Origin: Nostoc punctiforme PCC 73102
Lineage (GTDB): Bacteria > Cyanobacteriota > Cyanobacteriia > Cyanobacteriales > Nostocaceae
Length of the DNA stretch: 32,000 nt
Assembly (NCBI RefSeq): GCF_000020025.1
Contig: NC_010628.1
Coordinates: 2,820,001 to 2,852,000 of the forward strand
Reading direction: 5' to 3'
Positions within the stretch are counted from its first letter, which is position 1. Every line of letters starts with the position of its first letter. Positions 1 to 32,000 of the stretch are shown here, one piece after another. A program made the position numbers and the translations under genes. The notes under the pieces are model-generated. The model did not search any database. It saw only the letters and a list, made by a program, of their open reading frames with translations, and was not told where the DNA came from.

Positions 1-395
1 TTGATGCATTAAGTAACTTAAAGTACTTCTCACTGCAAAGTTTAAAAATTATGCATATCCGCTATGCCAGCAAAAAAGGACTAGAACCACTTACTACGCT
101 TTTTCAAATCACTGTATTTTCTGTTGCTTTGGTAATGTAACGGAGGATTGAATCAAAATCTTGACGAAGTTCAGCAAGTTGTCTTACCCAAGTGTTAGAA
201 GGTGCGATCGCACTTTCTTCTTGTTGACGTGCGGCTGTAATTTGCTTGTCAATCTCGCCGTATACCTTAAATTCTGTTGCAACTCAGAAAGGTGATAAAA
301 CAATGGCGTTCCTATTTCACCCTTCCGAGCAGCCAAACTCAATTCGCTTTTCAAATTTAGCCCCTTCCCCTTTACCCTTTACCCAGACCAAACCC

Positions 396-421
396 AGCAA
401 TTTTGGGTTGGCAGACTACTA
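396..421. repeat. Orphan IS630-type terminal inverted repeat with flanking TA
   Basis: agcaattttgggttggcagactac followed by TA matches about 20 of 24 positions of the reverse complement of the left terminal repeat of the IS630-family element at 11433-11457. No partner repeat or transposase is visible in 1-395. Confidence 0.4.
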
Positions 422-1112
422 GCACCATGCTTTAAAGTAAGTGAACGTAAATAATTGTCGTTAGGATAAGGCAATAGGTATAACAGTTTTAGCGTACTTC
501 ATTTTTCTTTACATAGTTTGATTTTATTCTGGCAACTTACTTAACCCGTAAACAAAATCGAATTTAACATTGCCAAAAATTGTCTGCAATGCTACGCTGT
601 GACTGAAATTGTACATACTATAAATATGTATAAATTTCAGAGTTAATTTAATCATTAGCTGGGTTAATTTAAGTAAAAAAATATTAACTTTTTTGTTAAC
701 CTGCATATAATACCCAATTAGCTCCGATAACTGAATCGTATAACTGAAATTTGTTGTTTAATCCAAATTAATCAGGCTTTAGTTTTGATTAAAGCCACAC
801 ATAACTTATTCATATAACCCCTTTCTAAACCTCCCGTCCATAGGGATAGAGGCTCTGATTCTTACTAACCTTACCTTTTAGTGAAGGGTTTAGGGGTAAT
901 GTTTGAGTGCAATTTGTACACGACAACAAATTATTATCGACACCATTTTTCTTGAATTTTCTGGAAAAGCTTTGATTGCTTTTGAATTCCAATACTAGTA
1001 GTTAAAAATCCTGCTGCATCATTAGAAATCTTGATTAGATTAGCTTTTGCCTCCATCTGTAATCTAGATGAAGTGTATATTTTCATGTCCATAATTGCTA
1101 AGGATGAATACA

Positions 1113-3446
1113 ATGACTCGTTTATCCAGCCCGATTGAAAACTTAAAAAGTTCCTATACAGTTGTAGTTATTGGTTCTGGTTATGGTGGTAGTATTGCCG
1201 CATCGCGTTTAGCACGAGCCGGACAGCAAGTGTGTATTTTAGAGCGAGGGAAAGAATTTCAACCTGGTGAATATCCCAAAACTCAAAGCAAAGCATTGGC
1301 ACAAATGCAGATAGATTTGCCACAACATCATCTAGGTTCGCACACAGCTTTGTATGACTTTCATGTGAATAAAGACATTAATGTCTTTATTGGTTGTGGA
1401 CTAGGTGGAACATCTTTAGTTAACGCCAATGTGTCATTACAAGCTGAACCGCGTGTATTTGCAGATTCACGCTGGCCAAAGGAATTGCGTGATGATGTCG
1501 GGACTTTATTAGCCGCAGGTTATCGTCGTGCAGAGGAAATGCTCAAACCTACTCCCTACCCTGAAAATTTTCCTCCACTACCAAAATTACAAGCTTTAGA
1601 AAAGTCGTCTAAATATTTGAATGAAAAGTTCTATCGTCCCCCCATCAATGTGACATTCCAAGATGGGGTGAATCATGTCGGTGTAGAACAAAACAAATGT
1701 AATCTCTGCGGTGATTGTGTTTCTGGCTGTAATAATAAAGCCAAAAACACCGTGTTGATGAATTACCTCCCAGATGCAAAAAACCACGGTGCAGAAATCT
1801 ATACACAAGTTTCCGTGCGACGAGTTGAACGTCAGGGGAATCGCTGGCTAGTCCATTACCAATTATTAAACACGGGACAAGAAAGCTTTAACGCTCCCAC
1901 AATGTTCGTCAGTGCTGATATTGTGATTCTGGCGGCTGGGACATTGGGATCTACAGAAATTTTGCTGCGTTCTCAAGCTGCTGGTTTAGCGGTATCTGAG
2001 AAATTGGGACATAATTTTACAGGCAATGGAGATGTTCTAGCTTTTGGCTATAACACCGAGCAAGTAATTAACGGTATTGGTTTTGGCGATCGCCCGGAGA
2101 ATGCCCAAGAACCAGTAGGGCCATGCATCACCGGTATCATAGATATGCGAGAACAGCCCCAATTAGATAACGGACTAGTTATTGAAGAAGGCTCAATTCC
2201 TGGAGGTCTGGCTGCTATATTACCCCAAACCCTTGCGGCGGCTGCCAAAATTTTAGGTAAAGACACCGACTCTGGTTTAGGCGATCGCATCGAAGAAAAA
2301 ATCCGCGAAGTTGAGAGTTTGACTCATGGTGCTTACACTGGTGCAGTCCGCAACACCCAAACCTACTTAGTCATGACCCATGATGATGCAGCCGGACAGA
2401 TGTACTTAGAAAATGACCGTCTCCGCATTAAATGGCAAGATGTAGGAAGCCAACCCATTTTTCAACGAGTCAATAATCGTCTTACAGAAGCCACCGAACC
2501 CCTAGGTGGTACACAAATTCCTAACCCCATTTGGTCTGATGCCTTTGGTCATGACTTAGTTACAGTCCATCCACTAGGAGGCTGTATCTTAGCGGAAGAT
2601 GCTGAACACGGTGTTGTCAACCATAAGGGACAAGTATTTGCTAGCAACCAAGGAACAAACGTCTACGAAAACTTATATGTCGCTGATGGTTCTATAGTTC
2701 CTCGGACATTAGGTGTAAATCCATTACTGACAATCTCTGCTCTAGCGGAACGCTGCTGTACCCTCATTGCTAAAGACCGGGGTTGGACGATTAATTATGA
2801 TTTGACTACCCCGCCCATAGTCAACGGTGACACTACCCGTTCTACCACAGTCGGTATTCAATTCACCGAGACCATGCGCGGCTACTTTTCTACCGCAGTC
2901 AAAGACGACAACTATCAGCCTGCATTCTGGCAAGGCAAACAAGACAACTCGCCTCTAGAGTTCACCGTTACAGTAATTGCCGATGACTTAGACAAACTAC
3001 TCAATGACCCCGAACACCTAGGGAAAATAGTTGGTATAGTTAAAGCCCCCATTTTATCACCAGAAGCCCTAACCGTCACCAATAGCGATTTTAATTTGTT
3101 TGTTGTCCAACAAGGCCAACAAAACACCAGACAAATGCGTTATCGCTTACACATGATGACGCAATCAGGACAACGTTATTACTTGAAAGGCTTCAAGCAA
3201 ATTCATGATGACCCAGGATTCGATGTTTGGTCTGACACCACCACACTATTCATCACCGTTTATGAGGGCGACAGTGAAAATGATCCCATCGTTGGTCAAG
3301 GCATTCTCAAAATTCAGCCGATGGACTTCATCAAACAAATGACCACTATGAAAGTTACCAACGCAGATACTATTGGGGAACGCCTACAAGCAATAGATAG
3401 ATTCAGTCGTTTCTTTGCCGGCACTTTAGCGGAAGTCTACATTTAA
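1113..3446 (+). CDS. ChoD/cholesterol-oxidase-like GMC family FAD oxidoreductase with an extra C-terminal domain
   Basis: The ORF spans 1095-3446, with TTG at 1095 and ATG at 1104 and 1113; AAGGA at 1100-1104 favours 1113. Motifs: VVVIGSGYGGS (GxGxxG FAD fold), GCGLGGTSLVNANV, the Cys cluster CNLCGDCVSGCNNKAKNT, and C-terminal HPLGGC...VADGSIVP, as in GMC oxidoreductases. The last ~195 aa (nt ~2850-3443) are homologous to the C-terminus of the patatin protein at 6114-7655. Confidence 0.85.
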   Translation: MTRLSSPIENLKSSYTVVVIGSGYGGSIAASRLARAGQQVCILERGKEFQPGEYPKTQSKALAQMQIDLPQHHLGSHTALYDFHVNKDINVFIGCGLGGTSLVNANVSLQAEPRVFADSRWPKELRDDVGTLLAAGYRRAEEMLKPTPYPENFPPLPKLQALEKSSKYLNEKFYRPPINVTFQDGVNHVGVEQNKCNLCGDCVSGCNNKAKNTVLMNYLPDAKNHGAEIYTQVSVRRVERQGNRWLVHYQLLNTGQESFNAPTMFVSADIVILAAGTLGSTEILLRSQAAGLAVSEKLGHNFTGNGDVLAFGYNTEQVINGIGFGDRPENAQEPVGPCITGIIDMREQPQLDNGLVIEEGSIPGGLAAILPQTLAAAAKILGKDTDSGLGDRIEEKIREVESLTHGAYTGAVRNTQTYLVMTHDDAAGQMYLENDRLRIKWQDVGSQPIFQRVNNRLTEATEPLGGTQIPNPIWSDAFGHDLVTVHPLGGCILAEDAEHGVVNHKGQVFASNQGTNVYENLYVADGSIVPRTLGVNPLLTISALAERCCTLIAKDRGWTINYDLTTPPIVNGDTTRSTTVGIQFTETMRGYFSTAVKDDNYQPAFWQGKQDNSPLEFTVTVIADDLDKLLNDPEHLGKIVGIVKAPILSPEALTVTNSDFNLFVVQQGQQNTRQMRYRLHMMTQSGQRYYLKGFKQIHDDPGFDVWSDTTTLFITVYEGDSENDPIVGQGILKIQPMDFIKQMTTMKVTNADTIGERLQAIDRFSRFFAGTLAEVYI

Positions 3447-3457
3447 CTTTAGGAGAT

Positions 3458-3527
3458 AGGGGGGCAGGAGGCAGGGGGCAGGGGGCAGGGAACAGGGGGA
3501 GCAGGGGAGAATTCGTAATTCGTAACT
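3458..3527. repeat. G-rich heptamer-type short tandem repeats (GGGGCAG variants) followed by AATTCGT x2
   Basis: Read directly: ggggggcaggaggcagggggcagggggcagggaacagggggagcaggggaga attcgtaattcgtaact. This is typical Nostocales intergenic STR. Confidence 0.7.
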
Positions 3528-3533
3528 CTTCAC

Positions 3534-3630
3534 GGGCTGAACCTTAGCTATCCGCTAACAGCACTCCTCATTGGCTAAACCTTAGCTATCCGCTAATAGC
3601 ACGGGCTAAACGCCCCGCTATCGCTAACGG
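3534..3630. repeat. Three degenerate ~30-38 nt direct repeats (gggctRaaccttagctatccgctaaYagcac)
   Basis: Copies at about 3534-3565, 3573-3602 and 3603-3630. They lie in the spacer between the oxidoreductase and hydrolase genes. Confidence 0.6.
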
Positions 3631-3674
3631 AACTGTTTTGCCCAATGCCCTAATCTTTTAACAAATCTATCAAA

Positions 3675-4724
3675 ATGAACACCACAACATATACTCAATC
3701 TTTACAAGAAAGAATAGTACCTTTTACTAGCAAAGATGGCTTTGAATGTAACTTAATTAACGTTAGAGGTGAAAAGCCTCCTTCTAAATCGCCTGTATTA
3801 CTAGCGCATGGTGCAGGAGTCAGAGCAAATATCTTTCGCGCTCCTGTGGATACTAATATAGTTGATTACTTAGTTGCTCATGGTTATGACGTATGGTTAG
3901 AAAACTGGCGTGCCAGTATTGACTTAAATCCTAATCATTGGACACTTGACCGAGCCGCAGTGAATGACCATCCACAAGCGGTGAAAACAATTGTCGAAGA
4001 GACGGGTTATGAAAAGATCAAAGCTATCATCCATTGTCAGGGATCTACTAGTTTCATGATGTCTGTGGTGGCTGGCTTAGTCCCACAAGTCAAAACTATT
4101 ATCAGCAATGCCGTTTCACTGCATCCGATTGTACCTTCATGGTCATCTTTCAAAATTAATTTTGCAGTACCAGCCGTCAATTTCCTCACCGATCATTTAA
4201 ACCCACAATGGCAAATAGATTCACCAAGTCTAGCTGCAAAAATCATCTCTCTGGTCGTGGGTCTTACCCATCACGAATGTAATAATTCAGTCTGTAAACA
4301 AGTTAGCTTTACTTATGGGACTGGCTTCCCGGCATTGTGGGAACACGCCAACCTCAACGAAGCCACCCACGAATGGCTAAAGCAGGAATTCGCCTATGTG
4401 CCGCTCAGTTTTTTCGCACAAATGTCTCAGTGCATCAATCGTGGACATCTAATTTCTGTTGATAACTTCCCCAATTTCCCAAAAGATTTTATTGCCCAAC
4501 CACCAAAAACCGATGCCCGTATTGCATTTTTTGCTGGGCAACTTAACCGTTGCTTTCTCCCACAAAGTCAGATAGAAACTTTTAAATATTTTGACTCTCT
4601 GCGTCCTAGTTACCATGCTTTACACGTTCTGGATAACTACAGTCATTTAGACATATTTATGGGTAAGAATGCAGCCAAAGATGTGTTTCCCTTAATGCTT
4701 GCAGAATTAGAAAAGACTGTTTGA
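3675..4724 (+). CDS. alpha/beta-fold hydrolase (lipase/esterase-like) with an atypical nucleophile elbow
   Basis: 349-aa ORF. It has PVLLAHGAGVRANIF (oxyanion region), IIHCQGSTSFM where GxSxG is expected, and a C-terminal YSHLDIFMG (candidate catalytic His). Confidence 0.75.
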   Translation: MNTTTYTQSLQERIVPFTSKDGFECNLINVRGEKPPSKSPVLLAHGAGVRANIFRAPVDTNIVDYLVAHGYDVWLENWRASIDLNPNHWTLDRAAVNDHPQAVKTIVEETGYEKIKAIIHCQGSTSFMMSVVAGLVPQVKTIISNAVSLHPIVPSWSSFKINFAVPAVNFLTDHLNPQWQIDSPSLAAKIISLVVGLTHHECNNSVCKQVSFTYGTGFPALWEHANLNEATHEWLKQEFAYVPLSFFAQMSQCINRGHLISVDNFPNFPKDFIAQPPKTDARIAFFAGQLNRCFLPQSQIETFKYFDSLRPSYHALHVLDNYSHLDIFMGKNAAKDVFPLMLAELEKTV

Positions 4725-4796
4725 AAAGTGCAGATTCCATTCTCTAGACCTGTGTTACCTCCCTCCACCAATAAATTTAATTATGTGTGAAAAAAT

Positions 4797-5705
4797 ATGA
4801 TACCTCAACGTTTAAAACAACAAACAGGACTTTATGCCCTAGTTGATGGCATACCTTTTCAGTTACCCGTTAATTCTGAACAGACACCAGCATTGATGGC
4901 GGTATTTCCGATTAACGCCGATCGCGCTAAAGAATTGATCCTAGCCAAAGAAGTACATCCTCTGCGACTATGGAATAATCAGGGGTTGTTAGTAATCACA
5001 GTGATTAATTATCAGATTACTGACATTGGTAAATACATCGAATTTAGTATTGCGATCGCCTGCACTCATGGCGCAAAACCAGCCCCGCCATTACTACCTG
5101 GTTTATTGATGCAACAGTACGGCACTGGGCAGTATGTACTTGATTTACCTGTTAGTACCGAAATTTCTGTCAAAGGGGGTAAAGGAATTTGGGGAATGCC
5201 CAAACATCAAGCTAACTTGGACTTTGTGATTGGCGATCGCACTGTCAGCAGTCAATATGATTTAGATGGGCAACTAGTGATGAAAATTGAAGTTGCCAAA
5301 CCCGCCAAAGCTTGGTTTCCCCTGAAAATGGGTGCAGCAAACTACTGTGCATTTCGCGGAATGTTGATGAAATCCGTGATTTACTTTCAAGGGAAATTGG
5401 GATTTTCGCTGTTTAAACCAGGTTCAGCCAAACTTACCATAGGCGATCATCCCCGTATCCAATCACTAAAACACCTAGAGATTAGCCCCGAACCTATATT
5501 TACAGGCTTTTTCCCGGAAATCACAGGGATGCTAGATGACCATTTGGAGAGTTGGTTTCTTGGCTACGACACACCCCCCACACAACAACCAGAAGGTTTA
5601 GAAAGTGTAGTTAATTTAGGTTTGGGTCAAGAATGGCTACCAGCGCCAAAGGCTTTGCCCAAGGATGATCAAGCCGAGATGTATGTAGTACCAATTAAAA
5701 ATTAA
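4797..5705 (+). CDS. acetoacetate decarboxylase (ADC)-like family protein
   Basis: 302-aa ORF. GKYIEFSIAI and VKGGKGIWGMPKHQANLDF resemble the Y-x-E and GRExWGxPKK motifs of the ADC family. The size fits. It starts 72 nt after the upstream gene. Confidence 0.6.
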   Translation: MIPQRLKQQTGLYALVDGIPFQLPVNSEQTPALMAVFPINADRAKELILAKEVHPLRLWNNQGLLVITVINYQITDIGKYIEFSIAIACTHGAKPAPPLLPGLLMQQYGTGQYVLDLPVSTEISVKGGKGIWGMPKHQANLDFVIGDRTVSSQYDLDGQLVMKIEVAKPAKAWFPLKMGAANYCAFRGMLMKSVIYFQGKLGFSLFKPGSAKLTIGDHPRIQSLKHLEISPEPIFTGFFPEITGMLDDHLESWFLGYDTPPTQQPEGLESVVNLGLGQEWLPAPKALPKDDQAEMYVVPIKN

Positions 5706-5713
5706 TCAAAAAT

Positions 5714-6133
5714 ATGATGAATAACGGTAAAGTACTCCACTTATCATTAATTGGCATTGCCATTTTCACCATTGTGAGTGGATTGTTGCAAATGGTTTTG
5801 CCTAGTTTGGTACTCTACATTGTCTCAGCAGAAGTAACCCCGACTAGCCAGCATTTTTTTGCCATCATCGGTATGTTTATGCTGCTGTTTAACGGCGCAC
5901 TGTTACAAGCATTAATCAGCCCACAACCCCAACCTATTGTCTTAATTTGGGCAGGATTACAAAAATTTGGTGCTTCAATAACCGTTTGTTTGGCTGTTAT
6001 CAGGCTAATTTTTTCCCCATTCGCGCTGCTAATTGCTGGTTTTGACCTGTTATCAGGAGTATTAATTTTCTGGTACTTGTTTCGCTTGCGTACTTTTACA
6101 CCAGGATACACTTATGAGCAACCAACCGCATAA
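5714..6133 (+). CDS. small integral membrane protein (about 4 TM segments), function unknown
   Basis: 139-aa hydrophobic ORF. It starts 8 nt after the ADC-like gene and overlaps the patatin gene start by 20 nt. Confidence 0.6.
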   Translation: MMNNGKVLHLSLIGIAIFTIVSGLLQMVLPSLVLYIVSAEVTPTSQHFFAIIGMFMLLFNGALLQALISPQPQPIVLIWAGLQKFGASITVCLAVIRLIFSPFALLIAGFDLLSGVLIFWYLFRLRTFTPGYTYEQPTA

Positions 6134-7655
6134 ACCTTACGGCACTCCTGAACCAACATACTCAGGGAATAAACGTTCCTTGATTTTAGCTGGTGGTGGA
6201 ATGCGTGTAGCTTACCAAGCTGGAGCTATCCGCGCCTTAATCGAATCAGGACTGTGTTTTAATCATGCGGATGGTACTTCCGGCGGTACGATGAATTTAG
6301 CAATGCTGCTATCTGGACTATCGCCGATTGAGATGTGCGATCGCTGGCAGACTTTGAATGTTAAAGATTTTGTCTCCTTTATCCCTCTAGAAAAATACCT
6401 CAAAGCCTGGGATTTGTTATCTATGGGAGATGCAGATGGCATTATCGATCGCGTTTTCCCCCACTTGGGAATTGATATCAGCAAAATCAATGCCTCGGAG
6501 GGAATGCAAGGTACATTTAATGTTTGCAACTTTACCCACAAAACTAATGAAGTCATTCCCCACGATCGCTTAGATTTAGATTTATTGGTTGCAGGGATTT
6601 CTCTCCCCATCTTTATGCCACCTGTACAAAAAGGTGATTATCTATACATGGATTCCGTGTGGATTAAAGATGTTAATCTCATGGAAGCGGTGCGCCGGGG
6701 TGCAGATGAACTTTGGGTATTGTGGTGCATTGGCAATAGTAGCGAATATCAAACGGGAATTTTTAATCAATATGTCCACATGATGGAACTGAGTGCGAAC
6801 GGGGCATTTTTTGAAGAGTGCGATCGCATCAATGAAATCAACCAGAGAATTTTGCAAGGGGAGACAGTCTACGGACATACCCAACCGATCAAACTCCACC
6901 TCATCAAACCCGCTTATCCTTTACCTCTTGATCCTGATTACTATTTGGGAAACATTGATGGTGCAACTTTGGTTGATATGGGTTACGCCGATGCTAAACA
7001 ATATTTGCAAACCATGTCACCCGCAGGATTGCCCTTCCAGCCAGACGTGACCCGAATGCACAATAATTTGCCAGGAATGACTTTCCGCGAAAGCATGGCG
7101 GGTGCGTTTGTTTTAAATGAGACTGACCCGATTCAGGGTGCAGCAAAAGGCAAAGCGCACAATTCCTCACTCTCATTGCAACTGACCATTAACATTTGTG
7201 ACTTAAAACGTTTTTTGGGTGATACTACTTTTACTGCTAGTATTGCTGGTAACATTAGTTTTGCGAATTTTGGCGAACACATTCCCTTCAAAAGAGGCGT
7301 GTTTAACCTGTTTGCTCATGACCATAATCCCGGATATAAATACATTACTTATGAACTTGCTTTTGAACATGGTAATCAAGATTACTACTTAGTAGGCAAG
7401 AAAGAACTGCATAACGATCCGGGATTTGATTTGTGGCAAGACATGACAACTATCTATACTTACCTACATCAAGGTACAGATAACAACAGTCCCATTATTG
7501 GTTCAGGAATTTTAACCCTAGATGTGGGTGACGTAGCCAAGTGCGTTTCCGGGTGGCGAATTACTAACGCCAAGTCACTGACAGAGAAAACTACATTATT
7601 GGCAGAGTTTGGTAGTTTTTTCTGGGGCAATATTTGGGAAACTTACCAACCGTAA
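6114..7655 (+). CDS. patatin-like phospholipase with the same C-terminal domain as the GMC oxidoreductase
   Basis: LILAGGGMRVAYQAG (GGGxR oxyanion motif), GTSGG (GxSxG serine) and YMDSVW (candidate Asp of the dyad). The C-terminal ~190 aa (nt ~7070-7652) align with 2850-3443, for example HNDPGFDLWQDMTTIY against HDDPGFDVWSDTTTLF. Confidence 0.85.
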   Translation: MSNQPHKPYGTPEPTYSGNKRSLILAGGGMRVAYQAGAIRALIESGLCFNHADGTSGGTMNLAMLLSGLSPIEMCDRWQTLNVKDFVSFIPLEKYLKAWDLLSMGDADGIIDRVFPHLGIDISKINASEGMQGTFNVCNFTHKTNEVIPHDRLDLDLLVAGISLPIFMPPVQKGDYLYMDSVWIKDVNLMEAVRRGADELWVLWCIGNSSEYQTGIFNQYVHMMELSANGAFFEECDRINEINQRILQGETVYGHTQPIKLHLIKPAYPLPLDPDYYLGNIDGATLVDMGYADAKQYLQTMSPAGLPFQPDVTRMHNNLPGMTFRESMAGAFVLNETDPIQGAAKGKAHNSSLSLQLTINICDLKRFLGDTTFTASIAGNISFANFGEHIPFKRGVFNLFAHDHNPGYKYITYELAFEHGNQDYYLVGKKELHNDPGFDLWQDMTTIYTYLHQGTDNNSPIIGSGILTLDVGDVAKCVSGWRITNAKSLTEKTTLLAEFGSFFWGNIWETYQP

Positions 7656-7830
7656 ATTCCAAATTAAACCTCTGCTGAGTGGAGTATAAAGGTTTAAGGG
7701 TGTAGGGAAAATACATTTTCATGTTTAGTTGTGCAATTTTCTCTTGAATCCTTCCCGCCTTCTCCCAAAGGGAGACGCTAAAAGCGATCTGCCTTCTGCC
7801 TTCTTTCACAACTTTTCAGGAGAAATTAAC

Positions 7831-10035
7831 ATGAGCGATCGCCTTATGCCTTTACCCTCATCATTCTTATTCGGTGTTGCAACTGCTGACCATCAGTGTG
7901 AAGCTTACGATTCCCAGTTTGAAGATATTCGGGATGTATGGGAACGTCGTCGCGGTATTACGGTCAGGGGTCGAGCCACTGACTTTTGGCATCGCTACGC
8001 TGAAGATATTGCCTTAGCTCAGTCCCTTGGTTGCAAGTCTTTCCGGTTTTCGATCGCTTGGTCACGGGTAGAACCTGAACCCGGTAAGTTCAGTGAAGAA
8101 GCTTTTGAACATTATCGCCAAGTAATTGAAACTATCAGATCGCATGGTTTAGAACCAATTGTAACTCTGCATCACTTCACCCATCCCATCCATGTAGAAG
8201 CACGGGGGGGTTTAACTGCGCCAGAATTTCCAGCTATTTTTGCTAACTACGCCACAGAAGTCGCCAAGCGTTTGGGTCATTTGGCACGTTATTGGATTAG
8301 CTTTAACGAACCTAGCCAATTAATTTACGGTTACATCAAGCCTTGGTGGGAAAGAGCCTATTTTATGCCCCCAGGTTTAGAGCGCGGTGCAACTATTGCC
8401 GATCAAATGACCGCCGTGCAGAAACTCATGCGGAATTTGTTTGTCTCCCATACACGCGCCAGAAATATCCTCAAAGAGTACAACCCAGATGCTCAAGTGG
8501 GAGCAAACCCCATGTTATTGGGTCTGCCTCTATGGTTGCAGAAATTGGTGGATCACAATGTCACTAATCTGCGTCGTCCCGAAGATATGATTTCTCAGGG
8601 TAAACGTTTTACTGAGCGCAGTTTGTTGGAAAAAGGAAAAGTTGATGTTGTCATTGCTAATTTGACTATTACCGCCGAGCGACAACAGCAAGTAGCGTTT
8701 TCGGAAACTTATTATCAGGCGGGGCAATTTCTCTTAGTCAAAGCCACCAGTCCCATTCAGCAACCAGAAAATCTGGCTCAGAAAACAGTAGCAGTTATCA
8801 AAAGTGCGACGGCAGAATCTACCATAGAATACCTGTTACCCAGAGTTGAAGTCAAAGTAGTAGAAGATTACGCTGATGCCTTGCAAGCCTTGGATTATGA
8901 GCAAGTGAGCGCCATTCTTGCAGATGACACAATTCTCTTGGGTCTGATGAGACAACAACCAGGGCAATATCGACTGGTGGGTAAAAATGGTGAAGGGCTG
9001 ACAGTAGAGAACTATGGCGCAGCTGTAGTTAAAGGCGATCGCGCCTTCTTGAATATTGTAGATACAGTAGTGCGACAGTTTAAAGAATCCGGGGCTTGGC
9101 AAGCTAGCTATAGTCATTACTTCCCTAATCAACCCGTCCCACCTGTACCGAAAATCGGCAGACGTTCAACCCTAGCTGACATCACCACAGGCGGATCTTC
9201 TAGTCCAACTATCGGACAGCCTCAACCCGGTACACCACTGCGACGCATTCAAGACCGTGGTTATTTAGTTGTCGCAGTCAAAGAAAACGTACCTGGGTTT
9301 GGCTACCGCGACCCCAAAACCGGAGAATTTAGCGGCTTAGAGATTGATTTAGCGCGTTTAATCGCCAAGCAAATCTTTGGCGATCCCAGCAAAGTGAAAT
9401 TTGTCGCCGTTTCCACCCAACAACGCTTACCCGTACTGCGATCGCTCACCCGCATCTTTGACCCAATTTTCAAGATTTTCAGCGTACTTTCCACATCACT
9501 GACAAGTAACTGGTGGCACTTAGGTATGGCTGGGAAATTACCCACATTCCTCTGTCCTCAAGAATGTGTAGGTCAACAAGATTTTGTTGGTTTTGACTAT
9601 TACTGGGGGATTAGCAATCTTCGACTCAACCGCATTCAACAATTAATGGATGCTGCTTTTGGACGTTTTAGTAATGCGCCAGTTTGGTCTGGTGTTCTCT
9701 ACGATATGCTCAAATTCCACGCCCAGTTATTCCCCGATAAAGAAATTATGATTATTGAGAATGGCTGTGTAGAAGTAGCCGATAAAGTCGTCAAGCGCGA
9801 AGACTACATTCGCCAGCATCTCCAACAAGTGCAACGCGCTCGTCAAGACGGGATAAACGTCATCGGTTACGTCTCCTGGTGCATCACCTCCAACCGCGAG
9901 TGGGGTCTGAAATTTGGCCCAGATAGCGATTTTGGACTATATCACATTGACCTAGATACAGACCCAGAACTCAAACGCCAACCAACCCCAGCCGCTAACT
10001 TATACCGCGATATCATCAAACAAAACAGCGTCTAA
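7831..10035 (+). CDS. glycoside hydrolase family 1 (beta-glucosidase-like) carrying an inserted, apparently circularly permuted solute-binding-protein (SBP_bac_3-like) domain
   Basis: ATG at 7831 is preceded by CAGGAG at 7817-7822; the longer ORF from 7729 lacks homology-like sequence. GH1 motifs: FLFGVATADHQCE, FRFSIAWSRVEP, LHHFTHP, FNEP (acid/base Glu codon 8308-8310), DFVGFDYYWG, IIENG (nucleophile Glu codon 9757-9759) and WCITSNREWG. The SBP-like segments lie between nt ~8635 and ~9445. Confidence 0.85.
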   Translation: MSDRLMPLPSSFLFGVATADHQCEAYDSQFEDIRDVWERRRGITVRGRATDFWHRYAEDIALAQSLGCKSFRFSIAWSRVEPEPGKFSEEAFEHYRQVIETIRSHGLEPIVTLHHFTHPIHVEARGGLTAPEFPAIFANYATEVAKRLGHLARYWISFNEPSQLIYGYIKPWWERAYFMPPGLERGATIADQMTAVQKLMRNLFVSHTRARNILKEYNPDAQVGANPMLLGLPLWLQKLVDHNVTNLRRPEDMISQGKRFTERSLLEKGKVDVVIANLTITAERQQQVAFSETYYQAGQFLLVKATSPIQQPENLAQKTVAVIKSATAESTIEYLLPRVEVKVVEDYADALQALDYEQVSAILADDTILLGLMRQQPGQYRLVGKNGEGLTVENYGAAVVKGDRAFLNIVDTVVRQFKESGAWQASYSHYFPNQPVPPVPKIGRRSTLADITTGGSSSPTIGQPQPGTPLRRIQDRGYLVVAVKENVPGFGYRDPKTGEFSGLEIDLARLIAKQIFGDPSKVKFVAVSTQQRLPVLRSLTRIFDPIFKIFSVLSTSLTSNWWHLGMAGKLPTFLCPQECVGQQDFVGFDYYWGISNLRLNRIQQLMDAAFGRFSNAPVWSGVLYDMLKFHAQLFPDKEIMIIENGCVEVADKVVKREDYIRQHLQQVQRARQDGINVIGYVSWCITSNREWGLKFGPDSDFGLYHIDLDTDPELKRQPTPAANLYRDIIKQNSV

Positions 10036-10057
10036 GGGATTTCCAAGAAATAAGTTA

Positions 10058-10203
10058 TCCAAGAAGACGTAGACGCATTAGCGTTGGCGTTCGCGGAGCG
10101 TGTCGCAGACAAGCCTCTCGTAGAGAAAGCGTAGCGACAAAGGAGCGTCAGCGGCTTGCCGCAGGCTACCACAGAGGCGCAGAGGACACAGAGAGATGAA
10201 GAA
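10058..10203. repeat. Block of Nostocales-type dispersed intergenic repeats
   Basis: ccacagaggcgcagaggacacagagagatgaagaag (10169-10203) recurs as aaccgcagaggcacagaggacacggaggaagaag at 21772-21805, and inverted at 21737-21755. The related gcgtagcgacaaaggagcgtcagcgg type of sequence resembles 31093-31150. Confidence 0.45.
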
Positions 10204-10468
10204 GAGAGAGGATTGTTGTATGAGATTTTTGAATGTTTTTTAATTTGGAAGTCCCTAATACCAATCCAAAATTCAAAATCCATATTTTACAGGGTTCCTG
10301 AGAAATATCTGTTGGTGAATTTTGGAGGATTGCTACAAACCACAAACCCTCCGCACACCTCCTGCGAGTTCTGCTTGCAATATGCGTAAACCCTCCGAGT
10401 TTAAAAAATCATGTATGTAGAGACGCACAACTTCGCCTCTCTACATCCCACTCAACCCCTTAATACCC

Positions 10469-11314
10469 ATGCCCAAAACAGTTTTCATCACCGGAACATC
10501 CAGTGGAATTGGGAAATTCACCACCATATACTTCGCGCAACAAGGCTGGAACGTTGCAGCCACGATGCGAAACCCCAGTCAAGACCAGAATTTCCGTGAA
10601 TTTCCTAACATCAAAGTATATTTTTTAGATGTTACAGATAATAACAGTATTCAAACTGCGATCGCTTCTGCCATCCAAGATTTTGGTCAAATTGATGTTT
10701 TAGTAAATAACGCTGGTTATGGCGTAGATGGTGTATTTGAAGCCATGACTGATGAAATAATCGCCAAACAATTCAATACCAACGTCTTTGGCTTGATGCG
10801 AATCACACAAGCGATCATTCCCCATCTACGTCAACAAGGCGGTGGCACTATTATTCAAATTGCCAGTATGGGAGGACGAATTACTTTCCCCTTATATAGC
10901 ATTTATCACAGTTCAAAATGGGCGGTAGAAGGGTTTAGTGAAGCTTTGCATTATGAATTAGAACCATTCAATATCAAAATTAAAATTGTTGAACCAGGTG
11001 TGATTAAAACTGAATTTTACGAAAATAATCGAGCGATCGTGCGTGATGATTTGCCGATGTATCAACCATTAGTAGATACTACACAAAGGGTATCCCAAGA
11101 AGCGGGAAGAAAAGGAGAGCCTCCAGAATTAGTTGCTCAGGCAATATTTAAAGCAGCCATCGATCGTAGTTATAAAATGCGCTATTGCGTCGGTCAACCT
11201 GCGCCCATTTTGCTTATGCTGCGTAAATTGTTGCCCGATAATTGGTTTTTCTCCATCATCAAACGTATTTATAACCTACCTTCTGGAAGCAAAACTGTCA
11301 CACCCCAAAAGTAA
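10469..11314 (+). CDS. short-chain dehydrogenase/reductase (SDR) family oxidoreductase
   Basis: VFITGTSSGIGK (TGxxxGxG), VNNAGYG (NNAG) and SIYHSSKWAVEG (YxxxK). The 281-aa length is typical of classical SDRs. Confidence 0.9.
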   Translation: MPKTVFITGTSSGIGKFTTIYFAQQGWNVAATMRNPSQDQNFREFPNIKVYFLDVTDNNSIQTAIASAIQDFGQIDVLVNNAGYGVDGVFEAMTDEIIAKQFNTNVFGLMRITQAIIPHLRQQGGGTIIQIASMGGRITFPLYSIYHSSKWAVEGFSEALHYELEPFNIKIKIVEPGVIKTEFYENNRAIVRDDLPMYQPLVDTTQRVSQEAGRKGEPPELVAQAIFKAAIDRSYKMRYCVGQPAPILLMLRKLLPDNWFFSIIKRIYNLPSGSKTVTPQK

Positions 11315-11454
11315 TTCGAAAACAGACAAACTTTCCGGCAATTTATTAAGTAAAATTACTTAATTATTAATTATTTATCAATATCCCCTACACCATTTTA
11401 TCCAAGAATATTAGGGGTTTGCGCTTCCTCTAGTAGTCTGCCAAGCTAACTTTG

Positions 11455-12185
11455 CTATGTTAAATTTGGATATAAACGCTCCATTTTTCGGCGAGCATCT
11501 TTGGTTTGAAAACCCCAATAAACACTAGCTTTTTGCTGATTACGTTTTTTCTCCCAAGCGGCAATCTCAGAAGTTAATGTTTCTGCATTAGGAATACGCC
11601 GTTCTAAACATTGGCGAGATAAAACAGATAATTCGATTTCTACCTGATTCAGCCCTTCGGGTTCGCCAGTTGCTTCAAGTCGGGGAACCCGCCCAACGCA
11701 CTGGCTCACCAAGAAGCGTGTTTAGGAGTATAGTGAAACTCTAACTTTTGAATAATTCGACGTGCTTCTTCTGGTGGAAAAACTTCATATAATGCATTGG
11801 GTGTATGAATATTCAAGTTATCAACTACTAAACGAATAACATCGGCATCTCGGTAGGAAACATCTACTAAATTTTTCATTTGTTTAGCAAAATCGGCTTT
11901 AGTTCGACGTTCTGTAACTTCGATATGCCGCCATCCAGCCAAGGGTTGAAAACATGCGAATAAATTTACTGTCCCGTTACGTTTATACTCAAAATCATAA
12001 CGTTCAGGTTGCTCTGGCTGTGGTGGCAAAGGAAGTCTTACTTTTTCTACTAATTGGTATGGACGTTCATCAAAGCAGACTACAGGGCGTTTAGGATCAT
12101 AAGGCTCATTGTATAAATCCAGCACATCTTCCATTCGGAAAACATATTCTGCGTTAACTTCAGGAATACACCATTGTTCTTTCAA
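11455..12185 (-). pseudogene. IS630-family transposase DDE domain, split by a 56-nt insertion
   Basis: ORF 11706-12185 ends ...HYTPKHASW, then a stop. ORF 11455-11712 resumes with LNQVEIELSVL after 56 extra nucleotides. The expected contiguous sequence is ...KHASWLNQVEIE..., so the domain is broken between the second Asp and the Glu of the catalytic triad. Confidence 0.8.
11653..11708 (-). repeat. 56-nt hairpin-containing mini-insertion inside the transposase gene
   Basis: On the minus strand the insert reads tgagccagtgcgttgggcgggttccccgacttgaagcaactggcgaacccgaaggg. It contains GGGTTC...GAACCC inverted repeats. Its length is not a multiple of 3 and it introduces a TGA. The boundaries are ambiguous by a few nt. 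Confidence 0.6.
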
Positions 12186-12622
12186 CCAAGGCTTAATTTC
12201 ATTTTTTTTAAAGTTTGACGTACTGTTTCATCTGAGATTGAATCTATGATACCAACGTTCACTAAATGATCTGCTAATAATTGCATTGTCCAACGCACTC
12301 TTCCTTCTGGCGGATTAGAACAAGCTGTTGCAATCAAAAATGCTTCTTGCTTTTCATCTAATTTTTTATGTTTTGGTGGATGAACTTCATCCTTTAAAGC
12401 AAAATCTAACCCTCCAATGACAAATTTTTCTCGTATTCGTTGCACTGTTGCAACATGCGCTCTAACTATGCTAGCGATCGCTTGATCCGTTTCTCCTTCG
12501 GAAGCCATCAAAAGAATGTTTGCACGGCTTATGGTTCTTGCCTTATGCTTACCTTTCTTAATTATCGATTGCAGTTGGGAAACTTCATCTTCATTCAAGT
12601 CAACAATGTACTTTTTTGCCAT
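12182..12622 (-). CDS. IS630-family transposase, N-terminal helix-turn-helix part (orfA)
   Basis: 146-aa ORF. It ends just after an A8 run (T8 at 12202-12209 on the + strand). The -1 frame continues as [14 protein letters not shown], the usual junction of IS630 transposases. Confidence 0.8.
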
Positions 12623-13107
12623 GTTACACCCCGTTTTTGGCTATTTTACCAATTAGAGGTTTTACTTAGCAAAGTTACCTTGGTACACTACTAGGTGCTA
12701 TTCTAAATATGCCTAGTTGAAAAATATTATGTGCTTACCTAAGCTTTACCACAACATAGTTGGTAAACCTGCAATGATAGAGGCAACACCTGTCCAAAGA
12801 GTGAACTGCTCAATATTTCCTTCATCCAAAGCAAGACTCATTTGCTTAATTGCTGATAATAGTCCAGCTAATAGTAGTACAAAGAATGCAAAATATCTCA
12901 AAGCAATCATACTTTGCCCTACTTGAATGTAAAAGTAAACATAATAGGTTTCTAACAGGCTCTACTATGTTTTTCTGTTTCAGATTTAGCATTTTAGAAG
13001 CTAAAGGATTAAACCAATTCCCAATTCTCAACGCCCCCGTGTAATAAATTTTATACTCCCCAAAGATGCCACCTGTGTATCTAATGAGCCGAACCAGTCC
13101 CAATTGC

Positions 13108-13451
13108 CGGTTAACGCATTGTTTGTCGTCTTAACAAACTAATGTCATCGAAAGAAAAATCTTACATCATATGGTTTTCAGTTGTTGAAGCACTCGCTAA
13201 TCCGTGTCTTGAGCGATGCTCAAAAAATTACAACTCCTTAGAGCTAATTTGTAAATTCAAGTAAAGTACTTGTCTTGCACGGGTTGCAGAAATTTGAGTC
13301 AATCAAGCAGTTATTCGCTGAAACTCCGACCTAGTAACGAGATGAGTATCCTTAAGATTTTCTTTACGAATCAGCTCTTAAGCCGACTGGATTTTAACAG
13401 TTTATATCGGACGACATTAATTTGTTAAAGCGACAAACAATCTGTTAACCG
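13108..13451. mobile_element. MITE-like non-coding element with ~42-bp imperfect terminal inverted repeats
   Basis: The left end cggttaacgcattgtttgtcgtcttaacaaactaatgtcatc (13108-13149) compares with the reverse complement of 13410-13451, cggttaacagattgtttgtcgctttaacaaattaatgtcgtc. The ~260-bp interior has no credible ORF. Confidence 0.55.
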
Positions 13452-13521
13452 ACATGGGTCCTATAGAAACTTTAATTTATTTCCGCCTAGCTACTTACCT
13501 TTATCCAAAATCCAAAATTGG

Positions 13522-14673
13522 TTAATCTTCTTTTTGTAAAATATCATCATCAATCCGTTTCTCCCGATTAACATCAGGACTATCTGCTATCCAATAGTCC
13601 TCTACTTCAGGAGATTCAGAAACCATCACAAACTCAGTCTCTTTTTTCTGATTATTTCCCCATTCATCTAAAACATCTTTGATTAAAACTTCTTGCAACC
13701 ATATCTTAGCTACAACAGTCAGGGGTAGTGCTAGAAATAATCCTAAAAAGCCAAAGAAAGTAACGAAAAATAGTTGGGCAATTAAGGTTATGGCGGGCAG
13801 CAATGAAACTTGATGCGCCATCACCACAGGTGTAATGAAATTGCTCTCAACCTGTTGAATGATAAAGTAGAGAATCAAGACAGCGATCGCTTTCCAAGGT
13901 TCATCTAAGAAAGCGATCGCCATTGCTGGGATTACACTCATCGTTGGGCCTAGGTTGGGAATCAAGTTAAAAAATCCCGCTAAAATCGCCAAAGCGAGTG
14001 CTGCCTTTACACCCAAAATTGATAAACCAACCAAACTCATTACCCCCACTACACAGATGGCAATGAAAGCACCTGTAATCCATCCCTCCAAAGAGACTTC
14101 GCACTTATTTAAAATTCCTTCCACCCGCCGCCGATAAAATGAGGGGAAAAGCCGCACAAATACTTTCCGGTAGGCTAGAGGATCGGCTAACATCATTCCT
14201 GTTAAAACCAACACCAGCAAAATCTTCAGAACGACTTCCAAAGAGCCAGATACAAAGGCGAAGGAATTTCCCAGCAGACGATTGACGAATGGTTGTGCTT
14301 GTTGAATGAGGCTGTTGATATCTGGGATGTAGGGAACTAACTCGTTAGGAATGTGAGTTCTCAGGGCATCAAGCCAAGTATTAAAGCGCCCAAACCCTTT
14401 AGGAACCTGATAGGTTAGTTCTTGAAACTGCTGTGCAAATGGTGGGACAATAAGCCAGAAAAAACCCACAATGCCTGCGAAAAAGATAGCTACTGCCAGG
14501 AGAACGGCGAATCCACGCTTCATCCCAAAGCGTTGGAAGCGTTTTGCTAGCCGATTCAAGGTCGTGGCTAACACAACTGCGGCAAACATGAGCAAAAGCA
14601 CTTCCCGGATTTGCCACAGGATGTATAAAGAAAGAACTATGGCGATTAAGCCGATCCATTGACCGAGGTTCAC
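13522..14673 (-). CDS. AI-2E family transporter (PerM/UPF0118-type permease)
   Basis: 383-aa polytopic membrane protein with the characteristic N-terminus (WQIREVLLLMFAAVVLATTLN) and the conserved late segments NLIPNLGP and LALPLTVV. The start is GTG at 14673, preceded by GGGAG. Confidence 0.85.
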   Translation of the reverse strand: MNLGQWIGLIAIVLSLYILWQIREVLLLMFAAVVLATTLNRLAKRFQRFGMKRGFAVLLAVAIFFAGIVGFFWLIVPPFAQQFQELTYQVPKGFGRFNTWLDALRTHIPNELVPYIPDINSLIQQAQPFVNRLLGNSFAFVSGSLEVVLKILLVLVLTGMMLADPLAYRKVFVRLFPSFYRRRVEGILNKCEVSLEGWITGAFIAICVVGVMSLVGLSILGVKAALALAILAGFFNLIPNLGPTMSVIPAMAIAFLDEPWKAIAVLILYFIIQQVESNFITPVVMAHQVSLLPAITLIAQLFFVTFFGFLGLFLALPLTVVAKIWLQEVLIKDVLDEWGNNQKKETEFVMVSESPEVEDYWIADSPDVNREKRIDDDILQKED

Positions 14674-14763
14674 AGGCTAACTCCCAACGGTTGGCGAGAT
14701 GCAATTTTGTTGTAATTCAGCTAGGTTAGCTGATTTTAGTCACTTGTGCGTAGATCGTTTCAG

Positions 14764-14955
14764 TTAATTTTGTTTCTGTGCTTGAAATCGCCATAGTAGC
14801 GCGATCGCTATAATCACAATCGGCAACAATACTATAATTAGCGCGTTGGTTCCTGTCGTCGGAATTGATAGACTTGGCCCCACATACTTAATTAATAGTG
14901 ATAACAAAGCTGATAGTAAAAGCAGTTTCAGAACAAATCTTAGTTGATTTCCCAT
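14764..14955 (-). CDS. small two-TM membrane protein, hypothetical
   Basis: The internal ATG at 14955 of ORF 14764-15060 gives MGNQLRFVLKLLLLSALL...IVLLPIVIIAIALLW. The longer form, starting at 15060, would abut the mazF stop. The start is unresolved. Confidence 0.35.
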   Translation of the reverse strand: MGNQLRFVLKLLLLSALLSLLIKYVGPSLSIPTTGTNALIIVLLPIVIIAIALLWRFQAQKQN

Positions 14956-15060
14956 AAAAGTACGGCATAAAATTTTTTGTGGTACATACGAATTGGCACT
15001 GTACCGTCCAGTTTCTACAATAAACCTACAGATACAATCCTTTCCAACTTTCTTTGGCAT

Positions 15061-15399
15061 TCACTCCAACCCTAAATGGAGTTTGAGAGCAGCATCTACT
15101 AATTGCATCAACTCTTCATTTAAACTATTTACCACCTCTGACACAATCCTTCGCTTAGAAATTGTTCGTACCTGCTGCGCCTGTACTTTGGAAGCTAATG
15201 GTAAACCACTATTCTCTGGATTCAGTAAAACCTCGAACGGGTAAACACGGCTAACATTGGATGTAAGCGGTAAAATTGTTACCGTGCTAGCTGCACGATT
15301 ATTGGCATCATTACTGACTATCAGCACTGGGCGGCGTTTATCCATCTCAGAGCCTACAGCCGGACTGAGATTAGCGTAATAAATATCACCACGCTTCAT
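15061..15399 (-). CDS. mazF: type II toxin-antitoxin system toxin, PemK/MazF family endoribonuclease
   Basis: MKRGDIYYANLSPAVGSEMDKRRPVLIVSNDANN...ILPLTS matches the MazF/PemK N-terminal signature. It is 112 aa and overlaps the upstream antitoxin ORF by 14 nt. Confidence 0.9.
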   Translation of the reverse strand: MKRGDIYYANLSPAVGSEMDKRRPVLIVSNDANNRAASTVTILPLTSNVSRVYPFEVLLNPENSGLPLASKVQAQQVRTISKRRIVSEVVNSLNEELMQLVDAALKLHLGLE

Positions 15400-15610
15400 C
15401 GGTTAATCCATCTGTAATCGTGATATCCCAATCATTCTCAACTTCAGCAGATGCTTCTCGGTAAGCTTCTTCTAGTTCCTGTGTTCGCAACAACTGCAAT
15501 GCCTTTTCAATGACTTGGGAGCGAGATTTACAGTCATGAGCTACTTTGTAACCTTCAATAAATTGCACCAGGGACGCTGGTAAAGAAATTGATAATTTTT
15601 CAACTTGCAT
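15386..15610 (-). CDS. ribbon-helix-helix (CopG/MazE-like) antitoxin
   Basis: MQVEKLSISLPASLVQFIEGY...SRSQVIEKALQLL is an RHH-type beta-strand/helix pattern. The C-terminus is acidic. The start is taken at the ATG at 15610 inside ORF 15386-15631. Confidence 0.75.
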   Translation of the reverse strand: MQVEKLSISLPASLVQFIEGYKVAHDCKSRSQVIEKALQLLRTQELEEAYREASAEVENDWDITITDGLTDEAW

Positions 15611-15897
15611 AGTCTTACCAAACAGTAGCAAGGATATTCTTACTTAACGGTAGTCTATAAAGTAGTAATAAATCAAGTACGAATTTCTCTATGTTGGGGT
15701 AGTGTGAAGGTGCTATACAAAGGCGAAATGCAAAAATCAATTCCTTAACTTTCCCTAACTTATCCTCATCGACTCCTAGAAATTTTACTAATAGAGTGAA
15801 AGTGTTCAAGAAAAACCGACTCTTGTCAAAGCCAAAACAAGCAGACCTTTCAGAAAATCTTGAAACAATTATTAGTGAAAACAAGGAGCAATTTATT

Positions 15898-16545
15898 ATG
15901 AAGAAATCTACTCTTGTCAAAGCAACAATGGGTGCTGTCTTATTGTTAACAACAGGTATATTCAGTGTTACCAATGTTAATTCGAGTCAGGCACATTCAG
16001 CAAACCAAAAACTCAGGTATGGACAAACATACAAGCTCGTTAATGGTTACGACAATTGGCAAGGAGGTTATTTAGACACGCGGGGAAGAGGCTGTTCTGA
16101 GAATCTGCTGTGTGTTTCTACAGCCAACAACCCCAACAGAGATAACGGTAGTGGGTCTTGGAAGATTCTATCAAAAACTGGCAAAACAGGAGTTGTTGAG
16201 TCGCTCGATGACGTTTACCTGCAAAATCAATACGATCGAGGTGCTGGTGGTTACTTAGACACGCGGGGAAGAAACTGTTCTGAGAATCTACTGTGTGTCT
16301 CTACAGCCAACAACCCCAACAGAGATAGTGGTAGCGGAACCTGGAAAATAATTTCTAAATACAAATCTTCAAATGACTTACGTGAAGATCAGCCTGTTCA
16401 ACTTGTGAATGGTTATGGTAATGGTCAAGGAGGTTACTTAGATACCAGAGGTAGAGGTTGTGATGGAAATTTGTTGTGTGTCTCAACGGCTGCTGGCGCA
16501 GATAGAGATAGTGGTAGCGGAACTTGGAAATTTATTAAGCATTGA
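15898..16545 (+). CDS. secreted protein built from three tandem 61-aa repeats, each with a Cys pair (beta-trefoil/ricin-B-like is inferred only)
   Basis: ATG at 15898 lies 9 nt after AAGGAG (15884-15889). The signal-peptide-like N-terminus is MKKSTLVKATMGAVLLLTTGIFSVTNVNSSQAHS. The motif GGYLDTRGRxC..NLLCVSTA....RDxGSGxWK recurs with a 183-nt period, at 16066, 16249 and 16432. Confidence 0.7.
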   Translation: MKKSTLVKATMGAVLLLTTGIFSVTNVNSSQAHSANQKLRYGQTYKLVNGYDNWQGGYLDTRGRGCSENLLCVSTANNPNRDNGSGSWKILSKTGKTGVVESLDDVYLQNQYDRGAGGYLDTRGRNCSENLLCVSTANNPNRDSGSGTWKIISKYKSSNDLREDQPVQLVNGYGNGQGGYLDTRGRGCDGNLLCVSTAAGADRDSGSGTWKFIKH

Positions 16546-16555
16546 CATCCTCCCA

Positions 16556-16584
16556 CCGCTAATCAGGAGTACCTGATATAGCGG
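16556..16584 (+). terminator. stem-loop downstream of the repeat-protein gene (possible terminator; no U tract)
   Basis: ccgctaatcagg-agta-cctgatatagcgg forms a 12-bp stem with one bulge, starting 11 nt after the stop codon. Confidence 0.35.
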
Positions 16585-16699
16585 GGGATTCCAAAGATCG
16601 CTCTTTGGGTTTCCTCTTTCCACGACCCGACTTACTTGGAGGGATTTCTCCACCCATGCTCTTGTCGATGTCTCCAGAGGCGATTAACGTTTCTGTGTA

Positions 16700-16909
16700 C
16701 CCCCAAGGAATTTGTGCAACAAGCTGTTGCACAATTTGCTCATCTGGGTAAGCTTCAGCAAAAGCCCGCATATACTTCAGATTATGTGCTGAGAATCCCT
16801 TCATCTCTGGGAAAGCTTGTTTTAAATCTCTGGCGAGACGTTCGATAACTTTTGCACCCCATCCCTGTTGTTGTTGAAGAATATCTCGCCCAATTTGCCA
16901 ATAGAGTAA
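16700..16909 (-). pseudogene. remnant of a DUF1016/YhcG-type (PDDEXK nuclease family) gene, N-terminal domain only
   Basis: The minus-strand translation LLYWQIGRDILQQQQGWGAKVIERLARDLKQAFPEMKGFSAHNLKYMRAFAEAYPDEQIVQQLVAQIPWG matches the conserved YhcG N-terminal region. The first ~40 aa and the whole nuclease domain are absent, and the sequence diverges after IPWG. Confidence 0.6.
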
Positions 16910-16989
16910 TATGCCTAACCCACAAAAGTTTGATTAAATTTGGTTATACAAATTAGATGTGTTTTCGCTTAATGCTGTAGCTCACAGAA

Positions 16990-17499
16990 TTAAACAATCC
17001 GGTTGACAATTGTCCACACTTCTAAATCAGAGCGGACATAAGGAACGGAGATTGTTTTGAACCCAGTAATGAAAGGCTTGTAATAAATCTGCCAATACAT
17101 TGGACTCAGTTCATTGGCACAAGCTTTAAGAAAACGGACTTCTGCCGCCAATTCTCCAGCCAGTTGATTAATGCGTTGAGCATGAACCTGTGCCACTTCT
17201 TTTGCTTCTTCTAGCTGCTGCTGTTGGGTAAGTTGTTTTGATTCAACTTGCCAACGCACTAATTTATTTTGTTTTTGTTTGATTTGGACTTCCAAAGCTG
17301 CGATCGCAGCATCAATGCCTTGGAGTTCAACTGATAACTGGGCATTTTCCCTGGCTTGACGGCGATATGCTTCAACCATTGCCTGGGGTGAATCATTCTC
17401 GCTAGAGATAACATTATTAATAGTGAGTGCAGCGCGTTCTTCTAAAAGAATTTCAATTTGAGAGTTAAGCGCCGCCACTTCAGCCTGAATTTGCTCCAT
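16990..17499 (-). CDS. hypothetical coiled-coil protein
   Basis: The start is taken at the ATG at 17499 (MEQIQAEVAALNSQIEILLEERAAL), because the longer ORF to 17601 would overlap thrB. Heptad-like Q/E/A/L-rich sequence runs over ~130 aa, followed by a hydrophobic/aromatic C-terminus. Confidence 0.6.
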   Translation of the reverse strand: MEQIQAEVAALNSQIEILLEERAALTINNVISSENDSPQAMVEAYRRQARENAQLSVELQGIDAAIAALEVQIKQKQNKLVRWQVESKQLTQQQQLEEAKEVAQVHAQRINQLAGELAAEVRFLKACANELSPMYWQIYYKPFITGFKTISVPYVRSDLEVWTIVNRIV

Positions 17500-17528
17500 A
17501 AATCGAGTTTTAAGTGCTGAGTAAAATC

Positions 17529-18443
17529 TTAAAAACTTTTTGCGCCTTGGGTATCGAGAGAAAGCGATCGCACCTCGGCTGTAATTCCTTCTTCTTGCCA
17601 AGCAGCTAACATCGCCGCCTCCACCGCCTCTGAGTGTAATTGATCCGCCAAAGCTAACAGTGTCGGCCCCGCACCACTAATTACCATACCATAAGCACCA
17701 GCACTAACAGCGGCAATGTTGACAGCATCATAACTAGGAATCAAAGCTTTCCGATAGGGCTGATGCAACTTATCTTGCAAAGCTGTCTTTAACCATTGTC
17801 CGTTACCAGTTTCCAAGCCGCGCAACAGTAACCCCAAATGTGCCGTATTGAAAATCGCATCAGCGCGACTCACCTCAGTTGGCAAAACACCCCGCGCCTC
17901 TGAAGTGGAAAGTTCAAAATTAGGAATAGCCACAACTGGTACAACATCTTTATGCCAGGGAACATCACAAATTTCCCAAGCTGTGCCACTGGTAGCAGCC
18001 AGACGACATCCTCCCAGCAAAGCTGGCACTACATTATCAGGATGTCCTTCCATTGCGATCGCTAACTCCATCACCTGCGACTGAGAAAGAGTAGCACCTT
18101 CAAGTTGATTTGCAGCAACTAATCCACCAACAATTGCTGTCGCCGAACTACCCAAACCCCTCGCCAGTGGGACACCTAACTTAATCTCTATTTTCACAGT
18201 CGGCGGCGTTTGCTCTATATGCTGATAGAATTTGACAAACGCCTGGTAGAGGAGATTGCTTTCATCAGTTTGGACTCGTTCAGCTTCTGTACCACTGACA
18301 TGAATAATTAGTCCACCTTCTTCTAGGCGAGTGAATCTGAACTCGTTGTAAAGCTTTAAAGCTGCACCGATGCAATCAAAACCAGGCCCCAAATTAGCAG
18401 TTGTGGCGGGAACAGTAACAGTGATGGCAGAAACAACAGACAT
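17529..18443 (-). CDS. thrB: homoserine kinase
   Basis: VPATTANLGPGFDCIGAAL and the GHMP-kinase motif PLARGLGSSATAIVGG. The start is ATG at 18443; TTG at 18449 is the alternative. Confidence 0.9.
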   Translation of the reverse strand: MSVVSAITVTVPATTANLGPGFDCIGAALKLYNEFRFTRLEEGGLIIHVSGTEAERVQTDESNLLYQAFVKFYQHIEQTPPTVKIEIKLGVPLARGLGSSATAIVGGLVAANQLEGATLSQSQVMELAIAMEGHPDNVVPALLGGCRLAATSGTAWEICDVPWHKDVVPVVAIPNFELSTSEARGVLPTEVSRADAIFNTAHLGLLLRGLETGNGQWLKTALQDKLHQPYRKALIPSYDAVNIAAVSAGAYGMVISGAGPTLLALADQLHSEAVEAAMLAAWQEEGITAEVRSLSLDTQGAKSF

Positions 18444-18616
18444 TGGCAAAACTCACTAATCATCAATTAGCATCTCACATAAGTGGTTGAATTCCACCCC
18501 TTCTAGGGGTGAGTGCGTCAAACAGGTAAAATGATTTCAAGAAAACTCTTCAGCAGAACTACAACGCTGAGAGTTAACCTAAAAATATTTTATGGTGCGA
18601 TCGCAGGAGGCAAAAA

Positions 18617-19357
18617 ATGAGCTTAGCTGGATTAAGAATTGTGTTGGTAGAACCAGCTGGGCCGATAAATATCGGGGCGATCGCCAGGGTAATGAAAAAT
18701 TTCGGGTTATATAATTTAGTATTAGTGAACCCCCAATGCGATCCGCTCTCGACGGAAGCTTTGATGATGGCTGTTCATGCTCAAGAAATTATAGAATCTG
18801 CGGTATTAGTGGCAACCTTACCAGAAGCATTGCATGGATGTGTACGGGCGATCGCTACCACCGGTCGCGTTCGCAGTTTAGAAACACCTTTAGAAAACCC
18901 ACGTACTGCACTACCCTGGTTACTGGAGGAACCAGAAAAACCCACAGCGCTGATTTTTGGCAGGGAAGACCGGGGATTAAGCAATGAAGAATTAAATTAT
19001 GCCCAGAGGTTTGTTGGTATTCCCACCAGTAAAGATTATGTAGCCCTAAATTTAGCTACTGCTGTGGCAATCTGTTGTTATGAATTGTCACAATCTGCCC
19101 AACAATTTGATACTCAGACCATAACCCAAACAGAACTTGCACCCTTAGATGTTTTAGAAGGATACTACCAGCAATTAGAATCACTATTACTGAAAATTGG
19201 TTATGTATATCCTCATACAGCAGCTAGTCGCATGGGAAAATTTCGCCAACTATATAATCGCGCTCACCTGAAAACTGGGGAAGTAGCCATGCTGCGAGGA
19301 ATTTTGCAGCAGGTAGAATGGGCTTTGAAAAACCAGAGGGATGGTGAAAACTTGTAA
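18617..19357 (+). CDS. SpoU/TrmH-class RNA 2'-O-methyltransferase (TrmJ-like)
   Basis: LRIVLVEPAGPINIGAIARVMKNFGL, FGREDRGLSNEEL and IPT...ALNLATAVAICCYEL are SPOUT class motifs. AGGAGG (18604-18609) lies upstream of the ATG. Confidence 0.85.
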   Translation: MSLAGLRIVLVEPAGPINIGAIARVMKNFGLYNLVLVNPQCDPLSTEALMMAVHAQEIIESAVLVATLPEALHGCVRAIATTGRVRSLETPLENPRTALPWLLEEPEKPTALIFGREDRGLSNEELNYAQRFVGIPTSKDYVALNLATAVAICCYELSQSAQQFDTQTITQTELAPLDVLEGYYQQLESLLLKIGYVYPHTAASRMGKFRQLYNRAHLKTGEVAMLRGILQQVEWALKNQRDGENL

Positions 19358-19530
19358 TTATTCGTTTAATATATACGCAATCACCCCCCAAAATATTTAA
19401 TATGGCTTAAACTAAACACAAAAACGCTACTTAGTGGCAAAGTGGAATTTGAGTATTAATATTGCTTAAAAATTAAGTTTTGGGTCAGGAGTCTGCAAGA
19501 AAACAGTCAAGTCGGTCACAAGGAGTAACT

Positions 19531-21093
19531 GTGTCAGAGTCAAGTGACGAACTAACAGCTTTCTCGCGGCGACAACCCCTAAATCGCCGCCAACGTCCAC
19601 AAAAAGTTCAAAAAGTGGCGCAAAAGAAAGTTAAAGCTAATAGCCAGCAGCAAGCTGCCAATGGACGAGAAGCGGCGCTAGCACGCTCCAAAAATCGCGT
19701 TGCTCCCCCCCCAAGCCCTGGTGCTACACGTAGGGTAAAATCGGGATTAGTCATGCCAACAGCAGTAAAACCAATACCAACTGTAAAAGGGAAAATTCCT
19801 CCCTTTCGACCAGGTGCTGTGATGGTGAAAACAGTGCGGATGGAAAAGCCAAAGGTCGGAAAGCGAACATCGCGGAAAACCCGATTAAAGCCAATGGCCA
19901 AAACTATGTTGTATGTTGTGCGCTTGTTGATTGTGGGTATTGGGATGGGTGCAATTGTAGGCACGGTATTGTCAGTATTAGACCCGGCTAATCGCATCAG
20001 TACAACTTCTGCACCTCAATCTAATAGTAATGTGGCGCGATCGCAGCCACAACCTACCCAAGCTCCCCCAACTGCATCTTCGAGCCTATATCTATCTCAG
20101 GAACTTATCTCTTTGAAAAATGCCGTGCAAAATTTGGCAGCGAACTACCCAAATCTTGCACCCGGTGTTTTCTTGGTAGATTTGGACACTGGCAATTATG
20201 TAGATGTCAATGGCTCTACCAGTTTTCCCGCAGCTAGCACAATTAAAGTGCCGATCCTACTAGCCTTTTTCCAGGATGTGGATGCGGGGAAAATTCGCCT
20301 TGATGAAATGCTGACCATGCAACAGGATATGGTCGCTGGCGGTTCTGGAGATATGGGGTCAAAACCAGCCGGAACCAAATATAATGCCCTGGAAGTCGTC
20401 ACTAAAATGATTACAATCAGCGACAACACGGCGACAAATATGCTGATTGCTCGGCTAGGAGGGATGGAGGCGTTAAACCAGCGTTTCCGCACTTGGGGAT
20501 TGACAACCACAACAATTCGTAATAGCTTGCCAGATTTACAAGGGACAAATACTACTAGTCCCAAAGAATTAGCGAATTTGATGGCTATTGTGAGTCAGGG
20601 AAATTTAGTCAGTATGCCATCACGCGATCTCATGCTCGATATCTTGCGTCGCACCCAAAGGGACACTCTACTACCATCGGGTTTGGGAACAGGCGCAAGA
20701 GCATTCCACAAAACGGGCGATATCGGTACTATGCTGGCAGACACAGGTTTAATTGTTGTTCCCACTGGCAAGCGCTATATAGCTAGCGTCATGGTACAAC
20801 GCCCCGAAAACGACCCTCGCGCCGAAAAACTGATTAGCTCAATTTCTCGTGCTGCCTACCAAGAGTTTAGCCAAAATGCTGTTACACCCAACAGTACCAC
20901 AAGTACTATACCCGCAAATGGTTATCAGCCCCAGATTGGGAATCCTGTACCCAACAGTACGACAGGTACTGTACCCATGAGTGGTTATCAGCCCCCTGTT
21001 ATCAGTCCTGTACCTAATGGGATGGGAAGTACTGTGCCGGCAAATGGTTATCAGTCTCCAGTTATGAATCAACAGTATTATCCTCAAAGATAA
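19531..21093 (+). CDS. membrane-anchored class-A beta-lactamase-like serine hydrolase with a C-terminal 3 x 21-aa repeat
   Basis: ASTIKVPIL (SxxK), ISDNTATN (SDN) and HKTGD (KTG). The N-terminus is basic and followed by one TM (MLYVVRLLIVGIGMGAIVGTVLSVL). The start is taken at GTG 19531, 5 nt after AAGGAG (19520-19525); the maximal ORF starts at TTG 19480. Confidence 0.8.
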   Translation: MSESSDELTAFSRRQPLNRRQRPQKVQKVAQKKVKANSQQQAANGREAALARSKNRVAPPPSPGATRRVKSGLVMPTAVKPIPTVKGKIPPFRPGAVMVKTVRMEKPKVGKRTSRKTRLKPMAKTMLYVVRLLIVGIGMGAIVGTVLSVLDPANRISTTSAPQSNSNVARSQPQPTQAPPTASSSLYLSQELISLKNAVQNLAANYPNLAPGVFLVDLDTGNYVDVNGSTSFPAASTIKVPILLAFFQDVDAGKIRLDEMLTMQQDMVAGGSGDMGSKPAGTKYNALEVVTKMITISDNTATNMLIARLGGMEALNQRFRTWGLTTTTIRNSLPDLQGTNTTSPKELANLMAIVSQGNLVSMPSRDLMLDILRRTQRDTLLPSGLGTGARAFHKTGDIGTMLADTGLIVVPTGKRYIASVMVQRPENDPRAEKLISSISRAAYQEFSQNAVTPNSTTSTIPANGYQPQIGNPVPNSTTGTVPMSGYQPPVISPVPNGMGSTVPANGYQSPVMNQQYYPQR

Positions 21094-21312
21094 GTAGGTC
21101 GGCGTATCGTTGGATAAGACAGCGAGCTGGGGGAATTAGCGGTATGCAAGCGCTGCACTAAATTAAAATCACAAAGTCTACTCTGTAGAGGCTAGCGATC
21201 GCAATTGAAGTTACAATTTCTGTTTGCAAATCAAATAAGATTGCTATACCCGAAACTATCAACCAAATAGTCATTGCTCAAATTCAAACACTAATTGTCA
21301 AAATTCAAACGT

Positions 21313-21542
21313 TTGCAACAAATATTCTTCCATATATAAGAAACGCTTAAGTATTTCTTGCAAAGATATAATTAGTTGTAGCAAATACTTAATACTTTGC
21401 AACAAATACTCTTCCATATATAAGAAACGCTTAAGTATTTCTTTCAAAAGTATAATCAGTTGTAGCAAATGCTTAATACTTTGCAACAAATACTCTTCCA
21501 TATATAAGAAACATTTAAATCATTGCAACAATTGTTGTAATG
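21313..21542. repeat. 84-bp tandem repeat, ~2.7 copies, each unit containing a 22-bp imperfect palindrome
   Basis: Units start at 21313, 21397 and 21481 (ttgcaacaaataYtcttccatatataagaaacgcttaagtatttctt...). The palindrome is aagaaacgCTTAAGtatttctt. The array ends in the near-palindrome attgcaacaattgttgtaat. Confidence 0.8.
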
Positions 21543-21729
21543 AACTTATGAATTGATTAGTTATTGGTCATTAGACTTCGGCATTGCTGATGCGGCAGGA
21601 AACCATGATACTTATCTCTATAGTTCTGACTGATGGGAATTATTTTTTCACGTTGCTGATTTAGATTATGAATATTGTCTCGTTTGCAAAGAATAAGAGT
21701 TATTATAAGTTGCTCTTTAATCTCTTTTC

Positions 21730-21805
21730 TCTGCGTTCTCTGCGCCTCTGTGGTTAAATAAATGATTTATAAACCGCAGAGGCACAGAGGACACGGAGGA
21801 AGAAG
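21730..21805. repeat. Hairpin-forming dispersed repeat (same family as 10169-10203)
   Basis: The arms are ctctgcgttctctgcgcctctgtggtt and aaccgcagaggcacagaggacacggag, with the loop aaataaatgatttata. Confidence 0.5.
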
Positions 21806-21832
21806 TTAAACTTAGAAGAGTTTGTAGTTTAC

Positions 21833-21901
21833 ATGAGTAACGAATTCATAGAATTGCCTGAAGGTTGGCTGTGGACAAAATTAGGAAATTTTAACTCTTA
21901 A
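21833..21901 (+). pseudogene. possible 22-aa remnant of a type I restriction-modification specificity (HsdS) N-terminus
   Basis: MSNEFIELPEGWLWTKLGNFNS resembles the common HsdS start (LPEGWEWxKLGE). It stops after 22 codons and overlaps the dprA stop. It is very short, so this is weak. Confidence 0.25.
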
Positions 21902-23061
21902 CTTTTTTGATACCGCATCCCTGGTAGTTGCAAAACTAAACCCATAAGTTCCAACTGTAACAAAGCACCCGAAACTGAGCCAGCAGCCATGCCGGTTTGT
22001 TCAACAATAAAATCGAAGGGTAAAGCATCACTTGTAAACGCATCCATTACCGTTTGCAATTCTGGCGATAAAGTTGGCATTAACTGTTCTGGCGCTGTGG
22101 AAGTCTCGACTCTATCAATTTGTGGTATTGCTCCCAGCATTGTTAACAGTTCATCTAATTCCTTGACAATCAAAGAAGCTCCCTGACTAAGTAACTTTAA
22201 GCACCCTTGAGATGGATGCTCGTCTACTCTTCCAGGTAAGGCATAGACATCTCTACCAAATTCATTTGCGTAAGTAGCTGTAATTAAAGCACCAGATTTT
22301 AAAGGCGCTTCTATTACGAGGATGGCGCGGCTTAAACCCGCAATAATTCGGTTGCGACGGGGAAAGTGCGTGCGATCGGGTGGGGTTTTTGTGGGGTACT
22401 CACTTACAACTAATCCAGCCGTCAAAATTTGCTTGTACAAATCCCGATTTTTATGTGGATAGATCACATCTACACCAGTTCCTAAAACTGCGATCGTGCG
22501 TCCACCTGCTTTCATTGCAGCGATGTGGCTTTCTGTGTCAATTCCCTCTGCCATTCCAGAAACAACTGTAAAGCCATTTTTAGCCAAAGCTGTACTAATT
22601 TGGCGAGTCCAACGGATGCCATATTCTGAGGGTTGGCGTGTGCCGACAATCCCAACCATCGGTTTTTGTCCGAGATTTTCTTGGAGTTCGACTTCACCGC
22701 GATAGTACAAAATCGGCGGTGGACTGGGAGTTTCAAGCAGTAAGCGGGGATAATCTGTGTCTGCTGGTGTCCAGAAATGGGAATTTTCTTGCTGGTGCTT
22801 GGTGAATAGTTGTTCTGGGTGCAAACGCGATCGCTGTTGTACTACTTTTTCTAGGGTCTGAAAACCAAAACCCTCCACTTCTCCTAACTGTACCTTGGTA
22901 GCGTTCCAAGCTGTTGCCAGCGTGCCAAAATGCTGTTGCAGTCGTCGCAATAATACCGGGCCAATTCCCGAAATTTGCGCCCAAGCTATCCAATATGCGC
23001 CTTCTTGTACCACGGTTTCATCCTCACGCCTACTGGATTGAGTATTCCCAAATTTTCCCAA
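21898..23061 (-). CDS. dprA: DNA-processing protein DprA (Smf)
   Basis: AYWIAWAQISGIGPVLLRRL at the N-terminus. The Rossmann-like core has VGIVGTRQPSEYG, SGMAEGIDTESHIAAMKAGGRTIAVLGTGVDVIYPHKN and RNRIIAGLS. The start is uncertain: TTG at 23061, or GTG at 23013 preceded by GAGGA. Confidence 0.9.
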   Translation of the reverse strand: MGKFGNTQSSRREDETVVQEGAYWIAWAQISGIGPVLLRRLQQHFGTLATAWNATKVQLGEVEGFGFQTLEKVVQQRSRLHPEQLFTKHQQENSHFWTPADTDYPRLLLETPSPPPILYYRGEVELQENLGQKPMVGIVGTRQPSEYGIRWTRQISTALAKNGFTVVSGMAEGIDTESHIAAMKAGGRTIAVLGTGVDVIYPHKNRDLYKQILTAGLVVSEYPTKTPPDRTHFPRRNRIIAGLSRAILVIEAPLKSGALITATYANEFGRDVYALPGRVDEHPSQGCLKLLSQGASLIVKELDELLTMLGAIPQIDRVETSTAPEQLMPTLSPELQTVMDAFTSDALPFDFIVEQTGMAAGSVSGALLQLELMGLVLQLPGMRYQKS

Positions 23062-23088
23062 ATTAGCGTTGGCTGTTGATGTGGAGGT

Positions 23089-23263
23089 GGGGACAAGGGG
23101 GACAAGGGAGATAAGGGGACAAGGGAGACAAGGGAGAATTATTGAATAAATCTCTCCCTTGTCTCCCCCCTCTTTCTTGTCTACCTTGTCTCTTCTCTAT
23201 GCTCAATCCCCAATTCCCCTTGACTTTTGACTCTTGACTCTTGACTATTAACTATTGACTATC
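23089..23263. repeat. Heptamer/decamer tandem repeats and a long potential hairpin in the dprA / SGNH-hydrolase divergent spacer
   Basis: ggggacaagg-type repeats lie at 23089-23137. Their complement tctctcccttgtctccc lies at 23151-23167, giving a ~15-bp stem. TTGACTN occurs x6 at 23220-23261. Confidence 0.7.
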
Positions 23264-23282
23264 TATCTTCCGATCTTCTGTG

Positions 23283-24419
23283 ATGAAATATTTCTATCGT
23301 CTTTTAATAAGCCTATCTGGGTGCTTAATATTTTTACTGGTGCATAGTGGTCTTGGTTTATTGCCTAGTTTGGCGGCCGAGAAAGTTACTGTCAGATACG
23401 GGCTGTTTGAGCAATCGATCCCGGTGGCAGATATACGCAACTATGGCGAGAAGCAAAAGGCTTCTAGCGATTTGCAATCTTTCTTAGATTACCTCAGCGC
23501 TAAAGAGAAAGAGAAGTTTCAAGAAGCCCTTCAAGTGAAAATGTCGCTTGATATTGTGGCTTTAGATAAGCTGATAAACACAGGAATGGGCAAGCAAATT
23601 TTATCTTTTGCTTCTGGTGCGATCGCCCGCCGCGATCGAGCCAGTATACAAGCCCTACGTTCTGCCATTATCATCGGAGCAAAATCACCAGAAGGTCTAG
23701 GATTAATCAGCTTTTTAGAAGCATATCCTAGTAATCAACTAGTTGTTGACGTGTCAAAAATTTCTAAGCTAGTTGGACTAGCAAATTCCTCTTCTAATTC
23801 TGCTGATGCATCACCGAAAGACAATGTAAGTTCTTCACCTTTTGGAAAAATTGCACTGCAATATCAAATACTCGCCGCCCAAGATAAACAGTTTTCAGGG
23901 TGCTTATTTGGCGATTCTATTTCGGCTGGACTTGGTAATACCCTTGGGAGTGGCACTTTTAATTTTGGGTTAAATGGCCTAAGCACAATCTCATTACTGG
24001 AACAATTGAAAAGTTTAATTCCTACTAAAGTTAGATGCGAAAAAGCTATTATTGCCGTAGGTGGTAATGATGCTTGGTATGGAATTAATGATGAATTGTT
24101 TACCAAAAATCTCCAAGAGGCGATCGCACTTGTTAGAACAATGGGAAATAAAGAGATTTTTCTAATTCCGGCTTTTTATTCAACAGTTGCAGCCAGCTTA
24201 GATCCAACTGTATCAGCTCCACTTCCTAAAGTTGAACAAATTAATGTTCTAATTAATCAAGTCGCTGAGAAAGAAAAAGTGCCAGTTGCAGCAGCAGGAT
24301 TAGCACCATTGTATGAGAATAATGTTCTTAAAGAGAATTTGACGAGCGATGGCGACCATCTCAATGCTGAGGGTCTAAAAATTTATCGACAAGCATTATT
24401 ACAAATCCTGGAAAAATAA
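23283..24419 (+). CDS. DUF1400-domain plus SGNH/GDSL-family hydrolase, secreted or membrane-anchored
   Basis: Signal/anchor MKYFYRLLISLSGCLIFLLV. AAEKVTVRYGLFEQSIPVADIRNYGE resembles the cyanobacterial DUF1400 N-domain. SGNH blocks: GDSISAG, GGNDAWY and DGDHLN. ATG at 23283 follows an in-frame GTG at 23280. Confidence 0.8.
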   Translation: MKYFYRLLISLSGCLIFLLVHSGLGLLPSLAAEKVTVRYGLFEQSIPVADIRNYGEKQKASSDLQSFLDYLSAKEKEKFQEALQVKMSLDIVALDKLINTGMGKQILSFASGAIARRDRASIQALRSAIIIGAKSPEGLGLISFLEAYPSNQLVVDVSKISKLVGLANSSSNSADASPKDNVSSSPFGKIALQYQILAAQDKQFSGCLFGDSISAGLGNTLGSGTFNFGLNGLSTISLLEQLKSLIPTKVRCEKAIIAVGGNDAWYGINDELFTKNLQEAIALVRTMGNKEIFLIPAFYSTVAASLDPTVSAPLPKVEQINVLINQVAEKEKVPVAAAGLAPLYENNVLKENLTSDGDHLNAEGLKIYRQALLQILEK

Positions 24420-24482
24420 GATGATTTTGTGTCTTGTCAAAAGTCCCCGATTAAGTTAAATATTTTTTGCTTGAAAGTCCAT

Positions 24483-24529
24483 AATTCGTAACTCGAAATT
24501 ACGAATTACGAATTACGAATTACGAATTA
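24483..24529. repeat. ATTACGA heptamer tandem repeat (~4.5 copies) forming a hairpin with upstream AATTCGTAA
   Basis: aattcgtaa (24483-24491) pairs with ttacgaatt (24499-24507). The heptamers run 24498-24529. The repeat lies between convergent genes, so it may act as a bidirectional terminator. Confidence 0.7.
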
Positions 24530-24535
24530 TCACCT

Positions 24536-25225
24536 TTAGGCTTTCCAACTCAAAAACCGCGCATAAATATAAGCGATGCCTTCATCAATAATTGCCCGCA
24601 CACCTTGGCTAGAAACCCACCATTTGTTTGGATCGTAATCATGTGTTTTAGCTGCGATCGCACCAACTTGGACTTTAGGTGTAAGTATTTTTCTGAATAG
24701 CAACCAACTCCTGCGGGTATGAACATCCAAAGAAAAAACATTAACTGATTGTAGCTTTAAATTGGAATCGGATAGCCAGCGATAAAATTCAGCAGCAGAT
24801 GCATAACTACGATCCTTGATTACGTTTGGTGTCGGAACAGCTACTACCTTCTCTGATTCTAAACCGAGTTTCTCGAAGGTAGCAGCTGATACTTCTGCAA
24901 AGCTTTTATATTCGCTAAGATAATTTCCTTTTTCTATCGATCCTCCTGTAGTAATTACTAGATTATAAGAACCGTTTTTAAATTCAGTTAAAGCTTGTTG
25001 TATGGCATAATCTGGTAGCCATCCCTCAACAACTAATACTTCTGCTGATTTGATCGGGGAAGTCACGGCGAGAAATGAGTGTACATGAGTAATAGCGAAA
25101 AATATTAAATAAGCAATCAAAGCGATCGCAATCGCCCACCCCTGAGCCGTAAGTGTCCACATTTCTTGGCGTTTTATTAGTTTTATTTTTGGAAAATTTT
25201 TACGCCGACGGTTTTTTGCCTGCAT
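24536..25225 (-). CDS. DUF218 (YdcF/ElyC/SanA-like) domain protein with N-terminal TM anchor
   Basis: One TM (WAIAIALIAYLIFFAITHV), then AEVLVVEGWLPDYAIQQA...LVITTGG and DVHTRRS, resembling the DUF218 core. The ATG overlaps the upstream stop (TAATG at 25223-25227). Confidence 0.55.
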   Translation of the reverse strand: MQAKNRRRKNFPKIKLIKRQEMWTLTAQGWAIAIALIAYLIFFAITHVHSFLAVTSPIKSAEVLVVEGWLPDYAIQQALTEFKNGSYNLVITTGGSIEKGNYLSEYKSFAEVSAATFEKLGLESEKVVAVPTPNVIKDRSYASAAEFYRWLSDSNLKLQSVNVFSLDVHTRRSWLLFRKILTPKVQVGAIAAKTHDYDPNKWWVSSQGVRAIIDEGIAYIYARFLSWKA

Positions 25226-25881
25226 TAAATTTTAGCTAGACGTTGTTCTTTCAAGTAAGTAAATACAGATTTATCTCCAATATCCGCAGGAATTGCTTGT
25301 ACTGTCTTTCGCAAAGCAAATACCAAAAACAACGTTGCCCAAATTCCTAATAAAACACTTTCCCCCTGAGTTGGTAAAATTCCCACCAAATGTCCTAATA
25401 ACAGCAGCGGTACTATTAGGGTTAATACTTTAGTTTCCAAGCGATTGAAGCAAAAAGCCTCTTTAAAATAAATCCCTGTCAAAGCAACGAAAATAAAACC
25501 AACCCCAAATAAGGTAAGAGGCTGATTGTAAACAGTCAGAGCTAAAGGTTGAGTACTAGAGATTGCCAGAATTACTGATGCCATACTACCGAGCGCCCAA
25601 AAAATTTGTAACATTCGATGCAGTGATGCTATGTAGATATGAATGGTAAATAAACTTACACCAAGAGCGAGACTAAAACAAGCATATAAAGGTGTAAGTG
25701 CAGTTACAACAGTCGGGTTATTGTTGAACAAAATCAAAGCGCTGCCTATAGCAAAGCTGACTGCTGCTACCATTAAGCCAGCGCGGTAGATCATTACGCC
25801 AGTGCGATCGCTCTGAGTAATTGTAAATTCCCCAAACTGACCTTGATAAACTTCTAGTGGAGGTAGTGTTTGCGTAGTCAT
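25225..25881 (-). CDS. conserved polytopic membrane protein (about 6 TM; possibly DUF2301-type, unverified)
   Basis: 218-aa hydrophobic ORF, translationally coupled to the DUF218 gene. Confidence 0.7.
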   Translation of the reverse strand: MTTQTLPPLEVYQGQFGEFTITQSDRTGVMIYRAGLMVAAVSFAIGSALILFNNNPTVVTALTPLYACFSLALGVSLFTIHIYIASLHRMLQIFWALGSMASVILAISSTQPLALTVYNQPLTLFGVGFIFVALTGIYFKEAFCFNRLETKVLTLIVPLLLLGHLVGILPTQGESVLLGIWATLFLVFALRKTVQAIPADIGDKSVFTYLKEQRLAKI

Positions 25882-26031
25882 AGTTAAAAATATTGTTACG
25901 ATTTACTAATAGAGTACAATGGTAAATTGGTGAAGGGTTAGCTTTATTATCGATAATAAGACGAACTTCGTGTCACAATCGCTAAAATTTAAGCAATTTT
26001 TGTCGTATTAGTATAGCTAAAAGTGAGATGA

Positions 26032-26097
26032 GCGATCGCATTACAGAATACTTTCCACTTAAGTCGATAGCGATCGCAATTAGACAAAGTGTATAAT
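26032..26097 (+). promoter_or_regulatory. Conserved upstream control element, copy 1: HIP1 - 30 nt - HIP1 - 14 nt - TATAAT
   Basis: gcgatcgcattacagaatactttccacttaagtcgatagcgatcgcaattagacaaagtgTATAAT is nearly identical, with identical spacing, to 28251-28316 upstream of the paralogous gene. Confidence 0.5.
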
Positions 26098-26138
26098 TCG
26101 TTTCAAAAATACGCCTTGTGAGTCTAAGGTAGGGTGAG

Positions 26139-28202
26139 ATGAGCGATCGCATAATTGGGCGCAAGAAATCAGCCGCATCAACTTTTACGAATCCGTCGCT
26201 TGCCTCACCAGGTATTCCGACACTAGCGAACCCAATACACGGCTTTGGTTCACAAATCAATACTGCCCCGCTCCAAACAGTAACTGAAGTAGCCCCAGAG
26301 CTTCAAGAGGCACAGTCTGCTGATGGGCAATTATTAGAACCAGAAGCGATCAAAGAAAAACCCCTTAGTCACGACATAAGTCGCATATCATTACGTCGTC
26401 CACAGCCAAAACTTACCGTTGGTCAGCCTGGAGACAAATACGAACAAGAAGCGGAGATGAATGCTCAGGCATTTACGCACAAGCAAGATGTTTACTTTGA
26501 TGCGGGGAAGGCTCCTACCCATAAATTGACTCATTTGGTGCAGCAAACTGGTGATGCAGCAAGCCATAAGGTTATTCAGCGCTATCAGGCAGGGGAATCA
26601 GGACATGGCTCAATAGAGAAAAAAGGCTTGATATTAGCTGGCTTCACTGCCGACGAAGCAGCAGAGGCTTATCTAGGTAATTGGATGCGTGATTTATCAC
26701 AACTCGGCCCAGATATGTTTCCTTTGGTGGAACTGCTGGGAATGGGGGAATTTGGCAAGCCAATCGACCAGAGTAAACTGGGAACCTATGTTCCTTCAGA
26801 ACACATGGATAATCCCGACGGAGGTAATACCGTTGAAGATCCGACTTCAACAACCACCGCAAAGGATGTTGATGCTCGTAATGAAAATAAAAAGCAACTA
26901 TCCGAATCCCAAAAGAAAGACCAAGAAGCAGCTGATGCAGCCTATGCCGAGATCAAAGCTGCCGCAGCAAAGAATCGTCTGCCAGCTTATATTGAGCGCG
27001 GCAAGTTTATGGCTAAGAGAAAATTGGTAGAGGCAATCAAAAAAGGTGATACATCAGAGGGACGGGAGGAGATGAGTAGTGCTTTACATGCTATAGAAGA
27101 TTATTTTTCTCATACCAACTTTACTGAAGCAGCCATCTGGGTACTGGCGAAGGAAAACCCAGCTAAATATAAGCCTCTGATGGCTAAGATGTCCCAGACA
27201 ACTTTAGGGATAGGTACAGCAACGGTGGGTGGATTAGATAAAAAAGGACTACCCCAAATTATCAGTGGCACTTATGTTGCAGGTGCTAACAACATGGTTA
27301 GTAAAATTGAATTACTCAAAACCGAACTAGAGAGTGGGGCTTTAACTGTAGCCTTAGTAAAAGGCTTGATGATGAAAGGAGGCATTACAGCAGATGTTCT
27401 TGCCAATAAGTTAGGTGAGAAGATGGGAGTTAAACCAATCTTCCGTACTGTTGAAGGTGGGATAGGTGCAGTAGTGGGTGGTGTAGAAGGAGCAGTTAAA
27501 GGTACTGCTAGCGGTGCGAGAACAGGCGGGGCGGCAGGTCGGAAAATCGGCGGGCTTTTTGGTACTCTTGGCGAAGTTGTGGGTGAAGAAATTGGCGAGC
27601 AAGTTGGTGGTGTAGTTGGCGGTGTATCCGGTGGTGTATCCGGTGCTAGAGCAGGCAAAGCCGCAGGTGAAGAAATGGGCGAACAGGATGCCGAAGCCAT
27701 TCTTAAAGCAGCTGGCTTTGCGATTAAAGGTGGTATGGTTGTAATTACGGCCGGGACTATGGCTACCTTACTTACACTCTTCCCAGTAATTGCAGCGGAT
27801 TTGGCAGCAGTTGTCAGTGTGGCGAAAAGTAAATTAGGACAAAAACTATTAGATGCTTATGCTGAGAAAAAAGTGGCGGAGTCCACTAAAGAGGCGAAAG
27901 CCAAAGGTTTGACTGGCCCCACTCACTCAGAGCTTGCCAAGGATGCTCCCGACCACCCGCTCTTTGATGCTTCTGCCTCGCTAGCTGTGGAGGCGGTGAA
28001 AGGAGTTGGTGTTGCCATGAAGGTAGCGTGGGCACAGAATAAGACGAATCCTCCATCGACAGAACCTGTTGGCACAGAGGCAGTTACGAACCAGGTTGAT
28101 AAATATGTCTGCGCTTTAGATGGTGATGGGTGGTGGCGACCCATTATCGAGAAACAAGCAACGGCGGCTGGGATTACTACTTCTGGTGGTGCAGACAATT
28201 AA
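26139..28202 (+). CDS. DUF4157-leader protein with truncated/degenerate peptidase motif, HET-C-like domain, glycine-zipper region and TM segment
   Basis: The leader PLSHDISRISLRRPQPKLTVGQPGDKYEQEAE is of the DUF4157 type. HKLTHLVQQTG replaces HELTHVVQQTG. HET-C-like motifs: GESGHGSIE, YLGNWMRDLSQL, LGTYVPSEHMDNPDGG and HAIEDYFSHTNFTEAAI. Gly-rich repeats lie at 27451-27693, and a hydrophobic segment GGMVVITAGTMATLLTLFPVIAADLAAVV follows. Confidence 0.8.
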   Translation: MSDRIIGRKKSAASTFTNPSLASPGIPTLANPIHGFGSQINTAPLQTVTEVAPELQEAQSADGQLLEPEAIKEKPLSHDISRISLRRPQPKLTVGQPGDKYEQEAEMNAQAFTHKQDVYFDAGKAPTHKLTHLVQQTGDAASHKVIQRYQAGESGHGSIEKKGLILAGFTADEAAEAYLGNWMRDLSQLGPDMFPLVELLGMGEFGKPIDQSKLGTYVPSEHMDNPDGGNTVEDPTSTTTAKDVDARNENKKQLSESQKKDQEAADAAYAEIKAAAAKNRLPAYIERGKFMAKRKLVEAIKKGDTSEGREEMSSALHAIEDYFSHTNFTEAAIWVLAKENPAKYKPLMAKMSQTTLGIGTATVGGLDKKGLPQIISGTYVAGANNMVSKIELLKTELESGALTVALVKGLMMKGGITADVLANKLGEKMGVKPIFRTVEGGIGAVVGGVEGAVKGTASGARTGGAAGRKIGGLFGTLGEVVGEEIGEQVGGVVGGVSGGVSGARAGKAAGEEMGEQDAEAILKAAGFAIKGGMVVITAGTMATLLTLFPVIAADLAAVVSVAKSKLGQKLLDAYAEKKVAESTKEAKAKGLTGPTHSELAKDAPDHPLFDASASLAVEAVKGVGVAMKVAWAQNKTNPPSTEPVGTEAVTNQVDKYVCALDGDGWWRPIIEKQATAAGITTSGGADN

Positions 28203-28250
28203 TAATGTTCCAACTCGTTTTAGGGTGAATTTATAGCTTTAGTAAAATGT

Positions 28251-28316
28251 GCGATCGCATTACAAAATAATTTCCACTTAAGTCCATAGCGATCGCAATT
28301 AGATAAATTTTATGAT
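28251..28316 (+). promoter_or_regulatory. Conserved upstream control element, copy 2: HIP1 - 30 nt - HIP1 - 14 nt - TATGAT
   Basis: gcgatcgcattacaaaataatttccacttaagtccatagcgatcgcaattagataaattttatgat parallels 26032-26097. Confidence 0.5.
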
Positions 28317-28365
28317 GTGTGTTATCAATATGCCTTGGTTGAGCCATAAATGAAGGAAGGGTGAT

Positions 28366-30339
28366 ATGAGCAATGACGGACAACAAGCTTCTGGGCATCT
28401 ACGCATAGTTCAGCACCAAAAAGCAGGTATATCCACTGTTCTAAATCCGTCCCTTACCTCATCAACTATTCCCACGCTGGCTTCTCCAATGCGTGGCTTT
28501 GGTTTACAAACAAATAATCCTCCAATTCAAAGACTAACTGAGGCATCAACTGAGCTTCAAGAAGTGCAGTCTGCTGATGAGCAATTTTTGGAACCAGAAG
28601 CCGTCAAACAACAGCCCCTTAGTCATGATATTAGTCGCATATCTTTGCATCGTCCCCAGGCAAAACTCACCGTTGGTGCGCCAGACGACCATTATGAGCA
28701 GGAAGCCGATCGAGTTGCCGATCGGATTATGCGAATGGCTGAACCAGAGCCAATAGGTTTACAGAATACACAGACTCAAGACCAAGTGCAAACTAAGCCT
28801 CTAGCCTCTGCCATAACTCCTTTAGTGCAACGGGAGGCAATGCCAGAAGAGGAAGAGGAACTACAAACGAAACTTATTAATGCACCTATCCAAAGAGAGA
28901 TTTTACCAGAAGAAGAATTACAAACTAAGCGATCGCTACAACTCGCTACCAATGACAGCTTCCAAACTGGGGACAACTTTGAGAGTCGCCTAAACAGCAG
29001 TGAAGGTGGAGGAAGCCCGTTACCAGATACAGTGCGTTCTTTCATGGAACCACGTTTTGGTACAGATTTTAGTCAAGTACGCGTACATACAGGTACTCAA
29101 GCGGTACAAATGAATCAGGATTTAAATGCCCAGGCATTTACGCACCAGCAAAACATTTTCTTTGGTGCGGGTAAGTCACCAGGTAATGATGCATTAACCG
29201 CCCATGAACTGACTCATGTGGTGCAGCAGACAGGAACAGCCCAGAGAAAATTGATTCAACGGGCAATTAACCCCACATACGACCTGACACACGGAATTTT
29301 TGAAGTAAATGCCACACCCAACGGCGCGAGTCTACCGATTACTATTCGTTTTAAACCCAAAACCACTGCTCCCTACTCTAACCAGATTGGACTGATTCAG
29401 ATTGTCCGTCTGACAAATGCTACAGGTACAAATGTCGAACCTCAGTCTTTACCTGCTGCTAGTGGTGCTAGCCTCCGTACCACTGCTGATGCAACCACGG
29501 GAGTTGAAGGCGGATATTTCACTGATGCGCTGCATAATGATGCACCTGCTCATGGTGGTACAGGAACCAATGCCCCAGCCGGAAGTGCATTACCTGCCCA
29601 GTACCCCTTTGGCAACGACCCAGCCCAACCCAATCCCGCAACCCCTGGACTTTCACGGCCCTCTTCTAGTGGTGCAAGCGGAGCCACTATTGGTTACAAA
29701 CGCTCCGATGACCCCACTGATATCAAAGCAGCAGAACTAACCGATGCTCCCGGAGGGGCTGGTGAGTTCAACTTCGACTTTCAGACGGTGGCTAAAGGAG
29801 AAGACACCATGACAACTTACGGAGCGCTTCATTGGGGCTTCCAAATCCGTGCTGGCAAAGTTGAGAACGATCGTGCATCAGCACAAGATGGTCAATCCGC
29901 CACCTTTGATGCAGCTTTGCAGAAGCACCAGGATTTTTACGTACATGAACCAGTCATTTTTTACTTTGATTTCGACAGCGACCAACTGAGTTCCAGCGAA
30001 ACAGGCAAGATTGATACATTCTTAGACTACCTGCGGCGATTCCCTGATGTCAAAGTAACTCCTGAAGGCTTTGCTGACAGGCGTGGCGGTGCATCTGGGC
30101 ACAACCTGGATCTATCTTTACGCAGAGCGCAGGCAGTGGGAGCAGCCCTGCGTGCTAAGGGTGTAGCTGAAGCTCAAATTAGTGCTGTTACTATCGGCTC
30201 TGGTTCAACCGAAGACTTTACCCCTGATGCCACTACTAACCAAGATACAGAAGCAAATCGCCGGGGTAATCGCCGAGTCGTCTTGAGCTTTGAGCATGTG
30301 CCAGCAGCAGCTCCAGCAGGGGGAGGAGGGACACCGTGA
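28366..30339 (+). CDS. DUF4157 zinc-metallopeptidase-like protein with an unassigned central domain and a C-terminal OmpA-like peptidoglycan-binding domain
   Basis: KLTVGAPDDHYEQEADRVADRIM, LPDTVRSFMEPRFGTDFSQVRVHTG and NAQAFTHQQNIFFG...LTAHELTHVVQQTG give a full DUF4157 with HExxH. The C-terminus FYFDFDSDQLS...GFADRRGG...NLDLSLRRAQAV...NRRGNRRVVLSF is the OmpA_C pattern. Confidence 0.85.
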   Translation: MSNDGQQASGHLRIVQHQKAGISTVLNPSLTSSTIPTLASPMRGFGLQTNNPPIQRLTEASTELQEVQSADEQFLEPEAVKQQPLSHDISRISLHRPQAKLTVGAPDDHYEQEADRVADRIMRMAEPEPIGLQNTQTQDQVQTKPLASAITPLVQREAMPEEEEELQTKLINAPIQREILPEEELQTKRSLQLATNDSFQTGDNFESRLNSSEGGGSPLPDTVRSFMEPRFGTDFSQVRVHTGTQAVQMNQDLNAQAFTHQQNIFFGAGKSPGNDALTAHELTHVVQQTGTAQRKLIQRAINPTYDLTHGIFEVNATPNGASLPITIRFKPKTTAPYSNQIGLIQIVRLTNATGTNVEPQSLPAASGASLRTTADATTGVEGGYFTDALHNDAPAHGGTGTNAPAGSALPAQYPFGNDPAQPNPATPGLSRPSSSGASGATIGYKRSDDPTDIKAAELTDAPGGAGEFNFDFQTVAKGEDTMTTYGALHWGFQIRAGKVENDRASAQDGQSATFDAALQKHQDFYVHEPVIFYFDFDSDQLSSSETGKIDTFLDYLRRFPDVKVTPEGFADRRGGASGHNLDLSLRRAQAVGAALRAKGVAEAQISAVTIGSGSTEDFTPDATTNQDTEANRRGNRRVVLSFEHVPAAAPAGGGGTP

Positions 30340-31013
30340 TCTTGAGAACGATAGGAATATTCGTGATAGTTGTGATGCTGGCCATTGGAGGAAATTTGTA
30401 TATGAATAATCAAGACGCTACCGCGATACCTATGGAGCAGATCAAAGCACGTCTCTACTCCACAGATCAAGACACTAGCGCTTTAGCACTGGGTGAATTG
30501 ATCCGTTTAGGCAAAAAAGCTACCCCGGTTTTGTTGGAAGCTTTGACTAACCCCAACCCCCGTACCCGTCGGCTTGCAGCCGAGGGACTGAGCGAAATTG
30601 CCGATCCCGCTAGTGCCGATGCTTTGTTCCAAGCCACTCATGATACTAATCCAGAAGTGCGTGCCCGTGCTGCCACTGCCCTACACCAATTAGGAGATAA
30701 ACGGTCATTATCCGCTTTGGTCGCTACCCTTGATGATTACCCTGACATCCTGCACAATCCCTACACAGCTTCGATGTATCCTTTAATGCGGGGTGGAAAA
30801 GAAGTTTTACCTTTGGTAATTCCTCTTTTGCAAGCACCAAACGATCTCACTCGTGAGCGAGCTTTTTTGATTGTTAAGGCTGTAGTGAGTAAGCTACCCC
30901 AAGGGCAAGACTGGAATCAGTTGTGGCAGAGTTTGGGAAGTTATGATCCCGCAGGCCAAAAAGCAGAACGTGACAAGGCTGCTCAACAATGGCAGGAATG
31001 GTTGAGCAAATAA
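30336..31013 (+). CDS. membrane-anchored HEAT-repeat (PBS-lyase HEAT-like) protein
   Basis: The GTG start overlaps the upstream stop (GTGA at 30336-30339). TM anchor IGIFVIVVMLAIGG. Repeats: NPNPRTRRLAAEGLSEIADPASADAL and DTNPEVRARAATALHQLGDKRSLSAL. Confidence 0.75.
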   Translation: MILRTIGIFVIVVMLAIGGNLYMNNQDATAIPMEQIKARLYSTDQDTSALALGELIRLGKKATPVLLEALTNPNPRTRRLAAEGLSEIADPASADALFQATHDTNPEVRARAATALHQLGDKRSLSALVATLDDYPDILHNPYTASMYPLMRGGKEVLPLVIPLLQAPNDLTRERAFLIVKAVVSKLPQGQDWNQLWQSLGSYDPAGQKAERDKAAQQWQEWLSK

Positions 31014-31208
31014 TTGAATTATTCACAAAAAAACTAAGTATGTTACGAAACGTAAATAAGCTTAAAACCTTTACTAATGACCAATGACATAGACGCTTCT
31101 GCGGCTACTCTTCGAGTTCTCCGAAGGAGTACCCGCAGGGTAGGACAAATGACAGCCTTAGCCAGTTAGCTTTAATTTCGCCGATCTACTTACCCATTAG
31201 TAGCGGAG

Positions 31209-31745
31209 TTACCTAACCGTATTATCGAGTCCCCCTACAATTCTTGAACCCAAACAAAGCGCGATGGTGAGCGATGCTGCTGCTGCTAGCGCCGCTACCG
31301 TCCGAATGTGATTCCAGATTGTCCAGTTGGTCAGGTAGCTAGACCATAGGCTCGCCCCTTCAGTGCTGTCCGGCTCGACTTTCGCCAGGGCTTCGTTGAG
31401 CGGCACATTGAAAACTATTGTCACGCCTAATGTACCAACAAGGTAGAGCAAGCTGCCGAGAAGCAAGTAGGCGGCACCGGGTTGATGCCACTTTAATAGC
31501 GAGGAGATTAAAAGAAAGATACAAGCCACAGCCGTTCCCAAAAACGCTGTCATAAAAAATGGATTGATTACCGTGATATTGATGGATTGCATAGCAGCAA
31601 TGCCTTGCGGTGGTTTCAGCCGAGCAAGGGCGCTCATTACGAAGGTTGAGAAGCCGAAGAAGACTCCGGCTATTAGCCCGCAGCCCAGTACCGAGAAAAG
31701 CTTTAATGCGAAATAATATTGTTGATTTATCAAATGTTGCAGCAT
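31209..31745 (-). CDS. DUF1772 (anthrone-oxygenase-like) family membrane protein
   Basis: Four TM segments with GLIAGVFFGFSTFVMSAL, MTAFLGTA, VFNVPLN and WNHIRT, resembling DUF1772. The start is taken at ATG 31745; the maximal ORF starts at 31805. Composition is visibly more GC-rich than the neighbours. Confidence 0.7.
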   Translation of the reverse strand: MLQHLINQQYYFALKLFSVLGCGLIAGVFFGFSTFVMSALARLKPPQGIAAMQSINITVINPFFMTAFLGTAVACIFLLISSLLKWHQPGAAYLLLGSLLYLVGTLGVTIVFNVPLNEALAKVEPDSTEGASLWSSYLTNWTIWNHIRTVAALAAAASLTIALCLGSRIVGGLDNTVR

Positions 31746-31770
31746 CGCCTCACCGAAAAAATGGGTATGA

Positions 31771-31803
31771 AGCCCCGTCCTTCTGGGACGGCTTTTATTT
31801 TTC
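31771..31803 (+). terminator. GC-rich stem-loop followed by a T-run (intrinsic-terminator-like on the + strand) with no + strand gene upstream
   Basis: The stem is ccgtcc-ttctg-ggacgg, followed by cttttatttttc. It lies in the 5' leader (or N-terminal extension) of the minus-strand DUF1772 gene. Confidence 0.3.
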
Positions 31804-32000
31804 ATTCTCTCTAATTAAACGCTTGATTGCTGCCAATAGACTACAGCCCTACGAAGCCGCAATTTTAACAAGTTTCTCGGAAAAGATTATTAAATACGAG
31901 ATTAGCCCTATTCCTTAAAAGGAGAAGCTGCGATCGCTGTTGCATTTTGGGCATTTTAAAATAGCCTTTAAGAAAATCAATGCTCATAGAGTAAAATTAC

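Follow-up and report, generated by a model that had tools for sequence, protein, structure and literature searches.

A five-gene cluster of lipid-type enzymes in Nostoc punctiforme is a reduced form of a gene set conserved across at least 12 phyla

The window analysed here, a stretch of 32,000 nucleotides from Nostoc punctiforme PCC 73102, contains five adjacent genes, O1 to O5, that belong together. A neighbourhood check across genomes of at least 12 phyla, far beyond cyanobacteria, bears out the original prediction that they form a co-conserved unit. Two features had been missed by that prediction: the Nostoc genes represent a pared-down form of a larger system, and O1 and O5 share a previously undescribed C-terminal domain of about 200 residues (the C-domain). 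The gene set was not found in the literature and an NCBIfam search gave no equivalog-level match for any of the five proteins, in agreement with the earlier remark that it was not recognised as a described pathway. The preferred explanation, which we give about an even chance, is that the five genes constitute one functional unit. They would be the reduced form, in Nostoc, of a multi-enzyme system that has spread horizontally, is cytoplasmic and membrane-associated, and acts on an ester-linked lipid.

Layout and conservation of the cluster

All five genes lie on the + strand: O1 (1113..3446, 777 aa counted from the ATG), O2 (3675..4724, 349 aa), O3 (4797..5705, 302 aa), O4 (5714..6133, 139 aa), and O5 (6114..7655, 513 aa). 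The gaps of 228, 72, and 8 nt and the 20-nt O4/O5 overlap are as first described, and the packing within the window, read directly from the 8-nt gap and the overlap, is tight. A TTG at 1095 is a possible alternative start for O1; homologues begin at the ATG position. The 228-nt spacer between O1 and O2 (3447..3674) is filled with repeats, namely heptamers of the GGGGCAG type at 3451-3507 and, at 3525-3600, a 38-nt tandem repeat, and could have room for a separate O2-O5 promoter. This position holds a DUF6765 gene in Trichormus and Xenococcus (loci L005 and L007), no remnant of which is present in the 32,000-nt window.

A close relative of O3 is encoded in 514 species-representative genomes (of about 185,000 species), and the Nostoc protein is 63-71% identical to the copies from non-cyanobacterial phyla. 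Gene neighbourhoods were counted in the best 80 of the 514 loci by O3 similarity (76 non-redundant), a choice that biases the statistics towards close relatives. Among these 76 loci, which represent at least 12 phyla, the alpha/beta-fold (ABH) gene adjoins the ADC-like gene in 74/74, so that ABH(Cys) and ADC form the invariant core. In nearly all cases this core is joined by patatin and a ChoD-like GMC protein: patatin is present, after ABH-ADC, in 53 of 64 non-redundant best loci, and the GMC gene in 45 of 48. An O4-type transmembrane (TM) gene is present in 45 of 64, the C-domain in 44 of 48, and a metallophosphoesterase in 31 of 48; all five genes occur together in 31/48.

Because the same arrangement recurs across phyla, the adjacency is far more than chance. 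The idea that lipid genes of unrelated function simply came to lie side by side has nothing specific in its favour; it could at most draw on the variable place of O1, which is upstream or downstream of the core depending on the locus. However, synteny kept across at least 12 phyla and the domain fusions that link all of the enzyme classes (see below) already refute it, leaving it a probability close to nil.

Fuller clusters add a membrane metallophosphoesterase as well as small membrane proteins that are missing here; their further genes include a DUF1772-like protein, DUF4345, and DUF6765. Since neither the metallophosphoesterase nor the DUF1772-like gene is found in the window, the Nostoc cluster may have a more limited role than the full system. 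A GH1 beta-glucosidase gene immediately follows the cluster in 6/6 Nostocaceae loci; among the loci examined, none lies beside the cluster outside this family.

The patchy distribution across phyla, combined with high identity, suggests horizontal transfer. Such a pattern is also compatible with an anti-phage or toxin-type role for the cluster, with patatin as the membrane-destroying effector; patatins are known defence effectors, and CapV acts in this way in CBASS. Nevertheless, none of the five proteins matches a PADLOC model, the sole match being a trivial Rossmann motif, and no sensor, nucleotide cyclase, NTPase, or nuclease is encoded in the cluster. Its oxidoreductase and lipase partners are typical of metabolism, and its flanks contain housekeeping genes rather than defence islands. 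A role in defence is therefore very unlikely.

A C-terminal domain shared by the enzyme classes

The C-terminal ~205 residues of O1 (2829..3446, + strand) and the C-terminal ~200 residues of O5 (7044..7655, + strand) are paralogous, with 32% identity and an E value of 2e-27 by BLASTP. The AF2 model of the O1 copy (pLDDT 95) consists of a beta-barrel followed by a long C-terminal helix. No Pfam family matches the C-domain, even at E<=1, and the model has no significant fold match in the PDB. A profile search finds relatives in 2743 representative clusters. The domain occurs in many architectures: GMC-Cdom, Cdom-GMC, GMC-Cdom-ABH, Cdom-ABH(Cys), ABH-Cdom, ADC-Cdom, patatin-Cdom(-Cdom), Cdom-metallophosphoesterase-TM, and stand-alone. 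Thus, each soluble class, GMC, Cys-ABH, ADC-like, patatin, and, in fuller clusters, membrane metallophosphoesterase, is somewhere fused to the same domain, and this Rosetta-stone evidence ties the enzyme classes to one process. The C-domain contains five invariant polar residues (Glu13, His62, Tyr104, Lys122, and Asp135) and could itself be catalytic instead of serving for binding or docking.

The five proteins and the chemistry they suggest

Profile searches agree with the families first assigned from motifs: GMC, alpha/beta fold, ADC superfamily, a protein with four TM segments, and patatin. Read by eye, the translations of the soluble proteins show no obvious signal peptide at the N-terminus, and all of the cluster proteins appear to be cytoplasmic; small TM proteins also belong to the set.

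The N-terminal ~565 residues of O1 (1113..2807, + strand) form a ChoD-like GMC flavoprotein domain, with Pfam scores above the cut-offs for both GMC_oxred_N (61 bits) and GMC_oxred_C (45 bits). It contains the FAD-binding motif GSGYGG, and the active-site motifs HPLGG and NP..TI, which carry the catalytic His and Asn, are kept in 59 homologues. The closest PDB sequences to the FAD domain are cholesterol oxidases (1b4v, 4u2l, and others; E 8e-21), and the best NCBIfam model is also a cholesterol oxidase, NF058674. Unlike ChoA/ChoD-type enzymes, however, O1 continues into the 205-aa barrel domain and also has a Cys-rich motif, C-x2-C-G-x-C-x2-G-C, at residues 196-207. In addition, its score of 155 bits is far under the equivalog cut-off of 850 bits, which counts against the preferred explanation.

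O2 (3675..4724, + strand) resembles acid lipases. Its Abhydrolase_1 score of 23.8 bits is slightly below the cut-off of 25.8, which its homologues pass, and its AF2 model (pLDDT 86) has an alpha/beta hydrolase fold. In Foldseek it matches acid lipases of the gastric and lysosomal types (TM 0.73-0.76, E 1e-17 to 1e-15), with RhlA and PhaZ also among the structural neighbours. Conservation in sets of 50 and 30 homologues reveals a nucleophile elbow with an invariant Cys121 (I-H-C-Q-G) in place of the lipase Ser, a conserved His324 in Y-S-H-L-D, and an invariant HHEC-N-VC motif in the cap; no acidic triad residue was identified. Since the elbow residue is Cys, simple ester hydrolysis is not a given, and the many invariant Cys and His residues could mean that O2 binds a metal and works by another chemistry.

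The modelled fold of O2, nearest to acid lipase/cholesteryl-ester hydrolase, and the sequence of O1, nearest to cholesterol oxidases, point to a lipid substrate and are counted in favour of the preferred explanation. In a more specific version of it, the cluster breaks down a polycyclic or long-chain alcohol present as an ester (a steryl, hopanoid-like, wax, or carotenoid ester or, in Nostocaceae, a glycoside), with the acid-lipase-like enzyme freeing the alcohol and the cholesterol-oxidase-like enzyme converting it to a ketone. The GH1 gene of the Nostocaceae loci would fit this version, but its absence elsewhere would not, and neither would the low O1 score or the cytoplasmic appearance of the proteins. 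No bacterial operon pairing a cholesterol oxidase with an acid lipase-type hydrolase has been described. Sterol synthesis is not known from most of the host phyla, and the patatin, metallophosphoesterase, and ADC-like protein are left without explanation. In this specific form the proposal is improbable.

O3 (4797..5705, + strand) passes the ADC family PF06314 with 49 bits (cut-off 29.8), although the match is confined to profile positions 20-140 of 238, in the N-terminal half. A homologue alignment shows Glu82 and Lys136-His137 (G-M-P-K-H) to be invariant. Through the Pfam profile coordinates, Lys136 and Glu82 map to Lys115, the Schiff-base Lys, and Glu76 of clostridial ADC (PDB 3BH2). In contrast, His replaces ADC Lys116, and the O3 family shows no conserved basic residue in place of Arg29, which in ADC binds the substrate carboxylate. 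Given the half-profile match and the missing Arg29 equivalent, O3 looks at least as much like the non-decarboxylase branches of the superfamily as like a true decarboxylase. It differs both from clostridial ADC and from the non-decarboxylase members MppR and Sbi00515 in that the O3 family always occurs together with a Cys alpha/beta-fold protein.

These features bear on the route originally proposed, in which a released acyl or 3-hydroxyacyl group is oxidised by the GMC enzyme to a 3-keto acid and decarboxylated by the ADC-like protein to a methyl ketone. The retained Schiff-base Lys and Glu of O3 and the active-site His and Asn of O1 are consistent with this route. However, the missing Arg29 equivalent and the partial profile match argue against it, O3 has no sequence relative in the PDB even by profile search, and none of the data point to a 3-hydroxyacyl substrate. 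In tomato, methyl ketones are made by the thioesterase MKS2 and the alpha/beta-fold decarboxylase MKS1. The likeness is conceptual only (a lipid ester is cleaved and CO2 is then lost); the cluster shows no sequence relationship to these enzymes and contains no hotdog thioesterase. A related version invokes turnover of a PHA-like 3-hydroxyacyl polyester through the Cys enzyme. O2 shares with PhaC and other Cys-nucleophile alpha/beta enzymes an elbow Cys and an invariant downstream His, it gives weak PhaC matches in NCBIfam, and RhlA and PhaZ are structural neighbours. Yet its elbow is I-H-C-Q-G, no triad Asp was identified, the PhaC matches are far under the cut-off (22 against 365 bits), and no PhaC structure is among the top 50 Foldseek matches. 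The methyl-ketone route, with this version, is not favoured, and we consider it unlikely.

The missing Arg29 equivalent counts in favour of a biosynthetic reading, in which the GMC enzyme would convert a fatty alcohol to an aldehyde, the ADC-like protein would be an aldolase-dehydratase, as are Sbi00515 and MppR, and the Cys enzyme would be an acyltransferase, together making a lipid-derived small molecule. ADC-superfamily members without the decarboxylase residues are aldolase-dehydratases, and alpha/beta enzymes with a Cys nucleophile are often transferases. RhlA, an O2 neighbour, is an acyltransferase, and the patchy, HGT-like distribution (514 of about 185,000 species) also fits. Against this, no PKS, NRPS, CoA ligase, or transporter gene is conserved near the cluster loci, and patatins and metallophosphoesterases are degradative in known systems. 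Biosynthesis is thus quite unlikely.

The N-terminal ~305 residues of O5 (6114..7028, + strand) form a patatin domain (71 bits in Pfam). As in ExoU, PlpD, CapV, and NTE, it has an oxyanion loop and the motifs of the catalytic Ser-Asp dyad: GGGxR, the elbow G-T-S-G-G (GxSxG), and the Asp in Y-x-D-x-V-W are kept in 35 homologues. O5 differs from these patatins in its C-domain, a ~200-aa soluble barrel common to the GMC, ABH, ADC-like, and metallophosphoesterase proteins, which is not a POTRA/outer-membrane barrel, a 4-helix bundle, or a cyclic-nucleotide sensor.

In the preferred multi-enzyme system, acyl groups would be removed or transferred by patatin and/or the acid-lipase-like Cys enzyme, the latter via a thioester intermediate, and in full versions the metallophosphoesterase would remove a phospho-head group. 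The GMC flavoenzyme could then oxidise the exposed lipid hydroxyl to a carbonyl, with which Lys136 of the ADC-like protein may form a Schiff base, leading to decarboxylation, retro-aldol/aldol chemistry, or isomerisation. The shared barrel would bind the common hydrophobic substrate or dock the enzymes onto the TM proteins. The metallophosphoesterase beside acyl hydrolases in fuller clusters recalls PlcP in phosphate-stress lipid remodelling; this likeness, too, is conceptual only. The cluster metallophosphoesterases have no NCBIfam assignment, and the window encodes none. A minimal module of Cdom, GMC, metallophosphoesterase, and ABH occurs without ADC or patatin.

O4 (5714..6133, + strand) is a small protein with about four TM segments by hydropathy. 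It has no profile match in Pfam or NCBIfam, and a relationship to DUF4345 or the DUF1772-like protein was ruled out by hhalign. With its conserved motifs, GMFM.LFGG and QK.GA, O4 forms a family of its own.

Layout and inheritance of the cluster

Five genes lie on the + strand at 1113-7655: O1 for a GMC flavoprotein (1113..3446, 777 aa from its ATG), O2 for an alpha/beta-fold protein (ABH; 3675..4724, 349 aa), O3 for an ADC-like protein (4797..5705, 302 aa), O4 for a 4-TM protein (5714..6133, 139 aa) and O5 for a patatin (6114..7655, 513 aa). This arrangement, with gaps of 228, 72 and 8 nt and a 20-nt overlap of O4 and O5, had been read from the sequence in the original prediction, and the ORF list agrees with it exactly. 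O1 has an alternative start, a TTG at 1095; its homologues start at the position of the ATG. The 228-nt spacer between O1 and O2 is made up of successive GGGGCAG-type heptamers (3451-3507) and a tandemly duplicated 38-nt stretch (3525-3600), and public short-read contigs carrying O2 begin inside this repeat spacer, 75-175 nt 5' of the gene. The GC content of the cluster, 41-46%, is not distinct from that of the remainder of the window. An Rfam scan for riboswitches and leaders gave no match anywhere in the window, and a scan for promoters and terminators returned fewer sites than in shuffled sequence, so it is uninformative on transcription units.

Database searches gave over 3000 relatives of O3, and even those from outside cyanobacteria share 63-71% identity with the Nostoc protein. 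When one genome per GTDB species was scanned, 514 O3 loci emerged, the best 80 of which come from Cyanobacteriota, Nitrospirota, Acidobacteriota, Pseudomonadota (alpha, beta and gamma), Actinomycetota (Solirubrobacterales), Chloroflexota, Verrucomicrobiota, Gemmatimonadota, Myxococcota, Bacteroidota, Rhodothermota and Fibrobacterota. Gene content was counted in 76 non-redundant loci from these 80 most O3-similar ones, by tblastn of the window proteins and by unbiased clustering of all ORFs, the denominators being the loci with enough flank. An O2-type gene stands immediately 5' of O3 in every case (74/74). A GMC gene is present in 45 of 48 loci, either as an upstream orthologue of ~780 aa that carries the C-domain (the ~200-residue beta-barrel domain at the C-terminus of O1 and of O5) or as a downstream paralogue of ~530 aa that lacks it; the C-domain itself is found in 44 of 48. 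A patatin lies downstream in 53/64 loci and an O4-type TM gene is detected in 45/64; tblastn under-reports small TM genes. All five genes occur in 31 of 48. Together, the loci show that the core of the co-inherited unit is the pair of Cys-containing ABH and ADC-like proteins, with the patatin and the ChoD-like GMC enzyme as near-constant partners and small TM proteins included.

Other recurrent members are absent from the window. These are a ~160-aa DUF1772/anthrone-oxygenase-like membrane protein, encoded between the ADC and TM genes (34/64 loci), metallophosphoesterases, many of them with a multi-TM region at the C-terminus (31/48), DUF4345 proteins (13/48) and DUF6765 proteins (3/48); NCBIfam gave no assignment for the accessory proteins. 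In Trichormus, a DUF6765 gene (locus L005, 7819-8883) sits exactly at the position of the window's 228-nt repeat spacer (3447-3674), and in another Nostoc a DUF1772-like gene separates the ADC and TM genes (locus L006, 10866-11426). No remnants of DUF6765, DUF1772-like or metallophosphoesterase genes could be found in the window, and the absence of the first two marks the N. punctiforme cluster as a reduced form. Pyrinomonadaceae carry a variant (locus L014, about 7-16 kb; locus L052, 11-19.5 kb) that has no patatin and instead encodes an OYE flavoenzyme and RoxA-like cytochromes c, in the order ABH-ADC, OYE, two RoxA-like dihaem cytochromes c, small TM proteins, metallophosphoesterase and GMC; this version may be a sign of oxidative reactions with unsaturated or isoprenoid lipids. 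A minimal module of C-domain, GMC, metallophosphoesterase and ABH, without ADC or patatin, is found for example in Sphingomonas sanxanigenens.

The encoded enzymes

Profile searches of the five proteins against Pfam and NCBIfam confirmed, with qualifications, the motif-based assignments made at the outset: the enzymes all fall into known superfamilies, and none is assigned at the equivalog level of NCBIfam. O1 matches the N-terminal, FAD-binding GMC_oxred_N with 61.3 bits (Pfam cut-off 23) and GMC_oxred_C with 44.8 bits (cut-off 24.6), and its motifs HPLGG and G-x-NP-x2-TI are at least 90% conserved among 59 homologues. The His and Asn of these motifs lie near the C-terminus of the flavin domain and presumably correspond to the catalytic His447 and Asn485 of ChoA. 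The Streptomyces and Brevibacterium cholesterol oxidases are the PDB relatives of O1 (E about 1e-20), and cholesterol oxidase is its top curated model, yet O1 scores far under the cut-off (155.3 bits vs 850 for the NF058674 equivalog) and is not assigned to the cholesterol oxidases proper. Within the GMC domain, residues 196-207 (window 1698-1733) read C-N-L-C-G-D-C-V-S-G-C, with a ferredoxin-like Cx2Cx2Cx3C spacing. Most homologues keep this motif, some with the second Cys substituted, and it is a possible metal or Fe-S site.

O2, which is 100% identical to a UniRef protein named from Nostoc punctiforme ATCC 29133/PCC 73102, scores marginally below the Pfam cut-off for Abhydrolase_1 (23.8 vs 25.8 bits); many of its homologues at 63-73% identity contain PF00561. 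Its AF2 model (pLDDT 86, with confidence lowest in the cap domain) matches more than 1200 PDB alpha/beta hydrolases at E<=1e-3 and predicts an alpha/beta hydrolase core fold. The nearest folds are dog and human gastric lipase and human lysosomal acid lipase/cholesteryl-ester hydrolase (TM 0.73-0.76, E 1e-17 to 1e-15), followed at a lower level by RhlA and PhaZ; despite this high likeness in fold, sequence hits reach just E 5e-4. The nucleophile elbow is I-H-C-Q-G in place of the G-x-S-x-G of an acid-lipase member, and its Cys121 is invariant in sets of 30 and 50 homologues. His324 and the cap motif HHEC-N-VC are invariant in all aligned homologues; no acidic triad residue was identified. The PHA synthase PhaC was considered and rejected: O2 has a Cys and a His and lacks an identified acidic residue, it scores 22.4 bits against a cut-off of 365, and none of the 50 best fold matches of the model is a PhaC. 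O2 therefore pairs an acid-lipase-like fold with a Cys as the nucleophile, a combination that points towards thioester intermediates. The protein also contains unusually many invariant Cys and His residues, at residues 199-207 (window 4269-4295; HHEC-N-VC) and elsewhere (His45, His99, His150, His224, His232, Cys293 and His314), which could mean that the cap domain has a metal site.

A rival reading, built on the resemblances to acid lipases and to cholesterol oxidases, takes a steryl or wax ester as the substrate of the cluster, but it accounts for neither the patatin nor the metallophosphoesterase nor the ADC-like protein.

O3 matches the ADC family (PF06314) with 49.2 bits against a threshold of 29.8, the match being limited to profile positions 20-140 of 238, and PDB sequence searches with the single sequence and with a profile returned no relative. 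Residues were compared through Pfam profile coordinates of the O3 and ADC fragments, not by structural superposition, using as ADC reference the C. acetobutylicum sequence, of which 243/244 residues match PDB 3BH2. Residues 110-167 of O3 align without gaps to profile positions 83-140. Lys136 falls at position 109, where Lys115 of ADC falls at 108/109, and Glu82 at about position 70, with Glu76 of ADC at 69/70; both residues, within G-M-P-K-H and Y-I-E-F-S, respectively, are invariant in 20 diverse homologues. O3 thus appears to keep the Schiff-base Lys (P-K motif) and the active-site Glu of the ADC superfamily. In ADC, Arg29 is the carboxylate-binding residue. The corresponding region of O3 (about aa 28-32, S-E-Q-T-P) has no basic residue, and none is conserved there in the homologues; furthermore, His137 occupies the position of ADC Lys116. 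As O3 has neither the Arg29 equivalent nor the Lys115-Lys116 pair of a true acetoacetate decarboxylase, it is probably a Schiff-base enzyme of the ADC superfamily other than a classical acetoacetate decarboxylase. The original prediction had proposed hydroxy-to-keto oxidation followed by decarboxylation of a beta-keto acid to a methyl ketone. That route would be one realisation of a lipid-remodelling scheme, and it is weakened by the missing Arg29 equivalent. A biosynthetic cluster in which O3 serves as an aldolase is less likely, given that no core biosynthetic genes are present.

O4 contains about four hydrophobic segments and received no family assignment; comparisons with hhalign revealed no kinship with DUF4345, the DUF1772-like proteins or the other small TM families of related clusters. 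O5 matches Patatin with 71.3 bits (Pfam cut-off 27.7). Its oxyanion loop (LAGGGMRV), Ser elbow (DG-T-S-GG) and Asp motif (Y-x-D-x-VW) are conserved in 35 homologues, and it is predicted to be a member of the patatin-like phospholipase family with all catalytic motifs conserved.

The shared barrel domain

The C-termini of O1 (~205 residues) and O5 (~200) are paralogous, with 32% identity over 206 residues (E 2e-27). A Pfam search with 35 members of this C-domain found no family at E<=1. In the AF2 model (pLDDT 95), the domain consists of nine to ten beta strands, short helices and a long C-terminal helix, and a Foldseek search against the PDB gave nothing significant (top match E 0.03, TM <=0.35). 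The weak fold matches are with barrels that bind hydrophobic ligands, DUF3237, lipocalins, AttH, LmcA and MppR. With no hit in Pfam and no solved structure of significantly similar fold, the domain was placed in no described family. An hhalign comparison with the ADC alignment simply re-found the fusion protein P0109 and has no bearing on remote homology.

A profile search of 1.84 billion representatives retrieved 2743 clusters of C-domain proteins. Pfam scans and direct reading of these revealed the domain on its own (~200 aa), before or after a GMC domain, between a GMC domain and one or two ABH domains (GMC-Cdom-ABH(-ABH)), and before an ABH domain with the same kind of Cys elbow (A-H-C-Y-G). 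It also follows the ABH domain in P0379, an orthologue of O2, and the ADC domain in P0109, an orthologue of O3; it follows patatin in one or two copies, and in P0187 it precedes a metallophosphoesterase and TM region. The fusion proteins come with generic source names. Fusion of one domain to each soluble enzyme class is strong Rosetta-stone evidence for a single common process. Because Glu13, His62, Tyr104, Lys122 and Asp135 are invariant or nearly so, as is a DDPGFDxWxDTTTL motif, the C-domain could be catalytic and not a passive binding or docking module.

A possible lipid pathway and the surrounding genes

We rate the cluster as a putative bacterial operon of presumably lipid-active enzymes built on known folds. 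That O1-O5 constitute one functional system is very likely in our estimation, and the substrate is more likely than not a lipid. Direct reading of the translations by eye revealed no N-terminal signal peptide. In the lipid-remodelling scheme, an ester-linked lipid would be dismantled or remodelled at the cytoplasmic membrane face. The patatin and/or the Cys enzyme would deacylate or transacylate it; in complete versions of the cluster, the metallophosphoesterase would then take off a phospho-head group. The GMC enzyme would convert the exposed hydroxyl to a carbonyl, on which the ADC-like enzyme would act through a Schiff base at Lys136, while the barrel domain would hold the common hydrophobic substrate or dock the enzymes on the TM proteins. 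It is doubtful that the steps follow each other in exactly this order. An anti-phage defence system is a less likely function for the set, which includes no sensor genes and in which a PADLOC scan of the five proteins found nothing but a 16-bit match to a Rossmann motif.

Literature searches with gene-set keywords, N. punctiforme, the DUF names and ADCSF, in a coverage that takes in few subscription journals, found no description of the gene set; the lipid-droplet 'lipase' Npun_F5141 (PMC4500132) is a different protein of 310 aa and not a member. Our tentative proposal is that the cluster represents an unrecognised, widespread bacterial lipid pathway. Its signature would be a new, possibly catalytic beta-barrel domain family fused interchangeably to five enzyme classes, and its obligatory core a Cys-nucleophile acid-lipase-like enzyme and a Schiff-base ADC-like enzyme with chemistry undescribed for either family. 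If the genes do act together, they would constitute an unassigned lipid pathway in hundreds of sequenced species, with hosts that include soil Acidobacteriota, Nitrospira, Burkholderiales, Solirubrobacterales, Chloroflexota and Nostoc, and the proposal, if true, would bring a previously undescribed domain family, a novel role for the ADC fold and a Cys variant of the acid-lipase fold. One copy resides in the genetically tractable N. punctiforme PCC 73102.

The GH1 and SDR genes 3' of O5 were considered as core members and set aside, as their co-occurrence is limited to Nostocaceae; the GH1 gene is directly 3' of the patatin gene in 6/6 Nostocaceae loci and in no other phylum. It encodes a beta-glucosidase (7729-10035, + strand) whose TIM barrel (aa 42-259 and 658-768), with the NEP and ENG catalytic motifs present, is split by about 390 aa containing the lobes of an SBP_bac_3 periplasmic-binding protein. 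The protein may be a ligand-gated glycosidase, and its presence hints at a glycoside as a substrate of the Nostoc version of the cluster. Farther downstream, an IS630-type transposase (11706-12622, - strand) is divided into two ORFs (HTH and DDE_3) with a 4-nt overlap and is either frameshift-dependent or decayed. A gene for a PemK/MazF-type toxin (15061-15399, - strand) has no obvious upstream antitoxin ORF of at least 60 aa in the ORF list. The 249-aa protein encoded at 15796-16545 (+), which matches no Pfam family, contains three internal repeats of ~55 aa (GGYLDTRGRGC...LLCVSTA...DSGSGTWK). Finally, two adjacent genes (26139-28202 and 28366-30339, both +) encode proteins with a common N-terminal region of ~110 aa, the first with a Het-C-like domain and the second with eCIS_core (DUF4157) zincin-like and OmpA C-terminal domains; a gene for a HEAT-repeat protein (30336-31013) follows.

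Follow-up and report, generated by a model that had tools for sequence, protein, structure and literature searches.

A shared C-terminal module on a GMC oxidoreductase and a patatin-like protein encoded in one gene cluster of Nostoc punctiforme

In peroxisomes, the small lipid-handling domain SCP2 is found on MFE-2 and SCPx, attached to different catalytic domains of one pathway, and it also exists as a free-standing protein. The PLAT/LH2 domain, a beta-rich accessory domain, is present on lipoxygenases, which oxidize lipids in an oxygen-dependent manner, and on pancreatic lipases. Typical lipid-carrier domains (SCP2, START and the lipocalins) show poor sequence conservation. Characterized cholesterol oxidases are about 500–580 amino acids in length, and are not known to possess a C-terminal barrel or a fused hydrolase.

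Here I describe a module, hereafter referred to as TAIL, that is carried by both an oxidase and a patatin-like lipase in a 32,000-nucleotide stretch of Nostoc punctiforme PCC 73102 (contig NC_010628.1, positions 2,820,001–2,852,000; the window).

Two proteins with a common tail

The first of the two genes (1095–3446, forward strand) encodes a GMC, cholesterol-oxidase-like flavoenzyme with a C-terminal TAIL. Its open reading frame, of 783 amino acids from a TTG at 1095, matches PF00732 (E = 1.5e-16) and PF05199 (E = 2.4e-11) in Pfam. The real start is probably the ATG at 1113, giving 777 amino acids, since this is the length of the close annotated homologues; an exact-sequence look-up of the 783-residue product returned no match, because the annotated starts sit six codons downstream. 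Nostoc orthologues, 777 amino acids long and 98–99% identical, bear no more specific name than “GMC family oxidoreductase” or “cholesterol oxidase”, and many GMC-TAIL proteins carry the latter label in JGI gene annotations. The window protein contains HPLGG and GVNP, active-site motifs of class I cholesterol oxidases. It matches the NCBIfam cholesterol oxidase model NF058674 with an E-value of 2e-45, but the score of 155 bits is far below the cut-off of 850, and the substrate therefore need not be a sterol. The tail lies outside PF05199, with the last profile position at residue 551 and TAIL starting at about residue 579, and tail-less GMC orthologues of 526–571 amino acids are present in related operons.

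The second gene (6114–7655, forward strand) encodes a patatin-like lipid acyl hydrolase of 513 amino acids, also with a C-terminal TAIL. PF01734 is matched by residues 23–192 (E = 1.6e-19, 71.3 bits against a cut-off of 27.7), and the protein possesses both the GGGxR oxyanion motif (GGGMR) and the GxSxG nucleophile motif (GTSGG) that define a patatin-like phospholipase. All 45 homologues compared retain S56 and D180.

A preliminary description of this DNA had claimed, from a few matching peptides, that the same C-terminal module sits on this oxidase and this lipase, and had proposed a pairwise alignment as a check. In a BLASTP comparison of the full open reading frame products, residues 579–782 of the GMC protein align significantly with residues 311–511 of the patatin protein (E = 2e-27), with 66 of 206 positions identical (32%), 47% positives and seven gaps; in nucleotides, the aligned tails span about 2829–3440 and 7044–7646. 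All other segments have E-values above 2, so the catalytic parts of the two proteins are unrelated. Each of the peptide pairs quoted earlier lies inside the alignment, and the limits then given to the module (2850–3443 and 7070–7652) are within ∼25 nucleotides of the aligned ones. When the whole window was scanned in six frames with a profile built from 42 homologues (A1), exactly two open reading frames matched, with E = 4e-85 for the GMC tail (residues 581–782) and E = 3e-68 for that of the patatin, which confirms the claim. Both modules are on the forward strand, and I place them at 2829–3443 (residues 579–783 of the GMC frame) and at 7044–7652 (residues 311–513 of the patatin frame); as detailed below, these belong to two subfamilies, labeled G-type (GMC- or hydrolase-linked) and P-type (patatin-linked), respectively.

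The TAIL family and its operon

Neither window TAIL is matched in Pfam (E ≤ 10), NCBIfam (E ≤ 1) or PHROGs (E ≤ 0.1), and the GMC-linked copy has no match in PADLOC (E ≤ 0.001). The corresponding stretch of five other TAIL proteins of different architecture is likewise unmatched by Pfam, and none of the Pfam lipocalin, PLAT/LH2, C2, SCP2 or START/SRPBCC families, nor PF06314, matches TAIL. Searches of PDB sequences, with phmmer or with hmmsearch and the A1 profile, gave no match at E ≤ 10, and Foldseek gave none among PDB structures with E ≤ 0.001. One protein with an odd Pfam accession (P0120) was considered as a route to a named family and rejected, as it consists of an HlyD fragment and a partial TAIL, probably a chimeric gene call. 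The module had been reported at the outset as belonging to no named family, and this stands for Pfam (E ≤ 10), NCBIfam (E ≤ 1) and the sequences of the PDB, searched with a single sequence or a profile. A full-text literature search found no description of the module or of its operon; one preprint does no more than include “cholesterol oxidase” in a list of functions whose correlation with hopanoid genes is weak (r = 0.18). TAIL is an autonomous domain family of ∼200 amino acids, undescribed and with no entry in any library searched.

The family comprises 2,698 clusters at 50% identity (representatives, E ≤ 1e-3), 729 of them at E ≤ 1e-30, and was found in at least 599 genome loci, in Cyanobacteria, Acidobacteriota, Actinomycetota, Nitrospirota, Myxococcota, Gemmatimonadota, Bacteroidota, Chloroflexota and other phyla. 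GMC-TAIL proteins are 62–67% identical between cyanobacteria, Nitrospira, Chloroflexia and Thermodesulfobacteriota, and full-length patatin-TAIL homologues are 55–65% identical across many phyla. The fusion partners of TAIL are almost exclusively the enzymes of one conserved operon, beside which it also occurs as a separate polypeptide. This operon encodes a GMC oxidase, a lipase-like alpha/beta hydrolase (ABH) with a cysteine nucleophile, an acetoacetate-decarboxylase-like (ADC-like) protein, a small membrane protein and a patatin. A survey of the catalytic domains to which the module is fused had been suggested earlier; the partners found, GMC, alpha/beta hydrolase, patatin and ADC-like, strengthen the idea of a shared module.

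In the window, the genes between the two TAIL-bearing ones are all on the forward strand. The alpha/beta hydrolase (3675–4724) is acid-lipase-like, with a cysteine replacing the nucleophilic serine (IHCQG). When aligned to human gastric lipase its HCQG falls over GHSQG, the cysteine is kept in 86 of 93 homologues, and weak matches to PHA synthase models were obtained in NCBIfam. The ADC-like protein (4797–5705; PF06314, E = 6e-13) has its gene beside those of the hydrolase and the patatin in other phyla too. A small hydrophobic protein of 139 amino acids (5714–6133), apparently with four membrane helices as read from its sequence, follows; the 3' end of its gene overlaps the patatin start by 20 nucleotides, and homologues with conserved motifs occupy the same operon position in Nitrospirota, Acidobacteriota and Chloroflexota. 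A possible further member of the cluster is the downstream gene for a GH1 glycosidase interrupted by SBP_bac_3 domains (7729–10035, forward strand; PF00232, PF00497), a homologue of which lies beside GMC-TAIL or GMC-TAIL-ABH genes in other Nostocales, in a Nitrospirales genome (L042) and in a Thermoflexales genome (L074).

The arrangements observed are GMC-TAIL-ABH, GMC-TAIL, TAIL-ABH, TAIL-GMC, patatin-TAIL, patatin-TAIL-TAIL, ADC-TAIL (once, in P0237) and TAIL alone. Very commonly, in 30 of 80 genome loci, the GMC-linked TAIL stands in the middle of a GMC-TAIL-hydrolase fusion, which is split in the Nostoc window; split versions include GMC-TAIL followed by ABH, GMC followed by TAIL-ABH, and GMC followed by TAIL. 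In nine loci GMC-TAIL is found beside TAIL-ABH. A rare fusion (P0123) has an SRPBCC/Polyketide_cyc2 lipid-binding domain, distinct from TAIL, after the module. Near one TAIL locus, SCP2 and SRPBCC genes were also observed.

Against the G-type and P-type HMMs, the window G-type domain reaches 316 and 200 bits, respectively, and the window P-type domain 167 and 284 bits. The two are 32% identical to each other, against 50–58% to domains of the same type outside Nostoc, and on these figures they are ancient paralogues of two old subfamilies and not the product of a local duplication. Complete five-gene operons located through a G-type TAIL (the window, L009, L010, L032, L041, L043, L045 and L058) carry two TAILs of different type, on the GMC and on the patatin. 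Two Chloroflexota loci (L091 and L092) keep this gene order but have a GMC devoid of TAIL and a patatin with the two TAILs in tandem. Assigning the second TAIL of such tandem patatins to the G-type was considered and rejected, since it scores equally, at about 190–220 bits, on both subfamily HMMs; its signature residues F170, Q173 and T176 define it as non-P-type only.

It could be argued that the similarity of the two tails has no functional meaning and reflects a chance match, a recent local duplication or an assembly artefact. The BLASTP E-value of 2e-27 and the 55–67% cross-phylum identity of both architectures refute this, the copies belong to different ancient subfamilies, which also excludes a recent duplication within the window, and the same operon is present in independent assemblies. 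Nothing was found in favour of this explanation, and its probability is negligible.

Predicted fold and possible function

An AlphaFold2 model of the G-type TAIL (pLDDT 95.6, pTM 0.89) shows eight antiparallel strands of 8–13 residues, short helices, and a long C-terminal helix of 23 residues, which I read as a soluble barrel. The P-type model has its secondary structure elements in the same order. For both paralogue models, the best Foldseek neighbours are lipocalins (L-PGDS, RBP4), designed eight-strand barrels, PyrI4 and GID4, none of them significant; the lipocalins are the most frequent, at E-values of about 0.03–0.3 and TM-scores of 0.2–0.3. The top match of the G-type model is MppR (E = 0.028, TM 0.17), which suggested that TAIL might be homologous to the ADC-like protein of the operon. 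This was rejected, as hhalign comparisons with the ADC-like protein, as a single sequence and as a 17-sequence profile, gave probabilities of 0.1–0.2%.

Where the relevant part of the domain is present, Glu17, Tyr108 and Lys126 are 99–100% conserved across 616 TAIL domains, in all fusion contexts and in both copies of the tandem proteins, and Trp137, Asp139, Thr140 and Thr142 are near-invariant. The conserved motifs are F-x-E-x-M-x-G, FNLF, M-x-Y, G-x-K and the near-invariant DPGFDxWxDTTTL; the lipocalin sequence signature, with its N-terminal G-x-W, is not among them. Each strand has a conserved, hydrophobic face and a variable, polar one, and it is to the former that Glu17, Tyr108 and Lys126 belong, in strands 1, 5 and 6. 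I infer that the conserved face lines the barrel interior, a placement based on strand periodicity and not on geometry. By eye, the TAIL proteins inspected have no signal-peptide-like N-terminus.

These features are best accommodated if TAIL is a docked ligand-pocket domain that handles a lipid shared by the pathway, a tentative reading to which I give a probability of roughly 0.4. The conserved, mostly hydrophobic interior would hold the buried Glu17-Tyr108-Lys126 constellation, and the pocket would bind the lipid processed by the operon enzymes, both at its polar head (a carboxylate, hydroxyl or carbonyl) and along its apolar chain. Docked on its host enzyme, TAIL would capture or hand over a substrate or intermediate, as SCP2 does on peroxisomal beta-oxidation enzymes, or in the manner of a lipocalin/FABP pocket. 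A lipid is suggested by the partners themselves, namely a cholesterol-oxidase-like GMC, a gastric-lipase-like hydrolase and a patatin, and by the SRPBCC fusion and the locus with SCP2 and SRPBCC genes nearby. As the operon carries one patatin-type and one non-patatin-type TAIL, each copy would probably serve a different step, lipid deacylation in one case, and alcohol oxidation with the hydrolase step in the other. Counting against the ligand pocket, operons of the L005–L008 type have one TAIL only, and TAIL is degenerate or absent in some patatins of Bacteroidota. In addition, the invariant Glu/Tyr/Lys residues and the DPGFDxWxDTTTL motif look more like those of an enzyme or a specific interface than of a lipid carrier, and the buried Glu-Lys pair could be purely structural.

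The same residues are compatible with TAIL being itself an enzyme, such as an isomerase, dehydratase, decarboxylase or Schiff-base enzyme using Lys126, Glu17 and Tyr108. GMC-TAIL-ABH would then be trifunctional, and the window copies would be paralogous catalysts for two steps. An invariant polar triad accompanied by near-invariant Asp139, Thr140, Thr142 and Trp137 would be expected in this case, an identity of 62–67% across phyla for GMC-TAIL is typical of enzymes and not of carrier domains, and the shuffling of partners inside one operon is also typical of pathway enzymes. The weak structural neighbours include MppR, of the ADC superfamily, the Diels-Alderase PyrI4 and lipocalin-type PGD synthase. 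However, TAIL shows no detectable kinship with any enzyme family, the profile comparison with the ADC-like protein of the operon was negative, there is no missing step in an understood pathway for it to fill, and a single catalytic step would not normally call for two paralogues per operon or for tandem copies. I consider a catalytic role possible, if doubtful.

The position of TAIL on its host was examined in a model of the full-length patatin-TAIL protein (pLDDT 90.7, pTM 0.91). The N-terminal part matches CapV, CapE, PlpD, VipD and patatin in Foldseek; the nearest patatin structures are CBASS effectors. A role in anti-phage defence of the CapV/CapE type was rejected, as the five core operon proteins have no PADLOC match and the context is metabolic. 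TAIL is predicted to be rigidly docked on the patatin, because of the pTM value and because the inter-domain segment (residues 291–320) has a pLDDT of 90–96.

Such docking would also suit a module serving mainly for assembly, in which TAIL-TAIL or TAIL-enzyme pairing gathers the oxidase, hydrolase, ADC-like protein and patatin, possibly at the small membrane protein. The presence of two TAIL types in the five-gene operons, on GMC and patatin, is consistent with this, as are the retention of two TAILs in L091 and L092, both on the patatin beside a tail-less GMC, and the nine loci with GMC-TAIL next to TAIL-ABH. TAIL may moreover be N- or C-terminal in a fusion, or stand alone directly after a tail-less GMC. 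Nevertheless, all eight strands have outer faces of variable, polar residues, and the same inward-facing residues are invariant whatever the partner, a pattern that interfaces with unrelated catalytic domains would not be expected to show. A single-TAIL GMC-TAIL-ABH is all that many genomes possess, with no patatin nearby (30 of 80 loci). Assembly as the main function therefore appears rather unlikely.

A third alternative is that TAIL targets its hosts to membranes or lipid droplets in the manner of PLAT or C2 domains, bringing interfacial enzymes to a lipid surface. The hosts all work on lipids at interfaces, the operon includes a conserved small membrane protein, and PLAT is likewise common to lipoxygenases and pancreatic lipases. 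But TAIL matches neither PLAT nor C2 in Pfam, no hydrophobic or amphipathic surface is evident, with the conserved hydrophobic residues pointing to one, inner, face, and the invariant buried Glu, Tyr and Lys would be left unexplained. This makes targeting improbable. Of the three functions put forward in the preliminary description, binding of a common substrate and association of the enzymes have gained support, while membrane or lipid-body targeting has lost some, as the outer strand faces are polar and variable.

Beyond the docked ligand pocket, a bolder proposal, possible if doubtful, is that TAIL marks a hitherto undescribed bacterial lipid machine of very wide distribution, in which the GMC oxidase, the cysteine hydrolase, a Schiff-base ADC-like enzyme and the patatin are physically coupled via paralogous barrels. 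These would either catalyse a new Glu/Tyr/Lys-dependent reaction or channel a lipid between active sites. A conceivable route for such a machine would run from deacylation, through oxidation of a hydroxy-lipid to a keto-lipid, to decarboxylation or cleavage.

Significance and comparison with known systems

TAIL comprises thousands of sequence clusters, is very highly conserved across phyla and has an invariant polar triad, yet has no name, structure or paper in the literature searched. It occurs in phyla that are abundant in soil and fresh water (Acidobacteriota, Nitrospirota, Actinomycetota, Gemmatimonadota, Myxococcota and Cyanobacteria), and its fusions act as a Rosetta stone, suggesting that five genes with generic annotations, from “GMC oxidoreductase” to a hypothetical membrane protein, form one functional unit, and possibly a conserved lipid pathway that is new. 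Should the barrel prove to hand over lipids or to act as a catalyst, bacteria would possess, in a new variant of fold, an equivalent of the SCP2- and PLAT-type accessory domains.

In its logic, the closest analogy is SCP2, a module that is also present on several enzymes and as a standalone protein. SCP2 has however an alpha/beta fold with no invariant polar triad, whereas TAIL is a predicted beta-barrel, is bacterial, belongs to an operon of GMC, hydrolase, patatin and ADC-like proteins, and has no sequence match to SCP2. PLAT/LH2 shows the same pairing of an oxidizing enzyme and a lipase, but is a beta-sandwich of ∼120 amino acids that binds membranes or colipase; TAIL, at ∼200 amino acids, has eight long strands and helices with polar outer faces, and does not match PF01477.

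With the lipocalins and other calycins (L-PGDS, RBP4, bacterial Blc), the TAIL models may share an arrangement of eight antiparallel strands that ends in a helix, around an interior that is hydrophobic but for a few polar residues. TAIL differs from these in its additional inter-strand helices, its 23-residue C-terminal helix and the absence of a Pfam lipocalin match, and while lipocalins are mostly secreted, the TAIL proteins inspected by eye have no signal-peptide-like N-terminus. Members of the ADC superfamily (ADC, MppR) are beta-rich cones or barrels in which a catalytic Lys and Glu are buried, but the TM-score to MppR is only 0.17, PF06314 is not matched, and the hhalign probability is 0.1–0.2%. 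Finally, the class I (GMC) cholesterol oxidases, such as Streptomyces ChoA, are of the same type as the GMC host domain of TAIL, for which the best NCBIfam model is a cholesterol oxidase; the extra barrel, and the lipase-like domain fused or adjacent to it, advise caution with the “cholesterol oxidase” label.

A domain common to an oxidase and a patatin

The GMC flavoenzyme encoded at 1095–3446 (+ strand, 783 aa) matches PF00732 and PF05199 over its first ~555 residues, the PF05199 match ending at residue 551, and among NCBIfam models it scores best on cholesterol oxidase, with 155 bits where the cut-off is 850. Since close annotated homologues are 777 aa long, the gene probably starts at the ATG at 1113. 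The patatin at 6114–7655 (+ strand, 513 aa) carries PF01734 N-terminally, at residues 23–192. It had been proposed in a preliminary description that the tails of these two proteins align along their full length, and BLASTP confirmed a similarity far beyond chance, with GMC residues 579–782 matching patatin residues 311–511 at 32% identity over 206 columns (E = 2e-27). All peptide pairs quoted in that description are present in this alignment, and no second significant alignment between the two proteins was found outside the tails. The tails, placed there at 2850–3443 and 7070–7652, correct to within ~25 nt, span 2829–3443 and 7044–7652 (both + strand) by BLASTP and profile. They are the only two copies of this ~200-aa module (hereafter TAIL) found in a six-frame profile scan of the window, and the cautious reading of a module shared by an oxidase and a lipase is supported. 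The patatin shares 96% identity with its counterpart in Nostoc sp. TCL240-02; at the DNA level, the tail shares 99% with Nostoc sp. UCD121.

TAIL is a genuine domain in its own right, old and widespread, and undescribed in the libraries searched. Neither tail has a match in Pfam (E ≤ 10), NCBIfam (E ≤ 1) or PHROGs, the GMC tail has none in PADLOC, and neither its sequence nor a profile of 42 homologues matches a PDB chain at E ≤ 10; the module is thus without a named family, and the preliminary description had likewise assigned it to none. A full-text literature search found no description of TAIL or of its operon, and the source labels of the host proteins read only "GMC family oxidoreductase", "cholesterol oxidase", "alpha/beta fold hydrolase" or "patatin-like phospholipase". 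Searched exhaustively with the HMM, a set of 1.84 billion cluster representatives yielded 2,698 proteins at E ≤ 1e-3, of which 2,001 reach E ≤ 1e-10 and 729 reach E ≤ 1e-30. When one genome per species was scanned, at least 599 matches were confirmed, and those listed span Cyanobacteria, Acidobacteriota, Actinomycetota, Nitrospirota, Myxococcota, Gemmatimonadota, Bacteroidota, Chloroflexota, Desulfobacterota, Latescibacterota and Alphaproteobacteria. Full-length GMC-TAIL proteins are 62–67% identical between Nostoc and Nitrospira, Chloroflexia or Thermodesulfobacteriota, and patatin-TAIL proteins 55–65% identical across phyla.

Predicted fold and invariant residues

Structure prediction, one of the checks suggested in the preliminary description, yielded an AlphaFold2 model of the GMC tail (42-sequence alignment) with a pLDDT of 95.6 and a pTM of 0.89. 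With TAIL residues numbered as GMC ORF residues minus 575, this high-confidence model shows eight long antiparallel strands of 8–13 residues (12–24, 45–54, 67–75, 84–96, 103–113, 119–129, 142–149 and 157–164). It is completed by four short helices, a ninth strand that is also short and, at the C-terminus, a helix of 23 residues. In the patatin copy, modeled within the full-length protein, the elements follow one another in the same order. In that model (pTM 0.91) the inter-domain segment 291–320 has a pLDDT of 90–96, which indicates that TAIL would pack in a fixed position on the patatin catalytic domain, and not hang on a floppy tether.

Foldseek identified no PDB match at E ≤ 0.001. The best neighbours of both models, all non-significant, comprise lipocalins (L-PGDS, RBP4 and an amine-binding lipocalin from Rhodnius), designed eight-strand barrels, GID4, fHbp, the PyrI4 Diels-Alderase, DUF3237 and AttH, and for the GMC-linked copy also MppR, of the acetoacetate decarboxylase (ADC) superfamily (E = 0.028, TM 0.17). 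Because Pfam, the PDB profile search and Foldseek significance, the membership tests that could be run, all failed to place it, TAIL is filed as an accessory barrel on lipid enzymes, outside every named family.

I examined conservation in 616 aligned TAIL domains from all fusion contexts, with percentages taken where the relevant part of the domain is present. Residues F15, E17, M19, G21, F91, L93, M106, Y108, G124, K126, W137, T142, G161, F195 and F199 are 91–100% conserved, with Tyr108 at 100% and Lys126 and Glu17 at 99–100%, while D139 and T140 reach 84–100%. A near-invariant loop-helix-strand motif, DPGFDxWxDTTTL, is also present, and the pattern holds in both copies of proteins with tandem TAILs. 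In each strand, residues of one parity are conserved and hydrophobic (mean entropy 0.7–1.7), and those of the opposite parity are variable and polar (1.6–3.2; mostly R, T, E and K). E17 shares its parity with F15 and M19, Y108 with M106, and K126 with G124 and L122, so that all three lie on the conserved face; from the hairpin register, positions 108 and 124/126 would be cross-strand neighbours. On this pattern, TAIL looks like a soluble barrel, with an exposed exterior and a hydrophobic interior burying Glu, Tyr and Lys; a role in membrane targeting is the least supported of the readings considered, and very improbable.

The most economical reading, to which I assign a probability of about 0.4, is that TAIL is a ligand-pocket domain for a lipid substrate or intermediate common to the operon; the pocket would bind the shared lipid and present it to, or receive it from, the attached enzyme. 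The strongest rival is that TAIL is itself a catalyst, since its level of conservation and its polar triad both resemble what is seen in enzymes, and I consider it possible if doubtful.

Domain architectures, operon forms and subfamilies

Another of the suggested checks, a survey of the fused catalytic domains, was performed using the window's own proteins as probes, with results checked against Pfam, on those 140 of the 150 best representatives that were newly retrieved. In 69 of these TAIL has no other probe match (free-standing, fragment or unassigned extension). The remainder are GMC-TAIL (32), TAIL fused to ABH, a Cys-nucleophile lipase-like alpha/beta hydrolase (TAIL-ABH, 15), patatin-TAIL (11, one of them patatin-TAIL-TAIL), GMC-TAIL-ABH (10), TAIL-GMC (2) and ADC-TAIL (1). 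Two rare fusions add a further domain behind TAIL: an SRPBCC/Polyketide_cyc2 lipid-binding domain (P0123, among the 69) and, after GMC-TAIL, a calcineurin-like metallophosphoesterase (P0205, counted as GMC-TAIL). These extras aside, TAIL is fused only to products of this cluster, in almost every arrangement, and is tied to one lipid-enzyme operon.

At 30 of 80 genome loci GMC-TAIL-ABH is a single fusion of ~1,150 aa, and at about 20 the ABH gene stands apart behind GMC-TAIL, as it does in the window, whose pair is the split form of this common tri-domain protein. GMC-TAIL adjoins TAIL-ABH at nine loci, and a tail-less GMC precedes TAIL-ABH at two; at another locus (L089) a free-standing 216-aa TAIL lies directly behind a tail-less 591-aa GMC. 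The window's full order (GMC-TAIL, ABH, ADC-like protein, small membrane protein, patatin-TAIL) occurs at 7/80 loci, from Nostoc, Nitrospira, Acidobacteriota and an unclassified genome. A second operon form (ABH, ADC-like, small proteins, patatin-TAIL, an unknown gene, tail-less GMC) has a single TAIL, and was found in Manganitrophaceae, Verrucomicrobiota genomes and two metagenome contigs. Some Bacteroidota operons (Cytophagales-type; L059, L075 and L082) have a patatin whose C-terminus is degenerate and TAIL-like (17 bits in L082, 1981–3465) or shows no detectable TAIL, and a GMC with a normal TAIL.

Clustering of 163 domains separates patatin-linked (P-type) from GMC/ABH-linked (G-type) TAILs, the P-type group also holding the ADC-TAIL domain and one of the two TAIL-GMC domains; a third group is largely free-standing. 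The two copies in the window share 32% identity; with domains of their own type outside Nostoc they share up to 67% (GMC) and 55% (patatin). On the two sub-HMMs the GMC copy scores 316 versus 200 bits, and the patatin copy 284 versus 167. These identities and scores exclude a recent local duplication, own-type domains being closer than the partner copy.

In Chloroflexota and Thermomicrobiales, the patatin carries two tandem TAILs, of which the first is P-type and the second has non-P signature residues (F170, Q173, T176) and scores equally on both sub-HMMs. Two of these operons (L091, L092) have the window's gene order with a GMC (569–571 aa) and an ABH lacking TAIL; in effect, the oxidase has lost the second TAIL and the lipase has gained it. 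Operons of this order constantly have two TAILs of different kinds, whereas the polypeptide that carries them varies. The Chloroflexota operon of L091 begins with a 499-aa protein with a faint Metallophos match, and L092 has a same-sized protein there without a Pfam match.

Two TAILs per operon, tandem fusions and GMC-TAIL/TAIL-ABH pairs would suit a module for complex assembly. However, the outer strand faces are variable, and the invariant residues are the same whatever the partner, and I regard assembly as unlikely, slightly more so than catalysis; it is compatible with the ligand-pocket reading.

Neighbouring proteins and a possible lipid route

In ABH (3675–4724, +), Cys replaces Ser at the nucleophile elbow: Cys121 (IHCQG) aligns on the Ser of GHSQG in human gastric lipase, which I take to be the nucleophile there, and is retained in 86 of 93 homologues. 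Weak matches to PHA-synthase models agree with a putative Cys-nucleophile hydrolase. Together these features suggest thioester (acyl-Cys) chemistry, for example that of a transacylase rather than a plain lipase. The ADC-like protein (4797–5705, +) has an invariant GIWGMPKHQ motif (VKGGKGIWGMPKHQ), presumably resembling the Schiff-base Lys motif of acetoacetate decarboxylases, and no PDB sequence relative at E ≤ 1. The small hydrophobic protein (5714–6133, +; 139 aa, apparently four membrane helices) holds the same operon position in several phyla and has no family assignment; its gene runs 20 nt into the patatin start codon region, suggesting possible translational coupling. The patatin contains GGGMR and GTSGG, with S56 and D180 invariant in 45 homologues. 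By eye, none of the five core proteins has a signal-peptide-like N-terminus, and none gave a defence-system match.

The GMC domain also contains a CNLCGDCVSGC motif (1680–1730, residues ~195–212) with a weak 4Fe-4S-type match (Fer4_6, E = 0.009); such a motif is not known from the classical Streptomyces cholesterol oxidase.

Downstream, a GH1 glycosidase split by inserted SBP_bac_3 (periplasmic solute-binding-like) domains (7729–10035, +) recurs beside GMC-TAIL(-ABH) in other Nostocales, one Nitrospirales genome (L042) and one Thermoflexales genome (L074). It is possibly part of the same system and might point to a glycolipid substrate. A classical SDR (10469–11314, +) may be loosely associated with the cluster; SDR genes also adjoin GMC-TAIL at five loci (L012, L013, L015, L063, L072). 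Immediately downstream of it, three consecutive short ORFs (11455–12622, −; 85, 159 and 146 aa), by eye a putative broken transposase, may mark the end of the conserved cluster. An unrelated neighbourhood at 26139–31013 (+) encodes a Het-C-like protein (PF07217), an eCIS_core + OmpA protein and a HEAT-repeat protein; upstream of it are a DprA gene (21898–23061) and a DUF1400 + GDSL lipase gene (23280–24419).

A hypothetical lipid route of deacylation, alcohol oxidation and Schiff-base decarboxylation or cleavage is conceivable. In the ligand-pocket reading, the P-type copy would work in the deacylation step and its counterpart in the oxidase/hydrolase steps. Very large, strongly conserved and without a name, the TAIL family marks a conserved five-gene lipid operon. 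In being one accessory domain common to different lipid enzymes, it is comparable to SCP2, on MFE-2 and SCPx, and to PLAT, on lipoxygenases and pancreatic lipases, while in structure calycin-type barrels are its nearest, if non-significant, Foldseek neighbours.

Follow-up and report, generated by a model that had tools for sequence, protein, structure and literature searches.

SBP_bac_3 proteins (solute-binding proteins, SBPs) are normally extracytoplasmic partners of ABC transporters. An SBP_bac_3-like module is also fused to the lytic transglycosylase domain of MltF, where it is a reported allosteric activator, and in the ionotropic glutamate receptors and GluR0 (N. punctiforme ligand-binding core 2pyy) the same type of domain serves as a built-in sensor. 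In the laboratory, binding proteins have been combined with enzymes, as in the engineered switches made from maltose-binding protein and beta-lactamase. Domain insertion and circular permutation were used in such constructs to couple closure of the binding protein (PBP) to enzyme activity, including that of a glycoside hydrolase. Engineered examples are a chimera of xylanase and xylose-binding protein (PMC4896006) and PBP domain-insertion switches (PMC6335823).

No prior description of a GH1 enzyme with a nested permuted SBP was found in the full-text literature, and no PDB chain has both domains. NCBIfam has no dedicated model; all matches were to generic GH1 or SBP models, each below its curated cut-off, and the databases label the family merely "family 1 glycosylhydrolase". 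The gene studied here is located in a window of 32,000 nucleotides (the whole stretch of Nostoc punctiforme PCC 73102 DNA that was analyzed). That its product carries one complete circularly permuted SBP_bac_3 fold, nested in the GH1 beta5-beta6 connection, is in our assessment close to certain. The parts of the gene are the following.

7831..10035 (stop codon included), + strand: whole gene, 734-aa GH1 glycosidase with nested permuted SBP (ORF list, Pfam, AlphaFold)
7831..8526, + strand: GH1 N-terminal half, aa 1-232, strands beta1-beta5 (PF00232, aa 8-225 on profile 5-218)
within 7831..8526, + strand: N-half residues, acid/base Glu160 in FNEP (8308-8310), Q22, H115, N159
8527..8622, + strand: two helices after beta5, aa 233-264, first part of the alpha5 region, leading into the insert (AlphaFold helices 234-245 and 250-261)
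8623..9123, + strand: permuted SBP piece 1, aa 265-431 (PF00497 profile 53-130; Foldseek to 5eyf)
within 8623..9123, + strand: pocket residues of piece 1, T279, R284 (8680-8682), S325, A326, T327, Y347, D365 (8923-8925)
9124..9255, + strand: Pro/Gly/Ser-rich linker, aa 432-475, from the native SBP C-terminus to the native N-terminus
9256..9444, + strand: permuted SBP piece 2, aa 476-538, canonical N-terminal part (PF00497 profile 1-56)
9445..9579, + strand: return helices, NWWHLGMAGKLP and CPxEC (C575, C579), aa 539-583 (AlphaFold helices 539-556 and 558-566)
9580..10032, + strand: GH1 C-terminal half, aa 584-734, beta6-beta8 (PF00232 profile 338-452)
within 9580..10032, + strand: C-half residues, DYYWG (Y590, Y591), nucleophile Glu643 in IIENG (9757-9759), W683, E690/W691 in TSNREW

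All motifs quoted in the original prediction were located in a single frame, ORF 7729..10035 (+): FNEP at 8302-8313, GKVDVV at 8635, ILADDT at 8914, PNQPVPP at 9124, RGYLVV at 9256, VKFVAV at 9394, DFVGFDYYWG at 9580-9609, and IIENG at 9751-9765. The GH1 motifs are split, as had been proposed, and the distance between FNEP and DFVG, given earlier as about 330 aa, is 422 aa. The insert had been placed at 8560-9570; it exists, but its SBP homology starts at about 8623, not 8560, and 8527-8622 and 9445-9579 are GH1-side helices at the insert flanks, outside the SBP homology. The ATG at 7831 is the likely start of the gene, chosen because it agrees with the N-termini of the homologues. A promoter and terminator scan around the gene gave nothing exceeding the shuffled background.

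The first GH1 strand is preceded by just 11 residues in the Nostoc protein, and by 3-20 residues in most family ORFs with a start on the contig; where the stretch is longer, the ORF was read from a start codon farther upstream. No obvious signal peptide was detected in any family ORF whose start is on the contig, and no lipobox was found at the N-terminus of the Nostoc protein. The export signal and extracytoplasmic location that are hallmarks of SBP_bac_3 are absent here: the domain is internal, and the N-terminus is GH1 strand beta1. These short N-termini bear out the earlier statement that a signal peptide is lacking and support the predicted cytoplasmic location of the protein.

Both domains were recognized by Pfam far beyond chance in the whole protein, GH1 (PF00232) with 191.7 bits (gathering cut-off 22.6) and SBP_bac_3 (PF00497) with 92.7 bits (gathering cut-off 26.4). 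The GH1 profile matched in two stretches, the later one covering aa 621-733, and the AlphaFold model has the (beta/alpha)8 barrel fold of the family. Conservation was counted over 81 relatives, 79 loci were kept for inspection, and neighbour families were counted over 84 related loci. The NEP acid/base, the ENG nucleophile, and the sugar-binding Gln, His, Asn, Tyr, Trp, Glu, and Trp are all present, and Q22, H115, N159, E160, Y590, Y591, E643, W683, E690, and W691 are invariant (81/81). The gene product is a predicted retaining beta-glycosidase of family GH1. In GH1, the Glu of NxEW marks non-phosphorylated glycoside substrates. The GH1 beta-glucosidase equivalog model TIGR03356 scored 188.8 bits and its cut-off of 478.5 was not reached; the name beta-glucosidase is therefore unsupported on that basis.

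The size of the insertion was obtained from the alignment to the canonical GH1 6z1h, in which residues 226-277 (52 aa) correspond to query residues 227-565 (339 aa), and the net gain is thus about 287 aa. The two flanking connectors are constant in length across the family: aa 233-264 measures 28-32 aa (dN/dS 0.06-0.28) and aa 539-583 measures 45-46 aa, with the canonical GH1 alignment restarting at aa 566. The NWWHLGMAGKLP motif is invariant and is the counterpart of the canonical GH1 segment ahead of beta6. Among the CPxEC cysteines, C575 is found in 81/81 relatives and C579 in 71/81.

Within the insert, the SBP_bac_3 profile runs out of order. When the pieces were scanned alone, aa 265-431 matched profile positions 53-130 of 132 (E = 5e-18) and aa 479-538 matched positions 1-56 (E = 2e-8 to 4e-8), so that the two parts of the canonical N-to-C order stand swapped in the chain and the domain is a circular permutant. 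Piece 1 corresponds to the middle and the C-terminal end of the canonical fold (strand beta3 of lobe I, hinge, lobe II, and C-terminal helices), and piece 2 comprises beta1, alpha1, beta2, and the start of alpha2, and carries E504 and R532 (9424-9426). The insert was rejoined in canonical order (aa 470-538 + 265-432), and it aligned as one domain with 5eyf (query 4-237 on 11-237 of 245, E = 2.9e-38) and also with M. tuberculosis GlnH, PEB1a, and AncQR, with just a 4-residue indel at the junction. The canonical fold has an uninterrupted helix (alpha2) where the new SBP ends lie. The swapped motif order of the original prediction and its idea that permutation brings the insert ends together were both upheld by these alignments, and the end-to-end match of the rejoined pieces (E = 3e-38) rules against two unrelated partial segments.

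The AlphaFold model of the whole protein was confident (pLDDT 89.9, pTM 0.87), all SBP secondary-structure elements were there, and the model fits a complete nested permuted SBP. Its best 50 Foldseek matches in the PDB were all GH1-type, with a target-normalised TM of 0.65-0.73 for the single-domain ones. The insert modeled alone (pLDDT 80.8) matched Glu-bound 5eyf with an rmsd of 1.9 A over 173 columns (Foldseek); the method is order-dependent, and the match therefore covers the first 173 insert residues alone. The linker was the least confident stretch of the insert, with 10-residue pLDDT means of 63-78 over aa 441-470. Confidence was also lower at the junctions (73 at aa 261-270; 78 and 68 at aa 541-560), and given this the domains may be flexibly tethered instead of tightly coupled.

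More than 120 full-length homologues were collected (identity 55-98%); relatives are encoded in 123 species genomes and fall into more than 700 protein clusters. The phyla among the 79 loci include Cyanobacteria, Chloroflexota, Verrucomicrobiota, Vulcanimicrobiota, Eisenbacteria, Acidobacteriota, and Proteobacteria, and the architecture is kept in at least 8 phyla. Complete genomes with the gene among the kept loci are those of Chlorogloeopsis PCC 6912 and Luteolibacter AS25; the copy of Nostoc PCC 7524 sits on a 6.6-Mb chromosome record, and the exact Nostoc protein is present on 18 contigs.

The pairwise distances of the GH1 and SBP parts are strongly correlated (r = 0.95). As judged from codon comparisons, the insert is under purifying selection, with dN/dS of 0.09-0.20 for the SBP pieces and 0.03-0.12 for GH1. 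Both connectors are length-constant, whereas the linker can be as short as 15 or as long as 71 aa (median 41; Pro 16%), and its dN/dS (0.06-0.49) was the highest of seven regions in four of the six computable comparisons. The insert by itself also served as query in an exhaustive profile-free search, and no other host proteins for the permuted SBP were found among the best 150 matches. Full-span matches to the insert were GH1 family members or their fragments, or proteins with 2-4 tandem canonical SBP_bac_3 domains. In the structural comparison, tandem SBDs such as those of GlnPQ (6h30) aligned along the entire permuted insert (278-281 columns), which shows a route from a tandem pair to the permutant.

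Pocket residues were transferred from the alignment of the rejoined insert to M. tuberculosis GlnH, with roles according to PMC6069109. In GlnH, S164, R169, and D250 hold the alpha-amino and alpha-carboxylate groups, and R147, T162, and W232 the side-chain carboxylate; W232 is replaced by Tyr in other Asp/Glu-specific members (PMC6069109). The Ser/Thr, Arg, and Asp for the alpha-amino and alpha-carboxylate groups are represented in the insert by T279 (S164), R284 (R169; 72/81), and D365 (D250; 80/81), and are conserved in 72-80 of the 81 relatives. The side-chain-carboxylate binder R147 corresponds to R532 (80/81). At Y347, the counterpart of W232, 53 relatives have Tyr, 16 His, and 12 another residue, and position 277, the counterpart of T162, is Asn in the Nostoc protein (Thr in 36/81, Asn in 13). 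The lobe-II stretch S325, A326, T327 of Nostoc has the family consensus Ser-Ser-Thr, and D272, S291, Y294, and E504 are present in all 81 relatives.

Among the ligand classes named in the original prediction (amino acids, opines, and compatible solutes), the pocket is suggestive of an alpha-amino acid of the Asp, Glu, Asn, or Gln type, and by residue correspondence the ligand is probably Asp/Glu or a related amino acid; specificity in the Asp/Glu family is hard to foresee from sequence (PMC6069109). In the Verrucomicrobiales clade (loci L075-L083), R284 and the lobe-II Ser/Thr motif are lost, and the amino-acid pocket is therefore not universally needed. Cytoplasmic glutamate is normally millimolar, so a Glu sensor that bound as tightly as SBPs typically do would be saturated at all times; the true ligand may be rarer than Glu, or the affinity far weaker.

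Taken as a whole, the locus is best explained as a cytoplasmic GH1 glycosidase under the control of an amino-acid-sensing permuted SBP, a reading to which we give an even chance. The role of the insert itself, as a cytoplasmic amino-acid sensor that regulates the glycosidase allosterically, is plausible in view of the conserved amino-acid pocket and the purifying selection on the insert, and its probability is put slightly short of even. The chain enters the insert at the strand that normally follows alpha2, passes lobe I, the hinge, lobe II, and the C-terminal helices in turn, then crosses the floppy proline-rich linker to the native SBP N-terminus and exits inside alpha2. Entry and exit adjoin in the canonical fold, which allows the domain with both its lobes to hang from a single site on the barrel.

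The space between the lobes would take up an alpha-amino acid whose side chain is acidic or an amide (Asp, Glu, Asn, or Gln type). R532 lies about 7 residues from the insert exit; counted from the entry, T279 is 14 residues away and R284 is 19; with the junctions a few residues from the lobe-I pocket, closure would be transmitted to the barrel. The ligand-driven movement of the lobes would be relayed along the pair of helical connectors of invariant length to the beta5/beta6 region, where the sugar-binding and catalysis-supporting Y590 and Y591 are located, and glycosidase activity would be raised or lowered with the amino-acid or nitrogen status of the cell. Venus-flytrap binding of an Asp/Glu/Gln-type ligand would in this way tie sugar release from a beta-glycoside to that status. 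It is also conceivable, though we lean somewhat against it, that the protein is a natural ligand-gated GH1 and the first natural counterpart of the engineered switches, with a single origin, probably from a tandem SBP, and kept or exchanged across at least 8 phyla.

An unlikely alternative is that the SBP domain belongs to the substrate site, clamping the amino-acid-like aglycone of a glycoconjugate (e.g., a glycosylated amino acid or peptide-linked sugar) so that its glycosidic bond is presented to the GH1 centre. This would suit the loop after beta6 (loop C), the usual shaper of the aglycone pocket, which is short and constant in the family (25-27 aa), and the GH1 profile positions 218-338, which were left unaligned by Pfam. 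The Trp-rich motifs KPWW (aa 170-173, in the GH1 N-half) and NWWHLG are family-specific and adjoin the insert junctions, and the pTM suggests a defined inter-domain arrangement. However, the binders of the alpha-amino, alpha-carboxylate, and side-chain carboxylate groups are all kept, and the same residue set in homologous SBPs fully buries a free amino acid, with no obvious atom left to bear a sugar. The insertion point also lies at the barrel's side, in the region of alpha5, away from the classical aglycone loops.

It is rather improbable that the insert is mainly structural (oligomerisation, protein docking, or stabilisation) and its pocket a relic without signalling. The SBP part has an evolutionary rate about 1.5 times that of GH1, the Verrucomicrobiales clade keeps the domain in spite of its altered pocket, and no conserved partner genes point to a pathway, all of which would agree with a structural insert. 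The pocket residues are nevertheless among the most conserved of the insert across phyla, the dN/dS of the SBP pieces is low, and a relic is unlikely to hold a ligand-specific six-residue set down to about 40% identity.

Gene neighbourhoods were inspected for partners. A cholesterol-oxidase-like GMC oxidoreductase was recurrent near the gene in Nostocales and at four Chloroflexota/Vulcanimicrobiota loci. A conserved operon hinting at the substrate was considered and rejected; neighbourhoods otherwise differ between phyla, and the recurrence is too weak for a pathway. Outside Nostocales, the neighbourhoods are not conserved and yield no pathway. An IS630-like transposase remnant was observed about 1.4 kb downstream of the gene. 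The linkage to ABC transporter genes that is typical of SBP_bac_3 was not seen: ABC permease or ATPase genes were absent from the window and from the neighbour families recurring across the 84 loci.

This absence bears on a further reading, in which the protein is exported as a scavenging enzyme and its SBP part passes the released product to an ABC importer. The normal extracytoplasmic ABC role of SBP_bac_3 proteins was counted in its favour, together with one database record that names a homologue 'ABC transporter substrate-binding protein'; with neither signal peptide nor lipobox at the short N-termini, and with no transporter genes at hand, it is considered highly improbable. An artefactual ORF, produced by mis-assembly, by a frameshift that fused a GH1 gene to an SBP gene, or by pseudogene decay, was also considered. 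The unusual domain order and the nearby transposase remnant might speak for it, but its chance is negligible and the idea was rejected, given the same uninterrupted architecture in 123 species genomes including complete chromosomes, invariant catalytic residues, strong purifying selection, and a confident AlphaFold model.

If the insert is a working sensor, as in the preferred reading of an amino-acid-regulated glycosidase, evolution would have reached the recipe of the engineers, circular permutation plus insertion of a periplasmic-type binding-protein domain. It would then offer two connectors already optimised by nature, together with a place for insertion into the TIM barrel, the commonest enzyme fold. 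A cytoplasmic, enzyme-embedded role would be added for SBP_bac_3, otherwise known from transport, receptors, and kinases, and a widespread uncharacterised GH1 subfamily (Nostoc; soil and freshwater bacteria) would be defined under its generic label.

Compared with canonical GH1 enzymes (ancestral 6z1h, Thermotoga BglA 1od0, and BGL167 4r27), the Nostoc protein shares the (beta/alpha)8 fold (Foldseek TM about 0.7, target-normalised), the NEP acid/base, the ENG nucleophile, and the full sugar-binding set including the Glu of NxEW. It differs in the additional residues between beta5 and beta6, which form a second domain, in an 8-residue KPWW insertion after NEP, and in the short loop after beta6, and it is only about 30% identical to any solved GH1. 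With the Asp/Glu SBPs (E. faecium 5eyf, M. tuberculosis GlnH 6h1u, and C. jejuni PEB1a 2v25), the insert has 29-38% identity, the complete two-lobed fold, and the residues for the alpha-amino group, the alpha-carboxylate, and the acidic side chain in common. Unlike these, it is circularly permuted with the cut in alpha2, has no signal peptide or lipid anchor and no transporter or GlnX-type partner, and is embedded in another domain, with the native termini tied by the linker. The tandem SBDs of GlnPQ (6h30) have the canonical order, are extracytoplasmic, and serve transport.

MltF is the nearest natural model for how the protein may work, by analogy: an SBP_bac_3-type module acts as a regulator in one polypeptide with a glycan-cleaving domain, whereas regulation is inferred here. 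The NCBIfam model of MltF (NF008112) matched the insert below its curated cut-off. The MltF module is periplasmic, attached to the outer membrane, and fused end to end at the N-terminus, neither permuted nor nested, and its catalytic domain has the SLT lysozyme-like fold; in the Nostoc protein the catalytic domain is GH1 and the SBP nested, permuted, and predicted to be cytoplasmic, so the likeness is functional only. In GluR0 the two domains are also nested, the inverse way, with the channel interrupting the binding domain. In its design the GH1/SBP protein looks like the ligand-controlled enzyme switches built by protein engineers. Those are laboratory constructs in which the enzyme is usually placed inside the binding protein, whereas in Nostoc the permuted binding protein is placed inside the enzyme, an arrangement kept across phyla.

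A single long open reading frame (7729..10035, +) holds the whole region, and its start was set at ATG 7831 by homologue N-termini, giving a protein of 734 aa. The original prediction was of a GH1 glycosidase interrupted by a permuted solute-binding protein (SBP) domain; its three quoted GH1 motifs were all found where it had placed them in this one frame, as were the three SBP blocks in swapped order. By Pfam search, GH1 was split and the SBP_bac_3 profile coordinates were out of order, as expected from the prediction:

8302-8313, +, FNEP motif
9580-9609, +, DFVGFDYYWG motif
9751-9765, +, IIENG motif
aa 8-225, GH1 (PF00232), piece 1, profile 5-218
aa 621-733, GH1 (PF00232), piece 2, profile 338-452
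aa 265-431, SBP_bac_3 (PF00497), first piece in the chain, profile 53-130
aa 479-538, SBP_bac_3 (PF00497), second piece in the chain, profile 1-56

Each Pfam piece was significant even when scanned by itself. From the motif positions and these pieces, the split of GH1 and the swapped SBP_bac_3 order are therefore real and far above chance. The predicted insert is present, but its SBP homology begins near 8623 and not at 8560, and its net addition relative to canonical GH1 was corrected to ~287 aa, as query 6-226 and 566-733 align with residues 9-225 and 278-449 of the 6z1h chain. Canonical GH1 has neither of two Trp-rich motifs of this family, KPWW (aa 170-173) and NWWHLGMAGKLP (aa 560-571).

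The insert was rejoined in canonical order (aa 470-538, then aa 265-432) and searched against PDB sequences. It aligned as a single domain (query 4-237) with residues 11-237 of the 245-residue glutamate-binding protein 5eyf (E = 2.9e-38), with only a 4-residue indel at the artificial junction, and the permutation cut therefore falls within helix alpha2, immediately ahead of the GKVDVV strand. Further matches were M. tuberculosis GlnH, PEB1a, and the ancestral AncQR. The AlphaFold2 model of the whole protein (121 homologues) was confident (pLDDT 89.9, pTM 0.87), dips being limited to the Pro-rich linker and the junctions, and the insert shows the complete set of SBP secondary-structure elements. 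Modelled by itself, the insert (pLDDT 80.8) superposed on Glu-bound 5eyf at 1.9 A over 173 columns, the limit reachable by an order-dependent aligner. Its alignment with the tandem SBD1-SBD2 of GlnPQ spans 278-281 columns, starting in the C-part of one domain and continuing into the N-part of the following one. PDB sequence and structure searches returned no chain with both GH1 and SBP domains. The rejoined alignment and the AlphaFold2 model bear out one complete fold, not two fragments, and a complete permuted SBP_bac_3 domain nested in GH1 is regarded as nearly certain.

Query coverage is 89-100% (mostly 98-100%) in more than 120 protein clusters, at 55-98% identity. In a genome scan with one genome per species, the same architecture was mapped to 123 genomes, and 79 loci in several phyla were kept:

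36/79, Cyanobacteria, mostly Nostocales, also Crocosphaera, Planktothrix, and Cyanosarcina
20/79, Verrucomicrobiota, among them Luteolibacter sp. AS25 (complete genome)
11/79, Chloroflexota
4/79, Vulcanimicrobiota
2/79 each, Eisenbacteria, Acidobacteriota, and Proteobacteria
1/79, unclassified bacterial MAG
1/79, Methanotrichaceae archaeon MAG (L054), full-length, 51% identity, 207-kb contig binned as archaeon

Locus L054 reflects either transfer between domains or an error of binning. Except for a few genes truncated where a contig ends, the kept loci match nearly the full query (starts at residues 1-18, ends at 725-734; 39-99% identity). The exact protein occurs on 18 contigs, the longest of 8.23 Mb, and the nearest species genomes are Nostoc strains (98-99%). 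An artefactual ORF is practically excluded by full-length relatives in 123 species genomes, including the complete one of Luteolibacter sp. AS25.

In an exhaustive insert-only search, full-span matches were of two kinds: members of this family, and proteins with 2-4 tandem canonical SBP_bac_3 domains, in which the permuted query reads over a domain boundary. These tandem matches and that to GlnPQ are compatible with an origin of the circular permutant by the classical route of duplication followed by truncation. Among the best 150 matches, no second host protein for the permuted SBP was found. Four large proteins among the matches (P0123, P0125, P0139, P0140) join 2-4 SBP_bac_3 domains in tandem to an FGE-sulfatase (formylglycine-generating-enzyme-like) domain; an AAA-like domain and TPR repeats are also present in one of them.

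The protein is a GH1 member by profile, fold, and catalytic residues, scoring under the NCBIfam beta-glucosidase equivalog cut-off. Catalytic and sugar-binding residues Q22, H115, N159, E160, Y590, Y591, E643, W683, E690, and W691 were invariant in 81 full-length relatives from all the phyla listed above. The Glu of NxEW in GH1 marks enzymes for non-phosphorylated glycosides; the counterpart here is NREW. A CPxEC pair (9553-9567; aa 575-579) just ahead of barrel strand beta6, with C575 kept in 81/81 relatives and C579 in 71/81, is a candidate redox or metal site.

The SBP pocket was mapped onto M. tuberculosis GlnH through the rejoined alignment. T279, R284, and D365 are counterparts of GlnH S164, R169, and D250, the residues that bind the ligand's alpha-amino and alpha-carboxylate groups; R532, position 277, and Y347 correspond to R147, T162, and W232, to which its side-chain carboxylate binds (PMC6069109). 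D365 and R532 were kept in 80/81 relatives, R284 and T279 in 72/81, and position 347 was Tyr or His in 69/81. In a Verrucomicrobiales clade (L075-L083; Luteolibacter, Prosthecobacter, Akkermansiaceae), the nested domain is kept and the alpha-carboxylate Arg R284 is replaced by Asp or Gly, with a 2-residue deletion; the lobe-II Ser-Ser-Thr motif has become Ile-Gly-Asn. These changes suggest an altered ligand or loss of binding. Six of these loci encode a LysM-domain protein directly upstream.

Against Nostocales orthologues, dN/dS was 0.03-0.12 in the GH1 halves, 0.09-0.20 in the SBP pieces, and 0.06-0.49 in the linker (highest of seven regions in 4/6 computable comparisons), and both GH1 and SBP halves look functional. 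Linker length varies (15-71 aa), while the connectors keep a fixed length (28-32 and 45-46 aa), as does the loop after beta6 (25-27 aa). Pairwise GH1 and SBP distances were correlated (r = 0.95, slope 1.48), the SBP part evolving ~1.5x faster; to judge from the sequences, both parts have been inherited jointly since a single fusion.

Most ORFs with their start on the contig have 3-20 residues ahead of the first GH1 strand, longer stretches arising where the ORF was read from a start codon further upstream; none, longer ones included, has an obvious signal peptide, in agreement with the original prediction. No ABC transporter genes lie near the gene. From both observations, the protein is therefore placed in the cytoplasm, and a role in export and transport is very improbable.

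The gene closes an operon-like same-strand run, with five genes upstream:

within 1095-7655, +, cholesterol-oxidase-like GMC oxidoreductase, 783 aa, ~230-aa C-terminal extension
within 1095-7655, +, alpha/beta hydrolase
within 1095-7655, +, acetoacetate-decarboxylase-like (ADC-like) protein
within 1095-7655, +, small ORF, 139 aa, no family
within 1095-7655, +, patatin-like lipase, 513 aa

Other Nostocales keep the GMC oxidoreductase and GH1/SBP genes as the two end genes around a different interior. In Nostoc PCC 7524 (L001, 1-9959) and Chlorogloeopsis (L003, 1-9872) it comprises DUF6765, alpha/beta hydrolases, an unknown ~480-505 aa protein, a RoxA-like di-haem cytochrome c, a P450, and a metallo-beta-lactamase-fold protein. 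The stretch resembles an oxidative gene island whose ends are fixed and whose interior varies. GMC homologues are also found close to the gene in Chloroflexota (L048, L049) and Vulcanimicrobiota (L050, L072), and some of them seem to carry additional fused sequence (~960-980 aa); neighbours vary at other loci. The GMC neighbourhood hints weakly at a lipid- or sterol-like glycoside as substrate class. About 1.4 kb downstream, an IS630-family transposase in three reading frames (11455-12622, -) has either decayed or undergone frameshifting:

12182-12622, -, HTH
11706-12185, -, DDE_3
11455-11712, -, C-terminal piece

Further on (26139-30339, +), a 687-aa protein with a fungal-type Het-C domain precedes a 657-aa protein with eCIS_core (PF13699) and OmpA domains.

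An intact GH1 catalytic centre, a complete binding domain under selection and of probable Asp/Glu type, a cytoplasmic location, and a fixed connection geometry are shown. Amino-acid binding to the insert may tune the glycosidase, a possibility put at somewhat under even. An alpha-amino acid would occupy the cleft. Both junctions are close to lobe-I pocket residues (R532 ~7 residues from the exit; T279 and R284 14-19 from the entry), so binding and lobe closure would reach the beta5/beta6 part of the barrel through the two connectors of rigid length, and there tune activity. Cytoplasmic glutamate is normally millimolar, and a typical SBP would be saturated, which calls for caution on a glutamate-sensor reading. 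It is unlikely that the cleft helps to hold an amino-acid-like aglycone, and slightly less likely still that the insert is mainly structural and its pocket a relic. The preferred reading, ligand-tuned glycosidase activity, is a putative function open to direct test.

The nested architecture is real, conserved, and surprising. No published description of it was found in literature searches; databases name the family "family 1 glycosylhydrolase" or, from COG matches, a beta-glucosidase/amino-acid-binding hybrid. The insert is homologous to the SBP_bac_3 family but lacks three usual traits of that family: the canonical order of its parts, export, and linkage to transporter genes. Among natural proteins, MltF comes closest in function, as its SBP module reportedly regulates a glycan-cleaving domain; unlike those of the present protein, the domains of MltF are joined end to end and lie in the periplasm. 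In design, the closest parallels are engineered binding-protein/enzyme switches (PMC4896006, PMC6335823), and in GluR0-type receptors the nesting is the inverse.

Follow-up and report, generated by a model that had tools for sequence, protein, structure and literature searches.

Two neighbouring Nostoc punctiforme genes with a common leader are probable independent cargo of a contractile injection system

In a stretch of 32,000 nucleotides from Nostoc punctiforme PCC 73102 (NC_010628.1, positions 2,820,001 to 2,852,000; hereafter the window, whose numbering we use throughout), two adjacent genes, A and B, encode proteins that start with a common leader, and a gene for a HEAT-repeat protein overlaps the end of gene B. 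We consider it likely that A and B are independent cargo of the phage-tail-like contractile injection systems (CIS) of Nostocaceae, placed in an orphan effector island, and that the HEAT protein is the partner of B. That A and B are most likely independent cargo follows from four lines of evidence: the family defined by the leader, its linkage to CIS genes, a family-wide promoter element, and the pairing of B with HEAT where A is missing. How cargo is loaded and regulated is less well understood than any other aspect of CIS, and we know of nothing on either for the cyanobacterial systems. The leader and the promoter motif would together allow all Nostocaceae cargo genes to be listed, including those far from the machine, and the leader is a candidate loading tag for engineering cyanobacterial CIS.

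Results

The three genes and their shared leader

The three open reading frames are intact and lie on one strand:

26139..28202, + strand: gene A, whole ORF, 687 aa (NCBI name 'HET-C-related protein [Nostoc punctiforme]')
28366..30339, + strand: gene B, whole ORF, 657 aa
30336..31013, + strand: HEAT-repeat gene, 225 aa, whose GTG start overlaps the TGA stop of gene B; signal-anchor-like segment at aa 1-19 (Kyte-Doolittle)
26139..26456, + strand: leader of gene A (aa 1-106), candidate CIS loading sequence
28366..28710, + strand: leader of gene B (aa 1-115)

No CIS or other secretion genes are found within the window, in agreement with the original prediction. The leaders of A and B align over 103 residues with 64% identity (BLASTP E 2e-38), close to the two-thirds identity over about 100 residues estimated originally. 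Further paralogues had been proposed as something to look for: a homologue search recovered about 100 Nostocaceae proteins that begin with this leader, and the gene A leader is 55-87% identical to those of other family members. What follows the leader differs from protein to protein: a Het-C, OmpA, DUF922, Ntox16, M15 peptidase, transglutaminase or 'toxin 28' domain, or sequence with no known domain; this Nostocaceae family is thus polymorphic, with at least six kinds of Pfam-recognised C-terminal domain. DUF4157 is present in some members and absent from others. The leader evolves faster than the domains, and is 61% disorder-promoting residues against 54-56% in the folded domains, a small difference and one of composition only. 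Relatives in other phyla have different N-terminal motifs, such as LQRxAGNxA or PFF...FF: the A/B leader is hence similar among the cargo of one system and not common to others. By analogy with characterized cargo, we regard it as a candidate for a system-specific CIS loading sequence.

A family-wide upstream element

As originally noted, genes A and B also share upstream DNA; the likeness extends over about 130 bp with a near-perfect core. It includes the following elements:

26056..26077, + strand: family promoter/operator 22-mer (putative), CACTTAAGTCGATAGCGATCGC, upstream of gene A, with the palindrome ACTTAAGT and a HIP1 site inside
26092..26097, + strand: candidate -10 box (TATAAT) for gene A, which follows the 22-mer at a spacing of exactly 14 nt
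28275..28296, + strand: family 22-mer with one mismatch, upstream of gene B
28311-28316, + strand: -10-like TATGAT upstream of gene B, past its 22-mer

By chance 0.00 copies of the 22-mer CACTTAAGTCNATAGCGATCGC would be expected in the window, which has two. A scan of the window and 79 loci (numbered L here), allowing up to three mismatches, found 20 copies, all on the + strand. Eighteen of these lie 50-82 nt before the ATG of a gene of the leader/DUF4157 family, and 17 of the 20 are followed by TA[TA]AAT with that 14-nt spacing. The other two copies occupy the effector slot after cis16-cis15 in L022, where no ORF of at least 150 aa was called within 200 nt of them. The shared upstream DNA is therefore a family-wide element, and the 22-mer with its -10 region is a candidate promoter/operator that would place these genes in one regulon. 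Having leader and promoter element in common, A and B appear as parallel members of one cargo family.

Linkage to contractile injection systems

DUF4157 is a recognised marker of eCIS toxins (PMC8213781; PMC11297309). We scanned GTDB species genomes for genes with the part of the leader that precedes HDISRI (aa 1-75), which yielded 23 leader loci. CIS genes lie within 10 kb in 11 of the 23, and include those for gp19 tube, CIS_tube, PAAR, VgrG, gp25, Baseplate_J, sheath, Pvc16_N and AAA proteins; the broader notion in the original prediction, that the proteins are toxin-like and connected with CIS, holds. Individual loci have the following arrangements: in L063 a leader gene comes immediately after cis16-cis15, and sheath, tube and baseplate genes belong to the cluster as well; in L024 a B orthologue and its HEAT gene come directly after Pvc16_N-AAA; in L095 the order is B (here a B-like gene), HEAT, Cis15-type AAA; and in L094 the pair likewise adjoins a Cis15-type AAA gene. 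Outside the cyanobacteria, L092 of Thermogemmatispora (Chloroflexota) has Pvc16, AAA, a DUF4157+Het-C protein, more DUF4157 proteins, sheath and tube; the DUF4157+Het-C protein, inside this complete CIS cluster, is 39% identical to gene A (E 8e-84).

Elsewhere in the N. punctiforme genome, genes for tail sheath, tail and GpW are reported to form a co-expressed cluster, Npun_F1091-F1118 (PMC12691664), and the dark-induced 'prophage' of this organism may be the injection system; PCC 73102 was not among the matches of our sheath homologue search.

Gene A: a Het-C protein with an eroded DUF4157

26457..26582, + strand: gene A DUF4157 remnant (aa 107-148), C-terminal half, with HKLTH in place of HExxH
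26583..27338, + strand: gene A Het-C domain (aa 149-400), from the Pfam match and motifs
27447..27824, + strand: gene A Gly-rich (glycine-zipper-like) stretch and hydrophobic segment (aa 437-562; Kyte-Doolittle)

A and B had been described as diverging completely after the leader. A second BLASTP segment contradicts this: residues 106-148 of A align with residues 252-299 of B (55% identity, E 1e-12), so that A retains the C-terminal half of DUF4157. About 136 residues of B (aa 116-251) are absent from A. Against PF13699 gene A scores 17.7 bits, below the gathering cut-off of 22, and covers profile positions 32-77 of 79 only; HExxH is lost. Among its relatives, P0004 and P0006, both close, have a full DUF4157, while P0002 and P0003 have almost none, and all four, like A, keep the leader and Het-C. 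Since P0004 and P0006 have the full domain, gene A is a derived member with an eroded DUF4157. The loss of the domain while the leader is kept suggests that DUF4157 is dispensable.

The Het-C call holds (PF07217, 54.1 bits against a cut-off of 21, E 1.3e-14, aa 169-339). The motif set of Tox-HET-C comprises H, [DE], HxD, HxxxDxxxH, Nxx[DE] and [ST]G (PMC3482391); gene A has GHG at aa 155, EHMD at aa 221, HAIEDYFSH at aa 317, NFTE in the stretch from aa 325 and SG in the stretch from aa 375, and thus combines the Pfam match with the full set. The Gly-rich region spans about aa 437-520, and the hydrophobic segment aa 533-562 (Kyte-Doolittle 2.0-2.2). The architecture originally read for A, a HET-C-like domain, a glycine zipper and a TM segment, is accordingly borne out.

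Gene B: DUF4157, a beta-sandwich and an OmpA-like domain

28711..29010, + strand: gene B linker (aa 116-215), E/Q/P-rich, with repeated xQRE and LQTK motifs; absent from A
29011..29250, + strand: gene B DUF4157/eCIS_core with HELTH (aa 216-295), from Pfam
29251..29955, + strand: gene B unnamed domain, predicted by a model to be a beta-sandwich (aa 296-530)
29956..30300, + strand: gene B OmpA-like peptidoglycan-binding domain (aa 531-645), from Pfam

Gene B combines a PF13699 (eCIS_core/DUF4157) match well above the gathering score (99.5 bits against a cut-off of 22, E 1.2e-28) with an intact HExxH, HELTH at aa 280. At its extreme C-terminus lies an OmpA domain (PF00691, 54.8 bits against a cut-off of 27.2, E 1.2e-14, aa 533-627 of 657), the arrangement by which Tox-OmpA is recognised in PVC-metallopeptidase proteins, with predicted peptidoglycan binding. 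This domain contains GFADRRG...NLDLSLRRAQAV and NRRGNRRVV, which we take to be the usual OmpA-like motifs. No Pfam model matches the roughly 235 residues between the two domains, and the structural model of this region, the putative beta-sandwich, matched no known fold significantly and showed no evident catalytic residues. Of 70 representatives of this beta-sandwich family, 59 have eCIS_core, 49 OmpA and four LysM: the domain is specific to the eCIS_core/OmpA context. The original layout of B, a HExxH DUF4157 followed by a domain of about 230 residues and OmpA, hence stands; together with Het-C and HEAT, all four domain calls of the original prediction have support from profile searches. B has neither a Sec signal nor a hydrophobic segment in our Kyte-Doolittle and sequence check, and so cannot reach the wall by itself.

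The HEAT protein accompanies B

The third gene encodes a HEAT_2 protein (Pfam E 2.3e-24) with a hydrophobic segment at aa 1-19, which would be the membrane anchor noted originally; the GTGA overlap with gene B, also noted then, is confirmed. A HEAT gene adjoins B in all eight other B loci (L007, L008, L015, L024, L089, L090, L091, L095), with the GTGA overlap read directly in L089, L090, L091 and L095 and implied by ORF or called-gene coordinates in L007, L008, L015 and L024. Two non-cyanobacterial beta-sandwich+OmpA proteins with an N-terminal LQRxAGNxA likewise have a HEAT_2 gene after them; in one case the partner was comparable, with 38% identity over 183 residues (E 7e-35). HEAT thus tracks the C-terminal module of B across phyla, including cases with a different kind of N-terminus, and does not track A. 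At their N-termini the Nostocaceae HEAT proteins have a hydrophobic segment preceded by basic residues, and the L095 orthologue has a lipobox, VVLSGC; in the L088 orthologue no export signal was found. The gene order is that of the Imm-HEAT class: directly downstream of B, co-oriented and co-conserved with it whatever the N-terminus. The original suggestion that HEAT is an immunity factor or adaptor is plausible. On sequence grounds, HEAT is most likely the periplasmic immunity protein of B.

Discussion

Proposed mechanism

We propose that A and B are members of one polymorphic CIS effector family, situated in a variable 'orphan' island away from the CIS structural genes. The leader of about 100 residues would load the protein into the CIS, probably via the Cis15-type AAA+ ATPase, and the upstream element would act as a family-wide promoter/operator that puts the cargo genes in one regulon. 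DUF4157 would be optional in the family and in the course of erosion in A. A would deliver Het-C, predicted to be a metal-dependent phospholipase-C/nuclease-like hydrolase, along with the Gly-zipper and the hydrophobic segment, and apparently has no accompanying immunity gene. B would deliver the beta-sandwich and the OmpA-like peptidoglycan-binding module, whose target would be the periplasmic cell wall. HEAT, translationally coupled to B, would be exported to the periplasm and anchored in the membrane or by a lipid, as the cognate partner of B and most likely its immunity protein.

More tentatively, and with the odds against it, this can be extended to a Nostocaceae CIS cargo regulon. Here a regulator would bind the palindromic 22-mer, centred at about -43.5 if TATAAT is the -10 box, and drive all leader-bearing cargo genes, whatever their location, together with the tail-like machine, perhaps in the dark as has been reported for Npun_F1091-F1118. 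B and HEAT would then be an unrecognised effector-immunity pair found across phyla: a non-catalytic wall binder made of the beta-sandwich and OmpA, neutralised by the anchored HEAT protein in the shared periplasm of the filament. A conserved xIQR junction before both cargo domains might be the site at which the leader/DUF4157 part is cut off.

Alternative readings

B and HEAT might instead be a conserved CIS accessory pair for wall crossing or anchoring, or for lysis and release, with HEAT as a periplasmic receptor or regulator; we regard this as unlikely. Across Nostoc species the cargo domains of B are very strongly conserved, at 95-97% identity, while HEAT is 87% and the B leader 72-78% identical. 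A cargo more conserved than its leader is the reverse of what a classic arms-race toxin would present, and also fits a conserved accessory role. The pair can also occupy the first slot after cis16-cis15 (L024) or sit beside the Cis15-type AAA (L095, L094), a beta-sandwich+OmpA gene in Puia sp. comes directly after the CIS tape-measure gene, and no catalytic fold was detected in the beta-sandwich model. However, B shares its leader and promoter with clearly toxin-like members of the family, such as an Ntox16 protein whose gene is followed by an ankyrin gene; B+HEAT also occupy, as stand-alone pairs, three chromosomal sites unrelated to one another (one downstream of fabD, in L008, L015 and L089; another in L091; and that of the window); and OmpA-ended PVC-type proteins have been argued to be non-catalytic toxins (PMC3482391).

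The original prediction joined all three genes in one module, in which B, a DUF4157 metallopeptidase anchored in the wall, processes or exports the toxin A, and HEAT is the immunity factor or adaptor for A. The genes are indeed adjacent and co-oriented, trans-processing is conceivable in that the HExxH is intact in B and lost in A, DUF4157 genes often adjoin toxins that have no such domain (PMC11297309), and L092 too has DUF4157+Het-C next to DUF4157+OmpA. The L092 OmpA protein, however, is homologous to B in DUF4157 only. Co-conservation, on which that prediction had itself made its case depend, fails: an A-type gene stands beside B+HEAT in only two of the eight other B loci (L007, L015), Het-C genes being absent from the remaining six, and A-type proteins exist where B does not (L092, L093). 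Moreover, B by itself cannot get to the wall, it has its cargo leader and promoter in common with A, and HEAT follows the C-terminal module of B even behind another type of N-terminus. We therefore find a single three-gene module very improbable.

It is very unlikely that the pair is left over from a tandem duplication and decaying, has no current function, and owes its leader and upstream likeness to recent duplication only: the DUF4157 of A is truncated and without HExxH and the locus differs between strains (L007, L010), but all three ORFs and the Het-C motifs are intact, an identical A protein is found on 43 contigs, A is 94-98% identical to its Nostoc sp. LEGE 12447 orthologue in each of four segments, and the 22-mer and leader are kept across genera at many loci beyond the A/B pair.

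Comparison with known systems

A catalogue of 2012 already had PVC-metallopeptidase fusions to Tox-HET-C, Tox-OmpA and Ntox16, counted cyanobacteria as hosts, and listed Imm-HEAT and Imm-Ank as immunity classes (PMC3482391). Since such toxins with Het-C and with OmpA have been known from that time, the kind of system is already known: going by the sequences, the pair of leader genes with a conserved HEAT partner is most likely an instance of it and not a three-gene toxin-processing module. Like the EATs or PVC-type toxins (PMC3482391; PMC8213781), the proteins here have an N-terminal region, DUF4157 with HExxH, a long linker and a variable toxin C-terminus; many of those toxins have no adjacent immunity gene (PMC3482391), and likewise gene A. 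The differences are these: A and B lie more than 20 kb from any CIS gene; half of DUF4157 is missing from A; and B has, between DUF4157 and OmpA, a beta-sandwich for which there is no Pfam model. Further, no immunity protein is entered for Tox-OmpA in the table of 2012 (PMC3482391), while here HEAT is consistently paired with beta-sandwich+OmpA. HEAT is thus a testable partner and a handle on the mode of action of 'Tox-OmpA'.

In AlgoCIS (PMC8894135), two cargo proteins share an N-terminal domain followed by DUF4157 and then by differing C-termini, as do A and B; loading depends on this disordered domain, similar in both, and DUF4157 can be dispensed with (bioRxiv 10.64898/2026.05.27.728243). 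The natural erosion of DUF4157 in A, with leader and Het-C kept, agrees with that dispensability. The Cgo N-terminal domains of AlgoCIS have no sequence similarity to the Nostoc leader, and the paper calls such domains system-specific (bioRxiv 10.64898/2026.05.27.728243). The Nostoc leader, a candidate loading sequence, heads a large multi-locus family with its own promoter element.

The thylakoid-anchored CIS (tCIS) of Anabaena sp. PCC 7120, of the same order (Nostocales), has two DUF4157 putative effectors, Alr3311 and Alr3312, beside its CIS cluster; these were found by mass spectrometry in preparations and are absent from the structure (PMC8894136). The likeness extends to the slot after cis16-cis15, which holds a leader-family gene in L063 and the two 22-mers in L022; the window genes, in contrast, are not beside a CIS cluster.

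In the T6SS, a wall-directed effector is found next to an exported, membrane- or lipid-anchored and translationally coupled immunity protein. The arrangement of B and HEAT is similar to such periplasm-acting pairs, though the delivery machine differs, and the module of B, having no recognised hydrolase fold, may act by binding only.

Domain architectures and the leader family

The three open reading frames put forward in the original prediction are all present as described, and Pfam recovers the domains proposed for them: Het-C in gene A (E 1.3e-14), with a further sub-threshold match to eCIS_core, the current Pfam name of DUF4157; eCIS_core (E 1.2e-28) and OmpA (E 1.2e-14) in gene B; and HEAT_2 (E 2.3e-24) in the HEAT gene. 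The gene A product matches the NCBI entry 'HET-C-related protein [Nostoc punctiforme]' at 100% identity, and its Het-C motifs are intact.

Genes of the A-B-HEAT site
26139-28202: gene A, 687 aa, leader and Het-C
28366-30339: gene B, 657 aa, leader, DUF4157, middle domain and OmpA
30336-31013: HEAT gene, 225 aa, GTG start overlapping the TGA stop of gene B

A search with the A protein recovered about 100 Nostocaceae proteins that start with the same leader, the consensus of which is MSDR..KKs..S.FtNPSL.S...PTLANP.RGFG ... HDISRISLRRPQAKLTVG.P.D.YEQEAD. Behind it stand Het-C, OmpA, DUF922, Ntox16, M15 peptidase or transglutaminase domains, a domain named 'toxin 28' by NCBI, or no known domain; DUF4157 is present in some members and absent from others. 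A constant leader followed by differing C-terminal domains, with or without DUF4157, is the pattern expected of polymorphic toxins: a constant, putative trafficking end and a variable cargo.

The site itself varies in a comparable manner. In Nostoc sp. LEGE 12447 (locus L007), which has the same synteny, A and B are separated by a further leader gene (10001-11548), which the window lacks; the 515-aa product of this gene has a leader 99% identical to that of A and no Pfam or NCBIfam match. In Nostoc sp. P12588 (locus L010, 9965-12544) the same site, 3' of DUF218 and DUF2301 genes, is occupied by a 649-aa leader+DUF4157 protein and an ankyrin-repeat gene. The differing cassettes at one site in these two loci and the window mark it as a variable island of predicted effectors.

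A candidate promoter element shared by the family

The prediction that A and B have a common leader and common upstream DNA is borne out: the two leaders share 64% identity over 103 aa (E 2e-38), and about 130 bp of upstream DNA can be aligned with a near-perfect core. A conserved block of the form ...TTTMCACTTAAGTCGATAGCGATCGC-N14-TATAAT-N30-40-ATG came out when the 230 nt preceding each of 26 leader genes of many species were aligned. The 22-mer CACTTAAGTCGATAGCGATCGC, 14 nt before TATAAT, is found 5' of leader-family genes across genera (the window, L007-L024 and L063), and with its -10-like box the element takes the motif form CACTTAAGTCNATAGCGATCGC-N14-TAWAAT. With up to 3 mismatches allowed, 20 copies of the 22-mer were found in ~1.4 Mb, all on the + strand: 18 of these lie 50-82 nt 5' of a family gene, and the other two lie in an effector slot of Anabaena azotica (L022), with no ORF of at least 150 aa called within 200 nt. 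In 17 of the 20 copies, TA[TA]AAT follows exactly 14 nt 3'. The window has two copies, against 0.00 expected by chance.

The 22-mer and its -10-like box in the window
26056-26077: 22-mer; with the box, 26056-26097
28275-28296: 22-mer; with the box, 28275-28316

The 22-mer includes the palindrome ACTTAAGT and looks like the operator of some regulator. A TTGACA-like -35 box is absent from the element, which suggests that the putative family promoter would need either an activator or a special sigma factor; because of the same absence it is missed by a generic promoter scan, and a generic promoter and terminator scan gave counts no higher than those of shuffled controls. Rfam gave no match in 25500-31500 at E<=1; hence the common upstream DNA contains no known RNA element.

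Linkage to contractile injection systems

In agreement with the original prediction, no secretion or injection genes were found in the 32-kb window. The leader alignment was scanned against one genome per GTDB species, giving 79 loci that were taken with 10-kb flanks; the flank ORFs were clustered and Pfam was run on the cluster representatives. This recovered components of contractile injection systems (CIS): tube (gp19, CIS_tube), PAAR, VgrG, gp25, Baseplate_J, sheath, Pvc16_N and a WHD+AAA ATPase. CIS genes are frequent neighbors of the family, occurring within 10 kb in 11 of the 23 loci with the leader-specific part (aa 1-75). In Cuspidothrix (L063) the order is tube-sheath ... kinase, cis16 (Pvc16_N)-cis15 (AAA ATPase)-[leader gene]-..., followed by baseplate genes; Anabaena azotica has the same frame, with the slot behind cis15 holding two 22-mer copies and small ORFs. 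Several Nostoc genomes have a kinase-cis16-cis15 block and then a variable leader gene: B with HEAT (L024), an Ntox16 toxin with an ankyrin gene (L009), or a 515-aa protein (L017, L018). A Chloroflexota homologue of A (39% identity, E 8e-84) lies directly 3' of Pvc16-AAA, inside a complete cluster that includes genes for sheath and tube.

The leader-family picture fits what is known of comparable systems: DUF4157 is a marker domain of eCIS toxins (PMC8213781, PMC11297309); the thylakoid-anchored CIS (tCIS) of Anabaena has two DUF4157 putative effectors (PMC8894136); in AlgoCIS a system-specific N-terminal domain common to both cargo proteins is needed for loading, with DUF4157 being dispensable (bioRxiv 10.64898/2026.05.27.728243); and Het-C, OmpA and Ntox16 were listed as toxin domains joined to the 'PVC-metallopeptidase' by Zhang et al. 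2012 (PMC3482391).

A literature search on contractile injection in N. punctiforme found nothing useful. In this organism a cluster of co-expressed genes induced in the dark, Npun_F1091-F1118, includes tail-sheath (Npun_F1112), tail and GpW genes and was interpreted as a prophage (PMC12691664); it may instead be the CIS of this strain. A sheath homologue search returned many Nostoc sheaths, with PCC 73102 absent among the 120 matches and the cluster members listed.

Gene B and the HEAT gene as the conserved unit

The central inference of the original prediction, a module of A, B and HEAT, is unsupported. B and HEAT are adjacent in all eight other B loci examined (L007, L008, L015, L024, L089, L090, L091 and L095), which occupy several unrelated chromosomal sites, and an A-type gene accompanies them in just two (L007 and L015): the conserved unit is B+HEAT, with A outside it. 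Direct reading of the sequence showed the GTGA overlap in L089, L090, L091 and L095; for the remaining four it is implied by ORF or called-gene coordinates. A HEAT_2 gene also lies 3' of homologues that lack DUF4157 and have other N-terminal motifs; for one such homologue, comparison of the partner with the HEAT protein of the window gave 38% identity over 183 aa (E 7e-35). A HEAT_2 protein from Puia (L086) was rejected as an orthologue upon comparison and left out of the count.

In the HEAT proteins of Nostocaceae a basic stretch at the N-terminus precedes a hydrophobic segment, and a lipoprotein signal (VVLSGC) is present in the L095 orthologue; the HEAT domain is therefore predicted to lie outside the cytoplasm. 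The L088 orthologue has no export signal.

The middle domain of B belongs to no Pfam or NCBIfam family and has no PDB sequence match at E<=10. It was modelled as a β-sandwich (pLDDT 78.8), and the model has no significant PDB match. The family is small, with 177 representatives among 1.84 billion proteins. Among 70 members, eCIS_core is found in 59, OmpA in 49 and LysM in 4, so that the domain is specific to presumed CIS cargo and is linked to two structurally different kinds of peptidoglycan-binding domain.

In three separate contexts (L024 6471-12567, L095 8001-12823 and L094 5814-9849), genes for the β-sandwich (with or without OmpA) and HEAT adjoin a Cis15-type WHD+AAA ATPase, and CxxCxxCC-family genes recur near the L094 genes and in the context of the homologous protein P0126. 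A second, unrelated kind of CIS cargo ending in an OmpA domain is seen in L092 (12047-14242) and P0095, with the common motif TRPYWDWLQ; the Thermogemmatispora form has DUF4157, and the Desmonostoc form has the Nostoc leader and lacks DUF4157. The L092 DUF4157+OmpA protein was rejected as a B orthologue, its alignment being confined to DUF4157.

Erosion of DUF4157 in gene A

A and B had been thought to diverge completely past the leader. This is wrong: a second BLASTP segment aligns A aa 106-148 with B aa 252-299 at 55% identity, and hence A keeps the C-terminal half of DUF4157, with HKLTH at the position of HELTH in B. The counterpart of B residues 116-251 is missing from A. In a Thermogemmatispora homologue with a true DUF4157, the N-terminal half of that domain can be aligned to the second half of the leader (HDISRISL...YEQEA); because of this resemblance the deletion looks in-register, such that in A a DUF4157-like leader segment would be joined to a real C-terminal half. 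Close relatives of A retain a whole DUF4157 with HELTH (P0004, P0006), and in others (P0002, P0003 and the L015 A-type gene) the loss is greater than in A; all of these keep the leader and Het-C. Two independent deletions in the A lineage are a weakened proposal, as the state of P0002 and P0003 can be derived from an A-like state by further deletion.

An xIQR motif lies exactly at the start of the cargo domain in both proteins (KVIQRY in A, 26565-26582; KLIQRAI in B, 29242-29262) and is retained in the distant homologues P0022, P0025, P0122 and P0126 despite quite different N-terminal regions; P0025 starts MAIQRYQAGE. The motif may mark either a domain boundary or a site of processing.

Proposed functions

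We propose that A and B are independent CIS cargo, for which the leader would serve as the loading signal. A would be a hydrolase effector aimed at membrane or nucleic acid, without an immunity protein, and B a wall-binding effector with the periplasm as its site of action. The HEAT protein is most likely the immunity protein of B; HEAT and ankyrin immunity proteins already feature in Zhang et al. 2012 (PMC3482391). The main rival reading, that B+HEAT has a conserved accessory role in the CIS machine, draws on the unusual conservation of the B cargo domains (identity between Nostoc species is 95-97%, compared with 72-78% in the leader) and on the Cis15-type ATPase that repeatedly adjoins B-type and HEAT genes. 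The finding is genuine and was carefully made, and it falls within a known class, DUF4157/PVC-type CIS cargo; modestly new details are the family-specific leader and candidate promoter motif, the natural erosion of DUF4157, and the pairing of a HEAT gene with the β-sandwich+OmpA module across phyla.

Other features of the window

Elsewhere the window contains genes for housekeeping and metabolism, together with one IS element. The HIP1 palindrome GCGATCGC, the frequent occurrence of which is typical of cyanobacteria, has 36 copies in the 32 kb. Three further features were observed.

11706-12622 (-): two overlapping ORFs, HTH_32/HTH_29 (146 aa) and DDE_3 (159 aa), resembling an IS630-type transposase that has been split or frameshifted
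7729-10035 (+): one 768-aa ORF of unusual architecture, with glycosyl hydrolase family 1 matches on either side of a family-3 solute-binding domain
1095-7655 (+): a co-oriented lipid-related run of a GMC oxidoreductase, an alpha/beta hydrolase, an acetoacetate decarboxylase-like protein, a small ORF and a patatin-like phospholipase
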